A DNA stretch of 63,850 bases, the filler included, from Welwitschia mirabilis (lineage: Eukaryota), in assembly GCA_051453625.1 (NCBI GenBank). It is 6 parts of one record of this genome, joined end to end, with 100 filler letters (N's around TTAATTAATTAA, not from the genome) between each part and the next. Parts side by side here need not be neighbours in the genome. Positions count along the whole stretch, not along the records: positions 9,120 to 19,149 come from JBOZIK010000001.1; 5 more parts are not named here. One strand, given 5' to 3'. Position numbers and translations under genes: made by a program. Within the stretch, counting starts at the first letter, position 1; each line of letters opens with the position of its first letter. The notes under the pieces were generated by a model, which saw only the letters and a program-made list of their open reading frames with translations, was not told the origin of the DNA and made no database searches. Shown here one piece after another: positions 1-63,850 of the stretch.

Positions 1-438
1 ATCCCCCACTAACAACGACATGAATATGGTTCAAGGAATCATAAACGTCTGCATAAAGATATATACAGCACAATAGCCTAAAATAACTTGAGCAGTATAA
101 TCTTCGGTGTAGTTTACAAGGTTGTCTCTGAACATTTGAATTTCCTCAACACTCTTTAGAAACTTGAGAGAATCATAGTCCATGGAAGGCATGGCGAGAT
201 ATACATAGAAAAGGACTATGAAGGACAAGATAAAAATGATAAGCATCACGACTGATTCAAAGGATGGAATAATAAAAAGTTTCGATATTTTTTCCTTCTC
301 CTTGCTACTCAATATTTTCCTCTCTGTGTTTCCAGATGAGCGAGATACTGACGCAGCCGTCATTATTGCAAAAAGCCAAAATTGAAGGAAAATCTCAAAT
401 GGCACCGCTAAAATGATGAAGATAGAGGAGTACATCAC
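1..438 (-). pseudogene. TVP38/TMEM64 (SNARE-associated Golgi protein, VTT domain) family gene fragment with a premature stop; continues off the window edge
   Basis: The minus strand reads ...VYLAMPSMDYDSLKFLKSVEEIQMFRDNLVNYTEDYTAQVILGYCAVYIFMQTFMIP*TIFMSLLVGD. This matches the plant family motif GYCxxYIFMQTFMIPGTIFMSLLAG, with the conserved Gly codon replaced by TGA at 31-33. Homology of the N-terminal ~50 aa is uncertain. Confidence 0.85.
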
Positions 439-860
439 AATAAAAAGGGATTTTCAAAGGGGTACATCATACACAAAATAAAAGACATTCAAATGAATGG
501 GGAAAAAATGCCAAAGCAGATCATAAATAGAGAAAGAAATACATGCAGGGAAAACATGAACGCAAAGCATCGAGGATCAAAAACAGGCGCATCACTGCAA
601 CAGAGGAGGTCAACACAACAAATTGGCAAAGCACAGCAGATGATGCCAAAAAGAAAGAAGGATCAGAAGAAATGCCAAAGGACCACATCAAGGGAAGCTG
701 AATTAGAGGCAATTAAAGACAAGACGAGCAGTAACGCTTCATCACAGAAAACATTGAACAGGCCAGATAAGGCCAAAGTCCACCCCCAATTGATGCAACA
801 CTAGAGATCCTTCTTCACAGATAATTTCACTTGATCATCCAATAGTTATCTGAAGGGTAT

Positions 861-1577
861 TGGTGACCGAAAAAAACGAAGGCATATCAGGAAACACTAG
901 CGGCAACTCAGAGAAGTCTTACATATGGAGCAAGAAGAAGATCTAGAGGTTCCAAGCATCAACCCTAGAGATCATTAGCAAAGGGATGCAAGCATCAATT
1001 TCACTATCAAAAGGAGGTTTCAAGCATTTCAATCCTTATTTTTTTATTTCATTTTTAGCTCTTATAATAGGATTTGTCTTAACTCAAAATAATGTAATTC
1101 ATAAATATTAATTTGTGTTTAGAGATTTATCTTGCAAGGATCCTTTTTTAGTACTATTTTTAATTCAATTTAATTAAAATCTCCTTATTTGTCAAAAAAA
1201 TTTTACTGATTCATTTATTGAAAAAGTTTTTTGTTATTCTTCTCTCCTTTAAGAAAAAAAAAAGGAATGTGGATTTGAGTTGTTTTTTTATTTTTATTAT
1301 ATTATTTCCTACTTGAATTTTTTGTAAACCACATTCATTTTGATAAGCATCTTGAATATTTATAATATTAATTAGTTTCCAATTATATTCTTCTACTCTT
1401 AGACAATTTTAATATATGATAATGCCCTTATGAAATCACATTTATAAGTCTTGCATTAGGTCTCAAACAGAAATATTACATTAAAATCCAAAAATAAATT
1501 TTACCTTATACAAAACAATATTGTGAAATAAAAGCAAATCAAAAACATTAATTTATGAAGAAAAGTTTTCATCAACA
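861..1577 (+). mobile_element. LTR of a Ty3/Gypsy (Tat-like) retrotransposon; 3' end well supported, 5' start tentative
   Basis: Ends ...TTTTCATCAACA at 1577, followed 4 nt later by a tRNA-Asn PBS. The candidate start TGGTGACCG at 861 follows a short purine run (GAAGGG). A TATA-like CTATCAAAAGGAG lies near 1005. Confidence 0.5.
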
Positions 1578-1581
1578 GATT

Positions 1582-1599
1582 TGGCGCTAGAAGGAGGGT
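1582..1599 (+). promoter_or_regulatory. Primer-binding site complementary to the 3' end of plant tRNA-Asn
   Basis: TGGCGCTAGAAGGAGGGT is the complement of the tRNA-Asn(GUU) 3' end ...CCCTCCTTCTAGCGCCA (recalled sequence). Confidence 0.85.
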
Positions 1600-1609
1600 C
1601 ATACTTAAA

Positions 1610-2765
1610 AAAATGAAAAATCATTTCATGTTGTGAAAAATAGTCATAACAATTGGTTAAGTGAGAATAAGTTATTATTTCTTTAAAGAATTAAAATTAC
1701 ATCTAGAAAAGTTCTTTCTTATATTTAATTCAAATAGATGAAATCATATAATAATGTATTCTTGAATGAAAACAACCTAAAATATTGTGAATATGTCATG
1801 AAATTAATCTTTGAGACCCTTTGAATGGTATTCACAAAACTCATAATATTTTACAATGTAGATTATTGTTGCTAATATTTAGGAGGACTTTCAAACAAAT
1901 ATGAAATTCTTATGAATATGATCTTAGAAGGTAAATCATTTGACATTTTGATACTCAACTTCATAGGACATTTTCTTCAATTAAATGGTTCTTAATACAT
2001 CATGATATGAGTTGAGCATATCACAAAATAGATAGAGGTCAAAGAAACTAAAATGAATGATGTCAAAATGGTTGCTAAATTTTTCAAGAATATATTTTAC
2101 AACATTTTGGTCATTTATGAATTCTAATTAGTGAGTAGAAAATCCACTTAATTAATTAAACCATCAAAAAGTTAATGAATTCAATAAGAATATTACACAA
2201 GGTTATCACCACTTATTATTCACAAACAAATGGCTAAGTTAAGAATTTCAGCTAGGAGACTAAAAGAACATTAGTTAAAATGATTAATTCTAGTCAAGAG
2301 TGGTATAAGAAGTTAAATGATGCATTTTGAACTTCTAGAAACATATGAAGAAATTCATTAGGCTATACTTGATATTAGCTCTTTACAAAAAATAATGTTT
2401 ATTAATATGAGAAATTCAACATGAATATTAGAATTTAATTAAAAACTAAACCTTAATAATGAAGATAACATTACAAAAGGACTACTACAATTGGAAAAAT
2501 TATATGATATAAGACATTAGGTGAACTAATAATAAATTATGAAAAACATCTAAAGCATAGCCATGATTAAAGAAAGAAATTTAACCATAACAATAAGATT
2601 TTATTATACAATAGAAGATTATACAAGTTTTTTAGAAACCTAGTTACCAAGTGGAAATGATCTTGTAAGGTAATAAAGATAAACTAGAATGGGAGTGTTG
2701 TAATCAATAATCGATACTAGTCAATTCACTAAAAATGGTTAACAACTAAAACTATATTATGAGAA
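1610..2765 (+). pseudogene. Heavily decayed Ty3/Gypsy (Athila-like) integrase
   Basis: Recognisable remnants occur in the expected order: IL..CH zinc-finger region (~1780), FD...FIG.F (~1940), Y.TKW.E...ND.K.V.KF (~2020-2090), T.Y..QT.G (~2210), and W.G...V near 2650. Stops and frameshifts are frequent. Confidence 0.8.
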
Positions 2766-2846
2766 TAAGACAACAAATAGTATTATGAATGTTAAAGCAT
2801 CATCCAAATCCAACCAAATCATTTTCATCTCCAATATACTAATACT

Positions 2847-3263
2847 AAGTAGTCTAGTCCATGCTTATGTTCTATACGAACTATTCCATACAAAAATAAG
2901 TGCTTATGCATATTCTGCAAAATATTAAAAAAATTAATATTCTTTGTTGATTATCTTCTTAGAATAAAAAGAAAAAAGGAATTACTTTATCACTATTTTC
3001 TTATTCCACCTTTGGTTAGTATGAAACTAGGTTATCCTTTTAAACTTTGCAATGTATTAGTATTATGAAGAATGTTATTATTACATGAAAAATGTTATTA
3101 CTACATAAAGGAATCACCTGACTCCACCCTAATCACTTTCACCTCTAATCTAGTAGCAGTAAATAATCTAGTCCATACTTATGCTAGTACTAATTATTTC
3201 ACATATGAATAAGTGATTATGTATATTTTTTCAAAATTAAAACAATTTTAATATGCTTTAATG
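2847..3263 (+). repeat. Degenerate ~100-bp direct repeat, two copies (~2847-2947 and ~3166-3263)
   Basis: Both copies read TCTAGTCCAT(g/a)CTTATG...AATAAGTG(c/a)TTATG(c/t)ATATT...TTAATAT.CTTT. Confidence 0.7.
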
Positions 3264-3910
3264 TTTTATTTTCATAAACAGGGGGAGGTGGGGTGAAGGG
3301 GATTTTTGGGGATAGGGGTTTGGATTGGTGGCACTTGGGAGGTGGGTTATTGGGGAAGCGATTTCCTTATAAGAACTTGCTTATGTTAGATTTGGTCACT
3401 TTGAAACAATTTCATGCTCTTAAGTCATACTAAAATTAATTAGTATATCTCATCATTTTTCTAGCCCTTATTTTCCCTACATCATTTTCTTTCTTCATAG
3501 CCATTATTACATGAAAGAATTTCATGTTAAAGCTATATTATTCTTTGCAAAACCTACTATGTAAAATTATACCTATGCTAACAAAGGGAAAAAAAAGATT
3601 ATTCTACTTCAGGGGGAAAACAAAAAATAAAGAAAGAGAGTTTACAAGGGGGTCGAATGAGGGAGGGGAGAGGGGACTTTGAGGGGGCGAGGGCAGGGGA
3701 GCAGGGGTGGGAGAAGGAAGAGAGAGAAAAGAGAAGAATAATAGAAGAACAATAAGATACAACATCATGTCATGAAATCTTATATTATATGTTTTGTACT
3801 TTAGAAAATCTTCTATTCCTTTTATGAAGTACATTTTTTCAACTCACTTCTAGAATCTTTCATTATAGTATTTTGCATTTCACTTTTGCAATGCACTATC
3901 AAAGGGGTCA

Positions 3911-4837
3911 TGTAAGAAAGGAATGTCCTAGTTAGATTATTGTTCTCTAGTTTAGTATTAATATGTTTTATTTTTGCTAATTGATTTAAGATTAATCTTA
4001 ATTATTAAAACATAGATCAATGTATAGATATCAACAAGATGATAACAAAGTTAGACATCATGATAATATTATAAGAAAATACCTTAATGTCAATTACTAA
4101 GAGCTAACATGATGATTTTAGATGCCTTAAATATGTTCTTAATGCATTATATATGATTAATTTAATTGATGATTAATTTAAGATTGTTCAAGAGTCAAGA
4201 ATTTGATTTTAGAGCTTCATTTACTTACTAGTCATTTAGATGAAGACATGAAATGAAGACCATTTAACAAGATTCGAGAAAGTTAACATGGCAAGGCATT
4301 AATGGATAGTTACATATCTTATCCTTCTATTTCACTTGGCTAAAACCTAGGTAAACAATGATTGATAACCAATGAAAAATTAATTAATCTATTAGCAAAT
4401 TTTTATTATAACCATGTCCATTTAGTTTTCACTATCTAGTAATTTTAACTACCCTTCCAAACCTATATATACCCTCATAGGCATCACATTTTACATGTTC
4501 TTTACATCATCTTAGCTTTTCATAACATTAAAGCATTTTGGATAAGGGATCTATTTTCTTATGAAAGTAGTTCTTCTTAGTGTTGAACTTTGATTTCTTC
4601 ATTGAGGGATAGTTGTTTGTAAGTGGATAAATTTGAAGTACAATTAGTAACAAGATCAAGTATGATTATCTCATATTTTATCTCTTGATTTTCTTAAACT
4701 TTATTTTGATGTCAATTTGATGTTAGCATAGATTAAATGTGATTTTGACTTAGAGTATAAAGACTAACCTAGTTAATAATAAATTAGTAATTTAGTTAAT
4801 TGATTTTAATTGGGTTATGGATTATCATTCCGTTACA
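3911..4837 (+). mobile_element. Probable LTR (~930 bp) of an unassigned family
   Basis: TGTAAG at 3911 and GTTACA ending at 4837 form terminal inverted repeats. There is a TATA box CTATATATACC near 4463 and a purine run AAAGGGG just upstream. No TSD or partner LTR is seen. Confidence 0.45.
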
Positions 4838-6373
4838 TGCTCATTTTCATTGCATTCCGTTCATATCATCTCATTATTTTGGTTCATGATTTCATTCTTA
4901 AGTTATGAAAAATACCAAAAAAATTATATGCCTTTATTTTCAAATGGATTAATATTTTGATGTCCATTTATTTGCTTCACTAGTTTATGACACTTGGGTT
5001 GCACCCTATGCTAGTACATATCATGTGCTAACTTATAGGCTTTTTTGATAAGTGAACATATATTTTCATTGATGCATGCTTGAGAGTGAAAAACCATTCC
5101 TACCATCTCCATTATTATGTTTAACCATCATGTATCTTATCAAAGTTTTTTATATCAATCTTTAACTACTTGCTTAGTAGTTTTTTAAACTAGTCATTTA
5201 CCATGATATGGTAAATCTTAGAAAGGGGTGAGTTTCAAATTTTGTAAATATTTTACATTGTGTATTAATGGACAGTAAATGTAAATAGTACTTATTTGTA
5301 CAATTATTTAAATGATTTTTAGAATTTTAATACAAGTACCAAGCAACAAAATTTCACATTCTCTTCTTTTGTATTTAAGTCTAGATAATTCTCAAGACAA
5401 GAACTGTTAGATCTATGAATTGTCTATTCATGATAAATCAAATTATAATTATGAATATTAATATGTGTTCTTACTTATCATAGGATTATAATTAATTATG
5501 AGTATGCATATTAAAGAAATAAATTAATGGGCAAATAGTAGCTTCCAAGGAATGATTACCAATGAACCAAAAAACATACCACTATAGCAAGTCGACCTGC
5601 ATTGTTGCAAGTTAACATTATACTATAGCACATAGTGTAGGAATTCAACCTACATTATAGTGGCTCAACCTACTAGAGGTCGACCCACACTATAGGAGGT
5701 CGACCCACATCAATTTAGTTTTCATAGTTAGCAATTTTAGATCGAGAGTTAGCTGGCTATTAATTGGAGGTCAATCAACATTCATCTAAAATTGATTACT
5801 AGAGAATGAATATAAACATTTTATTAGCCATTAAATTTTTGTAATTCTTGTAACTTATTCTAATAGTTATATAATAACACTGAGGTCTGATAATTAAGAA
5901 AAATATTTCTATATAAGCAAATCATTGTTGCACATCATAAACTACATGATTAAGTTCTGATAAGATATTTTATTCTGATCTACTATCTTCTACTCTAATC
6001 TTACACATATTCTTTTTATTTTAATGACATTTTGAATCTCTTAAGGTTGAGGCTATCTCTTGTAAATATTATTTATGATTTAGTGCTATTTCAAAGTGCA
6101 ATTAGGCTTAGTAGTGAAGTGAAGGCAAATAGAAAAACTCCATTGTTAGGGAAGAGCTACCATAAAGCTTTATTATATTGTTACATCCTTTTAGAATAAA
6201 TGAATAAACACAAGTTTTTAAATTACATTCTTGCATTAATTTATTTTTGCACTTTAAATTTTTAATTCTTACATTCTTAGTTTACATGATAAGTGTTTAT
6301 GAAAATGTCTTCTATTATAAATTCTAGTTATTGTGTTTAATTTTTTATCTCCAAGAAAATCTAGTCTAACAAT

Positions 6374-6384
6374 TGGTATCAGAG
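6374..6384 (+). promoter_or_regulatory. PBS for initiator tRNA-Met
   Basis: TGGTATCAGAG lies two bases after the LTR end ...CTAACA. Confidence 0.9.
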
Positions 6385-6442
6385 TAGGTTGCATTTAGAT
6401 TTATTTGGAGTTAACTTCTTCATTGACTCTTTTTTATATTTT

Positions 6443-6760
6443 AAGCCTTTCTTCTTCAATGAAACTAATTATGATGTTTGGGAAATTGAAATGAAGAGCT
6501 TTCTTAAATCTAAATTAAATGTTTAAACTATTATTTAAATAGGTTTCCATCTTCCATCAAATCCAATATTTGAACTTACAAAGGATGAGAAGGCTAAGAC
6601 AAGTCTTAATAAAAGGGCCTTGTATGCCCTACATTGTACCCTAAGTAATAGTGAAACATTTAATATTATTAAATATTCTTGTTGTGTAAAAGATATTTGT
6701 GATTTCTTATAGGTTAAATTTGGTAAATTTCATAAAACTAATGAATACTAAGAAATCCTC
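6443..6760 (+). pseudogene. Copia gag N-terminal remnant
   Basis: Translates as KPFFFNETNYDVWEIEMKSFLKS, followed by NKRALYALHCTLSNSETF, typical of the Copia gag N-terminus. Stops are present. Confidence 0.75.
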
Positions 6761-7942
6761 TTGAAATAAGAACAACTTGAAGGATAAAGAAGTGATAAAA
6801 TTAATAATCTTGAAGAAACATCATTGATCATTGATTAGAAATACGAATATGTTGAAAGTGTAAAGGGAGATAAATAAATAAATGATAACTAGACCAAACA
6901 TGTATCATATAATCCTCCCAAATTAGATGATAAAGTTTCTATTTACTCATTTTTAACTTGTAATATTTATTAAAAAAACTCTTTTATTACTTCATTAAAA
7001 GAATGAATGACAAGGAAAAGTTTACTTGGGTGTAATATCTCTCCTTCATTCTTAAATTTGGTTATCTAAATATTAGTCAAATTAGTTTATTTATGTTATT
7101 TCTTATATTACCTCATGTCTACTTTCTTATAATATCTCCAGCATTATCATTGATGACAAAAAGAGAGAGAAGAACATAGAATCAAAAAGAATAAAATTTA
7201 TCTTTTTGTGCTCTCTTTTCTTAATCATAATGTTTACTAAATAATCATTTAAATGGATTTTAGATTAAGGAAAGTTCATAAACATTTTATTAAATTTGAT
7301 TATCATCAATGACAAAGGAAAAGATTATTAGGTTTATGAATTGTCAATTAATGATAAACCAAATTATGGTTATGAATATTAATATGTGTTCTTGTTTATT
7401 ACAAGATTACACTTAATTTGGATTGTGCATGTGGTAGAAATGGATTAGAAATGAAACTATAGCCATAAAATAACTTTTAATGAGTAAATAATGGCTTCCA
7501 ATGGATGCTTGCCTATGAAGAAGAAAGTTGTTACTCTAGCGAGTCAATTACATACTATAGCGAGTCAATCACATACTATAGCACACATTGTAGGGGGTCA
7601 AGTTACACTGTAGTAGGTCAACTTACAAGAGGCCAATCCGCATTATACTAGATCAACCTAGATCAATTCAGTTTCCACAATCAATAAGTCTAATTCAATG
7701 GGTTAACTAGCCATTAATTGGAGATTGATCAACATGCATTCAAATTCACTACTGAAGAAAGAAATTAAGCATTTTATTAACTATTGAATTCCATTACTAT
7801 TGTAACTTATCCTAATAGTTACATGTCATGTAACACTAATGTGTAATAGACAAGAAAAAGATTTTTATATAAGTAAATTAATGTTGCCTATCATAGGTTA
7901 TATAATTAAGCTCTGATAAGATCTCATATTCTAATCTACTAT

Positions 7943-9019
7943 TGTCACGTCTAGAACTTAATCAAGGTTAGAAAATCCTTTTTACAAATATATGACTAAT
8001 AGATTTACTTTAAAAGCATAAAACTATATATATATATATATATATTTAAAACTGTAGTTTAAATGTTATAATAAAAATAATTGTAAATTAGAGATAATTA
8101 CAACTTTATATTATTTGGATGTTTTATTTTTGAAGTTGTAGTTATCTTGAGCATTATTATCTTCTATGCATGTTTATCTAATTGATGTATTTTGATTATG
8201 GATATTTTGAGTTAACTTGGAATCTAACTTGCAGCTTGACATGGGTATCTTCTATCAATTATATTTCTATTATGTAGGAGTTGTGATACATTTAATGCTC
8301 ATGTGATTTTATTTTCTACAGTTTCATTTAATTTACATTTATTATTATGTTATTGTTTATATCCAGTGGCCAGATATGGAAAGGAAGGGTTAAGGAATCC
8401 TAAAACATTTTGTAGTTAGCCCAAATCCTATTTTCAGTTTTTGGTGAGATCTTGTTTATAAATACCTAAATCCCTTGTTCATAGAGTCATATTGTGCGAA
8501 TTGATCTTGTGGAGTTAGAGTCAGATAGGGGCACTTGGATTTTGTTGAGCAGGTGTGGTCCATAACCGTCTCTTTTAGTTCTTGCATTCTATGTTATTTT
8601 TAGTACTTGTAAACGGTAGATGTAATATGCTTGATATGCTTGTATTGTGATGTGTCAAGTTATCTTATAGTCATCTGTAACTCTTGTGTCTGTTTTCTAT
8701 GAGCCCTATTGAGTCCTAGCTTATGAAGACCTTGTAAAACTATCTGTGATCTTTTTGTTAACTTGTCATATGTCTTCCTTAACTATCCCTTTTTCGTGAA
8801 ACTTGTACTTAAGATCTTGGATGACCATTAACCTATATGAACTAAATTAAGAATTTAATATTGGCCAAGGTAACCACATGTACAGACTTCAGAAAGTGTA
8901 ACTCTCTATTGGGAGTCCCAAGACCATGGGACCAGACTGCCAGGGCCAAAAAGAAGAGATTGTGCACACTTTTATGATTTTTACCCCCTTTCTTGGTAGG
9001 GTGCATGTTGGATTACTTT
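7943..9019 (+). mobile_element. 5' part of an LTR (probably Gypsy/chromovirus type) inserted into the 3' LTR of the SIRE-like element; truncated by a scaffold join
   Basis: Homology to the partner LTR stops abruptly at 7942 and the sequence restarts with TGTCACG. A TATA box TTTATAAATACC lies near 8455 and a (TA)n tract near 8026-8045. Confidence 0.6.
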
Positions 9020-9119
9020 NNNNNNNNNNNNNNNNNNNNNNNNNNNNNNNNNNNNNNNNNNNNTTAATTAATTAANNNNNNNNNNNNNNNNNNNNNNNNN
9101 NNNNNNNNNNNNNNNNNNN
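9020..9119. other. Artificial scaffold spacer N44-TTAATTAATTAA-N44; also at 19150-19249, 29515-29614, 50048-50147 and 55905-56004
   Basis: The same 100-base layout occurs five times, and the 12-mer gives stop codons in all six frames. Confidence 0.97.
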
Positions 9120-10120
9120 TGTATGTTAGTCTAGAATGCATATTGCATTTTGCATGATAGTTTAATTTCCTGCTTTGTTATTCATTATTTCTGGTTCCCA
9201 AGATTATTTGCAAAAGCAGCCTAAGTTTTCCTATGGATAGACTTCAACAAAATACAACATTTGGGTCACTCCCATTATTCTAGTGTGTTGTATTATGCAT
9301 AATATCTATTTTGATTACTAATGATAAAATCTTTTTGAATGTTAAAGCGTGCATAAATACACACCGCAACAAATTGGTACCACTGTGAAGGAAGTTTATC
9401 AAGGAGTACAAGGGTTATCATCATTCAGATAAGTATACCGATTATTTGTCTATACAGTGTTGATTTTACTAGGAGCTTTAAGTTTTTTGTGTGCTATTTT
9501 TTTAGTTTTGGTTCTTAATTTTTTTGGTTTTTATCGGTTTTTGGTTTTAAGTTTTAAATTTTTTGTAGAAAAATAGTGTGCAATTTCAGTTTTCCATTTT
9601 ATTTTTAGTTTTATTTTCAGATTTCTATTTTCTATAATAAATTAGTTTCTGTCATCTCCTGTAACGTCTAGATGATCGAAAGGATAATAGATAATTTCTA
9701 TTATTTTTTCTATTTTCCGTTTGCATTTCAGTTCTATTTCTGTTTTTCTATTTTTCTTTATATGTTGTATCATCTGTTATTCCCACGACAGACAAGATGA
9801 TGGTTTATTATTTTTTTAATCTATTTTCTGTTATTTTGTATTTGCAAGTACTGTGGTGTGGGTAATCCAGAAAAAAAGGCTTAAAAGGGCTATTGACAAA
9901 AGGAAGCATTTAAAGAAGAATAGGAACACAAACCCTAGGTGCATGCATTATCTTTTCAAGTTTATTTTTATCATCTTAAAAAGCACCTACCTTCATCCTG
10001 AACTTAAAAAATTGTATTCCTCCCATTCTTTTCAAAAATGAATAGTGATAGATGTAAAAACAAATCTAAAGATGATAGTAAGAAAATAGTTGGGGAACTT
10101 ATTGCTAAATTAAAAAGGAA
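9120..10120 (+). mobile_element. Athila-like fragment: subtype A LTR 3' end (to 9371), PBS, 5' UTR and start of the unknown ORF
   Basis: ...AAATACACACCGCAACA ends at 9371 and is followed by the decayed Asp PBS TGGTACCACTGTGAAGGA. The stretch is colinear with ~10540-11320. Confidence 0.85.
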
Positions 10121-11243
10121 NNNNNNNNNNNNNNNNNNNNNNNNNNNNNNNNNNNNNNNNNNNNNNNNNNNNNNNNNNNNNNNNNNNNNNNNNNNNNNNN
10201 NNNNNNNNNNNNNNNNNNNNTCTTCTACTCTCCTTTCCATCTTCAATGCATCAGAGATTCTCATAACAAGATAGCGAAGGATGGAAGATCCATCTTTGGG
10301 AGTTAAAAAAAGATGAGTACTTGGTAGAGGGTTATTATCTTCTATTAAGACCTAGCTATTTTGTAATCCGGATGAACATTTATCTTTTAATATAAATCTT
10401 TGTTTTATTTATGTTTACATTTTAGATCTTCTTGTGACTCTTATAGTCTAATGTTGCCCTAACTTCTAGGGTGATATAGATTATCAAGGGTAACTCTTAT
10501 TAGGACTAAAAAACAAGTAGAGTTAAGGCATTTGCATTTCATGTTAGATTAAATTGCATCTTGCACCTTGCATGTTAGTTTTATTTACTTGCATTATTAT
10601 TTATTATTTATTATTTAAGATTTATTTTGCCAAAGTAACCTGAGTTTTCTTTATGGATAGACTTCAATAATATATGAAATTTGGATCACTCCCATTATTT
10701 TAACATGATGTATTATGCATAATATCTATTTTGATTACTAATGATAAAATCTGTTTGAATGTTAAAGTGTGCATAAATACACACTGCAACAAATTAGTGT
10801 CATTACCAGGGAAGGCTATCGAAGGAGTACAAAGGTTGTTGTCATTTAGATAAGTATTTTGATTATTTTTTTATCTCGTATGATGTCTAGATGACTGAAA
10901 GGATGATAGATGCTTTTTGTGTTTTTCCTGTTTATTTGTTTTAGTTCAGTTTCTATTTTTTCATTTTCTATATACATCATCTTATCTATCGTCCCCACAA
11001 TAGATAGGATGATGGTACATTATTTTTAATTTTTTTTTTATTATTTTCTATTTGCAAGAATTGTAGTGAGATTGGTATAGCAAAAGACTTATTAGAGAAA
11101 AAAAGAGGGGCTGTAGACAGAATAAAGATACCTAAGAAGGATAGGAACACAAACCCCAGGTGCATGCATTATTTTTCCAAACTCATTTTTTAGCACCTAC
11201 CTTATCCTTGAATTAATTTTTTTTTCTCCCATTCTTTTCAAAA

Positions 11244-12900
11244 ATGGATAATGATAGATGTAAAAACAAGATGAAAGTAAGAAAATAGTTGAGGAACTTA
11301 TTGCTAAATTAAAAAACGAAAAGCTGAAGATGAAAGTAAGAAAACAATTAGAGAGCTTTTAGCAGAAAAGGGATACCAATACAAAGAGATATTGATATTA
11401 GGGATAGGGCCCATTCCTCTTTTCAACTACCTTATTATTTCCCTTTTTATTTTCAAAATCAATATGAAACTAGTGAAGAAAATCTTAGGAATTCAACCTC
11501 ATTCTTATCCAATCACCTTTACCCATCACATTCATCCCCCATAAATAATAACTTGACTACATCTCTCAACAATGAAGAAGAGGATGGATATTTAAATGAT
11601 GATGATGAGGTGCTAGTGTTAAATGAAGAAAGAATTTATAAGTATCTCTATTATGATGATGACATTTCTCCTTCTGATGAAAATAACAAACATGATGATG
11701 AGGTGCTTGTGTTAAATGAAGAAAGCATTTATGAGTATCTCTATGGTGATGATCACATCTCCCCAATAGATGAAAGTAACATACAAAAAAATGAAGAGGA
11801 AAGTAAAGACGAAGAGGAGAAAGATGTCATTGAGATTTTAGATCATATTCCAAACTTTCACATATTTTGTAAAGATGAAGGAGTTCCACCAATATATGAA
11901 ATTCAACTTTTAAAAATTCAACTTTTAAAATTAATATCAATGATCATGGAGAAAATAGAAGATGATTTACTCAACTTAGATGAGGATTATAGTTTTGCAT
12001 TAATAGAGTTATTTAAAGAGAAAGAGGAATCAAGTATAAAAATGTTAGAAAGTCTTTCATCTAATATTGAGAGCCTTCTAGTAATATTTTAGATGAAATC
12101 ATCATTTTAGAAAAGAACAATAATCCTCAACAAGAAGAGAAAGAAGAAAATGAAACAAATAATAATAAAGAAGAAGGAGATGTAATCAAAGAAAAAACTA
12201 TTCAAAATTACATTCTTGTCCTTAAAAATAATAAACCACATTATCTTAAGGACTTAAGTTCAAAAATCTTCCAATCTCTTCCCTTGATAACTTCATGTGC
12301 AAAAAGTATTATCTTTTCCTCATTTGCTAAGTTAACTTTACCATGTACTTCCATTGATCTTTCTTTTTCAAAATTAGATTTGGGATGTCTTGAAATTATT
12401 AATTGGGAAAAACCTTATCTTCTTGATCCCAATCCATGTTTTAAATTAAAAATTAAAGAGCTTCTTAGGCACATAAATTCTATCTTAATCTCTCACCTTA
12501 AGAAGTCTTTCACAAATATTTTTTACATCTTTTATATTTAATATCAAACATTGAATGCAATTTATGTTTCAAATCCTTCATATTATGAGTTTGATAAGAG
12601 AATATTTTTTGAGTTATATGAATTATTTATCTCTTACTTTAATGCTTGTAGAAACAAATTGTCATTCTCATTTGGAAAAGCCTTGTCTTCCTAAAAATTC
12701 ACATTCTAAATCAAATAATAGGAGATATTTTAAAAATCCTTTAAAATTGATTTGGAAAATTTCTTTGAGTCCCTTTTTACATGTATTTCACAAAGATTCC
12801 TACAAAACCAAATTTTTTTAAAAGAGATCATTTTTCAATGACAATTATCATTCTTTTGTCTCTTATCTGAATTCTAAAAAAGGTGTTATCAAGGTATTAT
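11244..12900 (+). pseudogene. Disrupted ORF of unknown function in the gag position; includes the acidic ORF 11553-12092 and ORFs 12284-12541 and 12555-12821
   Basis: A coding-like run starts at ATG 11244, with an acidic core and an in-frame 93-bp duplication. The motif NWEKPYLL is shared with a minus-strand homologue near 26470-26490. Confidence 0.65.
11598..11783 (+). repeat. In-frame tandem duplication, 2 x 93 bp (31 aa)
   Basis: The two units translate as DDDEVLVLNEERIYKYLYYDDDISPSDENNK and HDDEVLVLNEESIYEYLYGDDHISPIDESNI. Confidence 0.95.
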
Positions 12901-14124
12901 CTTATTATTCTCTTTCCTCCTAATTGATTTTACTGAAAAATAATTGCATACCCTTCATGTTTTATCAATTGGTGAATATTTGTTTTGGACCACATTTTTC
13001 TAAAAATCTTGAAACCATGTCTCTTTTGCTTTCTTTCTTTTTAGTGTGTTTTTAGCTTTAGGATTTGAATACAGTTTACTTACTTTAATCATTTTCTTTT
13101 CTGTTTTCTATTTTCAGAGTCTCTGTTTTTATTTTCTGTTCTCTGTTTTGTTTCTGTTTATAGCTTTTATTTTCTATTTTTGCAAAAATAATATGTCATC
13201 TCCACTGTCATCCCCACAACAAAGTGGACAACAGTCAGTTTTTTTTCTTTTTTTGTTTTCCTATTAAATTTTCTATGTTCTGTTTCTTTTTTCTATGTGA
13301 GTTATCCTATTTATCATCTGGATGATAAGAAGGATAAAAATTAATAAAAAGTTATTTTTGCTTTTTGTTATTATGAGAAAATACATTTTTATGGCTCTAT
13401 TGAAATATCTAACTTGACTACTTAAGAATTATAGTAAGCTAATGGGTAAAAAATTGGACTTTCATGAGCAAACCATCTAAATTTTCTCTTAGCCTTTTTC
13501 CTTTGAAAGAGTATTGTGGCATTACTTAATCATCTTTCAAACCTGACTTATGTATATATTTCTATGACTAGTTTTTTTGACTAAGGCATTTTAGTGGTAA
13601 GATTGGATTCACCCAATCTTAGGACATTCACAAGTCCATGAACTTCAATTGAAGGAAGNNNNNNNNNNNNNNNNNNNNNNNNNNNNNNNNNNNNNNNNNN
13701 NNNNNNNNNNNNNNNNNNNNNNNNNNNNNNNNNNNNNNNNNNNNNNNNNNNNNNNNNNTTGAAAGAGTATTGTGGCATTACTTAATCATCTCTCAAACCT
13801 GACTTATGTATATATTTATATGACTAGTTTTTTTGACTTAGGCATTTTAGTGGTAAGATTGGATTCACCCAATCTTAGGACATTCACAAGTCCATGAACT
13901 TCAATTGAAGGAAGATGCCTTATTTTTAATGCTTTTCTCAATAGTGAAAGGGTCTCAGATTATTTAAGAGTGTTCTTTTCTATTCTAATCTTTTTGATTT
14001 TTACCTTTATCTTTTGGAGTGATTAATCATGTAAATGTTATTTATATTTATTAAAAAAAGAGAGAGAGAAGAAAGTATGAATAAAGACCAGGATTTTTTA
14101 TATTTCTATCTCAAAAACATGGTC

Positions 14125-14338
14125 ACCATGATGTCCTATCATAAGTACACTGGTGTAAATATTTCTAAGAGGATCCTTTGGTAGTGTAATATGGTAGCTA
14201 TGAGAACTCCACTGGGACGTCAGTTGGCCATGCTTCATAGGTCCTTACTTCTCTGACAGGGGTTGCACTCCCCTCATCATGGGTAATAAAAGTTCTAAGT
14301 AAAACTTTGAGGCTATGGGATCAGTGGTGTTCCTGGTG
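14125..14338 (+). ncRNA. Conserved non-coding 3'-region module, putative structured RNA (copy 1)
   Basis: Aligns with 55084-55287 (+) and 18823-19051 (-). It is closed by CCATGATG...CATCATGG. Confidence 0.5.
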
Positions 14339-15226
14339 TCATCAGAGACATTGCTTATTTCCTAGACTCTTACTCTTTCCACATGATCATTTTATTTTTT
14401 GAGATTTTGATGTTTATTTTAAAGATAATAATAGGAGAGTTCATTTTCAGCCATTCTTTGATTTAATAATTCATTGTTTAAAGCATTTTTCTCTAGCATC
14501 ATTATAATAACTACCTTATTAAATGGAATTTTTGTATATTAAGTTATGCATTTTTTACATCAAGTAATGTTATGATTACTTTTATTGAAAATTACTAGGT
14601 TAAATTATTAGAGTGGTAAGCTATCTTTTGTTTATGTTATCTTATGCCCATTCTTCTTGTTTTCTTTTGTAGTTTGGTTAATTTATTTCAAAGTTATTAC
14701 CGTATTTTCTTACTATGTTTCCCTATTTTTGGTTTTCAATAAAAGGTAATTTCTTATTTTAGATTTGTATTTCAGATTTTTGGTGTGGTAAAATGCTGCT
14801 CATATTCTTTTTTATGATGAAACACTTTCTATCCACTTGTCAGAGTATTTCATATCTCTATATTTTTCAAATATAACATTACTTAGCTTTGCACTTTATT
14901 TTAAAAGTTGTCTTCATTTTCATTTCCTGCTTTCCCACTCTTGTTTAATCTTCTTTGCTTTATTTGCCAATACAGGACGTATTGCTTTTTCTTTAGGGGA
15001 GGATAGAGACCCATTTGCATGTCTTATTTTTCAAAAATTTTTTATGACATAAGTTTTCAAAAATTTTCAAACACATTGTGCATTACTTGTCATTTATCTA
15101 CATGATGTATTTTTATGAGCTAGTTTTATGATTTCCAAATTATCTTTTGAAAAATAAATTGGCTCATAATTATGGTTTTTCTATCCAATTTTTATTAGGA
15201 ACTAACAAAGGCTAAGTGGGGGGCTA

Positions 15227-16286
15227 TGTTGCGCTGCCAATTTATGGTTATTTGATGGGTTTTATGAGTTATTTTGTAGGACTTTTATATAGGTTTTAGT
15301 GTAAATTTGAGGATTTTAAAGTTACAAGAGGAAATCTCAAAAAAGTGCATTTATTATCCAAATTTGATGCATTTAAGATACTTTTCAGTGAAAAGAGCTT
15401 TTCATGATAAAATAGCTAAGTTTCTCCTCAAAAAATACATTAAGGAAGACCATCGTCTCCTCAGTCGTCCACACAATAGGTAGGATGATGACCCTGATGT
15501 GGACTGCTGAGTCATTACTTTTAGAAATATTTTGTAATGTATCATCTCCACTATCATCCAGACGACAACCTAGATGACACTGATATGTAACTGTTACTGA
15601 CAGATTCTCTCAGCTATTTCATCCATTTCCAAGTGCCTAATAAGTGCGTGTAACCACATCTTCTGTCTATCTATTTTTGTTGTATTCCCTATAAATAAAG
15701 TCCCCCTTCTATTCTCTTTTCCATCTTCATTGCACCAGACATTCTTGTGACAGGAGATCGAAGGGTGAAAGATCCATCTTGAGTGTTGCAGAAAGACGAG
15801 CACTTGGTAGAGGGTTATCATCTTCTATTGAGATCTAGCTATTTTGTAACTCAGATGAGCATTTCTCTTTTAATATAAATCTCTTTTTTATTTATGTTTA
15901 CATTGTAAATCTTCTTGTGACCCTTATAGTCTAATGTTGCCCAAGATCTCATGACAATTTCTTGGGTGATATAGATTATCAAGGGTAGATCTTATTAGGG
16001 CTAAAAAGCAAGTAGGGTTAAGATCATTTACATTGCATGTTAGATTAGGTTACATCTTACACTTTGCATGGTAGTTTATTTATTTGCATTGTTCTTTATT
16101 ATTTCCAGTTTTTAAGATTTAATTGTTAAAGTAACCTGAGTCTCTTTACAGATAGACTTCAACGAGATAGGACATTTGAGTCACTCCCATTATTCTAGTG
16201 TGTTGTATTATTCATGATATCTATTTTGATTACTAATGATAAAATCTTTTTGAATGTTAAAACATGCATAAATACACACTGCAACA
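15227..16286 (+). repeat. Complete LTR, subtype A (1060 bp)
   Basis: Runs TGTTGCG...CTGCAACA with a PPT upstream and a TATA box CCTATAAATA near 15688. Confidence 0.92.
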
Positions 16287-17836
16287 TATATACATATTAT
16301 TTTGAATCTGGCATGGTATGCTTTATCTGATTTTCATGCTTATCTTTCTTTTCACATTTTATAAGGAAGATTAATTATATTTATTGTAATCTTTTTTATT
16401 ATTTACTATACATTTTAGCGAGAGGCTTTTAATTATGAGTTCATATTTACTAATTATCTGTTTGAAACATTCTGTCACAGGTTTCTATTTTTAAAGAACC
16501 ATTTTTAAACCTGTCATTCCCTCTATCATCTAGACAATGACCCGGATGACTGTGTGGTTGGTTACTTAATTAGGTAAAACCTTTAATTTTCTAATTTTTT
16601 TATGATTCAGTTTGTATCTTGGAGATTCTTAAAAAATTTTCTAAGATAATTCTTCAATACCTTAGTTGTTTTTATTGTTAGATAAGTTAGTTTGCAATGA
16701 TGTTTACTGCCTTATTTTATTAAGGACTATAAAGCTAAGTGGAGTGCTATGTTGTATTACCAACTTGCATGTATTTGATAGGGTATTTTGAAGAATTTTA
16801 CAAGATATTAGGTAAGTTTATGCGAGATTTCTATGATAATGGAGAGTTAAGATAAAAGATACAAAAATATGAAATCTTCATAACATTTTATATCATTTAG
16901 AATAATTCATAATATTTCCTATTTTAAAGCAAACTTCCTACAAACATTAAAACTGATGCATTACATTAACACTTGTAAAAAGCTTATCATTCACCTCATC
17001 ATTAGGATAACTGTATGAATGACAGAATAGCTAAAGCCACTAAGGATGCTAATTATAATCAATTTGTCAAAAAACATGGATTACTTATGAGATAGCATCA
17101 TCTCCAATATCATCCGAATGACCAGCAGGATGACATCTATTATAATGCTTTTTCACTAAAAATTCACCTAACATTTGTCATTTATCTTTGTGTTTCTTAT
17201 GCAGTTGTTAGGGCTATGCCTGTGCTTGTTTGTCTCTTTTATTATTTGTATGTTTGTTTATCAATAAGTATTGATTCTATCTTTGACTCCTACTCATCTT
17301 TACTTGCATTAGAAATTCTTATGACATGAGATTGAAGAAGAAAAGATTCATCTTAGGTAGACACAGAGAAATGTCTTTCTTGGTGTTATTGAGGTGTGGC
17401 TACTTTGTAATATGGATGTGGTTTAAGATTAATATAAAGAACTCTTTTTTATTTTTTATAGTTATTGGTACTTATCCCTCATAGTTTAGTTGCTTCTAAT
17501 TCTATGATAGTTTCTTGAGTGATATAGGTAATGAGAGTAACCTTTCTCAAGTTTGAGCATTATTAGTTTAGGTGCATTGTTAATTTATTTTTCTAAATTA
17601 ACTTTGTATAAGTGCATTTGCATTATGATTTTTTGCATTGCTATTTCTATTACTAGAATATGTAAGTGTCTAATCGCAAAATCAATTCTCTTTTTCTAGC
17701 CTGCCCTTTAATGGATTATAACATTCAAGTTCACCCCTATCTATATTAGTGTATTGTGTTGTGCAAAATATCTATTTTTCTATGAATGATAGGATCTTCT
17801 TAAGCATAATCATTTACATAAATACACACTGTAATA
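16287..17836 (+). mobile_element. 3' end of an Athila-like element (subtype B): 3' UTR, PPT and 3' LTR 16750-17836
   Basis: Colinear with ~32368-33932. The PPT is GCTAAGTGGAGTGCTA and the LTR runs TGTTGT...ACACTGTAATA. Confidence 0.88.
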
Positions 17837-19149
17837 GCATCACATCCTTTTTAATGCCATAAACTAATGGCAGACCAAGAAACAACTCATGAGAATCTAA
17901 GTGTCAAATGTCTTTGACAATAATACTTATTATCATCATTGTGATGATCTTGATTCTTTTGAAAACTTAAATGATTTCTTCTCAAGACTTAAAAAAAAGG
18001 TGTAAACATATAAGATATTTTTACTATAGTTGCCTCCTTTTCAACATGGTTTGAATAGGTAAATTCCATATTAAAATCTGAACTAAAAGCAAGCATGCAT
18101 TTTTGAAAATTTCCTTGTGTGAGTCACTGTTATTATAATAGTGAAAATAAAGATGATAAGAACTACTCAAATAAATAGTAAAAATGAAATTTGAAAAAGA
18201 TTTAAACATGTATCTACAAAGGAAATAATGAATGCAACATGGATGGTAGTGAAAGATCATGAAATGGATAATGGAATAAATAGGTAGAGGGATGTATCTA
18301 ATTAAATAAAATAAAAGTAAATTAAGATGACTATGTAATAAACAAGGAGTGAGATAAAATAAATGAAGATGTTATAAATAAGTGCAAAATCAATGAGAGA
18401 AATGGTTTAATTATTACAAAATGATAAATTAACTCAAAAATGGAGTTAGCCTTAGATAAAGTTATGAGTAAATGTGGTGAATGACTTTGAGCTAATTAAT
18501 TGCTAATACTAATAAAAGACTAGGCCAAAATGGACAAATAGAGACATAAAGAAGATTGATCTCAATGCCTCTAAATGTCAACTTAGCAATGCCTATTGGT
18601 ATGAATCATAAATTATTCAATGTCATTAATGCATGATTCAATGCTAAATAACATAGAGTATCATACGATCATAATAGTGATTATAACAATGTCTATAGTG
18701 ATTCTGTGAAGTATCAATATGATGTTAGAACTATAACTCAATCCAATCGTTAAGTATAACAAAAAATGAGACTTTAACAACTTACTATGTAATAATCAAT
18801 ATGTTCTAAATGCTTGTGAAGTCATAGCTTCAAAGTCATGAAAAATTAAGGTAATGGAAATTTTTTTAGAGAACACCATCAATCATGATGATGGGAGTGT
18901 ACCCAGTGTAAAGAACATAAGGATTCATAAGCTGAATCTAGATTATAACCAACTAATACTCTGGTGGATTTCTGACAACTACTATATCACATTGCCAAAG
19001 GCCCCTCTTGGGAATATCTACCCCAGTGCACCTGTAGTAGGACATCATGATTTTTTTCTTTATTTTTTTTCTTTTTGATGCATGATATTGATATTTTACT
19101 AGTGAACTTGAATTTTCTATCTATCTATCTATCTATCTCTCTCTCTCTC
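17837..19149 (-). mobile_element. 3' non-coding region of a minus-strand Athila-like element
   Basis: Contains a reverse-complement copy of the conserved 3' module at 18823-19051. On the minus strand this copy is preceded by a GA tract, seen as (CTAT)n(CT)n at ~19117-19149. Confidence 0.6.
18823..19051 (-). ncRNA. Conserved non-coding 3'-region module (copy 3, minus strand)
   Basis: The reverse complement reads ATCATGATGTCCTACTACAGGTGCACTGGGGTAGATATTCCCAAGAGGGGCCTTTGG...ACACTCCCATCATCATGATT...TTTGAAGCTATG. Confidence 0.5.
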
Positions 19150-19249
19150 NNNNNNNNNNNNNNNNNNNNNNNNNNNNNNNNNNNNNNNNNNNNTTAATTA
19201 ATTAANNNNNNNNNNNNNNNNNNNNNNNNNNNNNNNNNNNNNNNNNNNN

Positions 19250-19323
19250 TATTTTACATCCTATTTAAAATTAATAGGATTGAGATCGAAGAGTGAAACA
19301 TTTAATAAATACACACTGTAATA
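19250..19323 (+). mobile_element. 3' terminus of a subtype D-like LTR nested inside a subtype B LTR
   Basis: ...GTGAAACATTTAATAAATACACACTGTAATA is followed directly by CATCTATTATAATGCTCC, which is mid-LTR sequence of subtype B (compare 33214). Confidence 0.65.
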
Positions 19324-20856
19324 CATCTATTATAATGCTCCACTAAATATTTACTTAATGTTTTTCATTTATCTATATGTATGTTACATGGACATTAGGA
19401 TTGTGCCATGCCTGTTTATCTATTTTGTTGTCTGTGTGTTTTTTATTAATAAGGATTAATTCCACCCTTGACTCCATCTTGTCTTTACTTATAATATAAA
19501 NNNNNNNNNNNNNNNNNNNNNNNNNNNNNNNNNNNNNNNNNNNNNNNNNNNNNNNNNNNNNNNNNNNNNNNNNNNNNNNNNNNNNNNNNNNNNNNNNNNN
19601 TTTTTATTAATAAGGATTAATTCCACCCTTAACTCCATCTTGTCTTTACTTATACTATAAATTATTATGATAACAGATCGAAGGCCTAGAAAACATTCTT
19701 TATAGTTGTATAGAGACATCTTTCTTAGTGTTGGGCTGTGCTTCCTTCATTGAGGTGTGGCTGCTTTATAACATGAATGTGGTTTGATTAATATAAAGAC
19801 CTCTTTTTAATTTTCTATGCTTATTATCNNNNNNNNNNNNNNNNNNNNNNNNNNNNNNNNNNNNNNNNNNNNNNNNNNNNNNNNNNNNNNNNNNNNNNNN
19901 NNNNNNNNNNNNNNNNNNNNNNNNNNNNTTTGGCTGTGCTTCATTCATTGTGGTGTGGCTGCTTTATAACATGAATTTGGTTTGATTAATATAAAGAACT
20001 CTTTTTAATTTTCTATGCTTATTATCACTTATCCATCATAGTTTATATTAATTTTGATTTAGAAATAGTTTTTTAAGTGATATAGGTCATGAGGGCAACC
20101 TTTATCAAGACTAAGCATTATTAGTTTGGGTGCATTATTCCTTTTTCTTCCTAGATTAACTTCGTATAAGTGTGTTGTATTGTAACTTTTTGCATTGCAA
20201 TTTATTTTTGTTACTAGAATATGTAATTGTTTCTTATTAAAATCAATTCTCTTTCTTATAGCCTAGGCCTTCAATGGAGTATGACATTTAGGTTTAGTTT
20301 CATCTATATTAGTATATTGTACTATGTAAGATATCTATTTTATTTTTGAATGATAGAATATTCTTAAGCATAATCATTTATACAACTACGCATTGCAGCA
20401 TCTTAATGCCATTTCCAAGGAAGACTACTTAGAGTTTGAGAGTTGTCATTACTCAAATGAGTATTTGGATCTTGGTTTAGATGATTTCCTATAGTAGTAC
20501 TATATTTTTAGCTGCAGTAGCATAGGTTTTCTTTTTATAATTTAACTTTTGCGTTCCAAAATAAAAGCTTTATAATCTGCTGCATCATCCAGATAACATG
20601 TGATGATAAAATAGTCTCTGTGCCTTTAATTTTTAACTTTTTATTTTCTTAAATTTTTTTAGGAATTTTCCTATCATCCCTTGTGTTGTCTAAATGACTT
20701 AGAAGGATAACAATCTACTATTTATATTTTCTATATTTGTTATTTTTACTTTTCTGTTTTCTGTGTTTTTTATTTTTTGTGTTTTTTGTGTTTCTATCAT
20801 TTAGACTATTGTTATAAATGACCATAGGGATAATACATTTTTCATAAAAAATAAGT

Positions 20857-23800
20857 ATGTTAAGGTATAGTAACATCTAGTTTAAAAAAAAAAAATACTA
20901 AAGAGAGTGGCTGTTCATAGAAAAAACATTTGAGAAGGTTTGATCAACTTCAAAATTAACTTAGGTACACACAAAAAAGATATACAAGTTTTAAAAATTT
21001 GAAAAATTTCTATGTTTATTTCTTCAGAGTCTAATTTTGTGAGAGAAAATTTTTGAAAGATTATTTTAATAATAGTTTTTAATTTTTAAATATGTTTAGC
21101 TCATTACAAAAGTAAAAGAAAACCACTTTACCTAATTTACCCCTTATCATTAGAACCCTAACAATTACATCTATTAAACCTAATGCCAATGTCATCATTA
21201 GAAATTAATTGCTAATAAAAAATGTGAAATTCAAACCACTTTTGGTTTACCTCCTAGCAATGATGTTAAACTTAAGAACCTAAATTCTTATCCCATTTTT
21301 AGTGGTGAACTTGATGAAGATCCTTTACAACACATTATTGACATCAAATAGTTAGTGCTCACTTCAGGTAAAAGTAAGAAAAGAATAAGTGATAGAACTT
21401 ACATGGTCATTTTTCCCATGACTTTAAAATGAAAAGATAAATTTTGATTAAGAACAATTCCTCATAAGAGTTTAAAATCATAGCGTCAAGTTCAAGAAGC
21501 TTTTATTAAGAAATTCATGAGTGAAACTACCATTGAAAAATGTAAGAAGGGATAATCAAATTCTAATAATAACCTAATGAAGATTATGCCTCTACCTATG
21601 AAATATTTTTGATTTCTTTACATTCAAACCTTACAGATGCTTTTTCTTAATAAGAATTACTAGACTACTTTTATAGTGGATTCAATAGTTAAACTAAGCA
21701 ACTAGATGATTTTTTATGTGAAGAAAATTTCTTGAACCTTACTTTAACACATGCTTGAAAAGTGTTAGAAGAGTTAGTGGAAGTGAGTCAAACTTGGCTT
21801 AAACCTTTACCTAGAGAAAATCAAACTATAAGTTAAATCATTAAAGATCTTAAAGAGGTTAAAAGAAAGCAAAACAAGAATTAAAAAATGAAAATGAACT
21901 AATAACTATCATTAAGGATTTTACCTCAACTTTAGAAATATACATTCAGATTATTTTAGATATAAAGGTGGCAATAGAGAAGAGTGTAGTTGTAGTTTCA
22001 ACTTGTGTTTTGTGTGAAAACAATTATCATGTTACAAAAGAGTGTTTTTTATTATCTACATATGAAGAAATAATTTATAAAGAAGTATGTGCTTTTAGTA
22101 AAAGATCTTAAAACTTTAACCAAAACCAAAATGAAATCAAAGCCAAATTCAAAATCACAACAGTTTTCAACCTTAGATGAGTGGATAATCTAGCTTTAAA
22201 AATTTTTAAATAAATCATCCTAACTTTCAATAATTTAGAAAAAGATTTTAGAATATAAATTTATAATCAAATAAATTAAATAATCAAGAAATATTATCCA
22301 ATTCATAAAACTAAGGTGATCCACTTAGAAATTCCATTGATGAGTTGAGGAAAACATAAGAAAGAACAAATTCCAATATTGAAAATCTTGTGAGTATTTT
22401 GTAACAAACTATGCTTGCTAACCAAACACCATAAGATCACTTGGCACTCAACCTTTACCAGATCCAAATGAAGTTAAGAAAGATTGTAAGGTGATGATAA
22501 GAAGTGAAAATGAGATAACACCTCCTACCTATAAGGCTTCAACATCTCAAAGTGATAAAAATAATGAAGAAAAGAATATAGAAATTCTANNNNNNNNNNN
22601 NNNNNNNNNNNNNNNNNNNNNNNNNNNNNNNNNNNNNNNNNNNNNNNNNNNNNNNNNNNNNNNNNNNNNNNNNNNNNNNNNNNNNNNNNAGTTAGTAAAA
22701 GTGAGTCAAACTTGGTCTAAACCCTCATATAGTAAAAATTAAACTATAGGTCAAATCATTAAAGATCTTAATAAGGTTAAGCAAGAAAAAGAAGAAATAA
22801 GAACTAAAAATGAACCAACAAATGCCATTAAGTATTTTACCTCAACTTTAGAAAAATGTACTCAAATAATTTTAGATGCAAAGGTGGTAATGGAGAAGAG
22901 TGTAATTGTAGCTCCAACTTATGATTTGTTCAAAGACAACTATCATGTTATAAAAGAGTATCCTTTACTTCCAAAATACAAATAAATAATTTATAAAAAT
23001 GTATGTGCTTTTAACCAAAAATATTCAAATTTCAATCAAGATCAAAATCAAATTAAAATCCAAAATCATAACAATTTTCAATCTAAGATGAATGGACAAT
23101 CTAAATTTTACAATGTTTAAACAAATAATTCTAACTTCAAACCATTTAAAAAGAGATTTAAGGACATAAATTTCCAATCAAACAACTCAAATAATTAATA
23201 AAGTTTATTCAACTCATAAAACCAAGGTGATTTAGTTAGAAATTCCATTGATGAATTGAGAAAAGCACAAGAAAGAATAAATTTTAACATTAAAAGTTTT
23301 GGGAGTATTTTACAACAAATCATGCTTGCTAAATAAAAGCTATAAAGGTTACTTATCATTTAAACTTTAACAAGCCCAACTAAAGTTAAGCAAGATTGTA
23401 AGGTAGTAATAAGAAGTGGAAATGAGATAACATCTCCCATTCATGAGGATTCAACATCTCAAAGGAATAAAAATAAAGAAGAAGAGGATATAGAAATTTT
23501 AGAAGATTATTTTTTCTCTTTTCTTTTAAGCAATAGAAAGAAAAATTCTTCACATAAAAAACTTGTAGCCCACTGGCTTGATAGATTAAATTTAAATTCT
23601 ACATTTGATAAATAAACATCTTAAAGATTTAATGCAAAATGTCAGTATTAATTTATCATTTTAGAAACTTTTGCAAGAGGACTCTAAGTATTATAAGTTG
23701 TAAAAATATCTAATTAGGAGGAAACAAAAGTAAATCACTTATAGTAAAGTCCTCTTAGCATAATCCATTAACAACTTAGTTTGATAGAAAAGTTCAAAGT

Positions 23801-24900
23801 TTAACGTTTTAAGGGCAACAACTATTAGTGTCACTTTAGAGGGAAATAAGAGGAATAAGAAAGCCTTAATTGATATTAAAGCTAGTATCAACATTATACC
23901 CTTGCACAATTATTAATGAATTGGATTGAAAAGTAGAATAGAGACCATAAGGATTGTCTTAGAATTAGCTAATATATCTATTAAGAAACCATTAGAGATG
24001 ATTAAGGATTTAGTCATTTAGATTGAAGAATTATTCTACTCCATTGATGTTGTTGTATAGAAGTTAAACATAATAATGGTTATCCTTTACTTCTAGATAG
24101 AGATTTTCATGCAACAACTCATTATATTATAAATATAAGAAGAGGTTTGATAGAGTATCATTTAGAAAATTAAAAGTTTTCAATAAGAATGTTTAATACA
24201 ACTAAAAAAGTTTTAGATAACGATTTGGGTATAGAAGAGGAAATAAATAAGAAGAGGTTTGATAGAGTATCATTTAGGAAATAAAAGGTTTTAAATAAGA
24301 GTGTTTAATACAACTGAAAAAGTTTTAGATAATGATTTAAGTATAAAAGAGGAAATGAAGCGAAAGCCAACTTTGTTTTTACAGCACTATATACTTGAAG
24401 AAAGATGATTAATACATCACGAATTAATTTTATTAATAATTAACTAGAATTAGACAATTTAAATATTTTTTATGAACATCAATTTGATTTTAACAATCTA
24501 TAAATTAATTATTTTAATCTAGAAAGTAAAGAGACTAAGTTTGTTAGCTATGCAAAAGTTTAAGATTTAAGCAAAACTAAGATTTTATATTTTGAGGGTG
24601 GTTGTCCACTACTAACATCTAGATAATAGTATGAGTCAATAATGAATTTTGTTATAAATTTAATAGAAAAAAAATATAAATTCAAATATGAATTTGAAAA
24701 CTTTATCTAGTAAACTAAAATACATTTTTCTAAATAATGAGCTAAAATGACCTTTGATAATTAATGAAAATATTTCTTATCAATAAGAATCAAGCTCAAT
24801 ATCTCTTTTGTAATCTAAGATAAATGTGTTGGCTTGGTTCCATAAATATTTGATAGCCATTCTTACTTTAATTATTTAACATAAAATTTACCTTAAGGAT
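20857..24900 (+). pseudogene. Decayed gag-protease (Athila-like)
   Basis: Motifs seen: P.FSGELDEDPLQHI (~21290), VIFPMTL..K (~21405), the knuckle CVLCENNYHVTKEC (~22004), the protease motif ALIDIKASINIIP at 23863, PLLL.R.F.AT (~24083) and HKIYL.D (~24880). Confidence 0.85.
24137..24360 (+). repeat. Tandem duplication, 2 x 112 bp
   Basis: AAGAAGAGGTTTGATAGAGTATCATTTAG begins at both 24137 and 24249. Confidence 0.9.
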
Positions 24901-26339
24901 TATTATGTGTGAATCTATGCAATTCTAAAGTTTTTTAGATGAAACTGTAGATCAAATAACTTGCAGAAAATACACACTAGTATAGATGGGAGTTTAATTG
25001 AATGTCATAATCCTAATGAAGGCACTAGGATAAGAGTTAGAGAATTTATTTCCAATATGTTTTTAGTCTTTTATCTTATAAAAAATAAAAGTAAATAAAT
25101 AAGTAAATTCAATGCAAGTAAACGCAAATGAAATGCAAGTGAAAGTGGAATAAAGTCTCTTGGTTCCTAATCCTTCTATCACAAGGACTAGCCTCTCTAT
25201 AATTTAAATCAATTAAGAAGAGTATTCAACTAGTTCTTAACTAATATAAACTATAAGATCTACCAAATAGAATATCAAAATGAAATGAAATAGCAATGCA
25301 AGTTTAATACTAACTAAGGTCAACCTTAATAAAAGTTTCCCTTATGATCTAGATAAATCACAAAGTTATTACTTTAAACTATGATCAATATAAACCATAA
25401 GAGATATATATATAGTTTAAATGAAAATAGCAATTGTATTGATTCAAAGTGTATTTGGATTAATTCAAAAACTTTACATCCACTTATAATAGAGTAATAG
25501 CATCTCAATGAAAGATAGCCTAACACCAAGGGAACTCCTTTATGTACCTCTAGATGGATCTCTTGTCCTTCAATCTTCCACCACAAGCATATTAGGTATA
25601 AAAGATGAATTGGAAGTAAGGAAAAGAGGGGTATTTATAGTTTTACATTAAAAGTTCTAAAAACATAAATTTAGTCATTGGAGAGAAAACCCTAGCAGCC
25701 CAAGTGGGGCACATGACCTTATTAAAAAATAATTTAATCCTGCATATATAAAATAGTTATTATTTTGACTGTCATAGGGATGATACTAGAAATGATGCCC
25801 CTTAATTATAGATAATTAATTAGATTCTAGCTCTGCAATCAGCCCTGGGAATGACAATGGGAATGAAACCTCCCTTAAAAAGGTGCTTTTTTGACTCGAG
25901 GCTCTAGTCTAAATTGCTATTGCAATAGGTTAATACAGTGGTATCGTTCCCTCTGTTGTGAGGATGACAATGGGTATGACATACTTCCAAAGCTCCTTAG
26001 GTAAAGCAAATCAACCTTCTTTCATCATTAATCTTCTTCCAACATACTAAGTACTAGAACATGCCTAAAATGCCTCCAATTATGCCAAGAATTATTTGTT
26101 TCTGTGATCATCCCATCGACTCTTTATAATCATCAGAATTGCATCCAAACCTATATAAATGTCCTATAAAAGTACTCCACATTTACCATTAAATTCTTAT
26201 AAATTGATGTTGTAACATAGCTCCCTACTTNNNNNNNNNNNNNNNNNNNNNNNNNNNNNNNNNNNNNNNNNNNNNNNNNNNNNNNNNNNNNNNNNNNNNN
26301 NNNNNNNNNNNNNNNNNNNNNNNNNNNNNNAATAGTATA

Positions 26340-27968
26340 AAGCATTAGTATCATTAAATATTTCATTTAAGGTACGACTCAAAGAATGAGCCAAGAAGGT
26401 TTTAAGGGCTTTTGATAATGTTAAATAAGATTGAGAAGCTTCTTAAGATTCAAATCTAATCATGGATTATCATTAAGAAGATAAGGCTTACCCCAATTCA
26501 AAATTTGAAGATATTCCAAGTCAAACTTTTAAAAAGGATAATCAACAAAATCACAAGATAAAGTAAACTTGGTAGAAAAACAATGAATGCTACTTTAAGG
26601 ATCACATGAAATTTGAAAAGGGAGAGATGGAGAGATAGGAAAAATAGACTCTTCAAAATTATGGATATTATGAGAGTTAAGAAAAGAAACATGACCTTGA
26701 GAATTATATGAAGGTTTAATGGGAAGAGATGGAGAAGGATTATCATAATTAAGATCATAAGGTAATGTAAAGGTAAAAGTAGAAGTAAAAGAAATGATGT
26801 GATCTAAAATTGTACATAAAGGTATACATAGAAAGGATTTAGAAGTATGGGTAGAATGAATAAGTTTATCCTCTATGAAATTTNNNNNNNNNNNNNNNNN
26901 NNNNNNNNNNNNNNNNNNNNNNNNNNNNNNNNNNNNNNNNNNNNNNNNNNNNNNNNNNNNNNNNNNNNNNNNNNNNNNNNNNNATAAGTCTATCCTTTAT
27001 GAAATTTGAATGAATCTCTATGAGTCCTTCATTGTGATTAGTTTCTTTACTATTATCTTTATCATTATTTTGTTAGGTTATTGCTTTACTTTTATCATTG
27101 TTATTTGTAACTAGATCTTCCTTTTCATGTAAACATTGCTTTCATTCTCCAGATTATTGGATTCATTGAAAATATTAGCAAGAGAAATAAGAGCATTATC
27201 TTCATCATGGATTGAAAAGTTTACAGTTTTTTCATGAACGAATTTCTTATCCCAAGTATTTAGTATTAAATGAATGGCAAGAGTATAATCTAAAACCTAA
27301 ATATCATCATCTAATGAATAGTCATCTTTATCTCAATTGTTGAAAAGTTGAGTTGAGTTATTATTATCTATTCTTTACTCATCTCCTAATGAGTAGGATG
27401 TTGAAGTTTAATTCAAAATTTTGTATTTGAGTTGAAAGCAAGAATCATTATCATTTGTGTCTAAGTTATCCTCATTTTCCTTAAGGTAGGATTAAGTAGG
27501 ATAGTTTTGAGGACGTTGTGATGTAAAAGAACCTTAATTTTATAATAATTTTTGATGCAAGATTTCAACTAATATTTCTAGGTTCTTGTTGTGTTCTCTT
27601 GATTCTTTGTTATTTCATTAATCTTTTCTTTTAAAGGATTATTTTATTACTTGTATTAGGTCATGGGATATTGTTCCTCTTCATAGTAATGCATGGGAGA
27701 TGGTTGGGATTGATAAAAGGGATTGTAAGAAGTTTATCTAAATCAAGAGAAATCCCTAAAATATGGAAAATCTTCATTATCATTTCTATATAAGGTTTTA
27801 AAATAAGAGGGAAAAGAATAAGAAGATTGAAAAGAGAAAGGTGTCCAATTCCTATTATCAACATTCTTCTATGGTGATCTCCCCCTTTCAGTAAAACATT
27901 TTGAAGTGTTTTCTTATTATTATCCTCATCATTTTGCAAGTTTCTTCTCCTTTCAAAAAGAAGTTTCA
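26340..27968 (-). pseudogene. Homologue of the unknown ORF at 11244-12900
   Basis: The minus strand at ~26420-26546 reads VDYPF*KFDLEYLQILNWGKPYLLNDNP*LDLNLKKLL, aligning without gaps to IDLSFSKLDLGCLEIINWEKPYLLDPNPCFKLKIKELL. The N-terminal part at ~27770-27940 also aligns with ~11330-11490. Confidence 0.7.
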
Positions 27969-28068
27969 NNNNNNNNNNNNNNNNNNNNNNNNNNNNNNNN
28001 NNNNNNNNNNNNNNNNNNNNNNNNNNNNNNNNNNNNNNNNNNNNNNNNNNNNNNNNNNNNNNNNNNNN

Positions 28069-28176
28069 ACATTCGGATCACTCCGTCTATACTAGCGTGT
28101 TGTATTTTGCATCTTATTGATAATTAACAGGATTGAATTTGAAATATAAACTATTGCACAAATACACATCGCAACA
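28069..28176 (+). mobile_element. 3' terminus of a subtype D-like LTR inserted antiparallel into the 5' UTR of the minus-strand element
   Basis: GGATCACTCCGTCTATACTAGCGTG...AAATACACATCGCAACA matches 47221-47323. No PBS follows. Confidence 0.8.
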
Positions 28177-29614
28177 ATGGGGATGATAGAGGAAATGATA
28201 AACTCTGAAAAAAAAATTACTAAAACTCAGAAAAACCTAGATTACTAGAAAAATAGATTATCATCCAAGCTGTTGTGGGGATGATTAAGGAGATGATAAT
28301 ATTTTTATTATTGAACTAAAAATAACAGAAAAATTAAAAAAATAAAAAATAATTTCAAAATTTTAAAACTATAGTGCCTAATTTCATTGGGATGATGGAG
28401 AGAATGACAGGATCCCTAAAAAATTATGGAAAATAAAATTTTATAGAATAAACCTAATTTAAGCTAAGCTAAAAATATAATACTAATTCAAATAAATAAC
28501 CTAAACAAAAGATTCAAAGTACTTATCTAATTAGTGATAATTCTTCAGCTCCTTATCACCTTCCCCGATAATGGCACCAAAATGTTTTGGTGTGAATTTA
28601 TACAATTGTAAAGTTTTTTAGATAAACACATACTAGTATAGACGGGAGTTCACTCGAATCTCATAATCCCAATGAAGGCATTAGGCTAAGAGTTAGTGAA
28701 TTGATTTTTAATATGTTTTTGATCTTTTATATTATAAAAACTAAAAGTAAGTAAATAAGTAAATGTAATGCAAATAAATAAAAATGAAATGCAAGTAGAA
28801 ATGGAATAAACTCTCTTGATTTTCAATCCTTCTATTACAAAGACTGGCCTCTCTATAATTTAGATTATTTAAGAAGACTATTAACTTAGATCTTAACCAA
28901 TATAAACTATGAGATCTAAATATAAAATGTAGTGTGAAATGAAATGGAATTTCAATGCAAATCTAATACCAACCAAGGTTAACCTTAACAAATGTTGCTC
29001 TTATGATCTAGATAAACTACAAATTTGTTACTTTAAACTATAATCAATGTAAACGATAAGGGGAATATACAAAATTAAAATGAAAATAGTAATTGTATTG
29101 ATTCAAATAGTATTTGAATTAATTCAAGAACTTTACATCTACTTAAAATAGAATAATAGCATCTCAATGGAAGAGACTCATCCTAGCCCAAGGAAACTCC
29201 TTTCTGTAGCTTTGGATGGATCTCTTATCCTTTAATCTTCCTTCACAAGCATATCAAGTATAAAAGATGAATTGAAAGTGAGAACAATAAGGGGTATTTA
29301 TATTTTTACATTGAAAGTTCTAGAAACATAACCCTAAGAGTTAGAGAGAAAACCCTAGCAGCTTAAGTGGGATGCATGACCCAATTACAAGATAATTTAG
29401 CCCCACATATATAAAAAAGTTATTATCCTAACTGTTGTGAAAACAACACTAGGGATCATACCTCTTAATAATAAATAATTAATCAATTCTAACTCCACAA
29501 TCGACCCTATAGTTNNNNNNNNNNNNNNNNNNNNNNNNNNNNNNNNNNNNNNNNNNNNTTAATTAATTAANNNNNNNNNNNNNNNNNNNNNNNNNNNNNN
29601 NNNNNNNNNNNNNN

Positions 29615-32600
29615 TTGTTATGGATAATTGACTTATGTGATGTTATGATGTTCTTCTTGGGAGTTTACTAGGTTAGTACTTAGGATAGATAAACAATCTT
29701 TTCCTTGTTCCTTATGTCCATTTTCACTGTGGTTTTCTTCAGGTTTTGAGTCTATTATTTCAAAGTTATTTTTTCATTTTCTTATTTCTTCTTATAACCT
29801 TAACCACTTAGTAGTTTTCTTGTTGTTTAATCATGATAAAATTTTTTTCTAAAAATACATTTTAATTAAAAATGTTTAAAAGAACATCTTTTTCATAATC
29901 TTTATAAGTTTTCTTATAGTTTATTAAAGTTCTAAGTCTATCATGCTTTTATTTTATATTCAGGCATGTTCATTTAGTTTTTAATATAGGTTTTCAACTT
30001 ATATAGTCTATTTTCTTTATTCATAGATTTTTCTTTTATATGTATTTATCCTTTTTCCATTAATTTTTCTAAGTTTTCATGTTTTTTGAGTGATTTTCTA
30101 TTTTTCTGGTTTTTTTCTTGTCTTTTTCCTTTCCAGAACTATCACTTCAACGATCATATCTGATCCTAACTTTCATGGCTGATGTTTTTCTCCTGAAAAA
30201 ATTTTTCATGTGCTATCATCTACCTAGTCATCCAGATGACACTGTAGAGGAAAACAACCTAATTTTTATGAGAGTCATCCTAGGGCTATCGTCTAGATGA
30301 CGTGATTGGATAACAGTGTAATAAAAAAAGGTCCAAATCCTTTTACCTTATTTTCACTCGTTTTCTCATCATTTTCCTTTATTATTCTAAGAGACAATGA
30401 TCCTCTAGCTAGTACCAGTATTTTAGGACTTGTCCCACCTGATTTCATTACCAGATTCGTGAGATCTCTTAAAATTTATAAAAATGAGGAATGTTTCTAT
30501 CTCCTCCTAATTTTTCACTTTTTTCTCCCATTTTTCAACCTCTTGATGCATAGTTTTCATGTATATTGTTCAATTTTTTGTGATCTTCATTTTAGGACTT
30601 AAGATTTGAATTTTACCATGTATTTTTTGAGATATGATTAGTTTTACATATTATGAGGTATTTTTAGGTTTTTACCTTTTGTACTCATTTTCTTACAAAC
30701 TATGGATTGAATTATAGTGGTACTTTAGACAAAATTTATTAGTACGATTTGCTCTATGACTTTGCCAAATTAGATTTTTCATTTGAGTATTATGAATTTT
30801 TACTACTTGTGAGGCCCACTTATTACACAAATTTCACACTGCATTTTTCTCTCATGTTTAAGCAGTTTAGGATGCATTACATCTTTTAGAAGGGGGCAAG
30901 ATATATTTTCAGTATTTTTGCTACTTTTTCATCGATTTTAAGAGTCATTATTACACATCCATGCGATGTTTTTGACTTATTTATCTATTTTCACATGATG
31001 AGTTTATGTTTTCAATTGAGTAGGATACATACGTGTATAGCTAGATAGGTAAAGGCTTTAGCTGAGCCTATAGAGTAGAAGGCAGGCACTTTAGTTGAGC
31101 CTGAGATATAGCATGTGGATTCTGCTCACCTGCCACCTTGACATGAATGATCTTTGAGCATACAGATAATTAGCATTTATGCCGAGAGATATTTTGGAGA
31201 TTTCATAAGATGCATAGAGCTAGGGGTTGATTAAAGATTAATAGAGCTATGTCTTAGATGGATTACAGATGTGCATGATGCATATTATGCTTCTGAGATG
31301 AGAGAGTTCTATGATACTATGCATATAAAGATGTGACTGGATGCTTATTGTTAGCTATAGGACATGATCATTGCTTACATTTGAGACCATAAGATAGCTA
31401 TCCTCTCATCCTACATTGCATTCATTATAGATATTAGAGGACTTAAGATCTTGCATATTCATTCAGCTGGTGAAATAGAGGATTATCGAGCCTATGGTAC
31501 TATCTTAGACATTCTAGCTAATTTCACCACTGATCAAAGGGGGTAAATGTTACCCAAGTAAACCTCGCATATAGAGGTTTGCATAGAGGACTGATTCATA
31601 ATATCAGTTCATCCTACCATTATAGTTATGCTATGGTCATACATTTATAGATTTTAGTAGCTTTCCATTAGGGAAAATAGATGGATTTATTGATGTTTAT
31701 CTAGAGGAGACTCAGGTTTATGATTGAGACACAACATCTATAAACACTTAGTTATCCATGCCTCTTCTTAGCTTTATTCAGATTATTTAGGATACTAGAG
31801 CTCATAGATGAGTAGAAAATTTCTTATATATAGATTTTTACTGGCTATTTACAAGACATGAGTATTCAGATACTAGAAGAGATAAAGCAACCTTAGGTGT
31901 AGAGACCTATAATTGATGTTATACTTAAGCAGATATAGGTCCTTCTAGTAAAAACCACAAATACTATTAGAAGTTTCATGAATCATGATATCCAAACATT
32001 AGACTAAAGGATATAGGCTCTAGATCAAAGGACTTAAACATTGGAGCAGAGGATCTTGATAATTAAAAGAAGAGTCCAACACTTTAAGGACTAGATTGTC
32101 GACATGCTCTAGTATGTTATTTTCATTTAGTAGAGTATTATAGTGTATATACCAAAGGCTATTTGTGTTTAAGGAGATGAGATGGTTCATTCCATTTCCA
32201 CATCATTAGACCTATATTTTGCTACTGATCTTGAGCATTCTCCTTCTTTTTCCCCTACACTTGAGTTAGCTACTTAGACAAAGTTTATTATACAATGACA
32301 AGGGAAGTAATGTTATCATATTTTATATCTCCTCTTCTATGTATTATTGTACTGAAATTGATTTTTATATATACATATTATTTTTTGAGTTCAGCATGGT
32401 GTAACTTTTTATCTAATTTTTATGATTTTGTTTTCATGTGTTATAATGAGGATTTATTTTTTTAGGTGATAGTTTTAGTCATTACTATATATTTTAGTGG
32501 AAGGATTTTAATTATAAATGCATTAACTAATTATTTCTATAAAAAAATTGTATCAAAGATTTTAATTTTTCAAGACCATTTTTTAACCCTGTCATTCTCC

Positions 32601-33932
32601 CATCATCTAGATGATGAACTAGATGATACTTTGGCTAGTTACTAACTCAAGTAAAATATTTAATTTTCTGATTTTTCATGATTTAGTCTATATCTCTAAG
32701 ATTTCTAAAAATTTTTTTGAGATAATTTCTTTAGTAACTTAGCTACTTTTATTATTAGATAATTTGACTTGTAATCATGGTTTATCACCTAGAATTTTTA
32801 GGACCTAATAAGACTAAGTGGAGGGATATGTTGCATTGCGAACCTGCATATATTTAATAGGGTATTTTAAGTAGTTTTATAGGATATTAAATAGGTTTAA
32901 GATAGGTTTCCATGATAATAAAGTGCTGAGATGAAAAATACAAAAACATGCAATCTCCATGATATTTTATAGCATTTATAGTAGTTCACAATAATTTATA
33001 TTTTTGAGATAAACTTCTCACAAAACATTGAGGCTAATGCATTAGATGAACACTTGTAAAAGGCTATCTTCCACCTCATCTTTTGGATGATTACGTGGAT
33101 GATAGAATAGTTGAACCTAATGGGGATGTTAACTATGATTAATTTGGAAGTTTACATGGATTTTTTATGAGGTGATATCATTTCTTGTATTATTTGGATG
33201 ATAAGCAAGATGACATCTATTATAATACTCCACTAAACATTTATCTAACTTTTTTCATTTGTCTATATATTTCTTACGTAGCCATTAGAATTGTGCCCAT
33301 ACCTATTTATCTGTATTGTTATGTATGTGTTTGTTGTCAATAAGTATTGATTTTGTCCTTGACTCCATTTTATCTTAGCTTGCATTAGAAATTATTATGA
33401 TAAGAGATCAAAAAGCCAAAGGACCATCCTTTATAGTTGTAGAGAGATGTCTTTCTTAATGTTGGGCTATGCTTCCTCTATTAATGTGTGGCTGCATTAT
33501 AACATAGATGTAATTTGATTAATACAAATAACCCTTTTTCATTTTCTATTCTTGTTGTTATTTATCCTTCATAGTTTATATTACTTCTAATTTAGTGACA
33601 GTTTTTTAAGTGATATAGGTTACAAGAGTAACCTTTGTCAAAGTTGAGCATTATTGTTTTAGGTGCATTATTACTTTTCCTTCCTAAATTAACTTTGCAT
33701 AAGTGTATTGCATTGTACTTTTCTGCATTGCAATTTATTTCTAATACTAGAATATGTAAGTATTTCTTATTGAAATTTATTCTCTTTTTTTAGCATGTGC
33801 CTTCAATGGATTATGACATTTAGGTCCACTCCTATCTATATTAGTATGTTGTGTTATGCAAGATATCTATTTTATTTGTAAATGATAGGATCTTTTTGAG
33901 TGTAATAGTTTACACAAATATGCAATATAACA
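29615..33932 (+). mobile_element. 3' half of an Athila-like element (subtype B): spacer, decayed env-like ORF, PPT and 3' LTR 32829-33932
   Basis: The PPT GACTAAGTGGAGGGATA precedes an LTR running TGTTGC...ATATAACA that is colinear with 16750-17836. Confidence 0.88.
30390..32310 (+). pseudogene. Decayed extra (env-like) ORF of the Athila-like element
   Basis: About 1.9 kb of coding-like composition lies between pyrimidine-rich spacers in the env position. EECFYLLLIFHFF resembles the YPxLxxEFY motif of Athila/SIRE extra ORFs. Boundaries are approximate. Confidence 0.5.
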
Positions 33933-33939
33933 TTAAATT

Positions 33940-34522
33940 TTCATTATAAAAGGTAAAGGATAAACTAATTTATTAACTACTACTTTATTTCTCATATTTA
34001 TTCTTTTATTAACTAGAGTATTATTAAAATTTTTTTCTTTCTTTGGTCTTCATCTGTCACCATTTGTTTTCCAAATCTAGTAGTCACTAATTTACTTGTT
34101 GCTTCCCTTAGATTTGGTTGAGGTTGAGTAGGAATTTTTCCTTCTTTCTTCTTTATCTTTAATTTTTTTAATATCTTTTGGATCTTATTTCTCTAATTAT
34201 TATAATAGTCATATTTCTCTTGACTTTTAGAATTCACATACTTATGTAAAAGCTTTTCTAACTTACCTTCCAATTTTATATTTAGTAACGATATGGTCTT
34301 TTCTTTGCTTGAGGTTGGTTTTCTATATTTAAATCTATTCTATTAATATCCAATTAATGAAAAAATTCCTACATCTAGGGACATTTTATTCCTTCATGAT
34401 TATCTTCTTTGTAATGTTTGAATATAGGTCCTTTCTTTTTAAAGTGTTATATAGCTCATTAATCAAATTTTTCCACCACACTATCAGTCAGTTTTTTAGT
34501 TGCTTCTTCTATTAGACTAATA
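33940..34522 (-). pseudogene. Gypsy gag C-terminal remnant; probably continues 42856-43820
   Basis: The minus strand reads KEGKIPTQPQPNLREATSKLVTTRFGKQ, matching the gag GxxPxQPxxNP...TRSGK motif. Confidence 0.7.
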
Positions 34523-36137
34523 NNNNNNNNNNNNNNNNNNNNNNNNNNNNNNNNNNNNNNNNNNNNNNNNNNNNNNNNNNNNNNNNNNNNNNNNNNNNNN
34601 NNNNNNNNNNNNNNNNNNNNNNNNNNNNNNNNNNNNNNNNNNNNNNNNNNNNNNNNNNNNNNNNNNNNNNNNNNNNNNNNNNNNNNNNNNNNNNNNNNNN
34701 NNNNNNNNNNNNNNNNNNNNNNNNNNNNNNNNNNNNNNNNNNNNNNNNNNNNNNNNNNNNNNNNNNNNNNNNNNNNNNNNNNNNNNNNNNNNNNNNNNNN
34801 NNNNNNNNNNNNNNNNNNNNNNNNNNNNNNNNNNNNNNNNNNNNNNNNNNNNNNNNNNNNNNNNNNNNNNNNNNNNNNNNNNNNNNNNNNNNNNNNNNNN
34901 NNNNNNNNNNNNNNNNNNNNNNNNNNNNNNNNNNNNNNNNNNNNNNNNNNNNNNNNNNNNNNNNNNNNNNNNNNNNNNNNNNNNNNNNNNNNNNNNNNNN
35001 NNNNNNNNNNNNNNNNNNNNNNNNNNNNNNNNNNNNNNNNNNNNNNNNNNNNNNNNNNNNNNNNNNNNNNNNNNNNNNNNNNNNNNNNNNNNNNNNNNNN
35101 NNNNNNNNNNNNNNNNNNNNNNNNNNNNNNNNNNNNNNNNNNNNNNNNNNNNAGATTATGTATTGCCAATTGATGTTAAACTAATATTTTCTATGAAGTA
35201 AAATTTGTGTATTTTATGTAGAAAATATTGATCACTTAGAGGTCAAAAGCTAAAGCATAGAATGTCACATTTTAATCACTAAAGCATGTCAAGTTGAATT
35301 ATCCTCTTAAAGGATAAATTAGATTTTCAAGGAATCAATTGCACTTAGATTAAACTCTTATAATTACACTAAATTTATAGGGACCGACTAGAATTTTGAG
35401 GGGTCAACTGGACTTGTGAACTTGAAAACTAGTTCTCTTAAATAGATTGTCAAGAGGTCAATCAAATCTATAAGGGGTCAACTGAATCTAAGCACTATGA
35501 ATGTAATTTTCTTAAGCTGATAATTAAGGATTCAACCAGATACTTGAGGGGTTGATCAAAAATAATGTATAAAAATAAAATGGATTTTTTTAGGATGAGC
35601 AGGTGATCAGACAGATATGCAGGCAACCAAATGAACGGGTGACTAGACCTTGAGGAGTCAACCAGACATAGAGCTATAAGAAACTGGGATGACCAAATAG
35701 TTTACTCAAGTGATCTAATGAAGTAAAGGCACTAGGAGAAGTCGATTAAACATTTAATAAGTGAACTGACAAAAATGAAAATGAAATTTTATATCTATTA
35801 TATAGCTATTTTCTAGCCATTAGAAGTATGTTTTTAACTATACTAATCCTAAAAACCTTTCATTATAAATAGCTAAGAGAGAAATCATTAAAATAACTTT
35901 TTAACCTTTTACTAAATGATTGAAGCTTATGATTTATCATTGTACTATCTTTACATTGCATTTTTGATCAAGGATGAGTTGACACCTATTGTATCTTTGC
36001 ATACAATATTAGATCTTGTACTTCATTGTTTGTAGTTTATATCATTTATAGGAGAAGATATTCATTACTATCATTGAGCCAAAGAACGAGTGAAATCAGT
36101 GCACTTAAACATTTTATCATCACTACCACATCTTGTG

Positions 36138-36270
36138 AAAGATTAAGACTTAGCTTGTAAAAGCCCATTTGAAAGATTGAGAATTAACCTACAAAAGTCC
36201 ATTTAAAAAGGTTGAGACTTAGCCTGCAAAAGTCTAGTTGAAAGATTGAGACTTAGCCTACAAAAATCTA
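36138..36270 (+). repeat. Tandem array of about 4 x 34-35 bp within the SIRE LTR; second copy at ~42432-42565
   Basis: The unit is approximately GAAAGATTGAGACTTAGCCTACAAAAGTCTATTT. Confidence 0.9.
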
Positions 36271-36685
36271 TGTGTAAAGATTACAAGTAAACCTACACTA
36301 CATGGAACACTTAACAAAGATCCAGACTAGGCTTGGTGATAAGCTAATCATTGAGAGTGGAGTAGGGAGGTTTTTAAACCACTATAAAACTTGCATGTAT
36401 TTGATCATTATTTTTATGCTTTCCATTATTTTCATTTTTTTGAATACTGTTAGTACTTATGCACAAGTTTTATAGTGCTCTANNNNNNNNNNNNNNNNNN
36501 NNNNNNNNNNNNNNNNNNNNNNNNNNNNNNNNNNNNNNNNNNNNNNNNNNNNNNNNNNNNNNNNNNNNNNNNNNNNNNNNNNCAAGTTTTATAGTGCTCT
36601 ATTTTAAGAAAGTTTTTATTATGATTTTATTTAAATATTTCAAGGACATATTCACTTCCCCTCTAGGGTTCTCAATTCTCACATT

Positions 36686-36697
36686 TGGTATCAGAGC
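36686..36697 (+). promoter_or_regulatory. PBS for initiator tRNA-Met
   Basis: TGGTATCAGAGC follows the LTR end ...TCTCACA and a TT spacer. Confidence 0.95.
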
Positions 36698-36749
36698 TAA
36701 GTTGAGTCTAGTTTTAGATTTTAACTAATCTAGACTCTAAAATATAAAA

Positions 36750-39415
36750 ATGAGTAATCCATCTAATGAATTTTTTATGGGATATCTACCTTTATTCAAT
36801 GGATTAAATTATGCATATTGGAAATTCAGAATGAGAATATTTCTTAGATTCTAGATGTAGATATTAAAAAGGTTATTTATAAAGGTTATAGTATGCTTAT
36901 GTTAGCAAAAACTGATGAAAATAGTAACACCATTNNNNNNNNNNNNNNNNNNNNNNNNNNNNNNNNNNNNNNNNNNNNNNNNNNNNNNNNNNNNNNNNNN
37001 NNNNNNNNNNNNNNNNNNNNNNNNNNNNNNNNNNNNNNNNNNNNNNNNNNNNNNNNNNNNNNNNNNNNNNNNNNNNNNNNNNNNNNNNNNNNNNNNNNNN
37101 NNNNNNNNNNNNNNNNNNNNNNNNNNNNNNNNNNNNNNNNNNNNNNNNNNNNNNNNNNNNNNNNNNNNNNNNNNNNNNNNNNNNNNNNNNNNNNNNNNNN
37201 NNNNNNNNNNNNNNNNNNNNNNNNNNNNNNNNNNNNNNNNNNNNNNNNNNNNNNNNNNNNNNNNNNNNNNNNNNNNNNNNNNNNNNNNNNNNNNNNNNNN
37301 NNNNNNNNNNNNNNNNNNNNNNNNNNNNNNNNNNNNNNNNNNNNNNNNNNNNNNNNNNNNNNNNNNNNNNNNNNNNNNNNNNNNNNNNNNNNNNNNNNNN
37401 NNNNNNNNNNNNNNNNNNNNNNNNNNNNNNNNNNNNNNNNNNNNNNNNNNNNNNNNNNNNNNNNNNNNNNNNNNNNNNNNNNNNNNNNNNNNNNNNNGAC
37501 ACTGCAGACACCTGTGCTCTTAATGCTATATTTTGTATAGTTTGTATAGATGAATTTAAATATATTATAATATGTTATCATGCAAAGATAGCTTGGGATA
37601 TTATTAAGGTTGCTTATGAAGGAAATTCACTAAAAAGTAAGTCAAGCTTCAAATTCTTATCTCCATATATGAAGATATTGACATGGATGAAGAGGAGACA
37701 TTATAAGAGTTCTTTTCCAAACTTACAGACATCATCAACTCCATGGAAAGTCTAGGTGAACTTCTGGATCGAGCAAAAGTGGTCAGAAAAGTGCTAAGAT
37801 ATTTTCTAGAGAGATTTGAATCTAAAACCATACTAATAGAGGAAAGTAAGAACATCAATACAATGGCACTAGAAGAGCTTCAAGATAATTTATAAACTTG
37901 TGAATTTCTTTGAAGTGTGTATAGGAAGGATATAGGTCTAAGAAGTTAGATGAAAAACTAGATGATGGTGAAGTTACTCTCCTAGAAAGAAGTTCAAGAA
38001 ATTCTTACATAAAAGTAAAAAGGAAGATAAGCCAAGTAGAGGCACAAAAATAAAACACCTAAAGCATAGGAAGGAGTAAGACAAAGGTAAAGAAATCCAA
38101 TGCTACTCTTGTAAAGGATTTGGACATATGGATAATGAGTACTCAAATACCAAAATACATAATAAAAAATTAAAAAATTCTTCATTTGTTGTAATATGAA
38201 ATAATATGAATGAGAATGATGATAGTAGTTTGGATTAAGAATCAAATAGAGACAGAAGACTATCTTTCATGGTAATTGTGCCTCTACTTCAAAACTTATC
38301 TAGTATATTAGAGCTTGATAATTTAGATAAAATTAATAAATAATAGGATGAAATAAAAGATACTTATCAAGAGCTATATGAAAAATGTGAAAAGTTGGTA
38401 CTAATGATAAATGATCTAAATAAGGTTGTAAAGTCTCTTACTAAAGAGAAAAAGGAAATGAAATTGAAATACAAATTGCTTAAATCTGATAAATTTGATC
38501 TCATGTTATAGGTAAAAGATTTATCTTTTTTTGTTAATAAAGTTTCTAATGATTCTTTCAAATTAGAATAGATGATTAAAGTTTAGAAACTTACTAGTAA
38601 TAAATTAGGCATTAACTTTGTATCTCAAAATCCACAAGGTCAGTAACTTGGCAAAGTAAGTTTATTTCTAAAGTTACTTATCATTTGTGTGAAAAGCTAG
38701 GGCATTCAAAACTCTTTTGTGATGCTAGAAAGTTAATCTTATTTTCAAATTTAGTTAGTGCTTTTCTTTTAAATTTATTTTAAAAAGATGTATGTAAAAT
38801 AAATATAAAAAGACTAAGTGGGTGAAGGCTAATGATCTTAAAAGTCTCTTAATTTAGATAGGTTTTGAAGTCTTAAATGGAAGTAGCTGGTATTTGCACA
38901 GTGTATGCTCAAGACACATGACAAGAGACAAATTAAACTTCAAACATTTAAGCAACTTTGATAGAGAAGGTATTACCTTTAGTGATAATAGAAAACCAAA
39001 AATAGAAGTATCAAAAGCATCAAAGGAGGTAATTTATTAAAAATTAATAAAGTATTATATATTAATAGTTTAAAGTACAATTTGTTAAGTAGTAGCCAAA
39101 TATATGACAAAGTTCATAAAGTAGTTTTCAATAAATCTAAATGTAAAATTTTTCATTAAAAAAATCAAATGTTATTACCTTAGAGCAAAATAAATATATA
39201 ATGTTTACAAAATAGGTCAATCAATTTCTTCATTTTATTTTTCTTATGATCTTCAAGTAAAGTTGTACCATAAATGATTCAATCATGTTAACTACAAACT
39301 TAAAAAAAATAATGCTTTGAATTTTATTAAAAAACTAAACATTCACTAGTAGATACTATTATAAAACCTTGAAATTATGATATTTTTCTTGGTCACTAAA
39401 ACAAACTGGGGGTTA
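36750..39415 (+). pseudogene. Decayed Copia gag-protease joined to an RNase H tail
   Basis: Motifs seen: PLFNGLNYAYWKFRMRIFL (~36790), a UBN2-type gag core (37500-37900), the knuckle CYSCKGFGH at 38101, protease WYLHSVCSRHMTRD at 38888, and KHSLVDTIIKP...KLG (RNase H tail-like) at ~39335-39415. Confidence 0.88.
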
Positions 39416-39767
39416 ACTCACTGTCCTTTGGTTGATTCTAAGGTGGTTGACTAGATGTATGATTTGGTTGACTAGATGTAATTGGTCAATCAACATGAAA
39501 TCTTAGTCACTGGAACCTTGTTTAGTACTCTAGACCTGCGCCTCGATGGATTAATAGGAACTATGACTAGCTGATCAGACCTAAAGGGTTACAGTGTGGA
39601 AGTACCATCGATGAACTCAAGTTCTTTCTTAAAAATACCCTGATAAAAAATTTTTATTAAAAAAGAGGCATCCAAACCCTTTTCATTATGTTCTAGCCTT
39701 ATTTTTCTCCCAGATCTAGAACATTTCTTAGATTTCTTGTTTCTTCAAGTTCCTTCAAAAGATTCCA

Positions 39768-40825
39768 ATGGCTAAAGGTCTTTCTTAAAAAAGAGTCAAG
39801 GAGGTTGTACCTATAAAACCCTCTTTTTTCTACCAATTCATGCTTAAATAGTCTATAGATATGTTCTAAGAGAAGTTGAATAAGAAGCCTATGTGTCAAA
39901 AGATATCTATAGCTATACCAAAGCTTAGAGAGCTTAGAGAAGTGATCTAACTCTTGATAGATCAGAATCTATCTTATTTCCTTGATGTATTAGCTTATCT
40001 TATCCATTTCTTAGCAGAATGTTCTATTATGATGCTTCTTATGATAGTGACTCTGGTACCTTTGAAACCCTAGTTTTCAAAAAAAGGATGAAGATCACTA
40101 TAAAATTCGTTGTGGCTATTACTGAACTATAAGGATTTTTAGTCTCTTCTAGAATCCATAGAAGATAAGGCAATAGTTACAAGGGAGATCTATGGTAAGT
40201 TCATAGCTATAAGCANNNNNNNNNNGATCTATGATACGTTTTATAGCTAGAAGGATACCTTTTTCACTTCTTTGCTTACTCCTAAATATCGCTTTCTTCT
40301 TTTAGTTTTTACCTATAACTTTTTGCCCTTAGTTGGTTATTGGAATAAGGCCTCTAACTATAGGGCCTATATGATGTATTTGGTAGGGATTGGGTACTTC
40401 ATTAATGCCCCTACCATTATACTGAAGAATATAGTTTCTTAGTTGAAGTACCATAGAACTAGGACTTTATCCTAATCTGTGATAATTGCTAATATGTGTT
40501 GCCACTATCATGCAATATTTTATTTTAAGATTGAAATCCTTCAACTCATGTGACCCATTGGGCATGTAATGTTGTCTTGCATGCATATCTTTGCTCCTTT
40601 AAAGAAGACCTCTAGATCATCTTCTCCCAAGGAAGCCTCTTTAGAAGAGACACTTACATACTTGAAGCGGATTGACTCTCGTATCAGGCACATGAAGAAA
40701 TCTCTTATTGCAGCTAGGTATGAGGTTATTAATACTTCAGAGGAATTTGGAAGTCCATCTCAAAAGGTAGAAGATAAATAAGAATATTTAGAAGAGGAGT
40801 CTAAAGAAGAGGAAGAAGAATAATA
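39768..40825 (+). pseudogene. Decayed SIRE env-like ORF
   Basis: Located between the pol end and the PPT region, it contains YPFLSRMFYY at ~40001. The coiled-coil-like ORF 40569-40781 and an acidic tail form its C-terminus. Confidence 0.65.
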
Positions 40826-42855
40826 ATAAGAATAGAAATCAAACTAGATCTTTACTTTCATGTTTATGTAATTTTTCTTGCTTATGCATTTTTCTCTTCT
40901 TTGTCATTGATGTTAAAAGGTGCAAAATTAGTTGTGTTTCTTATGTGCTTGCATATGTAGTTTGCTCTTGATGAGTGCTTTTACTTTGTCATGCCTTCTT
41001 TAATAGAATAACAATTCACTTGCTTTTATGCTCTCTAATTTGTATTTCAAATTTTTTTAGTGTAAATCTAATTTCCATATGAATTTAAAATTTGTGATAT
41101 ATTGAATATTTAGAATCAAAATTTTGTGTAACTTATAAATTTGTAGTACACTTTTAATTGTCAATGAACAAAATGTTAAATTTTGGATGATCAAAATGTT
41201 GCTTCTTATAAATGATGTTTTTCATAAATATTTTAGCATTTCCTTAACTCTCTAAAATTTGCACTTTAAATTATCTTAATATTAACACAAAGTAAATTTA
41301 TTAAAATGTCTCCATTTGGTATCAAAAACTTAATATTTTTGCAAAGGATAATAGGAATTTCTTAAGGGCGAGTTTTCTTAAACTTTAATATTTTACAACT
41401 AAGGAATATTTGCCATCAATGTTAAAGGAAGAGATTATTAGATTATGTATTACCAATTAATGTCAAACTAATGTTCTTCACAAAGCAAAATTTATGTATC
41501 TTATGTAAAAAATATTAATTACTTATAGGTCAAAAGCTAAAGTAAGGAATATTACATTTTGATTATTAAAACCTGTCAAGTTTAATTACCCTCTTGAGGA
41601 GTCTACTAGACTTTTATGGGGTCAACCATACCTAGAATACACTCTTAGAATTGCACTAAATTTAGAAGGATTAATTGGATATCTGAGGGGTAAATTAGAC
41701 TTATGAACTTAAGAACTAGTACTGTTGAATAGTTTGTTAAGAGATCAACTAGACCTTTGAGGAGTCAATCGAACCTGAGCACTATACATATAATATCTCT
41801 GAGCCGACCATTAAGGGATTGATCAGATACCTGAGGAGTCAATTGGACCTAATGAAAAAAACTAGAACAAATTTTTTTAGGATGAGCAAGTGACTATATA
41901 GATATGTAAATAGCTAAATGAGCAGTTGAATAAATCTTAAGGGGTTGATTAAACATGGAACTGTAAGAAACTATGGTGACCGAAGAGTTTACTCGATTAC
42001 CTGTTTAAGTCATAGCACTAAGAGGGATCAACTAGAAATTTGAGGAGTTGATCGTTTAGAATAAAAATGAAATTTTATTTCTATTATGTATTTGTTATGT
42101 ATCCATTTTCTAGCTGTTGGAAGTATTTATAACTGTACTAATCCTAAAATCCTTCCATTATAAATAGCCAAGAGAGAAATCACTAAATGAACTTTTTGCC
42201 CTTTTGTCGAATAATTAAAACTTGTGATTTATTATTATACTATCTTGGCATTACATTCCTAATCAAAGATGAGTCAACATCTATTGTATCTTTACATACA
42301 AGATTAAATCTTATAATTCATTATTTGTATTTTGTATCATTCATAGGAGAAGAGCTCTATTACTATCATTGAGTTAAATAATGAGTGATATCAGTGCACT
42401 TGGATATTTTATCATTACTACCACATCTTGTAAAAGGTTGAAACTTAACTTACAAAAGCTTATTTGAAAGGTTAAGGCTTAGCCTAAAAAAGTCTATTTG
42501 AAAAGATTAAAACTTAGCCTACAAAATTCTGGTTGAAGGTTGAGACTGAGCCTATAAAAGTCTAAGTGTAAAGTTTACAAGTGAACTTAAAATACTTGGA
42601 AGAGTTAACAAAGATCATCAGTCTTGGTGATAAGCTGATCATTGAGAGTGGAGTAGGGGGTTTCTTAAACTACTATAAAACTTGCATGCATTTGATTAGT
42701 ATTTTTATGCTTTCCATTATTTGCATTTTTCTGAATACTTTTAGTTTTTATGCATAAGTTTTTTAGTGATCTATTTCAAGCAAGTATTTATTGTGAGTTT
42801 ATTTCAATATTTTAACTACTTATTCATCCTTCTTCTAGGGTTCTTGATCCCCACA

Positions 42856-43820
42856 TTTTCTTCTTTTTATACTTTTTGTTTCCATATTTAACTCATGTTA
42901 TAACATTGAGTAATAGCTTTGTCTACTTCTTGAACATTCTTTGTCTGCATGCTTCCTTTGTATGGTAAGTATAATTCTTTTAAAGTTTAACTTTGTAGTT
43001 TACTAAGTAAAGATTTGACTTTTTTTATAACTATAATTTCATGGTTAGAATATTAACCTAATAATATATTACATCTATTCTTGAATTCATCAAAATTTCC
43101 ATTATCTTTCTATTTAATATTTAAAATTTATTCTCTTAAATCTTCAACTATCATTATGGATTGAAATTTAGCCAAGAAAACATTCGTAAAAATTCCCCAT
43201 GAACTAAAATCATGATTATAATTTCTATTATGCCATAACTAAACATCACCTTTTGAAGAAAAAGGAAAATATCTCAAAAATTTAGATTCTAAACTAAGAT
43301 AATTTACTTTGTAAAAGGCATTAAATAAACTTACATGTAATAGAGGTTCTTCTAATTTCTTATTCTCAAAAGTAGGTATTGATATTATATTTTTATTTTT
43401 CACTTTTTTTTGGGTGTTATAAAGCTATAAGATTAATATAACTTAAATCTCTTAGCTAAAGTTTCATAATTCAAAGGTCTTAAATCTCCATCATCTTTCA
43501 AAGAACATCCTACTACAAATTTCTTTTTAGATTTATTTATCCTAGTTATTTAGGAGGATTTTTTTTAAGTGATAGAAGATTTAAGAAGATTAAGCAACTG
43601 TTGCTCTAATTCATTCATTAATTCAAAAAATATTTGTCTTTCATAATATTTTTGAGAGTGGTATCATCCATAATAAAATCTTCCTCTTCTATTTTTAGTT
43701 TAGTCTTACTTCTAGTTTGTTCATGAAAATCATGTTTATTAGGATTTTTAACATATTTACCTTTTTCATCCCATCATTTTCCTTAGATATCTTATTTAAT
43801 TATAGACTTCTTCATTTCTA
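42856..43820 (-). pseudogene. Gypsy gag N-terminal remnant, interrupted by the SIRE insertion
   Basis: The minus strand at ~43155-43276 reads RYFPFSSKGDV*LWHN...FSSWGIFTNVFLAKF, the retrotransposon gag FPFSLxxxAxxW...W...FLxKF motif. Confidence 0.8.
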
Positions 43821-44388
43821 CTAGTTAGCTTTAGGATAGCTCTCCTTCTAGTATTAAAATGATGGAAGCTTATGTTATGAAATAAATGCAAAAATATTAA
43901 TAAACTATGCTGAAAAATGGAGAAAACTATGATGTTGTTAATCTAAAACAAGCTTAAACCATTAAATTAAAAAAATCAAAGGTTTACTACAGACATAATT
44001 GAGACACTAACACTTCAACCATGTAGTTGAAAATGCATTATCAAGATGAGATCATAATGAAGTTACTTGAACTAATCAAGATAATAATTGACACATTTAC
44101 TATATACATATATTACATTAGAAGGAATGAAGAAAATAGAAAAATATCATAGATATTTTAGATGAAACATTGAATAATACTTATTTCTAAGTAATTATAA
44201 TTACGCTAATTCATGTCAAGTTGCATAAATAGGAGCAAGTAAAAAAAAAATTACTTTTTCAAGTAATAAAAAAGTTTATAATAATATTAAAAAATATTAG
44301 TGTTTTAACTTTATATTAAAATAATACAATGTTACATAAAAGTGTATTAATAAGTTTGTGTTTCCTTTTTCAGGTAATACTAAAACAT

Positions 44389-45614
44389 TTGAGATGTTAT
44401 TGCACCCTTGTCAGGATGGCTAGAGCTTCTTCTTAATCTCTTTATATAGTTTTATTTATTGATCCCTTTTTTGAAAAGATCCTTATCCCCATGGTAATCT
44501 TCTTATACACCTTTGTCCCCTTTCTGTTTGATTATTTCCTCTTTTTACATCTAAATAATAGGTTTATGATTGAAGTTTTTCCTATATTTCTAATACCTTA
44601 ATCTTATTTCTCATCCTTATGATAGATATATATTTTGATCTACTAACATTCTAAATAACCGACCTACTAACTAACTAGTATATTAACTTAAATATTAAAG
44701 AGTAATATTGAATATCATCTAAAATGTGTAATTATAAGAGCAAAAATATTTCATTAATATGAAACATTTACATCATTATTAGTTTTCATTGAGCATTAAT
44801 CAAATTAAATACAGGCTATAGGAAACATAAGAGAATGTATGAAAACGTTGATATTTATTCCATTTTAAATATCTTATAAAGTATCTCAACATGATAGTGA
44901 CTTATTCATAATAGATGCACAACCTAGCACAAAGAATTATCTTTCCTAAAGCTAAAATGGATCCTTAACATTATTGAATGTACTTGTTACCATCCTTTAC
45001 AAGTCAAAAGATAAGAAAATGAGTCCAACAAGGGATTTTTAGACTTGTTCTATGGTGTTTATGGTTTTAGAAGATCAGTACAAATAGAGAATAACCATTA
45101 GGTAAAATCTAAGCTGCAAATGACTTTATTAAGAAGACATTATCATGCTATTGTATTCACTTTTATCATGTGAATGACATTGGACATGACATACTCTTAT
45201 ATCCAATCACAGGTTGTCATGTCATGATCTCATTAGAATTCAAATTCAAATATTAACTAATGTATCATGGATTATGTTATGTGGATGATAAATGAAATGA
45301 TAGTCCTTATGATATAATCACTATTTATCATGTCAAAGTTCCATTGGATTTTGAATTCACATGTTAATCGATGTATTGTGGCTAGTGTCATGAGATTAAT
45401 ACTCTAATTTCTTGAGTTTATAGTCTCATCTTTAATCCCATCTTGGCATGGTTGAAAGTCATATTGTTATTAGCTAAAATATAGTGTTTAAGTTCAAAGT
45501 TAAATCATTCCACTTCTTCATAAAAGAGCTCTTGAAATTAGCTGAATTAAACTACTATTCCTTGTAAATCATCTTAAAATCACTACTAAAACATGATGAA
45601 CTAATATCTTAACA
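44389..45614 (-). mobile_element. Minus-strand Athila-like LTR; left boundary tentative, PPT at 45615-45630
   Basis: The minus strand reads GCTAGGTGGGGAGCTA then TGTTAAG from 45614. A TATA-like AAAACCATAAACACC lies near 45060, and a weak PBS-like remnant near 44367-44382. Confidence 0.45.
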
Positions 45615-46079
45615 TAGCTCCCCACCTAGCATTTTATCAGTCCCTTAAAAAAATAATGTGAAATAGGACTTTATAATGCCACTTCATCTAGAGGAGGACT
45701 AAAAACCTAGAATTCGTAATTAAATCATTATGAAAAATGAATGTCTAATTAAGATGAGAATACATCATAAAAGTGATCAAGCAATTATGTATGAGCATTA
45801 AATACCAACTTTTAAAAATGTGCATGAGTTCAATTAGTATAAATATGATAAAAAATCATAAAATACATATAAATCTTACAAATAAGCTATAAAATATCAT
45901 GGATACCTATGTGAAGAGATCAAACTCCATGTCATCATTTCACTTGCCACTCAAGCTTATAGGTGGCTTAATGATGAATGCCTTTATATCTAGAAAGTAG
46001 TGAGATACATATTAATATAAATTAAAAGTAATGGCATAATGGTGAACTCAAATAATATCATGGATCCCCACTTAAGCAT

Positions 46080-49000
46080 TGTTGCGATACCAACTTATGT
46101 GTATTTGATAGGGTATTTTGAGTTGTTTTACAAATAAACTAACAGATAATTCTTTAGTTCCTATGACAATCGAGAATCAAGGAACATGAGATGAAAACAT
46201 GCAAATATCGGATAAAATATAATTAATTCATGCAGGAATAGAAGAGTATCATTTTTGGATCATGATTTTATAGAAGATAAAGAAATTTCACTAAGAAAAA
46301 GATCAAGAAAAGATTATTGTCCACTCCGTCATCCACATGACAATTAGGAAAACAACTCCAAATGAGAATATGACAAAGTTCTTTTAAGATAACTTCTAGT
46401 TGAACTGAAGATTTTTCTATCAAACATTGTCANNNNNNNNNNNNNNNNNNNNNNNNNNNNNNNNNNNNNNNNNNNNNNNNNNNNNNNNNNNNNNNNNNNN
46501 NNNNNNNNNNNNNNNNNNNNNNNNNNNNNNNNNNNNNNNNNNNNNNNNNNNNNNNNNNNNNNNNCTTCTTCTAGACGACAATAGAGATGATACTATTCTC
46601 CCATAGTTTTACAGAATGTTTTCTCGAGTTGTCACCTCTTTATTGTGACTTTATTATACATGTTAGCTAGGGTTTTTACTTTACTTTTCTATCCATTTCC
46701 TTCCCCTTTCTGTCTATAAATAAAGGTCTTTCTCTCAATTCCTAATCATCTTCATTAATACTTGACATTCTTGTGCCAGGAGATCTGAGGACTGGAGAAC
46801 CATCTTATAATCCAAAGAGACGTTACCTTGGTGTTAGGCAGTGTATCCTCCATTAAGAAACAACTACTTTGTGATACAGATGCCTTTTATACTTTTAATA
46901 TGAATTATCTTTTTTTATCAATAATTGCAAGAACTTATCTCTCATAGTTTATGTTATTTAAGATTCATGACAAGTTTCTTTAATTATATAGATTATGAGG
47001 GCAACCTTTATTAAGGTTGAGCTTGAGTAGATTAGTTACATCATTATTTTAATTCCATAGATTAGTTGCATTGTTATTCCAATTTCATAGATTAGTTTTT
47101 CATCATTATTTCAATTTCATGCATTTTAATTTAATTCAATATATTAAGGTTACATATTTCTTTCTCAAAATCAACTCTTTGTTATCCATATCATTGGCCT
47201 TCGATGGAATTACAATATTTGGATCACTCCATCTATACTAGCGTGCTATATTTATGCATCTTATTTGTAATTAATATGATTTAAATCAAGGTGTGAAACA
47301 TTGTATAAATTTGAACCACAACAAATTGGCACCATTGCTAGGGAAGGCTACTTGGAAATCAAGAGTTGTCGTTGCTTCAGTGGATATTCTGGATGTTTGC
47401 TGTAGCATCGATGTACCAATACTCCGTAAGTATTTTATTTTAGTTTTAACTTTTTACTAACCACTGACATCCCTTTCATCATCCAGATATCATAGTTAGA
47501 CAATTGAACCCTTTTCTACTTTCCCTTGATCTGTGGTTATGTGTGTTTTTTGTCTTTATTGTCTAGGTTATCGTCTAGACGATGTACAGGATGATAGCTT
47601 CTGTGAACCAAAAAACTAAATGGTAAAAATAGGAAAAGGCAAAAAATACCAAATAGAGAGGCAGTTCATTACAGAAAATATCTGAGAAAGTTTGCTAAAT
47701 TTTGAAATTGAAAATCAAAACAGACCAGGTATGCAAACTTTAAAATTTCCTGAAATTTCTGATTTTAATTTTTTAAAAGAGTCTAATTTTAATTTTGAAA
47801 AATCTGATGCCATGTTGACCTCTCACCAAAAACAACCTATCTTACTGAATTTAACCCATGTCATTGGAACTATTACTCCTAGTCCTCGTGTGACTCTGAA
47901 AGATCTGATAGTAAATAAAAGACTTGAAATTCAAAACCCTTTTGACTCACCTCCAAGCGATAATGTGGAACTGAAAAACTTAAATTCTTATCCTACCTTG
48001 CGAGGAGAATCTGATGAATACCCCCTACAACACATCGCTAAAATTGAATAACTCATTCTTACTTCCAAAAATGATAAAAAGTACATAACTAGTAGAACTT
48101 ACATGGTCATTTTCCCCATCACATTATGAGATAAAGCTAAACTTTGGCTTAGAATGATACCTCATAAGAGTCTAAAATCTTGGAGCCAATTTTAAGAGGC
48201 CTTTATTAAAAGATTTATGAATGAAACCACCATCTGGAAACATAAAAAAGAAGTCACAAACNNNNNNNNNNNNNNNNNNNNNNNNNNNNNNNNNNNNNNN
48301 NNNNNNNNNNNNNNNNNNNNNNNNNNNNNNNNNNNNNNNNNNNNNNNNNNNNNNNNNNNNNNNNNNNNNNNNNNNNNNNNNNNNNNNNNNNNNNNNNNNN
48401 NNNNNNNNNNNNNNNNNNNNNNNNNNNNNNNNNNNNNNNNNNNNNNNNNNNNNNNNNNNNNNNNNNNNNNNNNNNNNNNTGAAGTAAGTCAAATTTGGTT
48501 AAAACCCTCATCTAGAGAGAACAGAATAGTAGGTCAAATTATCAAAGACCTCAAAGAAGTTAAACATGAGAAAATTGAAACCAAAATAGAAAATGAACCA
48601 ACTAGCGTCATTAAGGATTTTACATCTACTTTGGAGAAATACACCTAGATGATCCTTGATGCTAAAGTAGCAACTGAGAAAAGTCAACTTATTATTCCAA
48701 CTTATAATTTATGTGAGGATAGTTATCACATCATGAAGGAGTATCCTTTACTTCCTACATGAAAAGAGAGGATTTATGAAGAAGTTCATGCTTTGAACCA
48801 AGGACTCTCTAACTACACTAAAAATTATAACTAGATATAAGTCCCCAATTACAANNNNNNNNNNNNNNNNNNNNNNNNNNNNNNNNNNNNNNNNNNNNNN
48901 NNNNNNNNNNNNNNNNNNNNNNNNNNNNNNNNNNNNNNNNNNNNNNNNNNNNNNAACTATCAAAATAACATGGCAAGCCCTTCCAACTCCCAAAACTATA

Positions 49001-50047
49001 GTGATCCTCTTAGGAATTCTATTGAGGAGTTAAAAAAAACCTAAGAGAAGAAAAATGCAAACATAGAAATCTTGTGAAAATTTTACAACAAACCATGCTT
49101 GCCAACCAAAGACCACAAGGAACCATTGCCACTCAACCTTTATCAAACCCTAACGAAGTATGAAAAGATTGTAAGATAGTGACAAGGAGTGGAACTATTA
49201 TAACTCCCAATAATCATAAGGCTTCAACTTCCCATAATAATAAGAATGAACCCTTCAACTACACTCAAAATTATAATCAAAGATAAATCCCTAATTACAA
49301 TTTTAAACATAGGATGCTTGAACAACCTAAAAATTTTTAAACACATCATCCTAAATCCCAACCTTATCGAAATAGATTTGAACATCAAAACTTTCAATCC
49401 AACTATCAAAATAACATGGCAAGCCCTTTTAACTCCCAAAACTATAGTGATCCTCTTAGGAATTCTATTAAGGAGTTGATAAAAATCCAAGAGAAGAAAA
49501 ATGCAAATATAGAAAATTTTGTGAACATTTTATAACAAACCATGCTTGTCAACCAAAGACCACAAGGGACCCTTGCCACTCAACCTTCACCAAACTCTAA
49601 TGAAGTATGAAAAGATTGTAAGGTAGTGACAAGGAGTGGAACTGTCATAACTCCCAATAATTATGAGTCTTCAACTTTCTACAATAATAAGAACGATAAG
49701 GAAGAGGACATAAAAATATTAGAAAATCATTCCTTCCCTTCTTCCCTTAGCAATAAAAAGAAAAATTCCTTACAAAAGAAACCTTCTACTCCATGGTTTA
49801 ATAGGCTTAACGAAAACCCTGTCTTTGACGATCACTTGAAAGCCTTAATGCAAGAGGTAAGCATCAACTTATCCTTCTGGAAACTTTTGTAAGAAAACCC
49901 AAAATACTCTAAGCTATGGAAAGACCTAATTAGAAGAAAGCAAAAATGCGTCATCCCTAGTAAAGTCTTTCTAGCTCAATCTCTTAGCAATTTAGTTTCC
50001 CAGAAGTGTCCAAAATTTAAAGATCTGGGGGCAGCAACAGTTAGTGT
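46080..50047 (+). mobile_element. Athila-like element (subtype D): 5' LTR 46080-47323, PBS 47327-47344, decayed gag from 47620; truncated at a scaffold join
   Basis: The LTR runs TGTTGCG...CCACAACA and the PBS is TGGCACCATTGCTAGGGA. The gag is colinear with the one starting at 20857 (YPTLRGESDEYPLQHI; KCPKFKDLGAATVS). Confidence 0.9.
48811..49696 (+). repeat. Tandem duplication of ~445 bp within gag
   Basis: 48955-49248 aligns with 49401-49696 with many substitutions. The units start AACTACACT at 48811 and 49257. Confidence 0.88.
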
Positions 50048-50147
50048 NNNNNNNNNNNNNNNNNNNNNNNNNNNNNNNNNNNNNNNNNNNNTTAATTAAT
50101 TAANNNNNNNNNNNNNNNNNNNNNNNNNNNNNNNNNNNNNNNNNNNN

Positions 50148-50350
50148 ATCTTGCATTACATTTACTTTATTATTTACTTTCAGTTAGTAAAAGATAAAAG
50201 ACCAAAAACTACCTTTGGAAATCAGTTCTCTAACTCTGAGCCTAGTGCCTTCATTGGGATTACAACATTTGGCTGAACTCCCATCTATACTAGCATGTGT
50301 TTTTCTATAAGTTACATAAATTTAAGGTTACATAAATTTGCACCACAATA
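50148..50350 (+). mobile_element. 3' terminus of a subtype C LTR, with no PBS following
   Basis: Matches ~51420-51643 and ends ...TTTGCACCACAATA. Confidence 0.8.
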
Positions 50351-52823
50351 CTCTAGTAAGTATTTAGATCTTAGTTCAAATATTTGTTGTTGTAATGCCA
50401 ATTTATAGGAATTTGATGATGTAATTTATGTTCTTTTACAAGACATTTACACAGGTTTGGATGCAAGACTAATGATTATGGAGATTTGATAGGATGATCA
50501 ATGAAACATGTAATTATTAGCATATTTGATAGATTCTTAGGATTATTTTGACACTGCATATTTGGAATAAGTCTTAATATTATAAGAGATTGACTTACCT
50601 TTGAGATTGAAGACAAGGAATCTTGTCATCCCCTCTGTTGTCCCCACGACAGGTAAGATGATAGCACTGCTAACATGGACAAAAGCTATGGGGCTGACAG
50701 CAAGGCATGAGGATGATGATGTACCTTTTAACAGAGGATGATGTCGCCCCTATCATCCCCATGATAGTCAGGATGATAGCTATTTTCCTATGATTAGAAA
50801 GAATTCTTTATAATAGGGTCATGAAACAACCCATTTAGGCTGTCAGAATTTCTTTTCTGACCTCTAAGGTTAAGTTTCTAGAATCTCATTATAAAACTAT
50901 AAATAACCTTCTCCTCCTTCATTTTTATTTCTATCTTTTGTACCTAATATTATTTAGATGGAAGATTGAAGGATAAGAGATCCATCCAAAGCTACAAAAA
51001 AGAGTTTTCTTGGTGTTAGGCTAAGTCTCTTCCATTGAAGTGCCATTATTCTATTGTAATTGGAAGTAAAGTTCTTGAATTAATCTAGTTACTCTTTGAA
51101 TCAATATAATTGCCACCTTTATTTTAATTCTATAATATCCCTTATGGTTTACATTGATTATAGCTTAGAGTGACTTATGATTTATTTAGATCATAAGGGC
51201 AACCTTTGTTAAGGTTGACCTTAGTTAGTATTAGATTTGCATTGTTATTCCATTCCATTTTACATTACATTTTAAATTCCACTTAATAGATCTCATAGTT
51301 TATGTTGGTTAAGAACTAGTTGAATCTTATTAATTAATGTAAATTATAGAGAAGCTAGTCTTTGTGATAGAAGGATTAGAAACCAAAAGAGTTCTTTCAT
51401 TTTCACTTGCATTTCATTTTCATTCACTTGCATTACATTTACTTATTTATTTATTTTAGCCTTAATAAGATAAAAGACCAAAAACATCTTGGAAATTCAT
51501 TATCTAAATCTCAGCTTAATGCCTTCATTTGTATTATGTTATTTATTGAACTCTTATTTATACTAGTATATGTTTTCTACAAGTTATTTGATTTAGATGT
51601 TTACCTAAAAAACTTCAAGATTACATAAATTCACACTGCAACATTTTTGCTGTCATTGTTAGGAAAGGCCACAAGAAGCTAGAGAATTTTCATTAACCAA
51701 ATAAGTAACTTGAATCTTTTGTTTATGTTATTCATTTGAATTAATGTTGTATTTCTAGTTTAGTTTAAAGTAGGTTTATTTCCGTAAAATTTTATTTTCT
51801 GTAATTTTTTTATGGACCCTATTATTTTCTTTTTCATCTTGATGACATAGGGTACAATATTTCTAAAATTTTAAAAAATAGTTTTTATTTTTACAATTTT
51901 TCTTTTGTTTTTAATTTCAGTAATAAAAATACTATCATCTTCTCTATTATCCCCATGATAGATTAAATGATAGCCTGATTTTTCTGACAGTCATTTTTGG
52001 ATTTTGTAATTTTTTCCTTTTCTGCAAGTTTAAATAAATTATAATTTTATCTTTCATCCCCATGAAATTATGAATGATAGTATTTTTTTTTTGATCAATA
52101 AATTTTCATAGTTTTAAATTTCTATTACTGTGATTATCATCCTTCTTGACGTCTTTATGACTAGGTGGATAATAGCCTATTGTCTTTTATTTCAATTTTC
52201 TATTTGTTGTTTAAGCATGTAGAGATATGGTGAATTATAGTAGAAAGATAAAATATCAAAGAGAATAAAACATAATTGAAGAAAAAATTAGAGAATTATT
52301 ATTTGACATTGAGCTAAACCCAAGTATGCACACCCTATGTACGCAAATTTCCAAAATTAAAGAAGAAGATTTTTCTGCTTTTATTCTTTTAGAATTAGAT
52401 TTTGCAAAAGGAAATTATACTATATAAATAGATCGTGTTGTTTTTTCTTTAAATATGTTAAATGTATCAAAATCATCATAAAAACAAAAAAAAGTTGCTT
52501 CATCTAATACTCTAATCATAATATGAACTTCTTCCTCAAATGCAAACATTAATCTCAAGGATTTGATTACTAATAAAAAATGTAAAATTTAAAATCCTTT
52601 ATATTTATCTCTCAGAGATGATGTAGAATTAAGAAATTAAAGTGCTTATCCAACTTTTCTTGGGGAACTAGAGGAAGATACCTTTCAATATTTGGTTGAC
52701 ATTGAACAACTTGTGCTTACTTTCGGAAATGAAAAAAAACATATTAGTGACCATACATATATGATTATTATTCTAGTCACACTTAGAGGAAGAGCAAAAG
52801 TTTGGCTTAAAACTATTTTACAT

Positions 52824-54100
52824 CCTTCTCCTTGTATGCCGACATTATTAACTACCTTATTACTATGAAAAATCCTTAGCATTGAAATCATAACCAATAT
52901 AAAACTTTTTTCTACAGGATCAATCAGTATGAGTGGAATAAACCCCATTTTTATAGATGTTGCAAAGATCAAATTATATGTAAGTATGTACCTAAGTGGA
53001 AAACTTTAGAAATCTTAAAACTTTATTATGGTTAGTATATGGAAGAAATTTTAGTGGCCAAAAGACCATCATGAAAATTCTTCACTCTTGTTTTTATTGG
53101 CCTACTCTTTTCAAAGACTCATTTGAGTTTTCTAGGAAGTGTAATGCATGTCAATGCTATGGTAGTCTAACTCATTTTCATGATATGACCTTTAAACCTA
53201 TACTTGAATGTAAACCTTTTGATTGTTGGGGAATTAACTTTACATCATCTTTTAATGAGAAAAATTATATCCTTATAGCTATGGACTATGTTATTAAGTG
53301 GGTTGAAGCTATTTCTACTATCGAAAAAGATGCTCGAACCATTTGTGACTTTGTTCAAACTCATATCTTTCAATGATTTAATTTTCCATAAATTATCATT
53401 AGTGATTAAGAAAGTCATTTTATTAATCATGTTTTCTGAAAACTTCTTTTATATTTTGGTGTTGAACATAGAATTTCTTGTGCCTATCATCCTTAAACTG
53501 ATGGCTAATCTGAAAATGCAAATAAAGAAATTAAAAATATGCTTCAAAAATTAGTCTCTATTATTAAAAAACATGGTTCTCTAAACTTAATAACATTCTT
53601 TGTGCTTATCATACTACTTGAAGTATCTCTCTAGATTTTTCACCATATGAGCTTATGTACATCAAAGTTTGTTTTCTACCAGTTAATGTTTGCTATAATT
53701 CTTATTGATCCACCCATCAAATTAAGCTCATAAACTTGAATGGCAATATTCAAATTCAATTAGTCCAACTCATTGATAAAAATAGAGCCAAGTCTAGACA
53801 TGATTAAAATATTATTCATAAGTAGTTTAAACTTGGTCAACTTGCCCTTTTGTATAACACCTGAGTACATATTTTGCACAATAAGTGAACTTTTAAATAA
53901 TTAGGTCCTTATCTTATAAAAAAAGTACATTTAAATGATTCAGTTAAAATATCTAATCCAAATATTAGATAAATTTAAAGAGTTAATAGATAAAGGTTAA
54001 GAATTTATGAATTGTCTCCTAATGAAGCCTTGAAGATAATAGAAGCACTTATTCTGGAACCTTCTCTTCATGAGGAAAACCTTCCTTTTGCTATTATCTA
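52824..54100 (+). pseudogene. Decayed Gypsy integrase
   Basis: ORF 52996-53376 contains FSGQKTIMKILHSCFYWPTLFKDSFEFSRKCNACQ...PFDCWGINF...YILIAMDYVIKWVEAI. YHP*TDG lies at ~53485 and a decayed W.GPY motif at ~53900. Confidence 0.93.
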
Positions 54101-55083
54101 AATTCTTTCTTAACTCATTTCTTAGGTAAATATTATGTTATCACTTGAATATTTTTAACTTGATATATGTATTTACTTATAAAGTTTCTATGATTAGTAA
54201 TATTTTACTTGGGAATTTTCAATGATAAGATTGGCTTCATCCAATCTTTAGACATGCGTATGCCTATGAACTTTATTTTAGAAGGAAGATGCTTTAGTTC
54301 TTTTGTTCTCTTTTAATTATGTAATTAATTATTTGTTTTTGCATCTTCTTACTTTATTACTCATTTCATTCCTTTACTTTTATCCTTACAAGTAGTTGAT
54401 CATGTGGAATGATACTNNNNNNNNNNNNNNNNNNNNNNNNNNNNNNNNNNNNNNNNNNNNNNNNNNNNNNNNNNNNNNNNNNNNNNNNNNNNNNNNNNNN
54501 NNNNNNNNNNNNNNNNNNNNNNNNNNNNNNNNNNNNNNNNNNNNNNNNNNNNNNNNNNNNNNNNNNNNNNNNNNNNNNNNNNNNNNNNNNNNNNNNNNNN
54601 NNNNNNNNNNNNNNNNNNNNNNNNNNNNNNNNNNNNNNNNNNNNNNNNNNNNNNNNNNNNNNNNNNNNNNNNNNNNNNNNNNNNNNNNNNNNNNNNNNNN
54701 NNNNNNNNNNNNNNNNNNNNNNNNNNNNNNNNNNNNNNNNNNNNNNNNNNNNNNNNNNNNNNNNNNNNNNNNNNNNNNNNNNNNNNNNNNNNNNNNNNNN
54801 NNNNNNNNNNNNNNNNNNNNNNNNNNNNNNNNNNNNNNNNNNNNNNNNNNNNNNNNNNNNNNNNNNNNNNNNNNNNNNNNNNNNNNNNNNNNNNNNNNNN
54901 NNNNNNNNNNNNNNNNNNNNNNNNNNNNNNNNNNNNNNNNNNNNNNNNNNNNNNNNNNNNNNNNNNNNNNNNNNNNNNNNNNNNNNNNNNAAGAGAGAGA
55001 GGAAGGGGGAGAGAGAAAAGGAGAGAGGAGAAGAAAAGAAATAAAAACCATGATCTTTCTTGTTATATCTCAAAAACATGGTC

Positions 55084-55287
55084 ATCATGATGTCCTATGA
55101 CAAGAGCACTGGGGTAAATATTCCTGAAAGGAGCCTTTGATAATATAATATGATAGATATGAAAACTCCATTGGGGCATCAATTGATCATGTTTTACGAC
55201 TCCTTACTCATCTGATAAGGATTGCACTCCCTTCATCATGAACAATTAAATTGCATTTCAAGGCTATGAGATCAGTGATGTCCCTGG
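55084..55287 (+). ncRNA. Conserved non-coding 3'-region module (copy 2)
   Basis: Aligns with 14125-14338 and is closed by TCATGATG...CATCATGA. Confidence 0.5.
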
Positions 55288-55904
55288 TGTTGCAACTAAT
55301 TTTTGCAACACAAATAATTTTTTTAATTGAAACATGATATGCCTGAAACATGAGGGATAAGTATGGCTGAAGACCCTTTTTCCTTGGCACAACTTTGATG
55401 TAATACACTTTTTTTTTTGGGTTGTTACCTTTTCCTCCGCCTTTCATTGCTAGCCAATAGGCTTTTATACATATGGGGGGAAATTTTGAGGGACATTATA
55501 GGAAAAATGACAAAAGAAATTGAGGGATAATAGGAGAGATTTATGGGATAGTGGAGGGAAATAAGGAATTAGGGAGAGTTTGTTTAGGAGGGATGGTTAA
55601 TCTACTTAAAAATAGGTGGAGAGATGAGATGGATTTTTACAAAATAGGAGTAAATATCTCCTCTATAGTTGCCCCCCAATTTTTTTAATATAAAACATTT
55701 TTTTAATATCAAAAAATTGATGGACTAATAAAACATAACTAATTACAAATTTTAATAAGGCTTGATCAAAATAGAGCTGGCCTTTTCCTAGCTCTGTTAT
55801 GGTGAACATGGCTAAACTTTCCCAAACCATTATTAAGAGTATTTTTGGGCACTTTGACCTAGCTAGGTATTTTCCGAGTGAGAAATTTTGATAAATTAAC
55901 AAAA
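55288..55904 (+). mobile_element. Probable start of a different LTR (Tat/Ogre-like?) inserted into the 3' module
   Basis: Homology to ~14340 onward ends here and the sequence restarts with TGTTGCAACTAATTTTTG. The family is not determined. Confidence 0.4.
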
Positions 55905-56004
55905 NNNNNNNNNNNNNNNNNNNNNNNNNNNNNNNNNNNNNNNNNNNNTTAATTAATTAANNNNNNNNNNNNNNNNNNNNNNNNNNNNNNNNNNNNNNNN
56001 NNNN

Positions 56005-56080
56005 GAGCATTTATCTATTAGTTTATCTGCAAAACAACTCAAAATACCCTATCAAATACACTTAAGTTAGCGTCGCAACA
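56005..56080 (-). mobile_element. 5' terminus of a subtype D LTR on the minus strand
   Basis: The reverse complement TGTTGCGACGCTAACTTAAGTGTATTTGATAGGGTATTTTGAGTTG matches 46080 onward. Confidence 0.85.
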
Positions 56081-56512
56081 TGTTTATTTGATACAATTTA
56101 TACAAGTAATAAGGCCCAACATAGAATTAACTACCTATCATATATTTGAATCAACATTCCAAGATTTATGGATCTTGAACTAATTTACAATAAATTAAAA
56201 CTTAAATCCAACATTTAATGCCACCTTCATATGCCTCTACCACATGTTTTTCAATGCTACTACTACATGTCTTCACCTCATGTTTACCTTATCATCATTA
56301 TTTTGTGTGGAATTGTGTCCATCTTTTATCATGTCTTCCAAAAAAATTGTTCAAGATTTATAAATATTATATAGAAAAGTATAAAATAAACTTTTATTTA
56401 AAAAAAATAGAAGACATATTTTATGATTAAAACAAGTAAATTAATGTATCCTTTTATAATAAATTGACCTAAAACAATTGATATAAATTTTAATTTTTGT
56501 ATGTTAATACAC

Positions 56513-59500
56513 TATTGTGCTACCAAATTTTTTGTATTTTATAGGGTATTTTGAGTAGTTTTATAGGAAATTAGATAAGTTTATACTAAGTTTTGATGAT
56601 AATGAAGAGCTAAGGCAATTATCATAAAAACATGCAATCTTCATTACATTTAATAGGATTTGAAGCAATTTATAATACTTTCTATTTAAAGTAATAATCT
56701 AGTAATCAAACAGAATACTGTAATACAATAAATACTTTACAAATATCCATCATTCATCTAATTATCAAAACAATTGTACAAATGATAAAACTACTAAAGC
56801 TAAGAAGGATGCTTACTGGATTAAGCTAGAAACTGATGTAAAACTCATATGATATGGCATCATCTCTTATAATATCTGAATGATTAGCATTATGATACCT
56901 AAAATAAATGCTTCATAAAATTTTACCAAACCTTAGCCATGTAGCTTTCATCTTCTTACATAGTTATTAAGGTTGTTAGCATATCTGTTTGTATTTTCTA
57001 ATTTTGAAGTCTATTTTGTAATAAATACCTTATTTGTTCTTAACTCCATTTTCATCTTTTTTGACACTAGAAATTCTTGTGATAGGAGATCAAAGGATAT
57101 AAGGTCCATTTATTATTATTGCATAGAGACATCTTCATTGATGTCAAGCTGTGTACCCTTGATTAAGGTGCTGCTACTTTGTAACATGAACATTGGTTTA
57201 GTTTTAATCAAAACTCTATTTTCTTTTCATACATTTTTGTTATTTGCATCTCCATTATGGCTTATATTGTTTCTAATTTCATGATAGCTTCTTTGGTGAT
57301 GTAGATTATAAAGGAAAACTTTATTAAGGTTTACATTATTAGTTTAGGTGCATTGCATTTCATTTCTTAGATTAACTTTGCATTGTTTTCATATTCTTTT
57401 TAACATACCTAGTAGCTTAAGTTAATCTTGATTTGGTGACAGATTTTCTTAATTGATTTAGATTAAATAGGAATAATCTCTGTGATAGGTTAATTTGGTA
57501 ATCGGATAAAAATTGCATTTAGAATAGGGTTTGTAGTTCATTTTCATAGTATATTTATTTACATTATTATTTTTCATTATTAGTTTGTTCTACTTTAAGG
57601 TTACATAAGTGTTTCAATTTCAAAACTAATTCTCTTTCTTCTCATCTATTCCTTCAATGATATTATAACATTATGATTACTCTAATCTATATTAGTATGT
57701 TAATATATATAATTTTTTATTTACATGATCTATTTAAAACTATAACATTTATATAAATATGTAATACAACATCTTGGTATCATTGCTAGGGAAGGATGCT
57801 TAGACTTTGAGGCTTGTTGTTTCTTAAGTGCATGCTTTGGAGTTTGGCTTAAGTATTTGTCTATAGTAGCATTATATTCTTATAAGAGAAACATAGGTTT
57901 TCCTTTTCACATTTTTTATTTTGCATTTTAAAAATAATACCCTATCATCCTCCTTGTTGTTCAGATAACCTACGGTGATGATGGCCTATGAAACTTGGGT
58001 TTTTTTATTTTCTTAAGAGATAGGGATTTTATATCATTCCCTCTATTATTTAGATGACTTAGAGGATGACTAATAGTTTTTATTCTATGTTATTTCACAA
58101 TTTTATTTTTTTGCATTTTTTGTTTTTGGGTTTTTTATATTTGCTGTCATCCAAGTATATCACATAGATGACCACTAAGATAATACTTATAAAAATAGAA
58201 CTGAGCATGCTAGAATATGGTAAATTCTAATAAAAAGATTAAATATTAAAGAGAGTGACTATCAATTAAAGAAAATATTTGAGAAGGTTTGGTCGATTAT
58301 AAACTTAATCTAGGTACACACATCCCACTCACATACAAGAAAATCTTTCTATTATAATATAGAATTCATTACAAAAACAAAAATAGGTTGCCTTGCCTAA
58401 TCCCCATATTGTGATTGGAACCTTTATTCCCCTTGTAAATCTAAGCACTAATGTTATTCATAAGGAATTAATTGCAAATAATAAATATAAAATTTAAACC
58501 CCTTCTAATGTACCTCCTGATAATGATGTTGAATAATAAATTTAAATGCTTATCATATTTTTAATGGAGAAAACGATAAAGATCCCCTTCAATATATAGT
58601 CGACATCAAATAGTTAGTGCTTACTTCTAGAAATGGTAAAAAAATGAACTAGTGATTATACTTATATGGTTATTTTTTATATCACTTTAAAGGAAAAGCT
58701 AAATTATGATTAAGAACTATTCCACACAAGAGTTTAAAAACATGGAATCGAGTTCAAGAATCATTTATATATAATTTATGAGTGAAACAACTATAAAATA
58801 AAGAAAGAAAGAGGTAAAAAATTTTTAATAACAGCCTAATTAAGATCATGCCTCTACTTATGAAAGATTTTTCATTACCATTCATTCTAATACTATAGAT
58901 GAATTCACTCAAGAAGAATTAGTATACTATTTCTATAGTGGACTTAATGGCCAAACCAAATGACTTGTATATTTTTCATGTAGAGGAAAATTGATGAATC
59001 CCACATTAGAAAGTACATGGACATTGTTGGAAGAACTTGTATAAGTAAGTCAAAAACGGCCTAAATCAACACTTAAATAAAATTTTACTATAGGCCAAAT
59101 CATAAAATATCTTAAATAAATAAAAAAAGAAAAGGAGGAAGTGAAAATAGAAAAAGAAATAATAAATGTCATTAAAGATTTTACAACAATACTAAAAAAA
59201 AACACTTAAATGATATTAGATGTAAAGGTAATAACTGAAGAGTATGGTTGTGGTTCCAATTTGTGATTTGTGTAAAAAACAACTACTACCATGTAATAAA
59301 AGAGTATTCTTTATTATTTACTTTTAAAGAAAATATTAATGAAGAGGTGTATGCATTCAACCAAGTCTTCAAACTTTAGAATAGAAATCAAAAGCACAAT
59401 TAAAACTAATTTCAACCTAAGATAAATGAACAACCAAATTTTAACCCTTTAAAAGAAGGTTTAAGAACTTTCAAGTAAATCATTCAAAATTTTAACCATT

Positions 59501-61858
59501 TAGAAAGAGCTTTAAGAATTCTAACTTTTAAACAAAAAACTCAAACTTCCAATCAAGTAACTCAACTTGTTAAGCAAGAATATCAAACTTTCAAAATCAC
59601 AATGATGTAATTAGAAATTCCATTGATTAGTTAAGAAAATCTTAAAAGAAAACAAATTTAAACATTAAAAATCTAGTTATTGTTCTTTAACAAACTATGC
59701 TTACTAATCAAAAACCATAAGAATCACCTGCAACACAACCTTTACCAAACCTTAATGAAGTAAGAAAAGATTGTAAGGTTGTGATAAGAAGTGAAAATGA
59801 TATAACACCTATTACCCATAAGGCTTCAACATCTTAAAATGATAATAATGATGAAGAAGAAAAGGACATTGAAATCTTAGAAAATCATTCTTTCCCTTTT
59901 CCTTTAAGTGATACGTTTAATAAGAAGGATACTTCTCAAGATAAAAGTAAGAAAGCTATTGCTCCTTAGTTTGATAGATTAAATATCAATCCTACTTTTA
60001 ATGAGTATCTTGAAGCCTTAATGTAAATTCTAAGTATAAATTTATCAATTTAGAAACTTTTACAAGAAAATCGTAAATATGGTAAGTTGTAAAAAAAATC
60101 TAATTAGGAGGAAATCAAAATAAACTATGCTTAGTAAATTATTCCTAGCCCAATTTGTAACCAACTCAGTTTTACAAAAATATTGAAATTTTAAAGATCT
60201 AGAAATACTAATAATAAGTATGACTTCAAAAGAAAATAAAAGAATAAAGAAATACTTAATCAATATAGTAGTGAGTGTTAACATTATACCTTTATACATT
60301 TGTCAATGACTTAGTTTAAAAAGTAGAATTAAGCGTACATGAATTTTCTTAAAATTGGTAGATACATCAATGAAGAAATATTTAGGAGTAATTAAAGATT
60401 TGATGATTTAAATAAGGAAACATTCTATTCAATAGATGTATTTGTGATTAAAGTTAAGCACAATAGAGGTTATTCACTACTTTTAGATAAAGATTTTTGT
60501 ATAATAGTCCATTATATTATCGACACTAAAACTAGAATGATGGAATATCACTTAAAAAATAAAAAGTTTACCATTAGAGTTTTTGATATTGTAAAAAAGG
60601 ATTTAGATGATGAGTTAAATATTAAAGAAGAAATTAAACCAACTCTATTTTTATAGCATCATCCATTTGAAGAAAGATGGTTAATTCTTTATGAGCCTAC
60701 CTTATCTGATAATCCACCTGANNNNNNNNNNNNNNNNNNNNNNNNNNNNNNNNNNNNNNNNNNNNNNNNNNNNNNNNNNNNNNNNNNNNNNNNNNNNNNN
60801 NNNNNNNNNNNNNNNNNNNNNNNNNNNNNNNNNNNNNNNNNNNNNNNNNNNNNNNNNNNNNNNNNNNNNNNNNNNNNNNNNNNNNNNNNNNNNNNNNNNN
60901 NNNNNNNNNNNNNNNNNNNNNNNNNNNNNNNNNNNNNNNNNNNNNNNNNNNNNNNNNNNNNNNNNNNNNNNNNNNNNNNNNNNNNNNNNNNNNNNNNNNN
61001 NNNNNNNNNNNNNNNNNNNNNNNNNNNNNNNNNNNNNNNNNNNNNNNNNNNNNNNNNNNNNNNNNNNNNNNNNNNNNNNNNNNNNNNNNNNNNNNNNNNN
61101 NNNNNNNNNNNNNNNNNNNNNNNNNNNNNNNNNNNNNNNNNNNNNNNNNNNNNNNNNNNNNNNNNNNNNNNNNNNNNAATTGTTTTGATCAAAAAATTGA
61201 AGAAACTGAAACTACAATCTATAGAAAAGTTAAACATCTAAAAACAATTAAGATTTCTTATTTTAAGGGAGGATATCCGTCCCAGTTATTTAAATGATAA
61301 TCTATGGTAACAGTCAACTTTGAGAAAATTTTAATAGAATTTAAAAATATAAATATAAATCTAAAACCTTTACCTAGTGAATTAAAATATTTCTTTTTAT
61401 GTGATGATTAGAACAAATATTTAATAATAAATGAGAATTGTTTCCCACAATAAGAATAATTTTTAATCTCACTCTCAAAATCTAAGATTAATGCATTTGC
61501 TTGATCTCATAAAGATTAACAACCATTTTGACTTTTATTATTCAATATAAAATCTACCTTGAGGATAATGCAAAACCTATTAGATAATCCCAATGTAGAC
61601 TAAATCTAATCCTTAAACAAGTTATAAAGAATAAAATAATTAAATAAATGGATGTTAGAATTATTTATGCCATATCTGATAGTAAGTGGGTTAACCCTTT
61701 GACGGTGGTATCTAATAAAGGTGGAAAATGGAGAATTCATATTGATTTTAGAAAATTAAATAAAGTAACCAAGAAAGATTATTATCCTTTATCTTTTTTG
61801 GACAAGATACTTGATAGAATTCAAGGACATGGTTTTTATTACTTTCTTGATAGGCATA
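56513..61858 (+). mobile_element. Athila-like element (subtype B-related): 5' LTR 56513-57771, PBS 57775-57792, decayed gag, protease and RT start; interrupted at 61858
   Basis: The LTR ends ...TACAACA and the PBS is TGGTATCATTGCTAGGGA. Gag begins at 58207 and the protease remnant lies at ~60253. Confidence 0.9.
61545..61858 (+). pseudogene. Reverse transcriptase N-terminal fragment (Ty3/Gypsy)
   Basis: Translates as IIYAISDSKWVNPLTVVSNKGGKWRIHIDFRKLNKVTKKDYYPLSFLDKILDRIQGHGFYYFLD. Confidence 0.95.
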
Positions 61859-63850
61859 TGTTGTGCTACCAATTTGTGGTTATTTGGTGAAGTACTATGA
61901 GCTATTTTGTAAGATATTTGCATAGGTTTAGTGCATTTCTAAGGGTTTTAGAGAATTAATAGAAGATCACAAAAATGTGCAATTCTTAGTAATATTTAAG
62001 GCATTTAAGTAACATTCTGATACACAAAGCTTTAGAGGAAGGTTTTTGATAAAAAGGCCAACTTATCCTCAATAAGATGATTAAAAGAAGATCATTGTCC
62101 CCTTTGTTGTCTGCACATTAGGCAGGACGATGATACCATTAAATGCTGATGTGGACTGCTAAAATTCTATTGAGTTATTATGTTGAGTCACCTTTTATAA
62201 TAAGCTATTATGATATTCAAAATAACACTAATAATGTAACCGACTCTAATAGCTAACCCTTGACTAGTTCATCCATTTCTTATTTGTAAAAAAAGCATGT
62301 TTTCAAGTATCTTTAGGTTGTCATTTTTTGCTATGTTTTTTAATAAATAAGTACCTCTTTGACTCTTTTCTCTACATTCATTACATTGGAAATTTTCATG
62401 ATAGGAGATTAAATAGCAGGATATCCATCTCAAATATTACAAAAAGATATTTCCTTGGTGGAGGATTGTGCATCCTCCATTGAGGCCTAGTTATTTTATA
62501 ACCCACATGTTGTTGCTTCTTAATATAAACTCTATGTTTTTCATTGCATATTAGTTTGTTAGATGATCCTTATGTTTATGTTGCCCTTAATCTGATGAAA
62601 ATTTCATTGGTGATATAGATCATTAAGGATAGCCTTCGTTAAGTCTAAAAGAAAGTAGTTTAGTTTTATTTTGCATTGTATTTAGTTAGCTACAATTTGC
62701 ATTTTCATTACATCTTTTATTTTCTACATTGGTCTTAAATTTTGGTTGCTTTAGTTTGTGAAAATCAGTCCTTATTATCCTATCATAAGTCTTCAATAAT
62801 ATACAACATTCATGTTTACTTCCAACTATACTAGTGTGTTGTATTATATAAATATTTGTTTTTGATTGTAAATGACATGATCTTCTTAAGTGTAAAATTT
62901 ACATAAATACACATCACAACATATTGGCACTACTACTAAGGAAGGCTACTAAGAAGTATAAGGATTGTAATCATTAAATGAGTGGTTCATATTTTTATTT
63001 AGTTATTTATCCATAGCAATATTTATCCATAGTAACATTGTATTTTTATTATGAACTACATGTTTTATTTGCAATTTTTCAATTTCATTTTCAGTTTTAT
63101 TATGAAATAATCATCATTTCCTCTATCATTCTCATGATAGATAAGACAATAGTTTTTAATTTTAGTTTTTGTTTTTAGTTTTTATGTTTAGATTTTAGTT
63201 AATAAAATCAGTCTTTATTATCTCATTTATCATTTGGACAACTAACAGAATGGCAAATAATGTTTCTTTTAGCTTTAGGCTTTCTACTCTATTTCTGTTT
63301 ACTGTTAGTTGTTTCTTCTATTATCCCCAAGACAGATAAGATAATAGTTATTTTTTTAGTTGTTTTATGTCATTTTCTATTTACAAAATGTTGTAACATG
63401 GTTAATCTAAAGAATAAGTATCAAAGAGAAAGGCTGTTAATAGAGAAAAACATTATAGAAGAACTAGTAAACTTAGAAATAGAATTGAAAAAGCAATTTA
63501 TAGGTGCATGTAATCCTTGTTTTGAGTTTATTTTTAGGGAATTACATCCCATTAAAGAAGATCTTAAGAAGGGATAAAATTAGTTTAAAATGTTGAATGC
63601 TTTCCATAAACAAATGCAAGTTGTAGGGTTTTTTATTTCTAATCCTAATGCAAATCTTATCCTAAAGGAATTACTAGTCAATAAGAAATAAAATATTTAA
63701 ACCACTTTTGATCTACCCTAGGAGATAATGTTGAGCTTAAAAATTTAAATTCCTATCCAAATTTTAGTAAATAAGATGATGAGGACCTCCTTCAATGTAT
63801 TTTAGATATTGAATAGTTAATTCTTACTTATGCACTGGAAAGTGAAAAAA
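61859..63850 (+). mobile_element. Athila-like element (subtype A-related) inserted into RT: 5' LTR 61859-62921, PBS 62925-62942, gag from 63398 running off the window
   Basis: The LTR runs TGTTGTGCTACCAATTT...CATCACAACA and is colinear with 15227-16286. The PBS is TGGCACTACTACTAAGGA and the gag includes DNVELKNLNSYPNFS..DDEDLLQCI. Confidence 0.9.

Follow-up and report, generated by a model that had tools for sequence, protein, structure and literature searches.

A non-autonomous Athila-like LTR retrotransposon with an orphan extra open reading frame in Welwitschia mirabilis

The window analysed here, a stretch of 63,850 nucleotides of Welwitschia mirabilis DNA with filler included, contains three loci at which remnants of one and the same reading frame, hereafter the orphan frame, lie inside an LTR retrotransposon. 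In the plus-strand copy A2 the element is bounded by two direct LTRs with TG...CA ends. The 5' LTR (10221-10791) is partial, its first ~480 bp being lost in the 100-N gap at 10121-10220, and is 83.6% identical over 585 bp to 15706-16286 within the 3' LTR (15227-16286; TGTTG...CAACA). After a 3-nt AAT spacer follows a PBS-like site of a decayed tRNA-Asp/Asn type (10795-10812), in which 8 of 13 positions match TGGCGCCGTTGCC and all five mismatches are C>T or G>A. The 5' UTR contains a hairpin (10975-11014; MFE -20.3 kcal/mol, z -5.3) around the motif ATCGTCCCCACAATAG, which occurs eight times in the window, the expected number being 0.07. The ATG of the orphan frame lies 3' of this UTR at 11244, and the former coding sequence spans ~1.3 kb from there. 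Further downstream, a 3' internal region (13809-14281) is homologous to the post-integrase region of a gag- and integrase-bearing element at 50388, with 76.5% identity between 13809-13922 and 54178-54296 and 78.9% between 14055-14281 and 55016-55240. The PPT and junction AAAGGCTAAGTGGGGGGCTA (15207-15226) is of a type also found at 16749 and 26217, the purine-rich AAGTGGGGGGCTA being followed directly by the TGTTG of the 3' LTR. The interior of ~4.2 kb is known in full. Its sole gap (13659-13758) is flanked by a 156-bp duplicate of 98.1% identity and is thus an assembly overlap that conceals nothing; a pol region hidden there is ruled out. A very abundant short repeat lies within A2 at 13556-13658.

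The preliminary description of this DNA had placed an LTR and a PBS, followed by a non-gag frame, at all three loci. This holds for A2 and for a second plus-strand copy, A1, whereas the start region of the minus-strand copy is missing. A1 opens with the scaffold itself, in the 3' part of an A-type LTR (9120-9371) that ends ...GCAACA and is 82% identical to 16034-16286 and 81.5% to 10541-10868. A 3-nt AAT spacer separates it from a PBS-like site (9375-9387), which by eye matches the ATHILA PBS at 7 of 13 positions. The frame of A1 starts at an ATG at 10038, aligns with the start of the A2 frame, and stays open for 27 codons (10038-10120) before the 100-N gap that begins at 10121. The minus copy is bounded by C-type LTRs, and the carriers do belong to different LTR types, as first described (A-type in A1 and A2). 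Its 5' LTR (28583-29514) is cut by the scaffold end at 29514 and its 3' LTR (24905-26217) is preceded by the PPT AAGTAGGGAGCTA; the pair (29514-28583 versus 26217 to about 24905) is 81.8% identical over 888 bp (24965-25840). The PBS-like site (28562-28579, minus strand), after a TTT spacer, equals the ATHILA PBS at 9 of 13 positions, with four of four mismatches C>T or G>A. Where the start of the frame would be expected stand a 100-N gap (27969-28068) and, running into it, a nested A-type LTR end in opposite orientation to the C-type element (28081-28178, plus strand), whose sequence reads as the A-type LTR terminus in reverse complement. The frame remnants (26340-27968, minus strand; N part 27936-27760, C part 26699-26463) contain many stops and one internal 100-N gap. 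Altogether this copy has three gaps that could hide sequence.

The orphan frame is shared by both full copies and the start of the third, and it is broken in all of them. The preliminary description had spoken of an ORF; a continuous one is absent from every copy, A2 being broken, the minus copy rich in stops and A1 cut by its gap after 27 codons. In A2 the frame runs through the order 0, 2, 1, 0, 2, with at least four frame changes and pieces of 78, 246 and 156 codons. The ATG and the charged N-terminal repeats (11244-11346) already pass through frames 0, 2 and 1; alignment to A1 shows one of the breaks to be a 7-bp gap after codon 8, and other genomic copies differ from A2 in this part by rearrangements of repeat units. 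The frame-1 piece (78 codons, 11308-11541) contains the hydrophobic 19-mer ILILGIGPIPLFNYLIISL (Kyte-Doolittle mean 2.06), whose counterpart in the minus copy is hydrophobic too. This segment, besides which no second membrane segment was found in the frame, could simply mirror T-rich DNA. The frame-0 piece (11352-12089), at 246 codons the longest open stretch, comprises an acidic region and then a helical C-terminal part, and carries an in-frame 93-bp tandem duplication at 11599-11785. The frame-2 piece (156 codons, 12071-12538) forms the C-terminal part of the frame and includes the 22-residue block KLDLGCLEIINWEKPYLLDPNP (12371-12436). This block and its counterpart in the minus copy are both present and align without gaps, as had been claimed, and the homology goes slightly beyond them. 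A possible decayed continuation at 12542-12900 shows several stops in three-frame translation. Within the 79-residue C-terminal alignment the minus copy has two stops, one directly before the 22-residue block and one directly after it. Introns as the source of the frame changes were considered and rejected, no RNA joint having been seen, though reads are almost absent.

The absence of gag and pol from the interior is well borne out. None of the 50 stop-to-stop frames of at least 35 codons in the A2 interior matched a gag, protease, RT, RNase H or integrase family in Pfam at E<=0.1. A tblastn search with ten gag, post-gag, integrase and RT pieces of the window found no match there at E<=1, and nothing in 10792-15226 or 26218-28582. 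The same search recovered gag remnants at five other places in the window. These belong to five other decayed elements and match one another at 39-64% identity, and by tblastn none of them matches the orphan frame. The preliminary description, which gave the interior as 4.4 kb and not the roughly 4.2 kb measured here, was thus right on its content. An element lacking gag and pol is a non-autonomous LTR retrotransposon.

Gag-bearing relatives stand where they had been reported. At 61859-62921 (plus strand) an LTR that is 73-76% identical to parts of the A-type LTR is inserted into an RT remnant and followed by a gag start (63614-63850, with gag similarity at 63700-63846) whose ATG aligns with that of the orphan frame. 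The leader and ATG are common to A2 and this relative, and the sequences part directly after the ATG. A C-type LTR at 50388-51643 (plus strand; 77.5% identity over 1201 bp to 28247-29397) is followed on the same strand by a gag remnant found by tblastn (52518-52865) and an integrase remnant (52996-53551; Integrase_H2C2, E=5.4e-5, just below the curated cut-off). Such relatives have LTR ends, PBS type, leader and ATG in common with the element, are 73-80% identical to it and decayed, and none is complete in the window; the RT and integrase remnants of possible partners reach 80-126 residues and fall below the Pfam cut-offs. Of the proposal that the lineage depends on helpers paired with it, the lack of gag and pol and the common termini, leader and ATG stand, whereas a complete partner is absent from the window.

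The junctions bear on the lineage. ATHILA elements have a tRNA-Asp/Asn PBS separated from the LTR end by an AT-rich spacer of 3-6 bp (ATHILAfinder preprint, the source of our PBS reference and spacer rule). In the window a TGG- or TAG-initial site lies 3 nt past the LTR end, with the AT-rich spacers AAT, AAT, TAT, TTT and TTT. The four copies scored match the ATHILA motif at 7-9 of 13 positions, none perfectly. C>T or G>A changes account for 19 of the 21 mismatches in these copies, which would fit a decayed Asp/Asn PBS, if imperfectly. The ATHILA ORF-1 domain (PF03078) matched neither the 50 frames of the A2 interior nor the scanned gag pieces; it is not obligatory, being found in 16% of Athila elements (PMC6317226). 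As an LTR retrotransposon the element shows junction features of the Athila type, and the family, judged by PBS and junctions since the element itself has no RT, would seem to belong to the Ogre/Tat/Athila group and to be most like Athila.

Several observations bear on whether the orphan frame ever coded. Its 246- and 156-codon pieces are the two longest X-free frames in the whole window. A length of 246 codons was reached in none of 2000 Markov simulations and, whichever of three block sizes was used, in none of 3000 block shuffles; 156 codons were reached in 4 of 2000 simulations and in 2, 0 and 0 of 3000 shuffles. Thus, the length of these frames is no effect of composition. In the unambiguous frame-0 stretch 11541-12071, eight of the ten listed differences to other genomic copies fall at codon position 3 (binomial p=0.0034) and six of the ten are synonymous, a count that rests on 40 listed of 93 differences. 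Taken together, the shuffles and the third-position bias indicate that the frame once coded. The tandem repeats within it recur every 93, 15 and 12 bp, and each of these periods is divisible by three. Between the two 93-bp units the differences are distributed without bias (4, 4 and 6 at codon positions 1, 2 and 3). The C-terminal piece shows no coding signature in its listed family differences, which are four, lie at codon positions 1, 3, 2 and 2, and in one case create a stop.

Between A2 and the minus copy the frame is 37% identical over 59 residues in the N part (same frame) and 39% over 79 residues in the C-terminal part, the nucleotide identity of the alignments being 64-65%; the best DNA match between the two subtypes in the block region is 73.9% over 138 bp. 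Nei-Gojobori dN/dS values for this pair are 0.72 and 0.68 in frame and 0.65-0.95 in out-of-frame controls. As the in-frame values do not fall below the controls, the pair carries no signal of constraint, and what had been called conservation across two LTR subtypes comes down to the homology of two pseudogenised copies. A crude LTR-calibrated decay model gave a chance of 0.049 that 402 codons would stay free of stops; the A2 LTRs (83.6%) may be no true pair, or the model may be too crude. We conclude that the frame did code in the past and bears no recognisable domain, and the data weakly indicate a phase in the history of the family during which it was translated and under constraint.

In genomic reads the element is amplified to many copies and very abundant in the contigs of two organisms. 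In two DNA runs, X1 and X2, 17,483 and 12,869 contig pieces respectively fell on 10221-13658 at a likeness of at least 90%, and 948 and 675 at a likeness of at least 99%. In nearly all related contigs the C-terminal block is interrupted within its first codons by a stop at 12375. This applies in X1 to all of a depth of 1198.7 (22 contigs) and in X2 to 1605 of 1619.8 (27 contigs), contig depth being no copy number in either run. The minus copy has T at this position like A2, and the stop therefore looks derived. Since the most abundant relatives contain this premature stop, the frame was presumably not needed for later amplification. RNA runs gave 18 and 44 reads on the stretch, of which 17 and 43 lay only partly on it, and most fell on the short repeat at 13556-13658 and not on the frame. 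With the stop at 12375, no intact copy and RNA reads almost absent, the idea that the lineage encodes its own accessory protein finds no backing here. The frame resembles a one-time gene that the family could later do without.

Searches for homologues returned little. Pfam gave only sub-threshold matches to the frame pieces (DUF4651, E=0.04; ThiS, E=0.077). In a word-index protein search the 246-residue piece met 1432 candidates of near its length and 2697 longer ones, none at E<=0.01; HMMER found no match to the 156-residue piece at E<=0.001 among 1.84 billion representatives; and the ESM Atlas held no usable match to either piece. These protein searches are weakened in that host proteins seem to be missing from the library, a neighbouring host exon having a best match of 55% identity. 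The best PDB sequence matches to the frame pieces (E 0.053 and 0.01) were to unrelated proteins. A degenerate DNA pattern built from the 22-residue block had no match in viral_contigs or metagenome_contigs, and Rfam and tRNA scans of the window found nothing. AlphaFold2 run without an alignment modelled the frame pieces at a mean pLDDT of 36.0 and 43.6, and in the 246-codon piece reached 58-78 only for residues 181-245.

We consider it rather probable that a non-autonomous LTR family of high copy number, which carried a lineage-specific frame and was copied in trans, left old and decayed copies at the three loci. Resident in what appears as a very AT-rich seed-plant genome, such an element would have kept the cis parts used in reverse transcription and packaging, namely LTRs, spacer and tRNA-Asp/Asn PBS, and PPT, and probably also a 5' UTR with the conserved hairpin motif and a 3' internal region common with pol-bearing relatives. 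As it lacks gag and pol, gag-pol relatives with the same termini and leader would have provided, in trans, the proteins to copy it. In place of gag-pol the element would have carried a lineage-specific frame of about 430-550 codons beginning at the relatives' gag ATG, in which charged repeats come first, then a hydrophobic segment, next an acidic part that holds the in-frame repeats, and last a helical and a C-terminal part. This frame would belong to the heterogeneous class of "extra ORFs", and all copies in the window are now dead. Our best guess is that the protein product was a membrane-associated env-like or extra-ORF protein rather than a capsid substitute. The element is of a fairly ordinary helper-dependent kind, not a demonstrated new protein system.

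Other origins of the frame have to be weighed against this account. An env-like extra ORF, which in Athila-type elements normally sits between pol and the 3' LTR, could have been moved beside the leader when gag-pol was deleted or when a spliced subgenomic RNA was reverse-transcribed, leaving an "env-only" derivative. Homology to the gag-bearing relatives ends at the ATG and resumes in the post-integrase region, a hydrophobic segment lies near the N-terminus, plant env-like frames with membrane segments and splicing have been described (PMC7264820), and pol-less Athila elements that keep env-like frames exist (PMC2410132). However, tblastn with four frame pieces found nothing after the window's sole integrase remnant, in a region that is short and holds a 574-N gap, the frame has a single membrane segment, and the coding non-autonomous Athila elements treated in the relevant part of PMC2410132 all keep gag; we regard this origin as unlikely. 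Distinctly less credence goes to a captured fragment of a host gene or of another mobile element with no role for the retrotransposon. The abrupt change of sequence after the ATG, the apparently many sources of extra ORFs (PMC6317226) and the tolerance of a premature stop in abundant relatives would all agree with capture. Against it, no similar protein was found in Pfam, PDB, the Atlas, the 1.84 billion representatives or the word search, host proteins seeming to be missing from the library, and the frame occurs under two LTR types in a very high-copy family, while transduced genes are reported in one or few copies (PMC7264820). Between these two in our estimation, and quite unlikely, lies a stronger version of the account that we prefer, in which a gag-less and pol-less lineage used the gag ATG for an unrelated, membrane-anchored acidic protein under purifying selection. 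If true, this would be the first "extra-ORF-only" plant retroelement, possibly originating from a reverse-transcribed spliced env-like message, and would offer a handle on the role of env-like and extra ORFs, for example in steering helper particles or countering silencing.

That the frame was never a gene, its open stretches being a by-product of purine- and repeat-rich sequence and the block a cis-acting nucleic-acid element, is very unlikely. The acidic part is low in complexity, the antisense strand holds an 86-codon frame, protein-model recognition scores are low (1276 and 966), the best-conserved block starts at a stop in most relatives and in the minus copy, and ORFs in repeat-rich regions can be artefacts (PMC6317226). 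Yet block shuffling never produced a 246-codon frame, third positions take up most of the listed differences in the frame-0 stretch, the repeat periods are multiples of three, and the N and C parts are open in the same frames in both diverged copies. We give next to no credence to a very diverged gag, which the preliminary description had named as an outcome that would overturn its reading. The frame does begin at the gag ATG, and gag is the most variable domain of the polyprotein (PMC6317226); but the gag remnants recognise one another and not the frame, neither Pfam (Retrotrans_gag-type domains and ATHILA ORF-1 included) nor tblastn detects gag similarity, and by eye the frame contains no zinc-knuckle-like motif, unlike the gag remnant at 21863-22108.

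Our verdict is thus an Athila-like element that is non-autonomous and carries an orphan extra ORF; that this ORF encoded an accessory protein is unproven. Among helper-dependent LTR elements, LARDs and TRIMs are non-coding inside and TR-GAG retains gag. The present element resembles them in being bounded by LTRs and dependent on helpers, and differs in having a former non-gag frame. In some gymnosperms a large share of the genome consists of non-autonomous elements, and 10,589 non-autonomous LTR-RTs have been counted in Welwitschia, a class defined, in the part of the genome paper drawn on here, only by missing protein domains and with no frame described (PMC8275611). The same source gives a GC content of about 29% shaped by deamination, and the window agrees with it in composition and in its C>T/G>A decay.

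The closest parallels are non-autonomous Athila elements. In Arabidopsis these are pol-less and carry gag, or gag and env-like frames, on which purifying selection acts (Marco and Marin 2008, PMC2410132); in Brassicaceae, ATHILA elements with gag-protease only are known (ATHILAfinder preprint), and ATHILA4a and some ATHILA0 have no recognisable domain (PMC2410132; ATHILAfinder preprint). Like the element described here, they lack pol, have LTRs, PBS and PPT in common with autonomous relatives, and their mobilisation is presumed to occur in trans; their families are linked by recombination, and some keep coding frames. In contrast, the coding forms, as far as the published portions cited here extend, keep gag and show omega values of 0.2-0.38, whereas here gag is absent, a non-gag frame starts at the gag ATG, constraint is weakly shown and no copy is intact.

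Extra ORFs are common and very diverse in plant LTR elements, some with membrane segments (PMC6317226; Vicient and Casacuberta 2020, PMC7264820). They occur in most Ogre/Tat/Athila elements, form 314 mutually dissimilar groups in Ty3/gypsy, and match any domain in only 21.4% of cases (Neumann et al. 2019, PMC6317226). With pol-less coding Athila elements and heterogeneous extra ORFs already published, the description of the ORF as unrecognised holds for its sequence but not for its kind. At 246 codons the A2 frame would fall under the 250-codon uninterrupted threshold of the PMC6317226 catalogue. The apparent later dispensability of the frame points toward plain parasitism of helper elements, and for now its interest is modest. 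The orphan frame resembles the eORFs and aORFs of Ogre/Tat/Athila and SIRE elements in being lineage-specific and having no common domain. However, the eORFs described in the catalogue sections cited here flank gag-pol upstream or downstream, whereas here the frame stands alone in a gag-less and pol-less element, and a helper-dependent family that keeps only an extra frame would be a clean natural case for asking whether such proteins serve the element.

One of the two plus-strand copies with A-type LTRs, here called A2, can be read directly from LTR to LTR, and its layout is that of the preliminary description, with LTR, PBS and leader followed by a frame other than gag. Its 5' LTR (10221-10791, the start lost in a gap) is followed by an AAT spacer and a PBS-like site (10795-10812), a 430-bp leader up to the ATG at 11244, open-frame pieces over about 1.3 kb from that ATG, a stretch of about 2.7 kb without long frames, the PPT (15207-15226) and the 3' LTR (15227-16286, TGTTG...CAACA). 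The sole gap in the interior (100 N, 13659-13758) has on either side a 156-bp duplicate with 98.1% identity (13503-13658 and 13759-13914); it is thus an unmerged contig overlap with no missing sequence, and the whole of the A2 interior, about 4.2 kb, is known. The other plus-strand copy, A1, retains an LTR end (to 9371), PBS, leader and the ATG at 10038, and enters a gap after 27 codons. The minus-strand copy has LTRs of a different type, C (29514-28583 and 26217 to about 24905, 81.8% identical over 888 bp), as had been noted. An A-type LTR end in inverted orientation (28081-28178) breaks up its leader and runs into a gap; it is either a nested insertion or an assembly join. The frame of this copy starts only past that gap, and two further gaps lie downstream, where sequence could therefore be hidden. 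The 22-residue C-terminal block (12371-12436 in A2) is present in both A2 and the minus copy, and the two align without gaps.

The window is a chain of scaffolds separated by five spacers of 44 N, TTAATTAATTAA and 44 N (9020-9119, 19150-19249, 29515-29614, 50048-50147 and 55905-56004), with numerous 100-N gaps besides; since the scaffolds are separate, adjacency across these five points carries no meaning. GC content is about 19-32% per 2 kb (N included in the denominator). Self-matches of at least 150 bp are almost all 70-84% identical, apart from a single match of 90.4% and the assembly overlap (98.1%). LTR pairs differ mainly by transitions at G/C sites: in A2, 56 transitions are found versus 23 transversions, and 73 of 209 G/C-class sites differ versus 6 of 357 A/T-class sites. 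The repeats of the window are old. Composition and decay resemble those published for the Welwitschia genome (PMC8275611), in which GC content is about 29%, deamination has been at work, and LTR elements without any domain, classed as 'non-autonomous', number 10,589. The only clear piece of a host gene seen in the window is an exon of a VTT-domain (PF09335) membrane protein (34-453, minus strand). Its best protein matches are 42-55% identical, with gymnosperm proteins among the top named ones; these matches make the host a seed plant, probably a gymnosperm with its own proteome missing from the library searched.

None of the 50 stop-to-stop frames of at least 35 codons on both strands of the A2 interior matched gag, protease, RT, RNase H, integrase or the ATHILA ORF-1 family (E<=0.1). 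A tblastn search with 10 pieces (gag, post-gag, integrase and RT) taken from other parts of the window recovered gag remnants at five other window places (39-64% identity) and gave no match within 10792-15226 or 26218-28582. The frame is therefore not a gag like that of the neighbouring elements, and the reported lack of gag, protease, RT and integrase motifs holds for A2. The LTRs starting at 61859 and 50388 do each have a gag remnant downstream (63700-63846 and 52518-52865), the latter together with an integrase remnant (52996-53551). A1, A2 and the 61859 element are homologous across LTR end, spacer, PBS and leader as far as the ATG (63614 in the gag-bearing element, aligned with 11244 in A2 and 10038 in A1), and diverge directly 3' of it; 13809-14281 is homologous to the region past the integrase remnant of the 50388 element. 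Both ends of a gag-pol element are thus retained, with other sequence in between. The 61859 LTR truncates an RT remnant (61648-61858; RVT_1 E=0.023, below the cut-off) and is a nested insertion. Further gag-plus-downstream remnants of one family, with 39-64% mutual protein identity, lie at 21205-23673, 47983-49889 and 58539-60062, and a zinc-knuckle-like CX2CX4HX4C was seen by eye at 21863-22108.

According to the ATHILAfinder preprint, ATHILA elements have the PBS TGGCGCCGTTGCC and a short AT-rich spacer. The 3-nt AT-rich spacer found here agrees with this description, and in the four copies scored the PBS-like sites match at 7-9 of 13 positions, 19 of the 21 mismatches being C>T or G>A. The junction fits a decayed Athila-type junction. 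As an element devoid of RT makes the lineage unprovable, it is most safely assigned to the Ogre/Tat/Athila group. Eight sites in the window (<=3 mismatches; 0.07 expected) resemble the motif TATCATCCCCACAACAG; with both LTR types, they lie in LTRs, in leaders and in interiors (10987, 13206, 50751 and 63319; minus strand, 25785, 25969, 28286 and 45290). The motif forms the loop side of a strong hairpin in A2 (-20.3 kcal/mol, z -5.3), whereas the fold is weak in four other copies (z -0.8 to -2.2). Its role may be to signal packaging or dimerisation.

A continuous ORF is found in none of the three copies. The reading path in A2 runs from frame 0 (ATG) through 2, 1 and 0 to 2, one break being a 7-bp gap relative to A1, and leaves stop-free pieces of 78, 246 and 156 codons; the minus copy is riddled with stops, one immediately before and one immediately after the block. 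Nevertheless, no other X-free frame in the entire window is as long as the 246- and 156-codon pieces. None of 2000 first-order Markov simulations reached the former length, nor did any shuffle within 30-, 60- or 120-bp blocks (3000 for each block size); the latter length was reached in 4 of the simulations and in 2, 0 and 0 of the shuffles, respectively, showing that these pieces are not due to chance. Tandem repeats lying in the frame have periods divisible by three (93, 15 and 12 bp); in the non-coding remainder, periods such as 7, 10, 11, 13, 19 and 20 bp occur. The units of the 93-bp duplication (11599-11785, 85% identity) differ at 4, 4 and 6 sites at codon positions 1, 2 and 3, with no bias; some genomic contigs omit 94 bases within it (11627 to 11722), which suggests single-unit copies.

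The best evidence on past coding comes from comparing 10221-13658 with contigs of two genomic DNA runs, X1 and X2, in which very many pieces of the family occur (17,483 and 12,869 contig pieces, respectively, of at least 90% likeness). Codon-position counts rest on 40 of 93 differences, a subset. Where frame 0 is unambiguous (11541-12071), 8 of the 10 differences listed fall at third positions (binomial p=0.0034) and 6 are synonymous; over the whole frame the figure is 11 of 19 listed (p=0.024), and the four listed in the C-terminal piece fall at positions 1, 3, 2 and 2. One of these four, at 12375, creates a stop in the third codon of the block in essentially all related contigs (X1, the entire depth of 1198.7, 22 contigs; X2, 1605 of 1619.8, 27 contigs). 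As the minus copy shares the T of A2, this stop looks derived, and its bearers are the most successful relatives. Where plus and minus copies align, identity is 64-65% at the DNA level and 37-39% at the protein level, with Nei-Gojobori dN/dS of 0.72 and 0.68 in frame versus 0.65-0.95 out of frame; no constraint is thus visible in this pair. In two RNA runs, 18 and 44 reads matched at >=90%, nearly all partial and mostly on the extremely abundant short repeat 13556-13658. Summed contig depth over this repeat (212,671 in X1, 65,305 in X2) far exceeds its surroundings, and loose contig ends on both sides, at 13593 and 13628, point to some 35 bp as a core present in other transcribed contexts too. 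We conclude that the frame was once coding, was probably constrained in part of the family's history, later became dispensable, and is dead in all three copies.

The frame pieces have no similar protein in Pfam, PDB sequences or the ESM Atlas, a word-index search at near and longer lengths gave no relative, and neither did a full HMMER search of 1.84 billion representatives with the C-terminal piece. Single-sequence AlphaFold2 models are poor (pLDDT 36.0 and 43.6), with block means of 58-78 confined to a predicted helical hairpin at residues 181-245 of the middle piece. From N- to C-terminus, the frame comprises charged repeats, variable in number among genomic copies, one hydrophobic 19-mer (mean hydropathy 2.06) with a hydrophobic counterpart in the minus copy, an acidic region with the in-frame duplication, a helical region and a C-terminal part. 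T-rich DNA readily gives hydrophobic translations. The features listed would suit an env-like or extra-ORF product without establishing one. The main alternative for the origin of the frame, which seems to us rather improbable, is that a deletion, or else a spliced message that was reverse-transcribed, brought an env-like frame next to the leader; env-like frames with membrane segments, expressed via splicing, are described in the review of Vicient and Casacuberta (2020; PMC7264820). Overall, we lean towards a helper-dependent element, which would have been copied with help from gag-pol-bearing relatives, its orphan frame having been expressed from the gag ATG at an earlier stage and having become dispensable later. 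The earlier observation is confirmed in part, and its interpretation is likewise supported in part. The analysis supports non-autonomy, cis parts common to gag-bearing relatives, high copy number and a former coding frame. The proposed conservation across two LTR subtypes finds no selection signal in the pair, and a functional accessory protein common to them is not supported, given the broken frames, the near-universal 12375 stop and the scarcity of RNA reads.

The element is a non-autonomous Athila-like element with an orphan extra ORF, and both kinds are already known. Neumann et al. (2019; PMC6317226) report extra ORFs of at least 250 codons in 3372 Ty3/gypsy elements, among them most Ogre/Tat/Athila elements, forming 314 mutually dissimilar groups with a domain match in only 21.4%, and caution that false ORFs are possible in repeat-rich regions. 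The ATHILAfinder preprint describes abundant gag-protease-only ATHILA and some families with no recognisable domain. The literature searched yielded no description of a gag-less plant element carrying only an extra ORF, which is not proof of absence. In Arabidopsis, the majority of Athila elements lack pol; what they keep under purifying selection (omega 0.2-0.38) is gag, alone or accompanied by an env-like frame. They are probably mobilised in trans, and their families recombine (Marco and Marin 2008; PMC2410132). The Welwitschia element is unusual in a single respect: unlike the gag-keeping elements described there, it lacks gag as well and has its orphan frame at the gag start codon.
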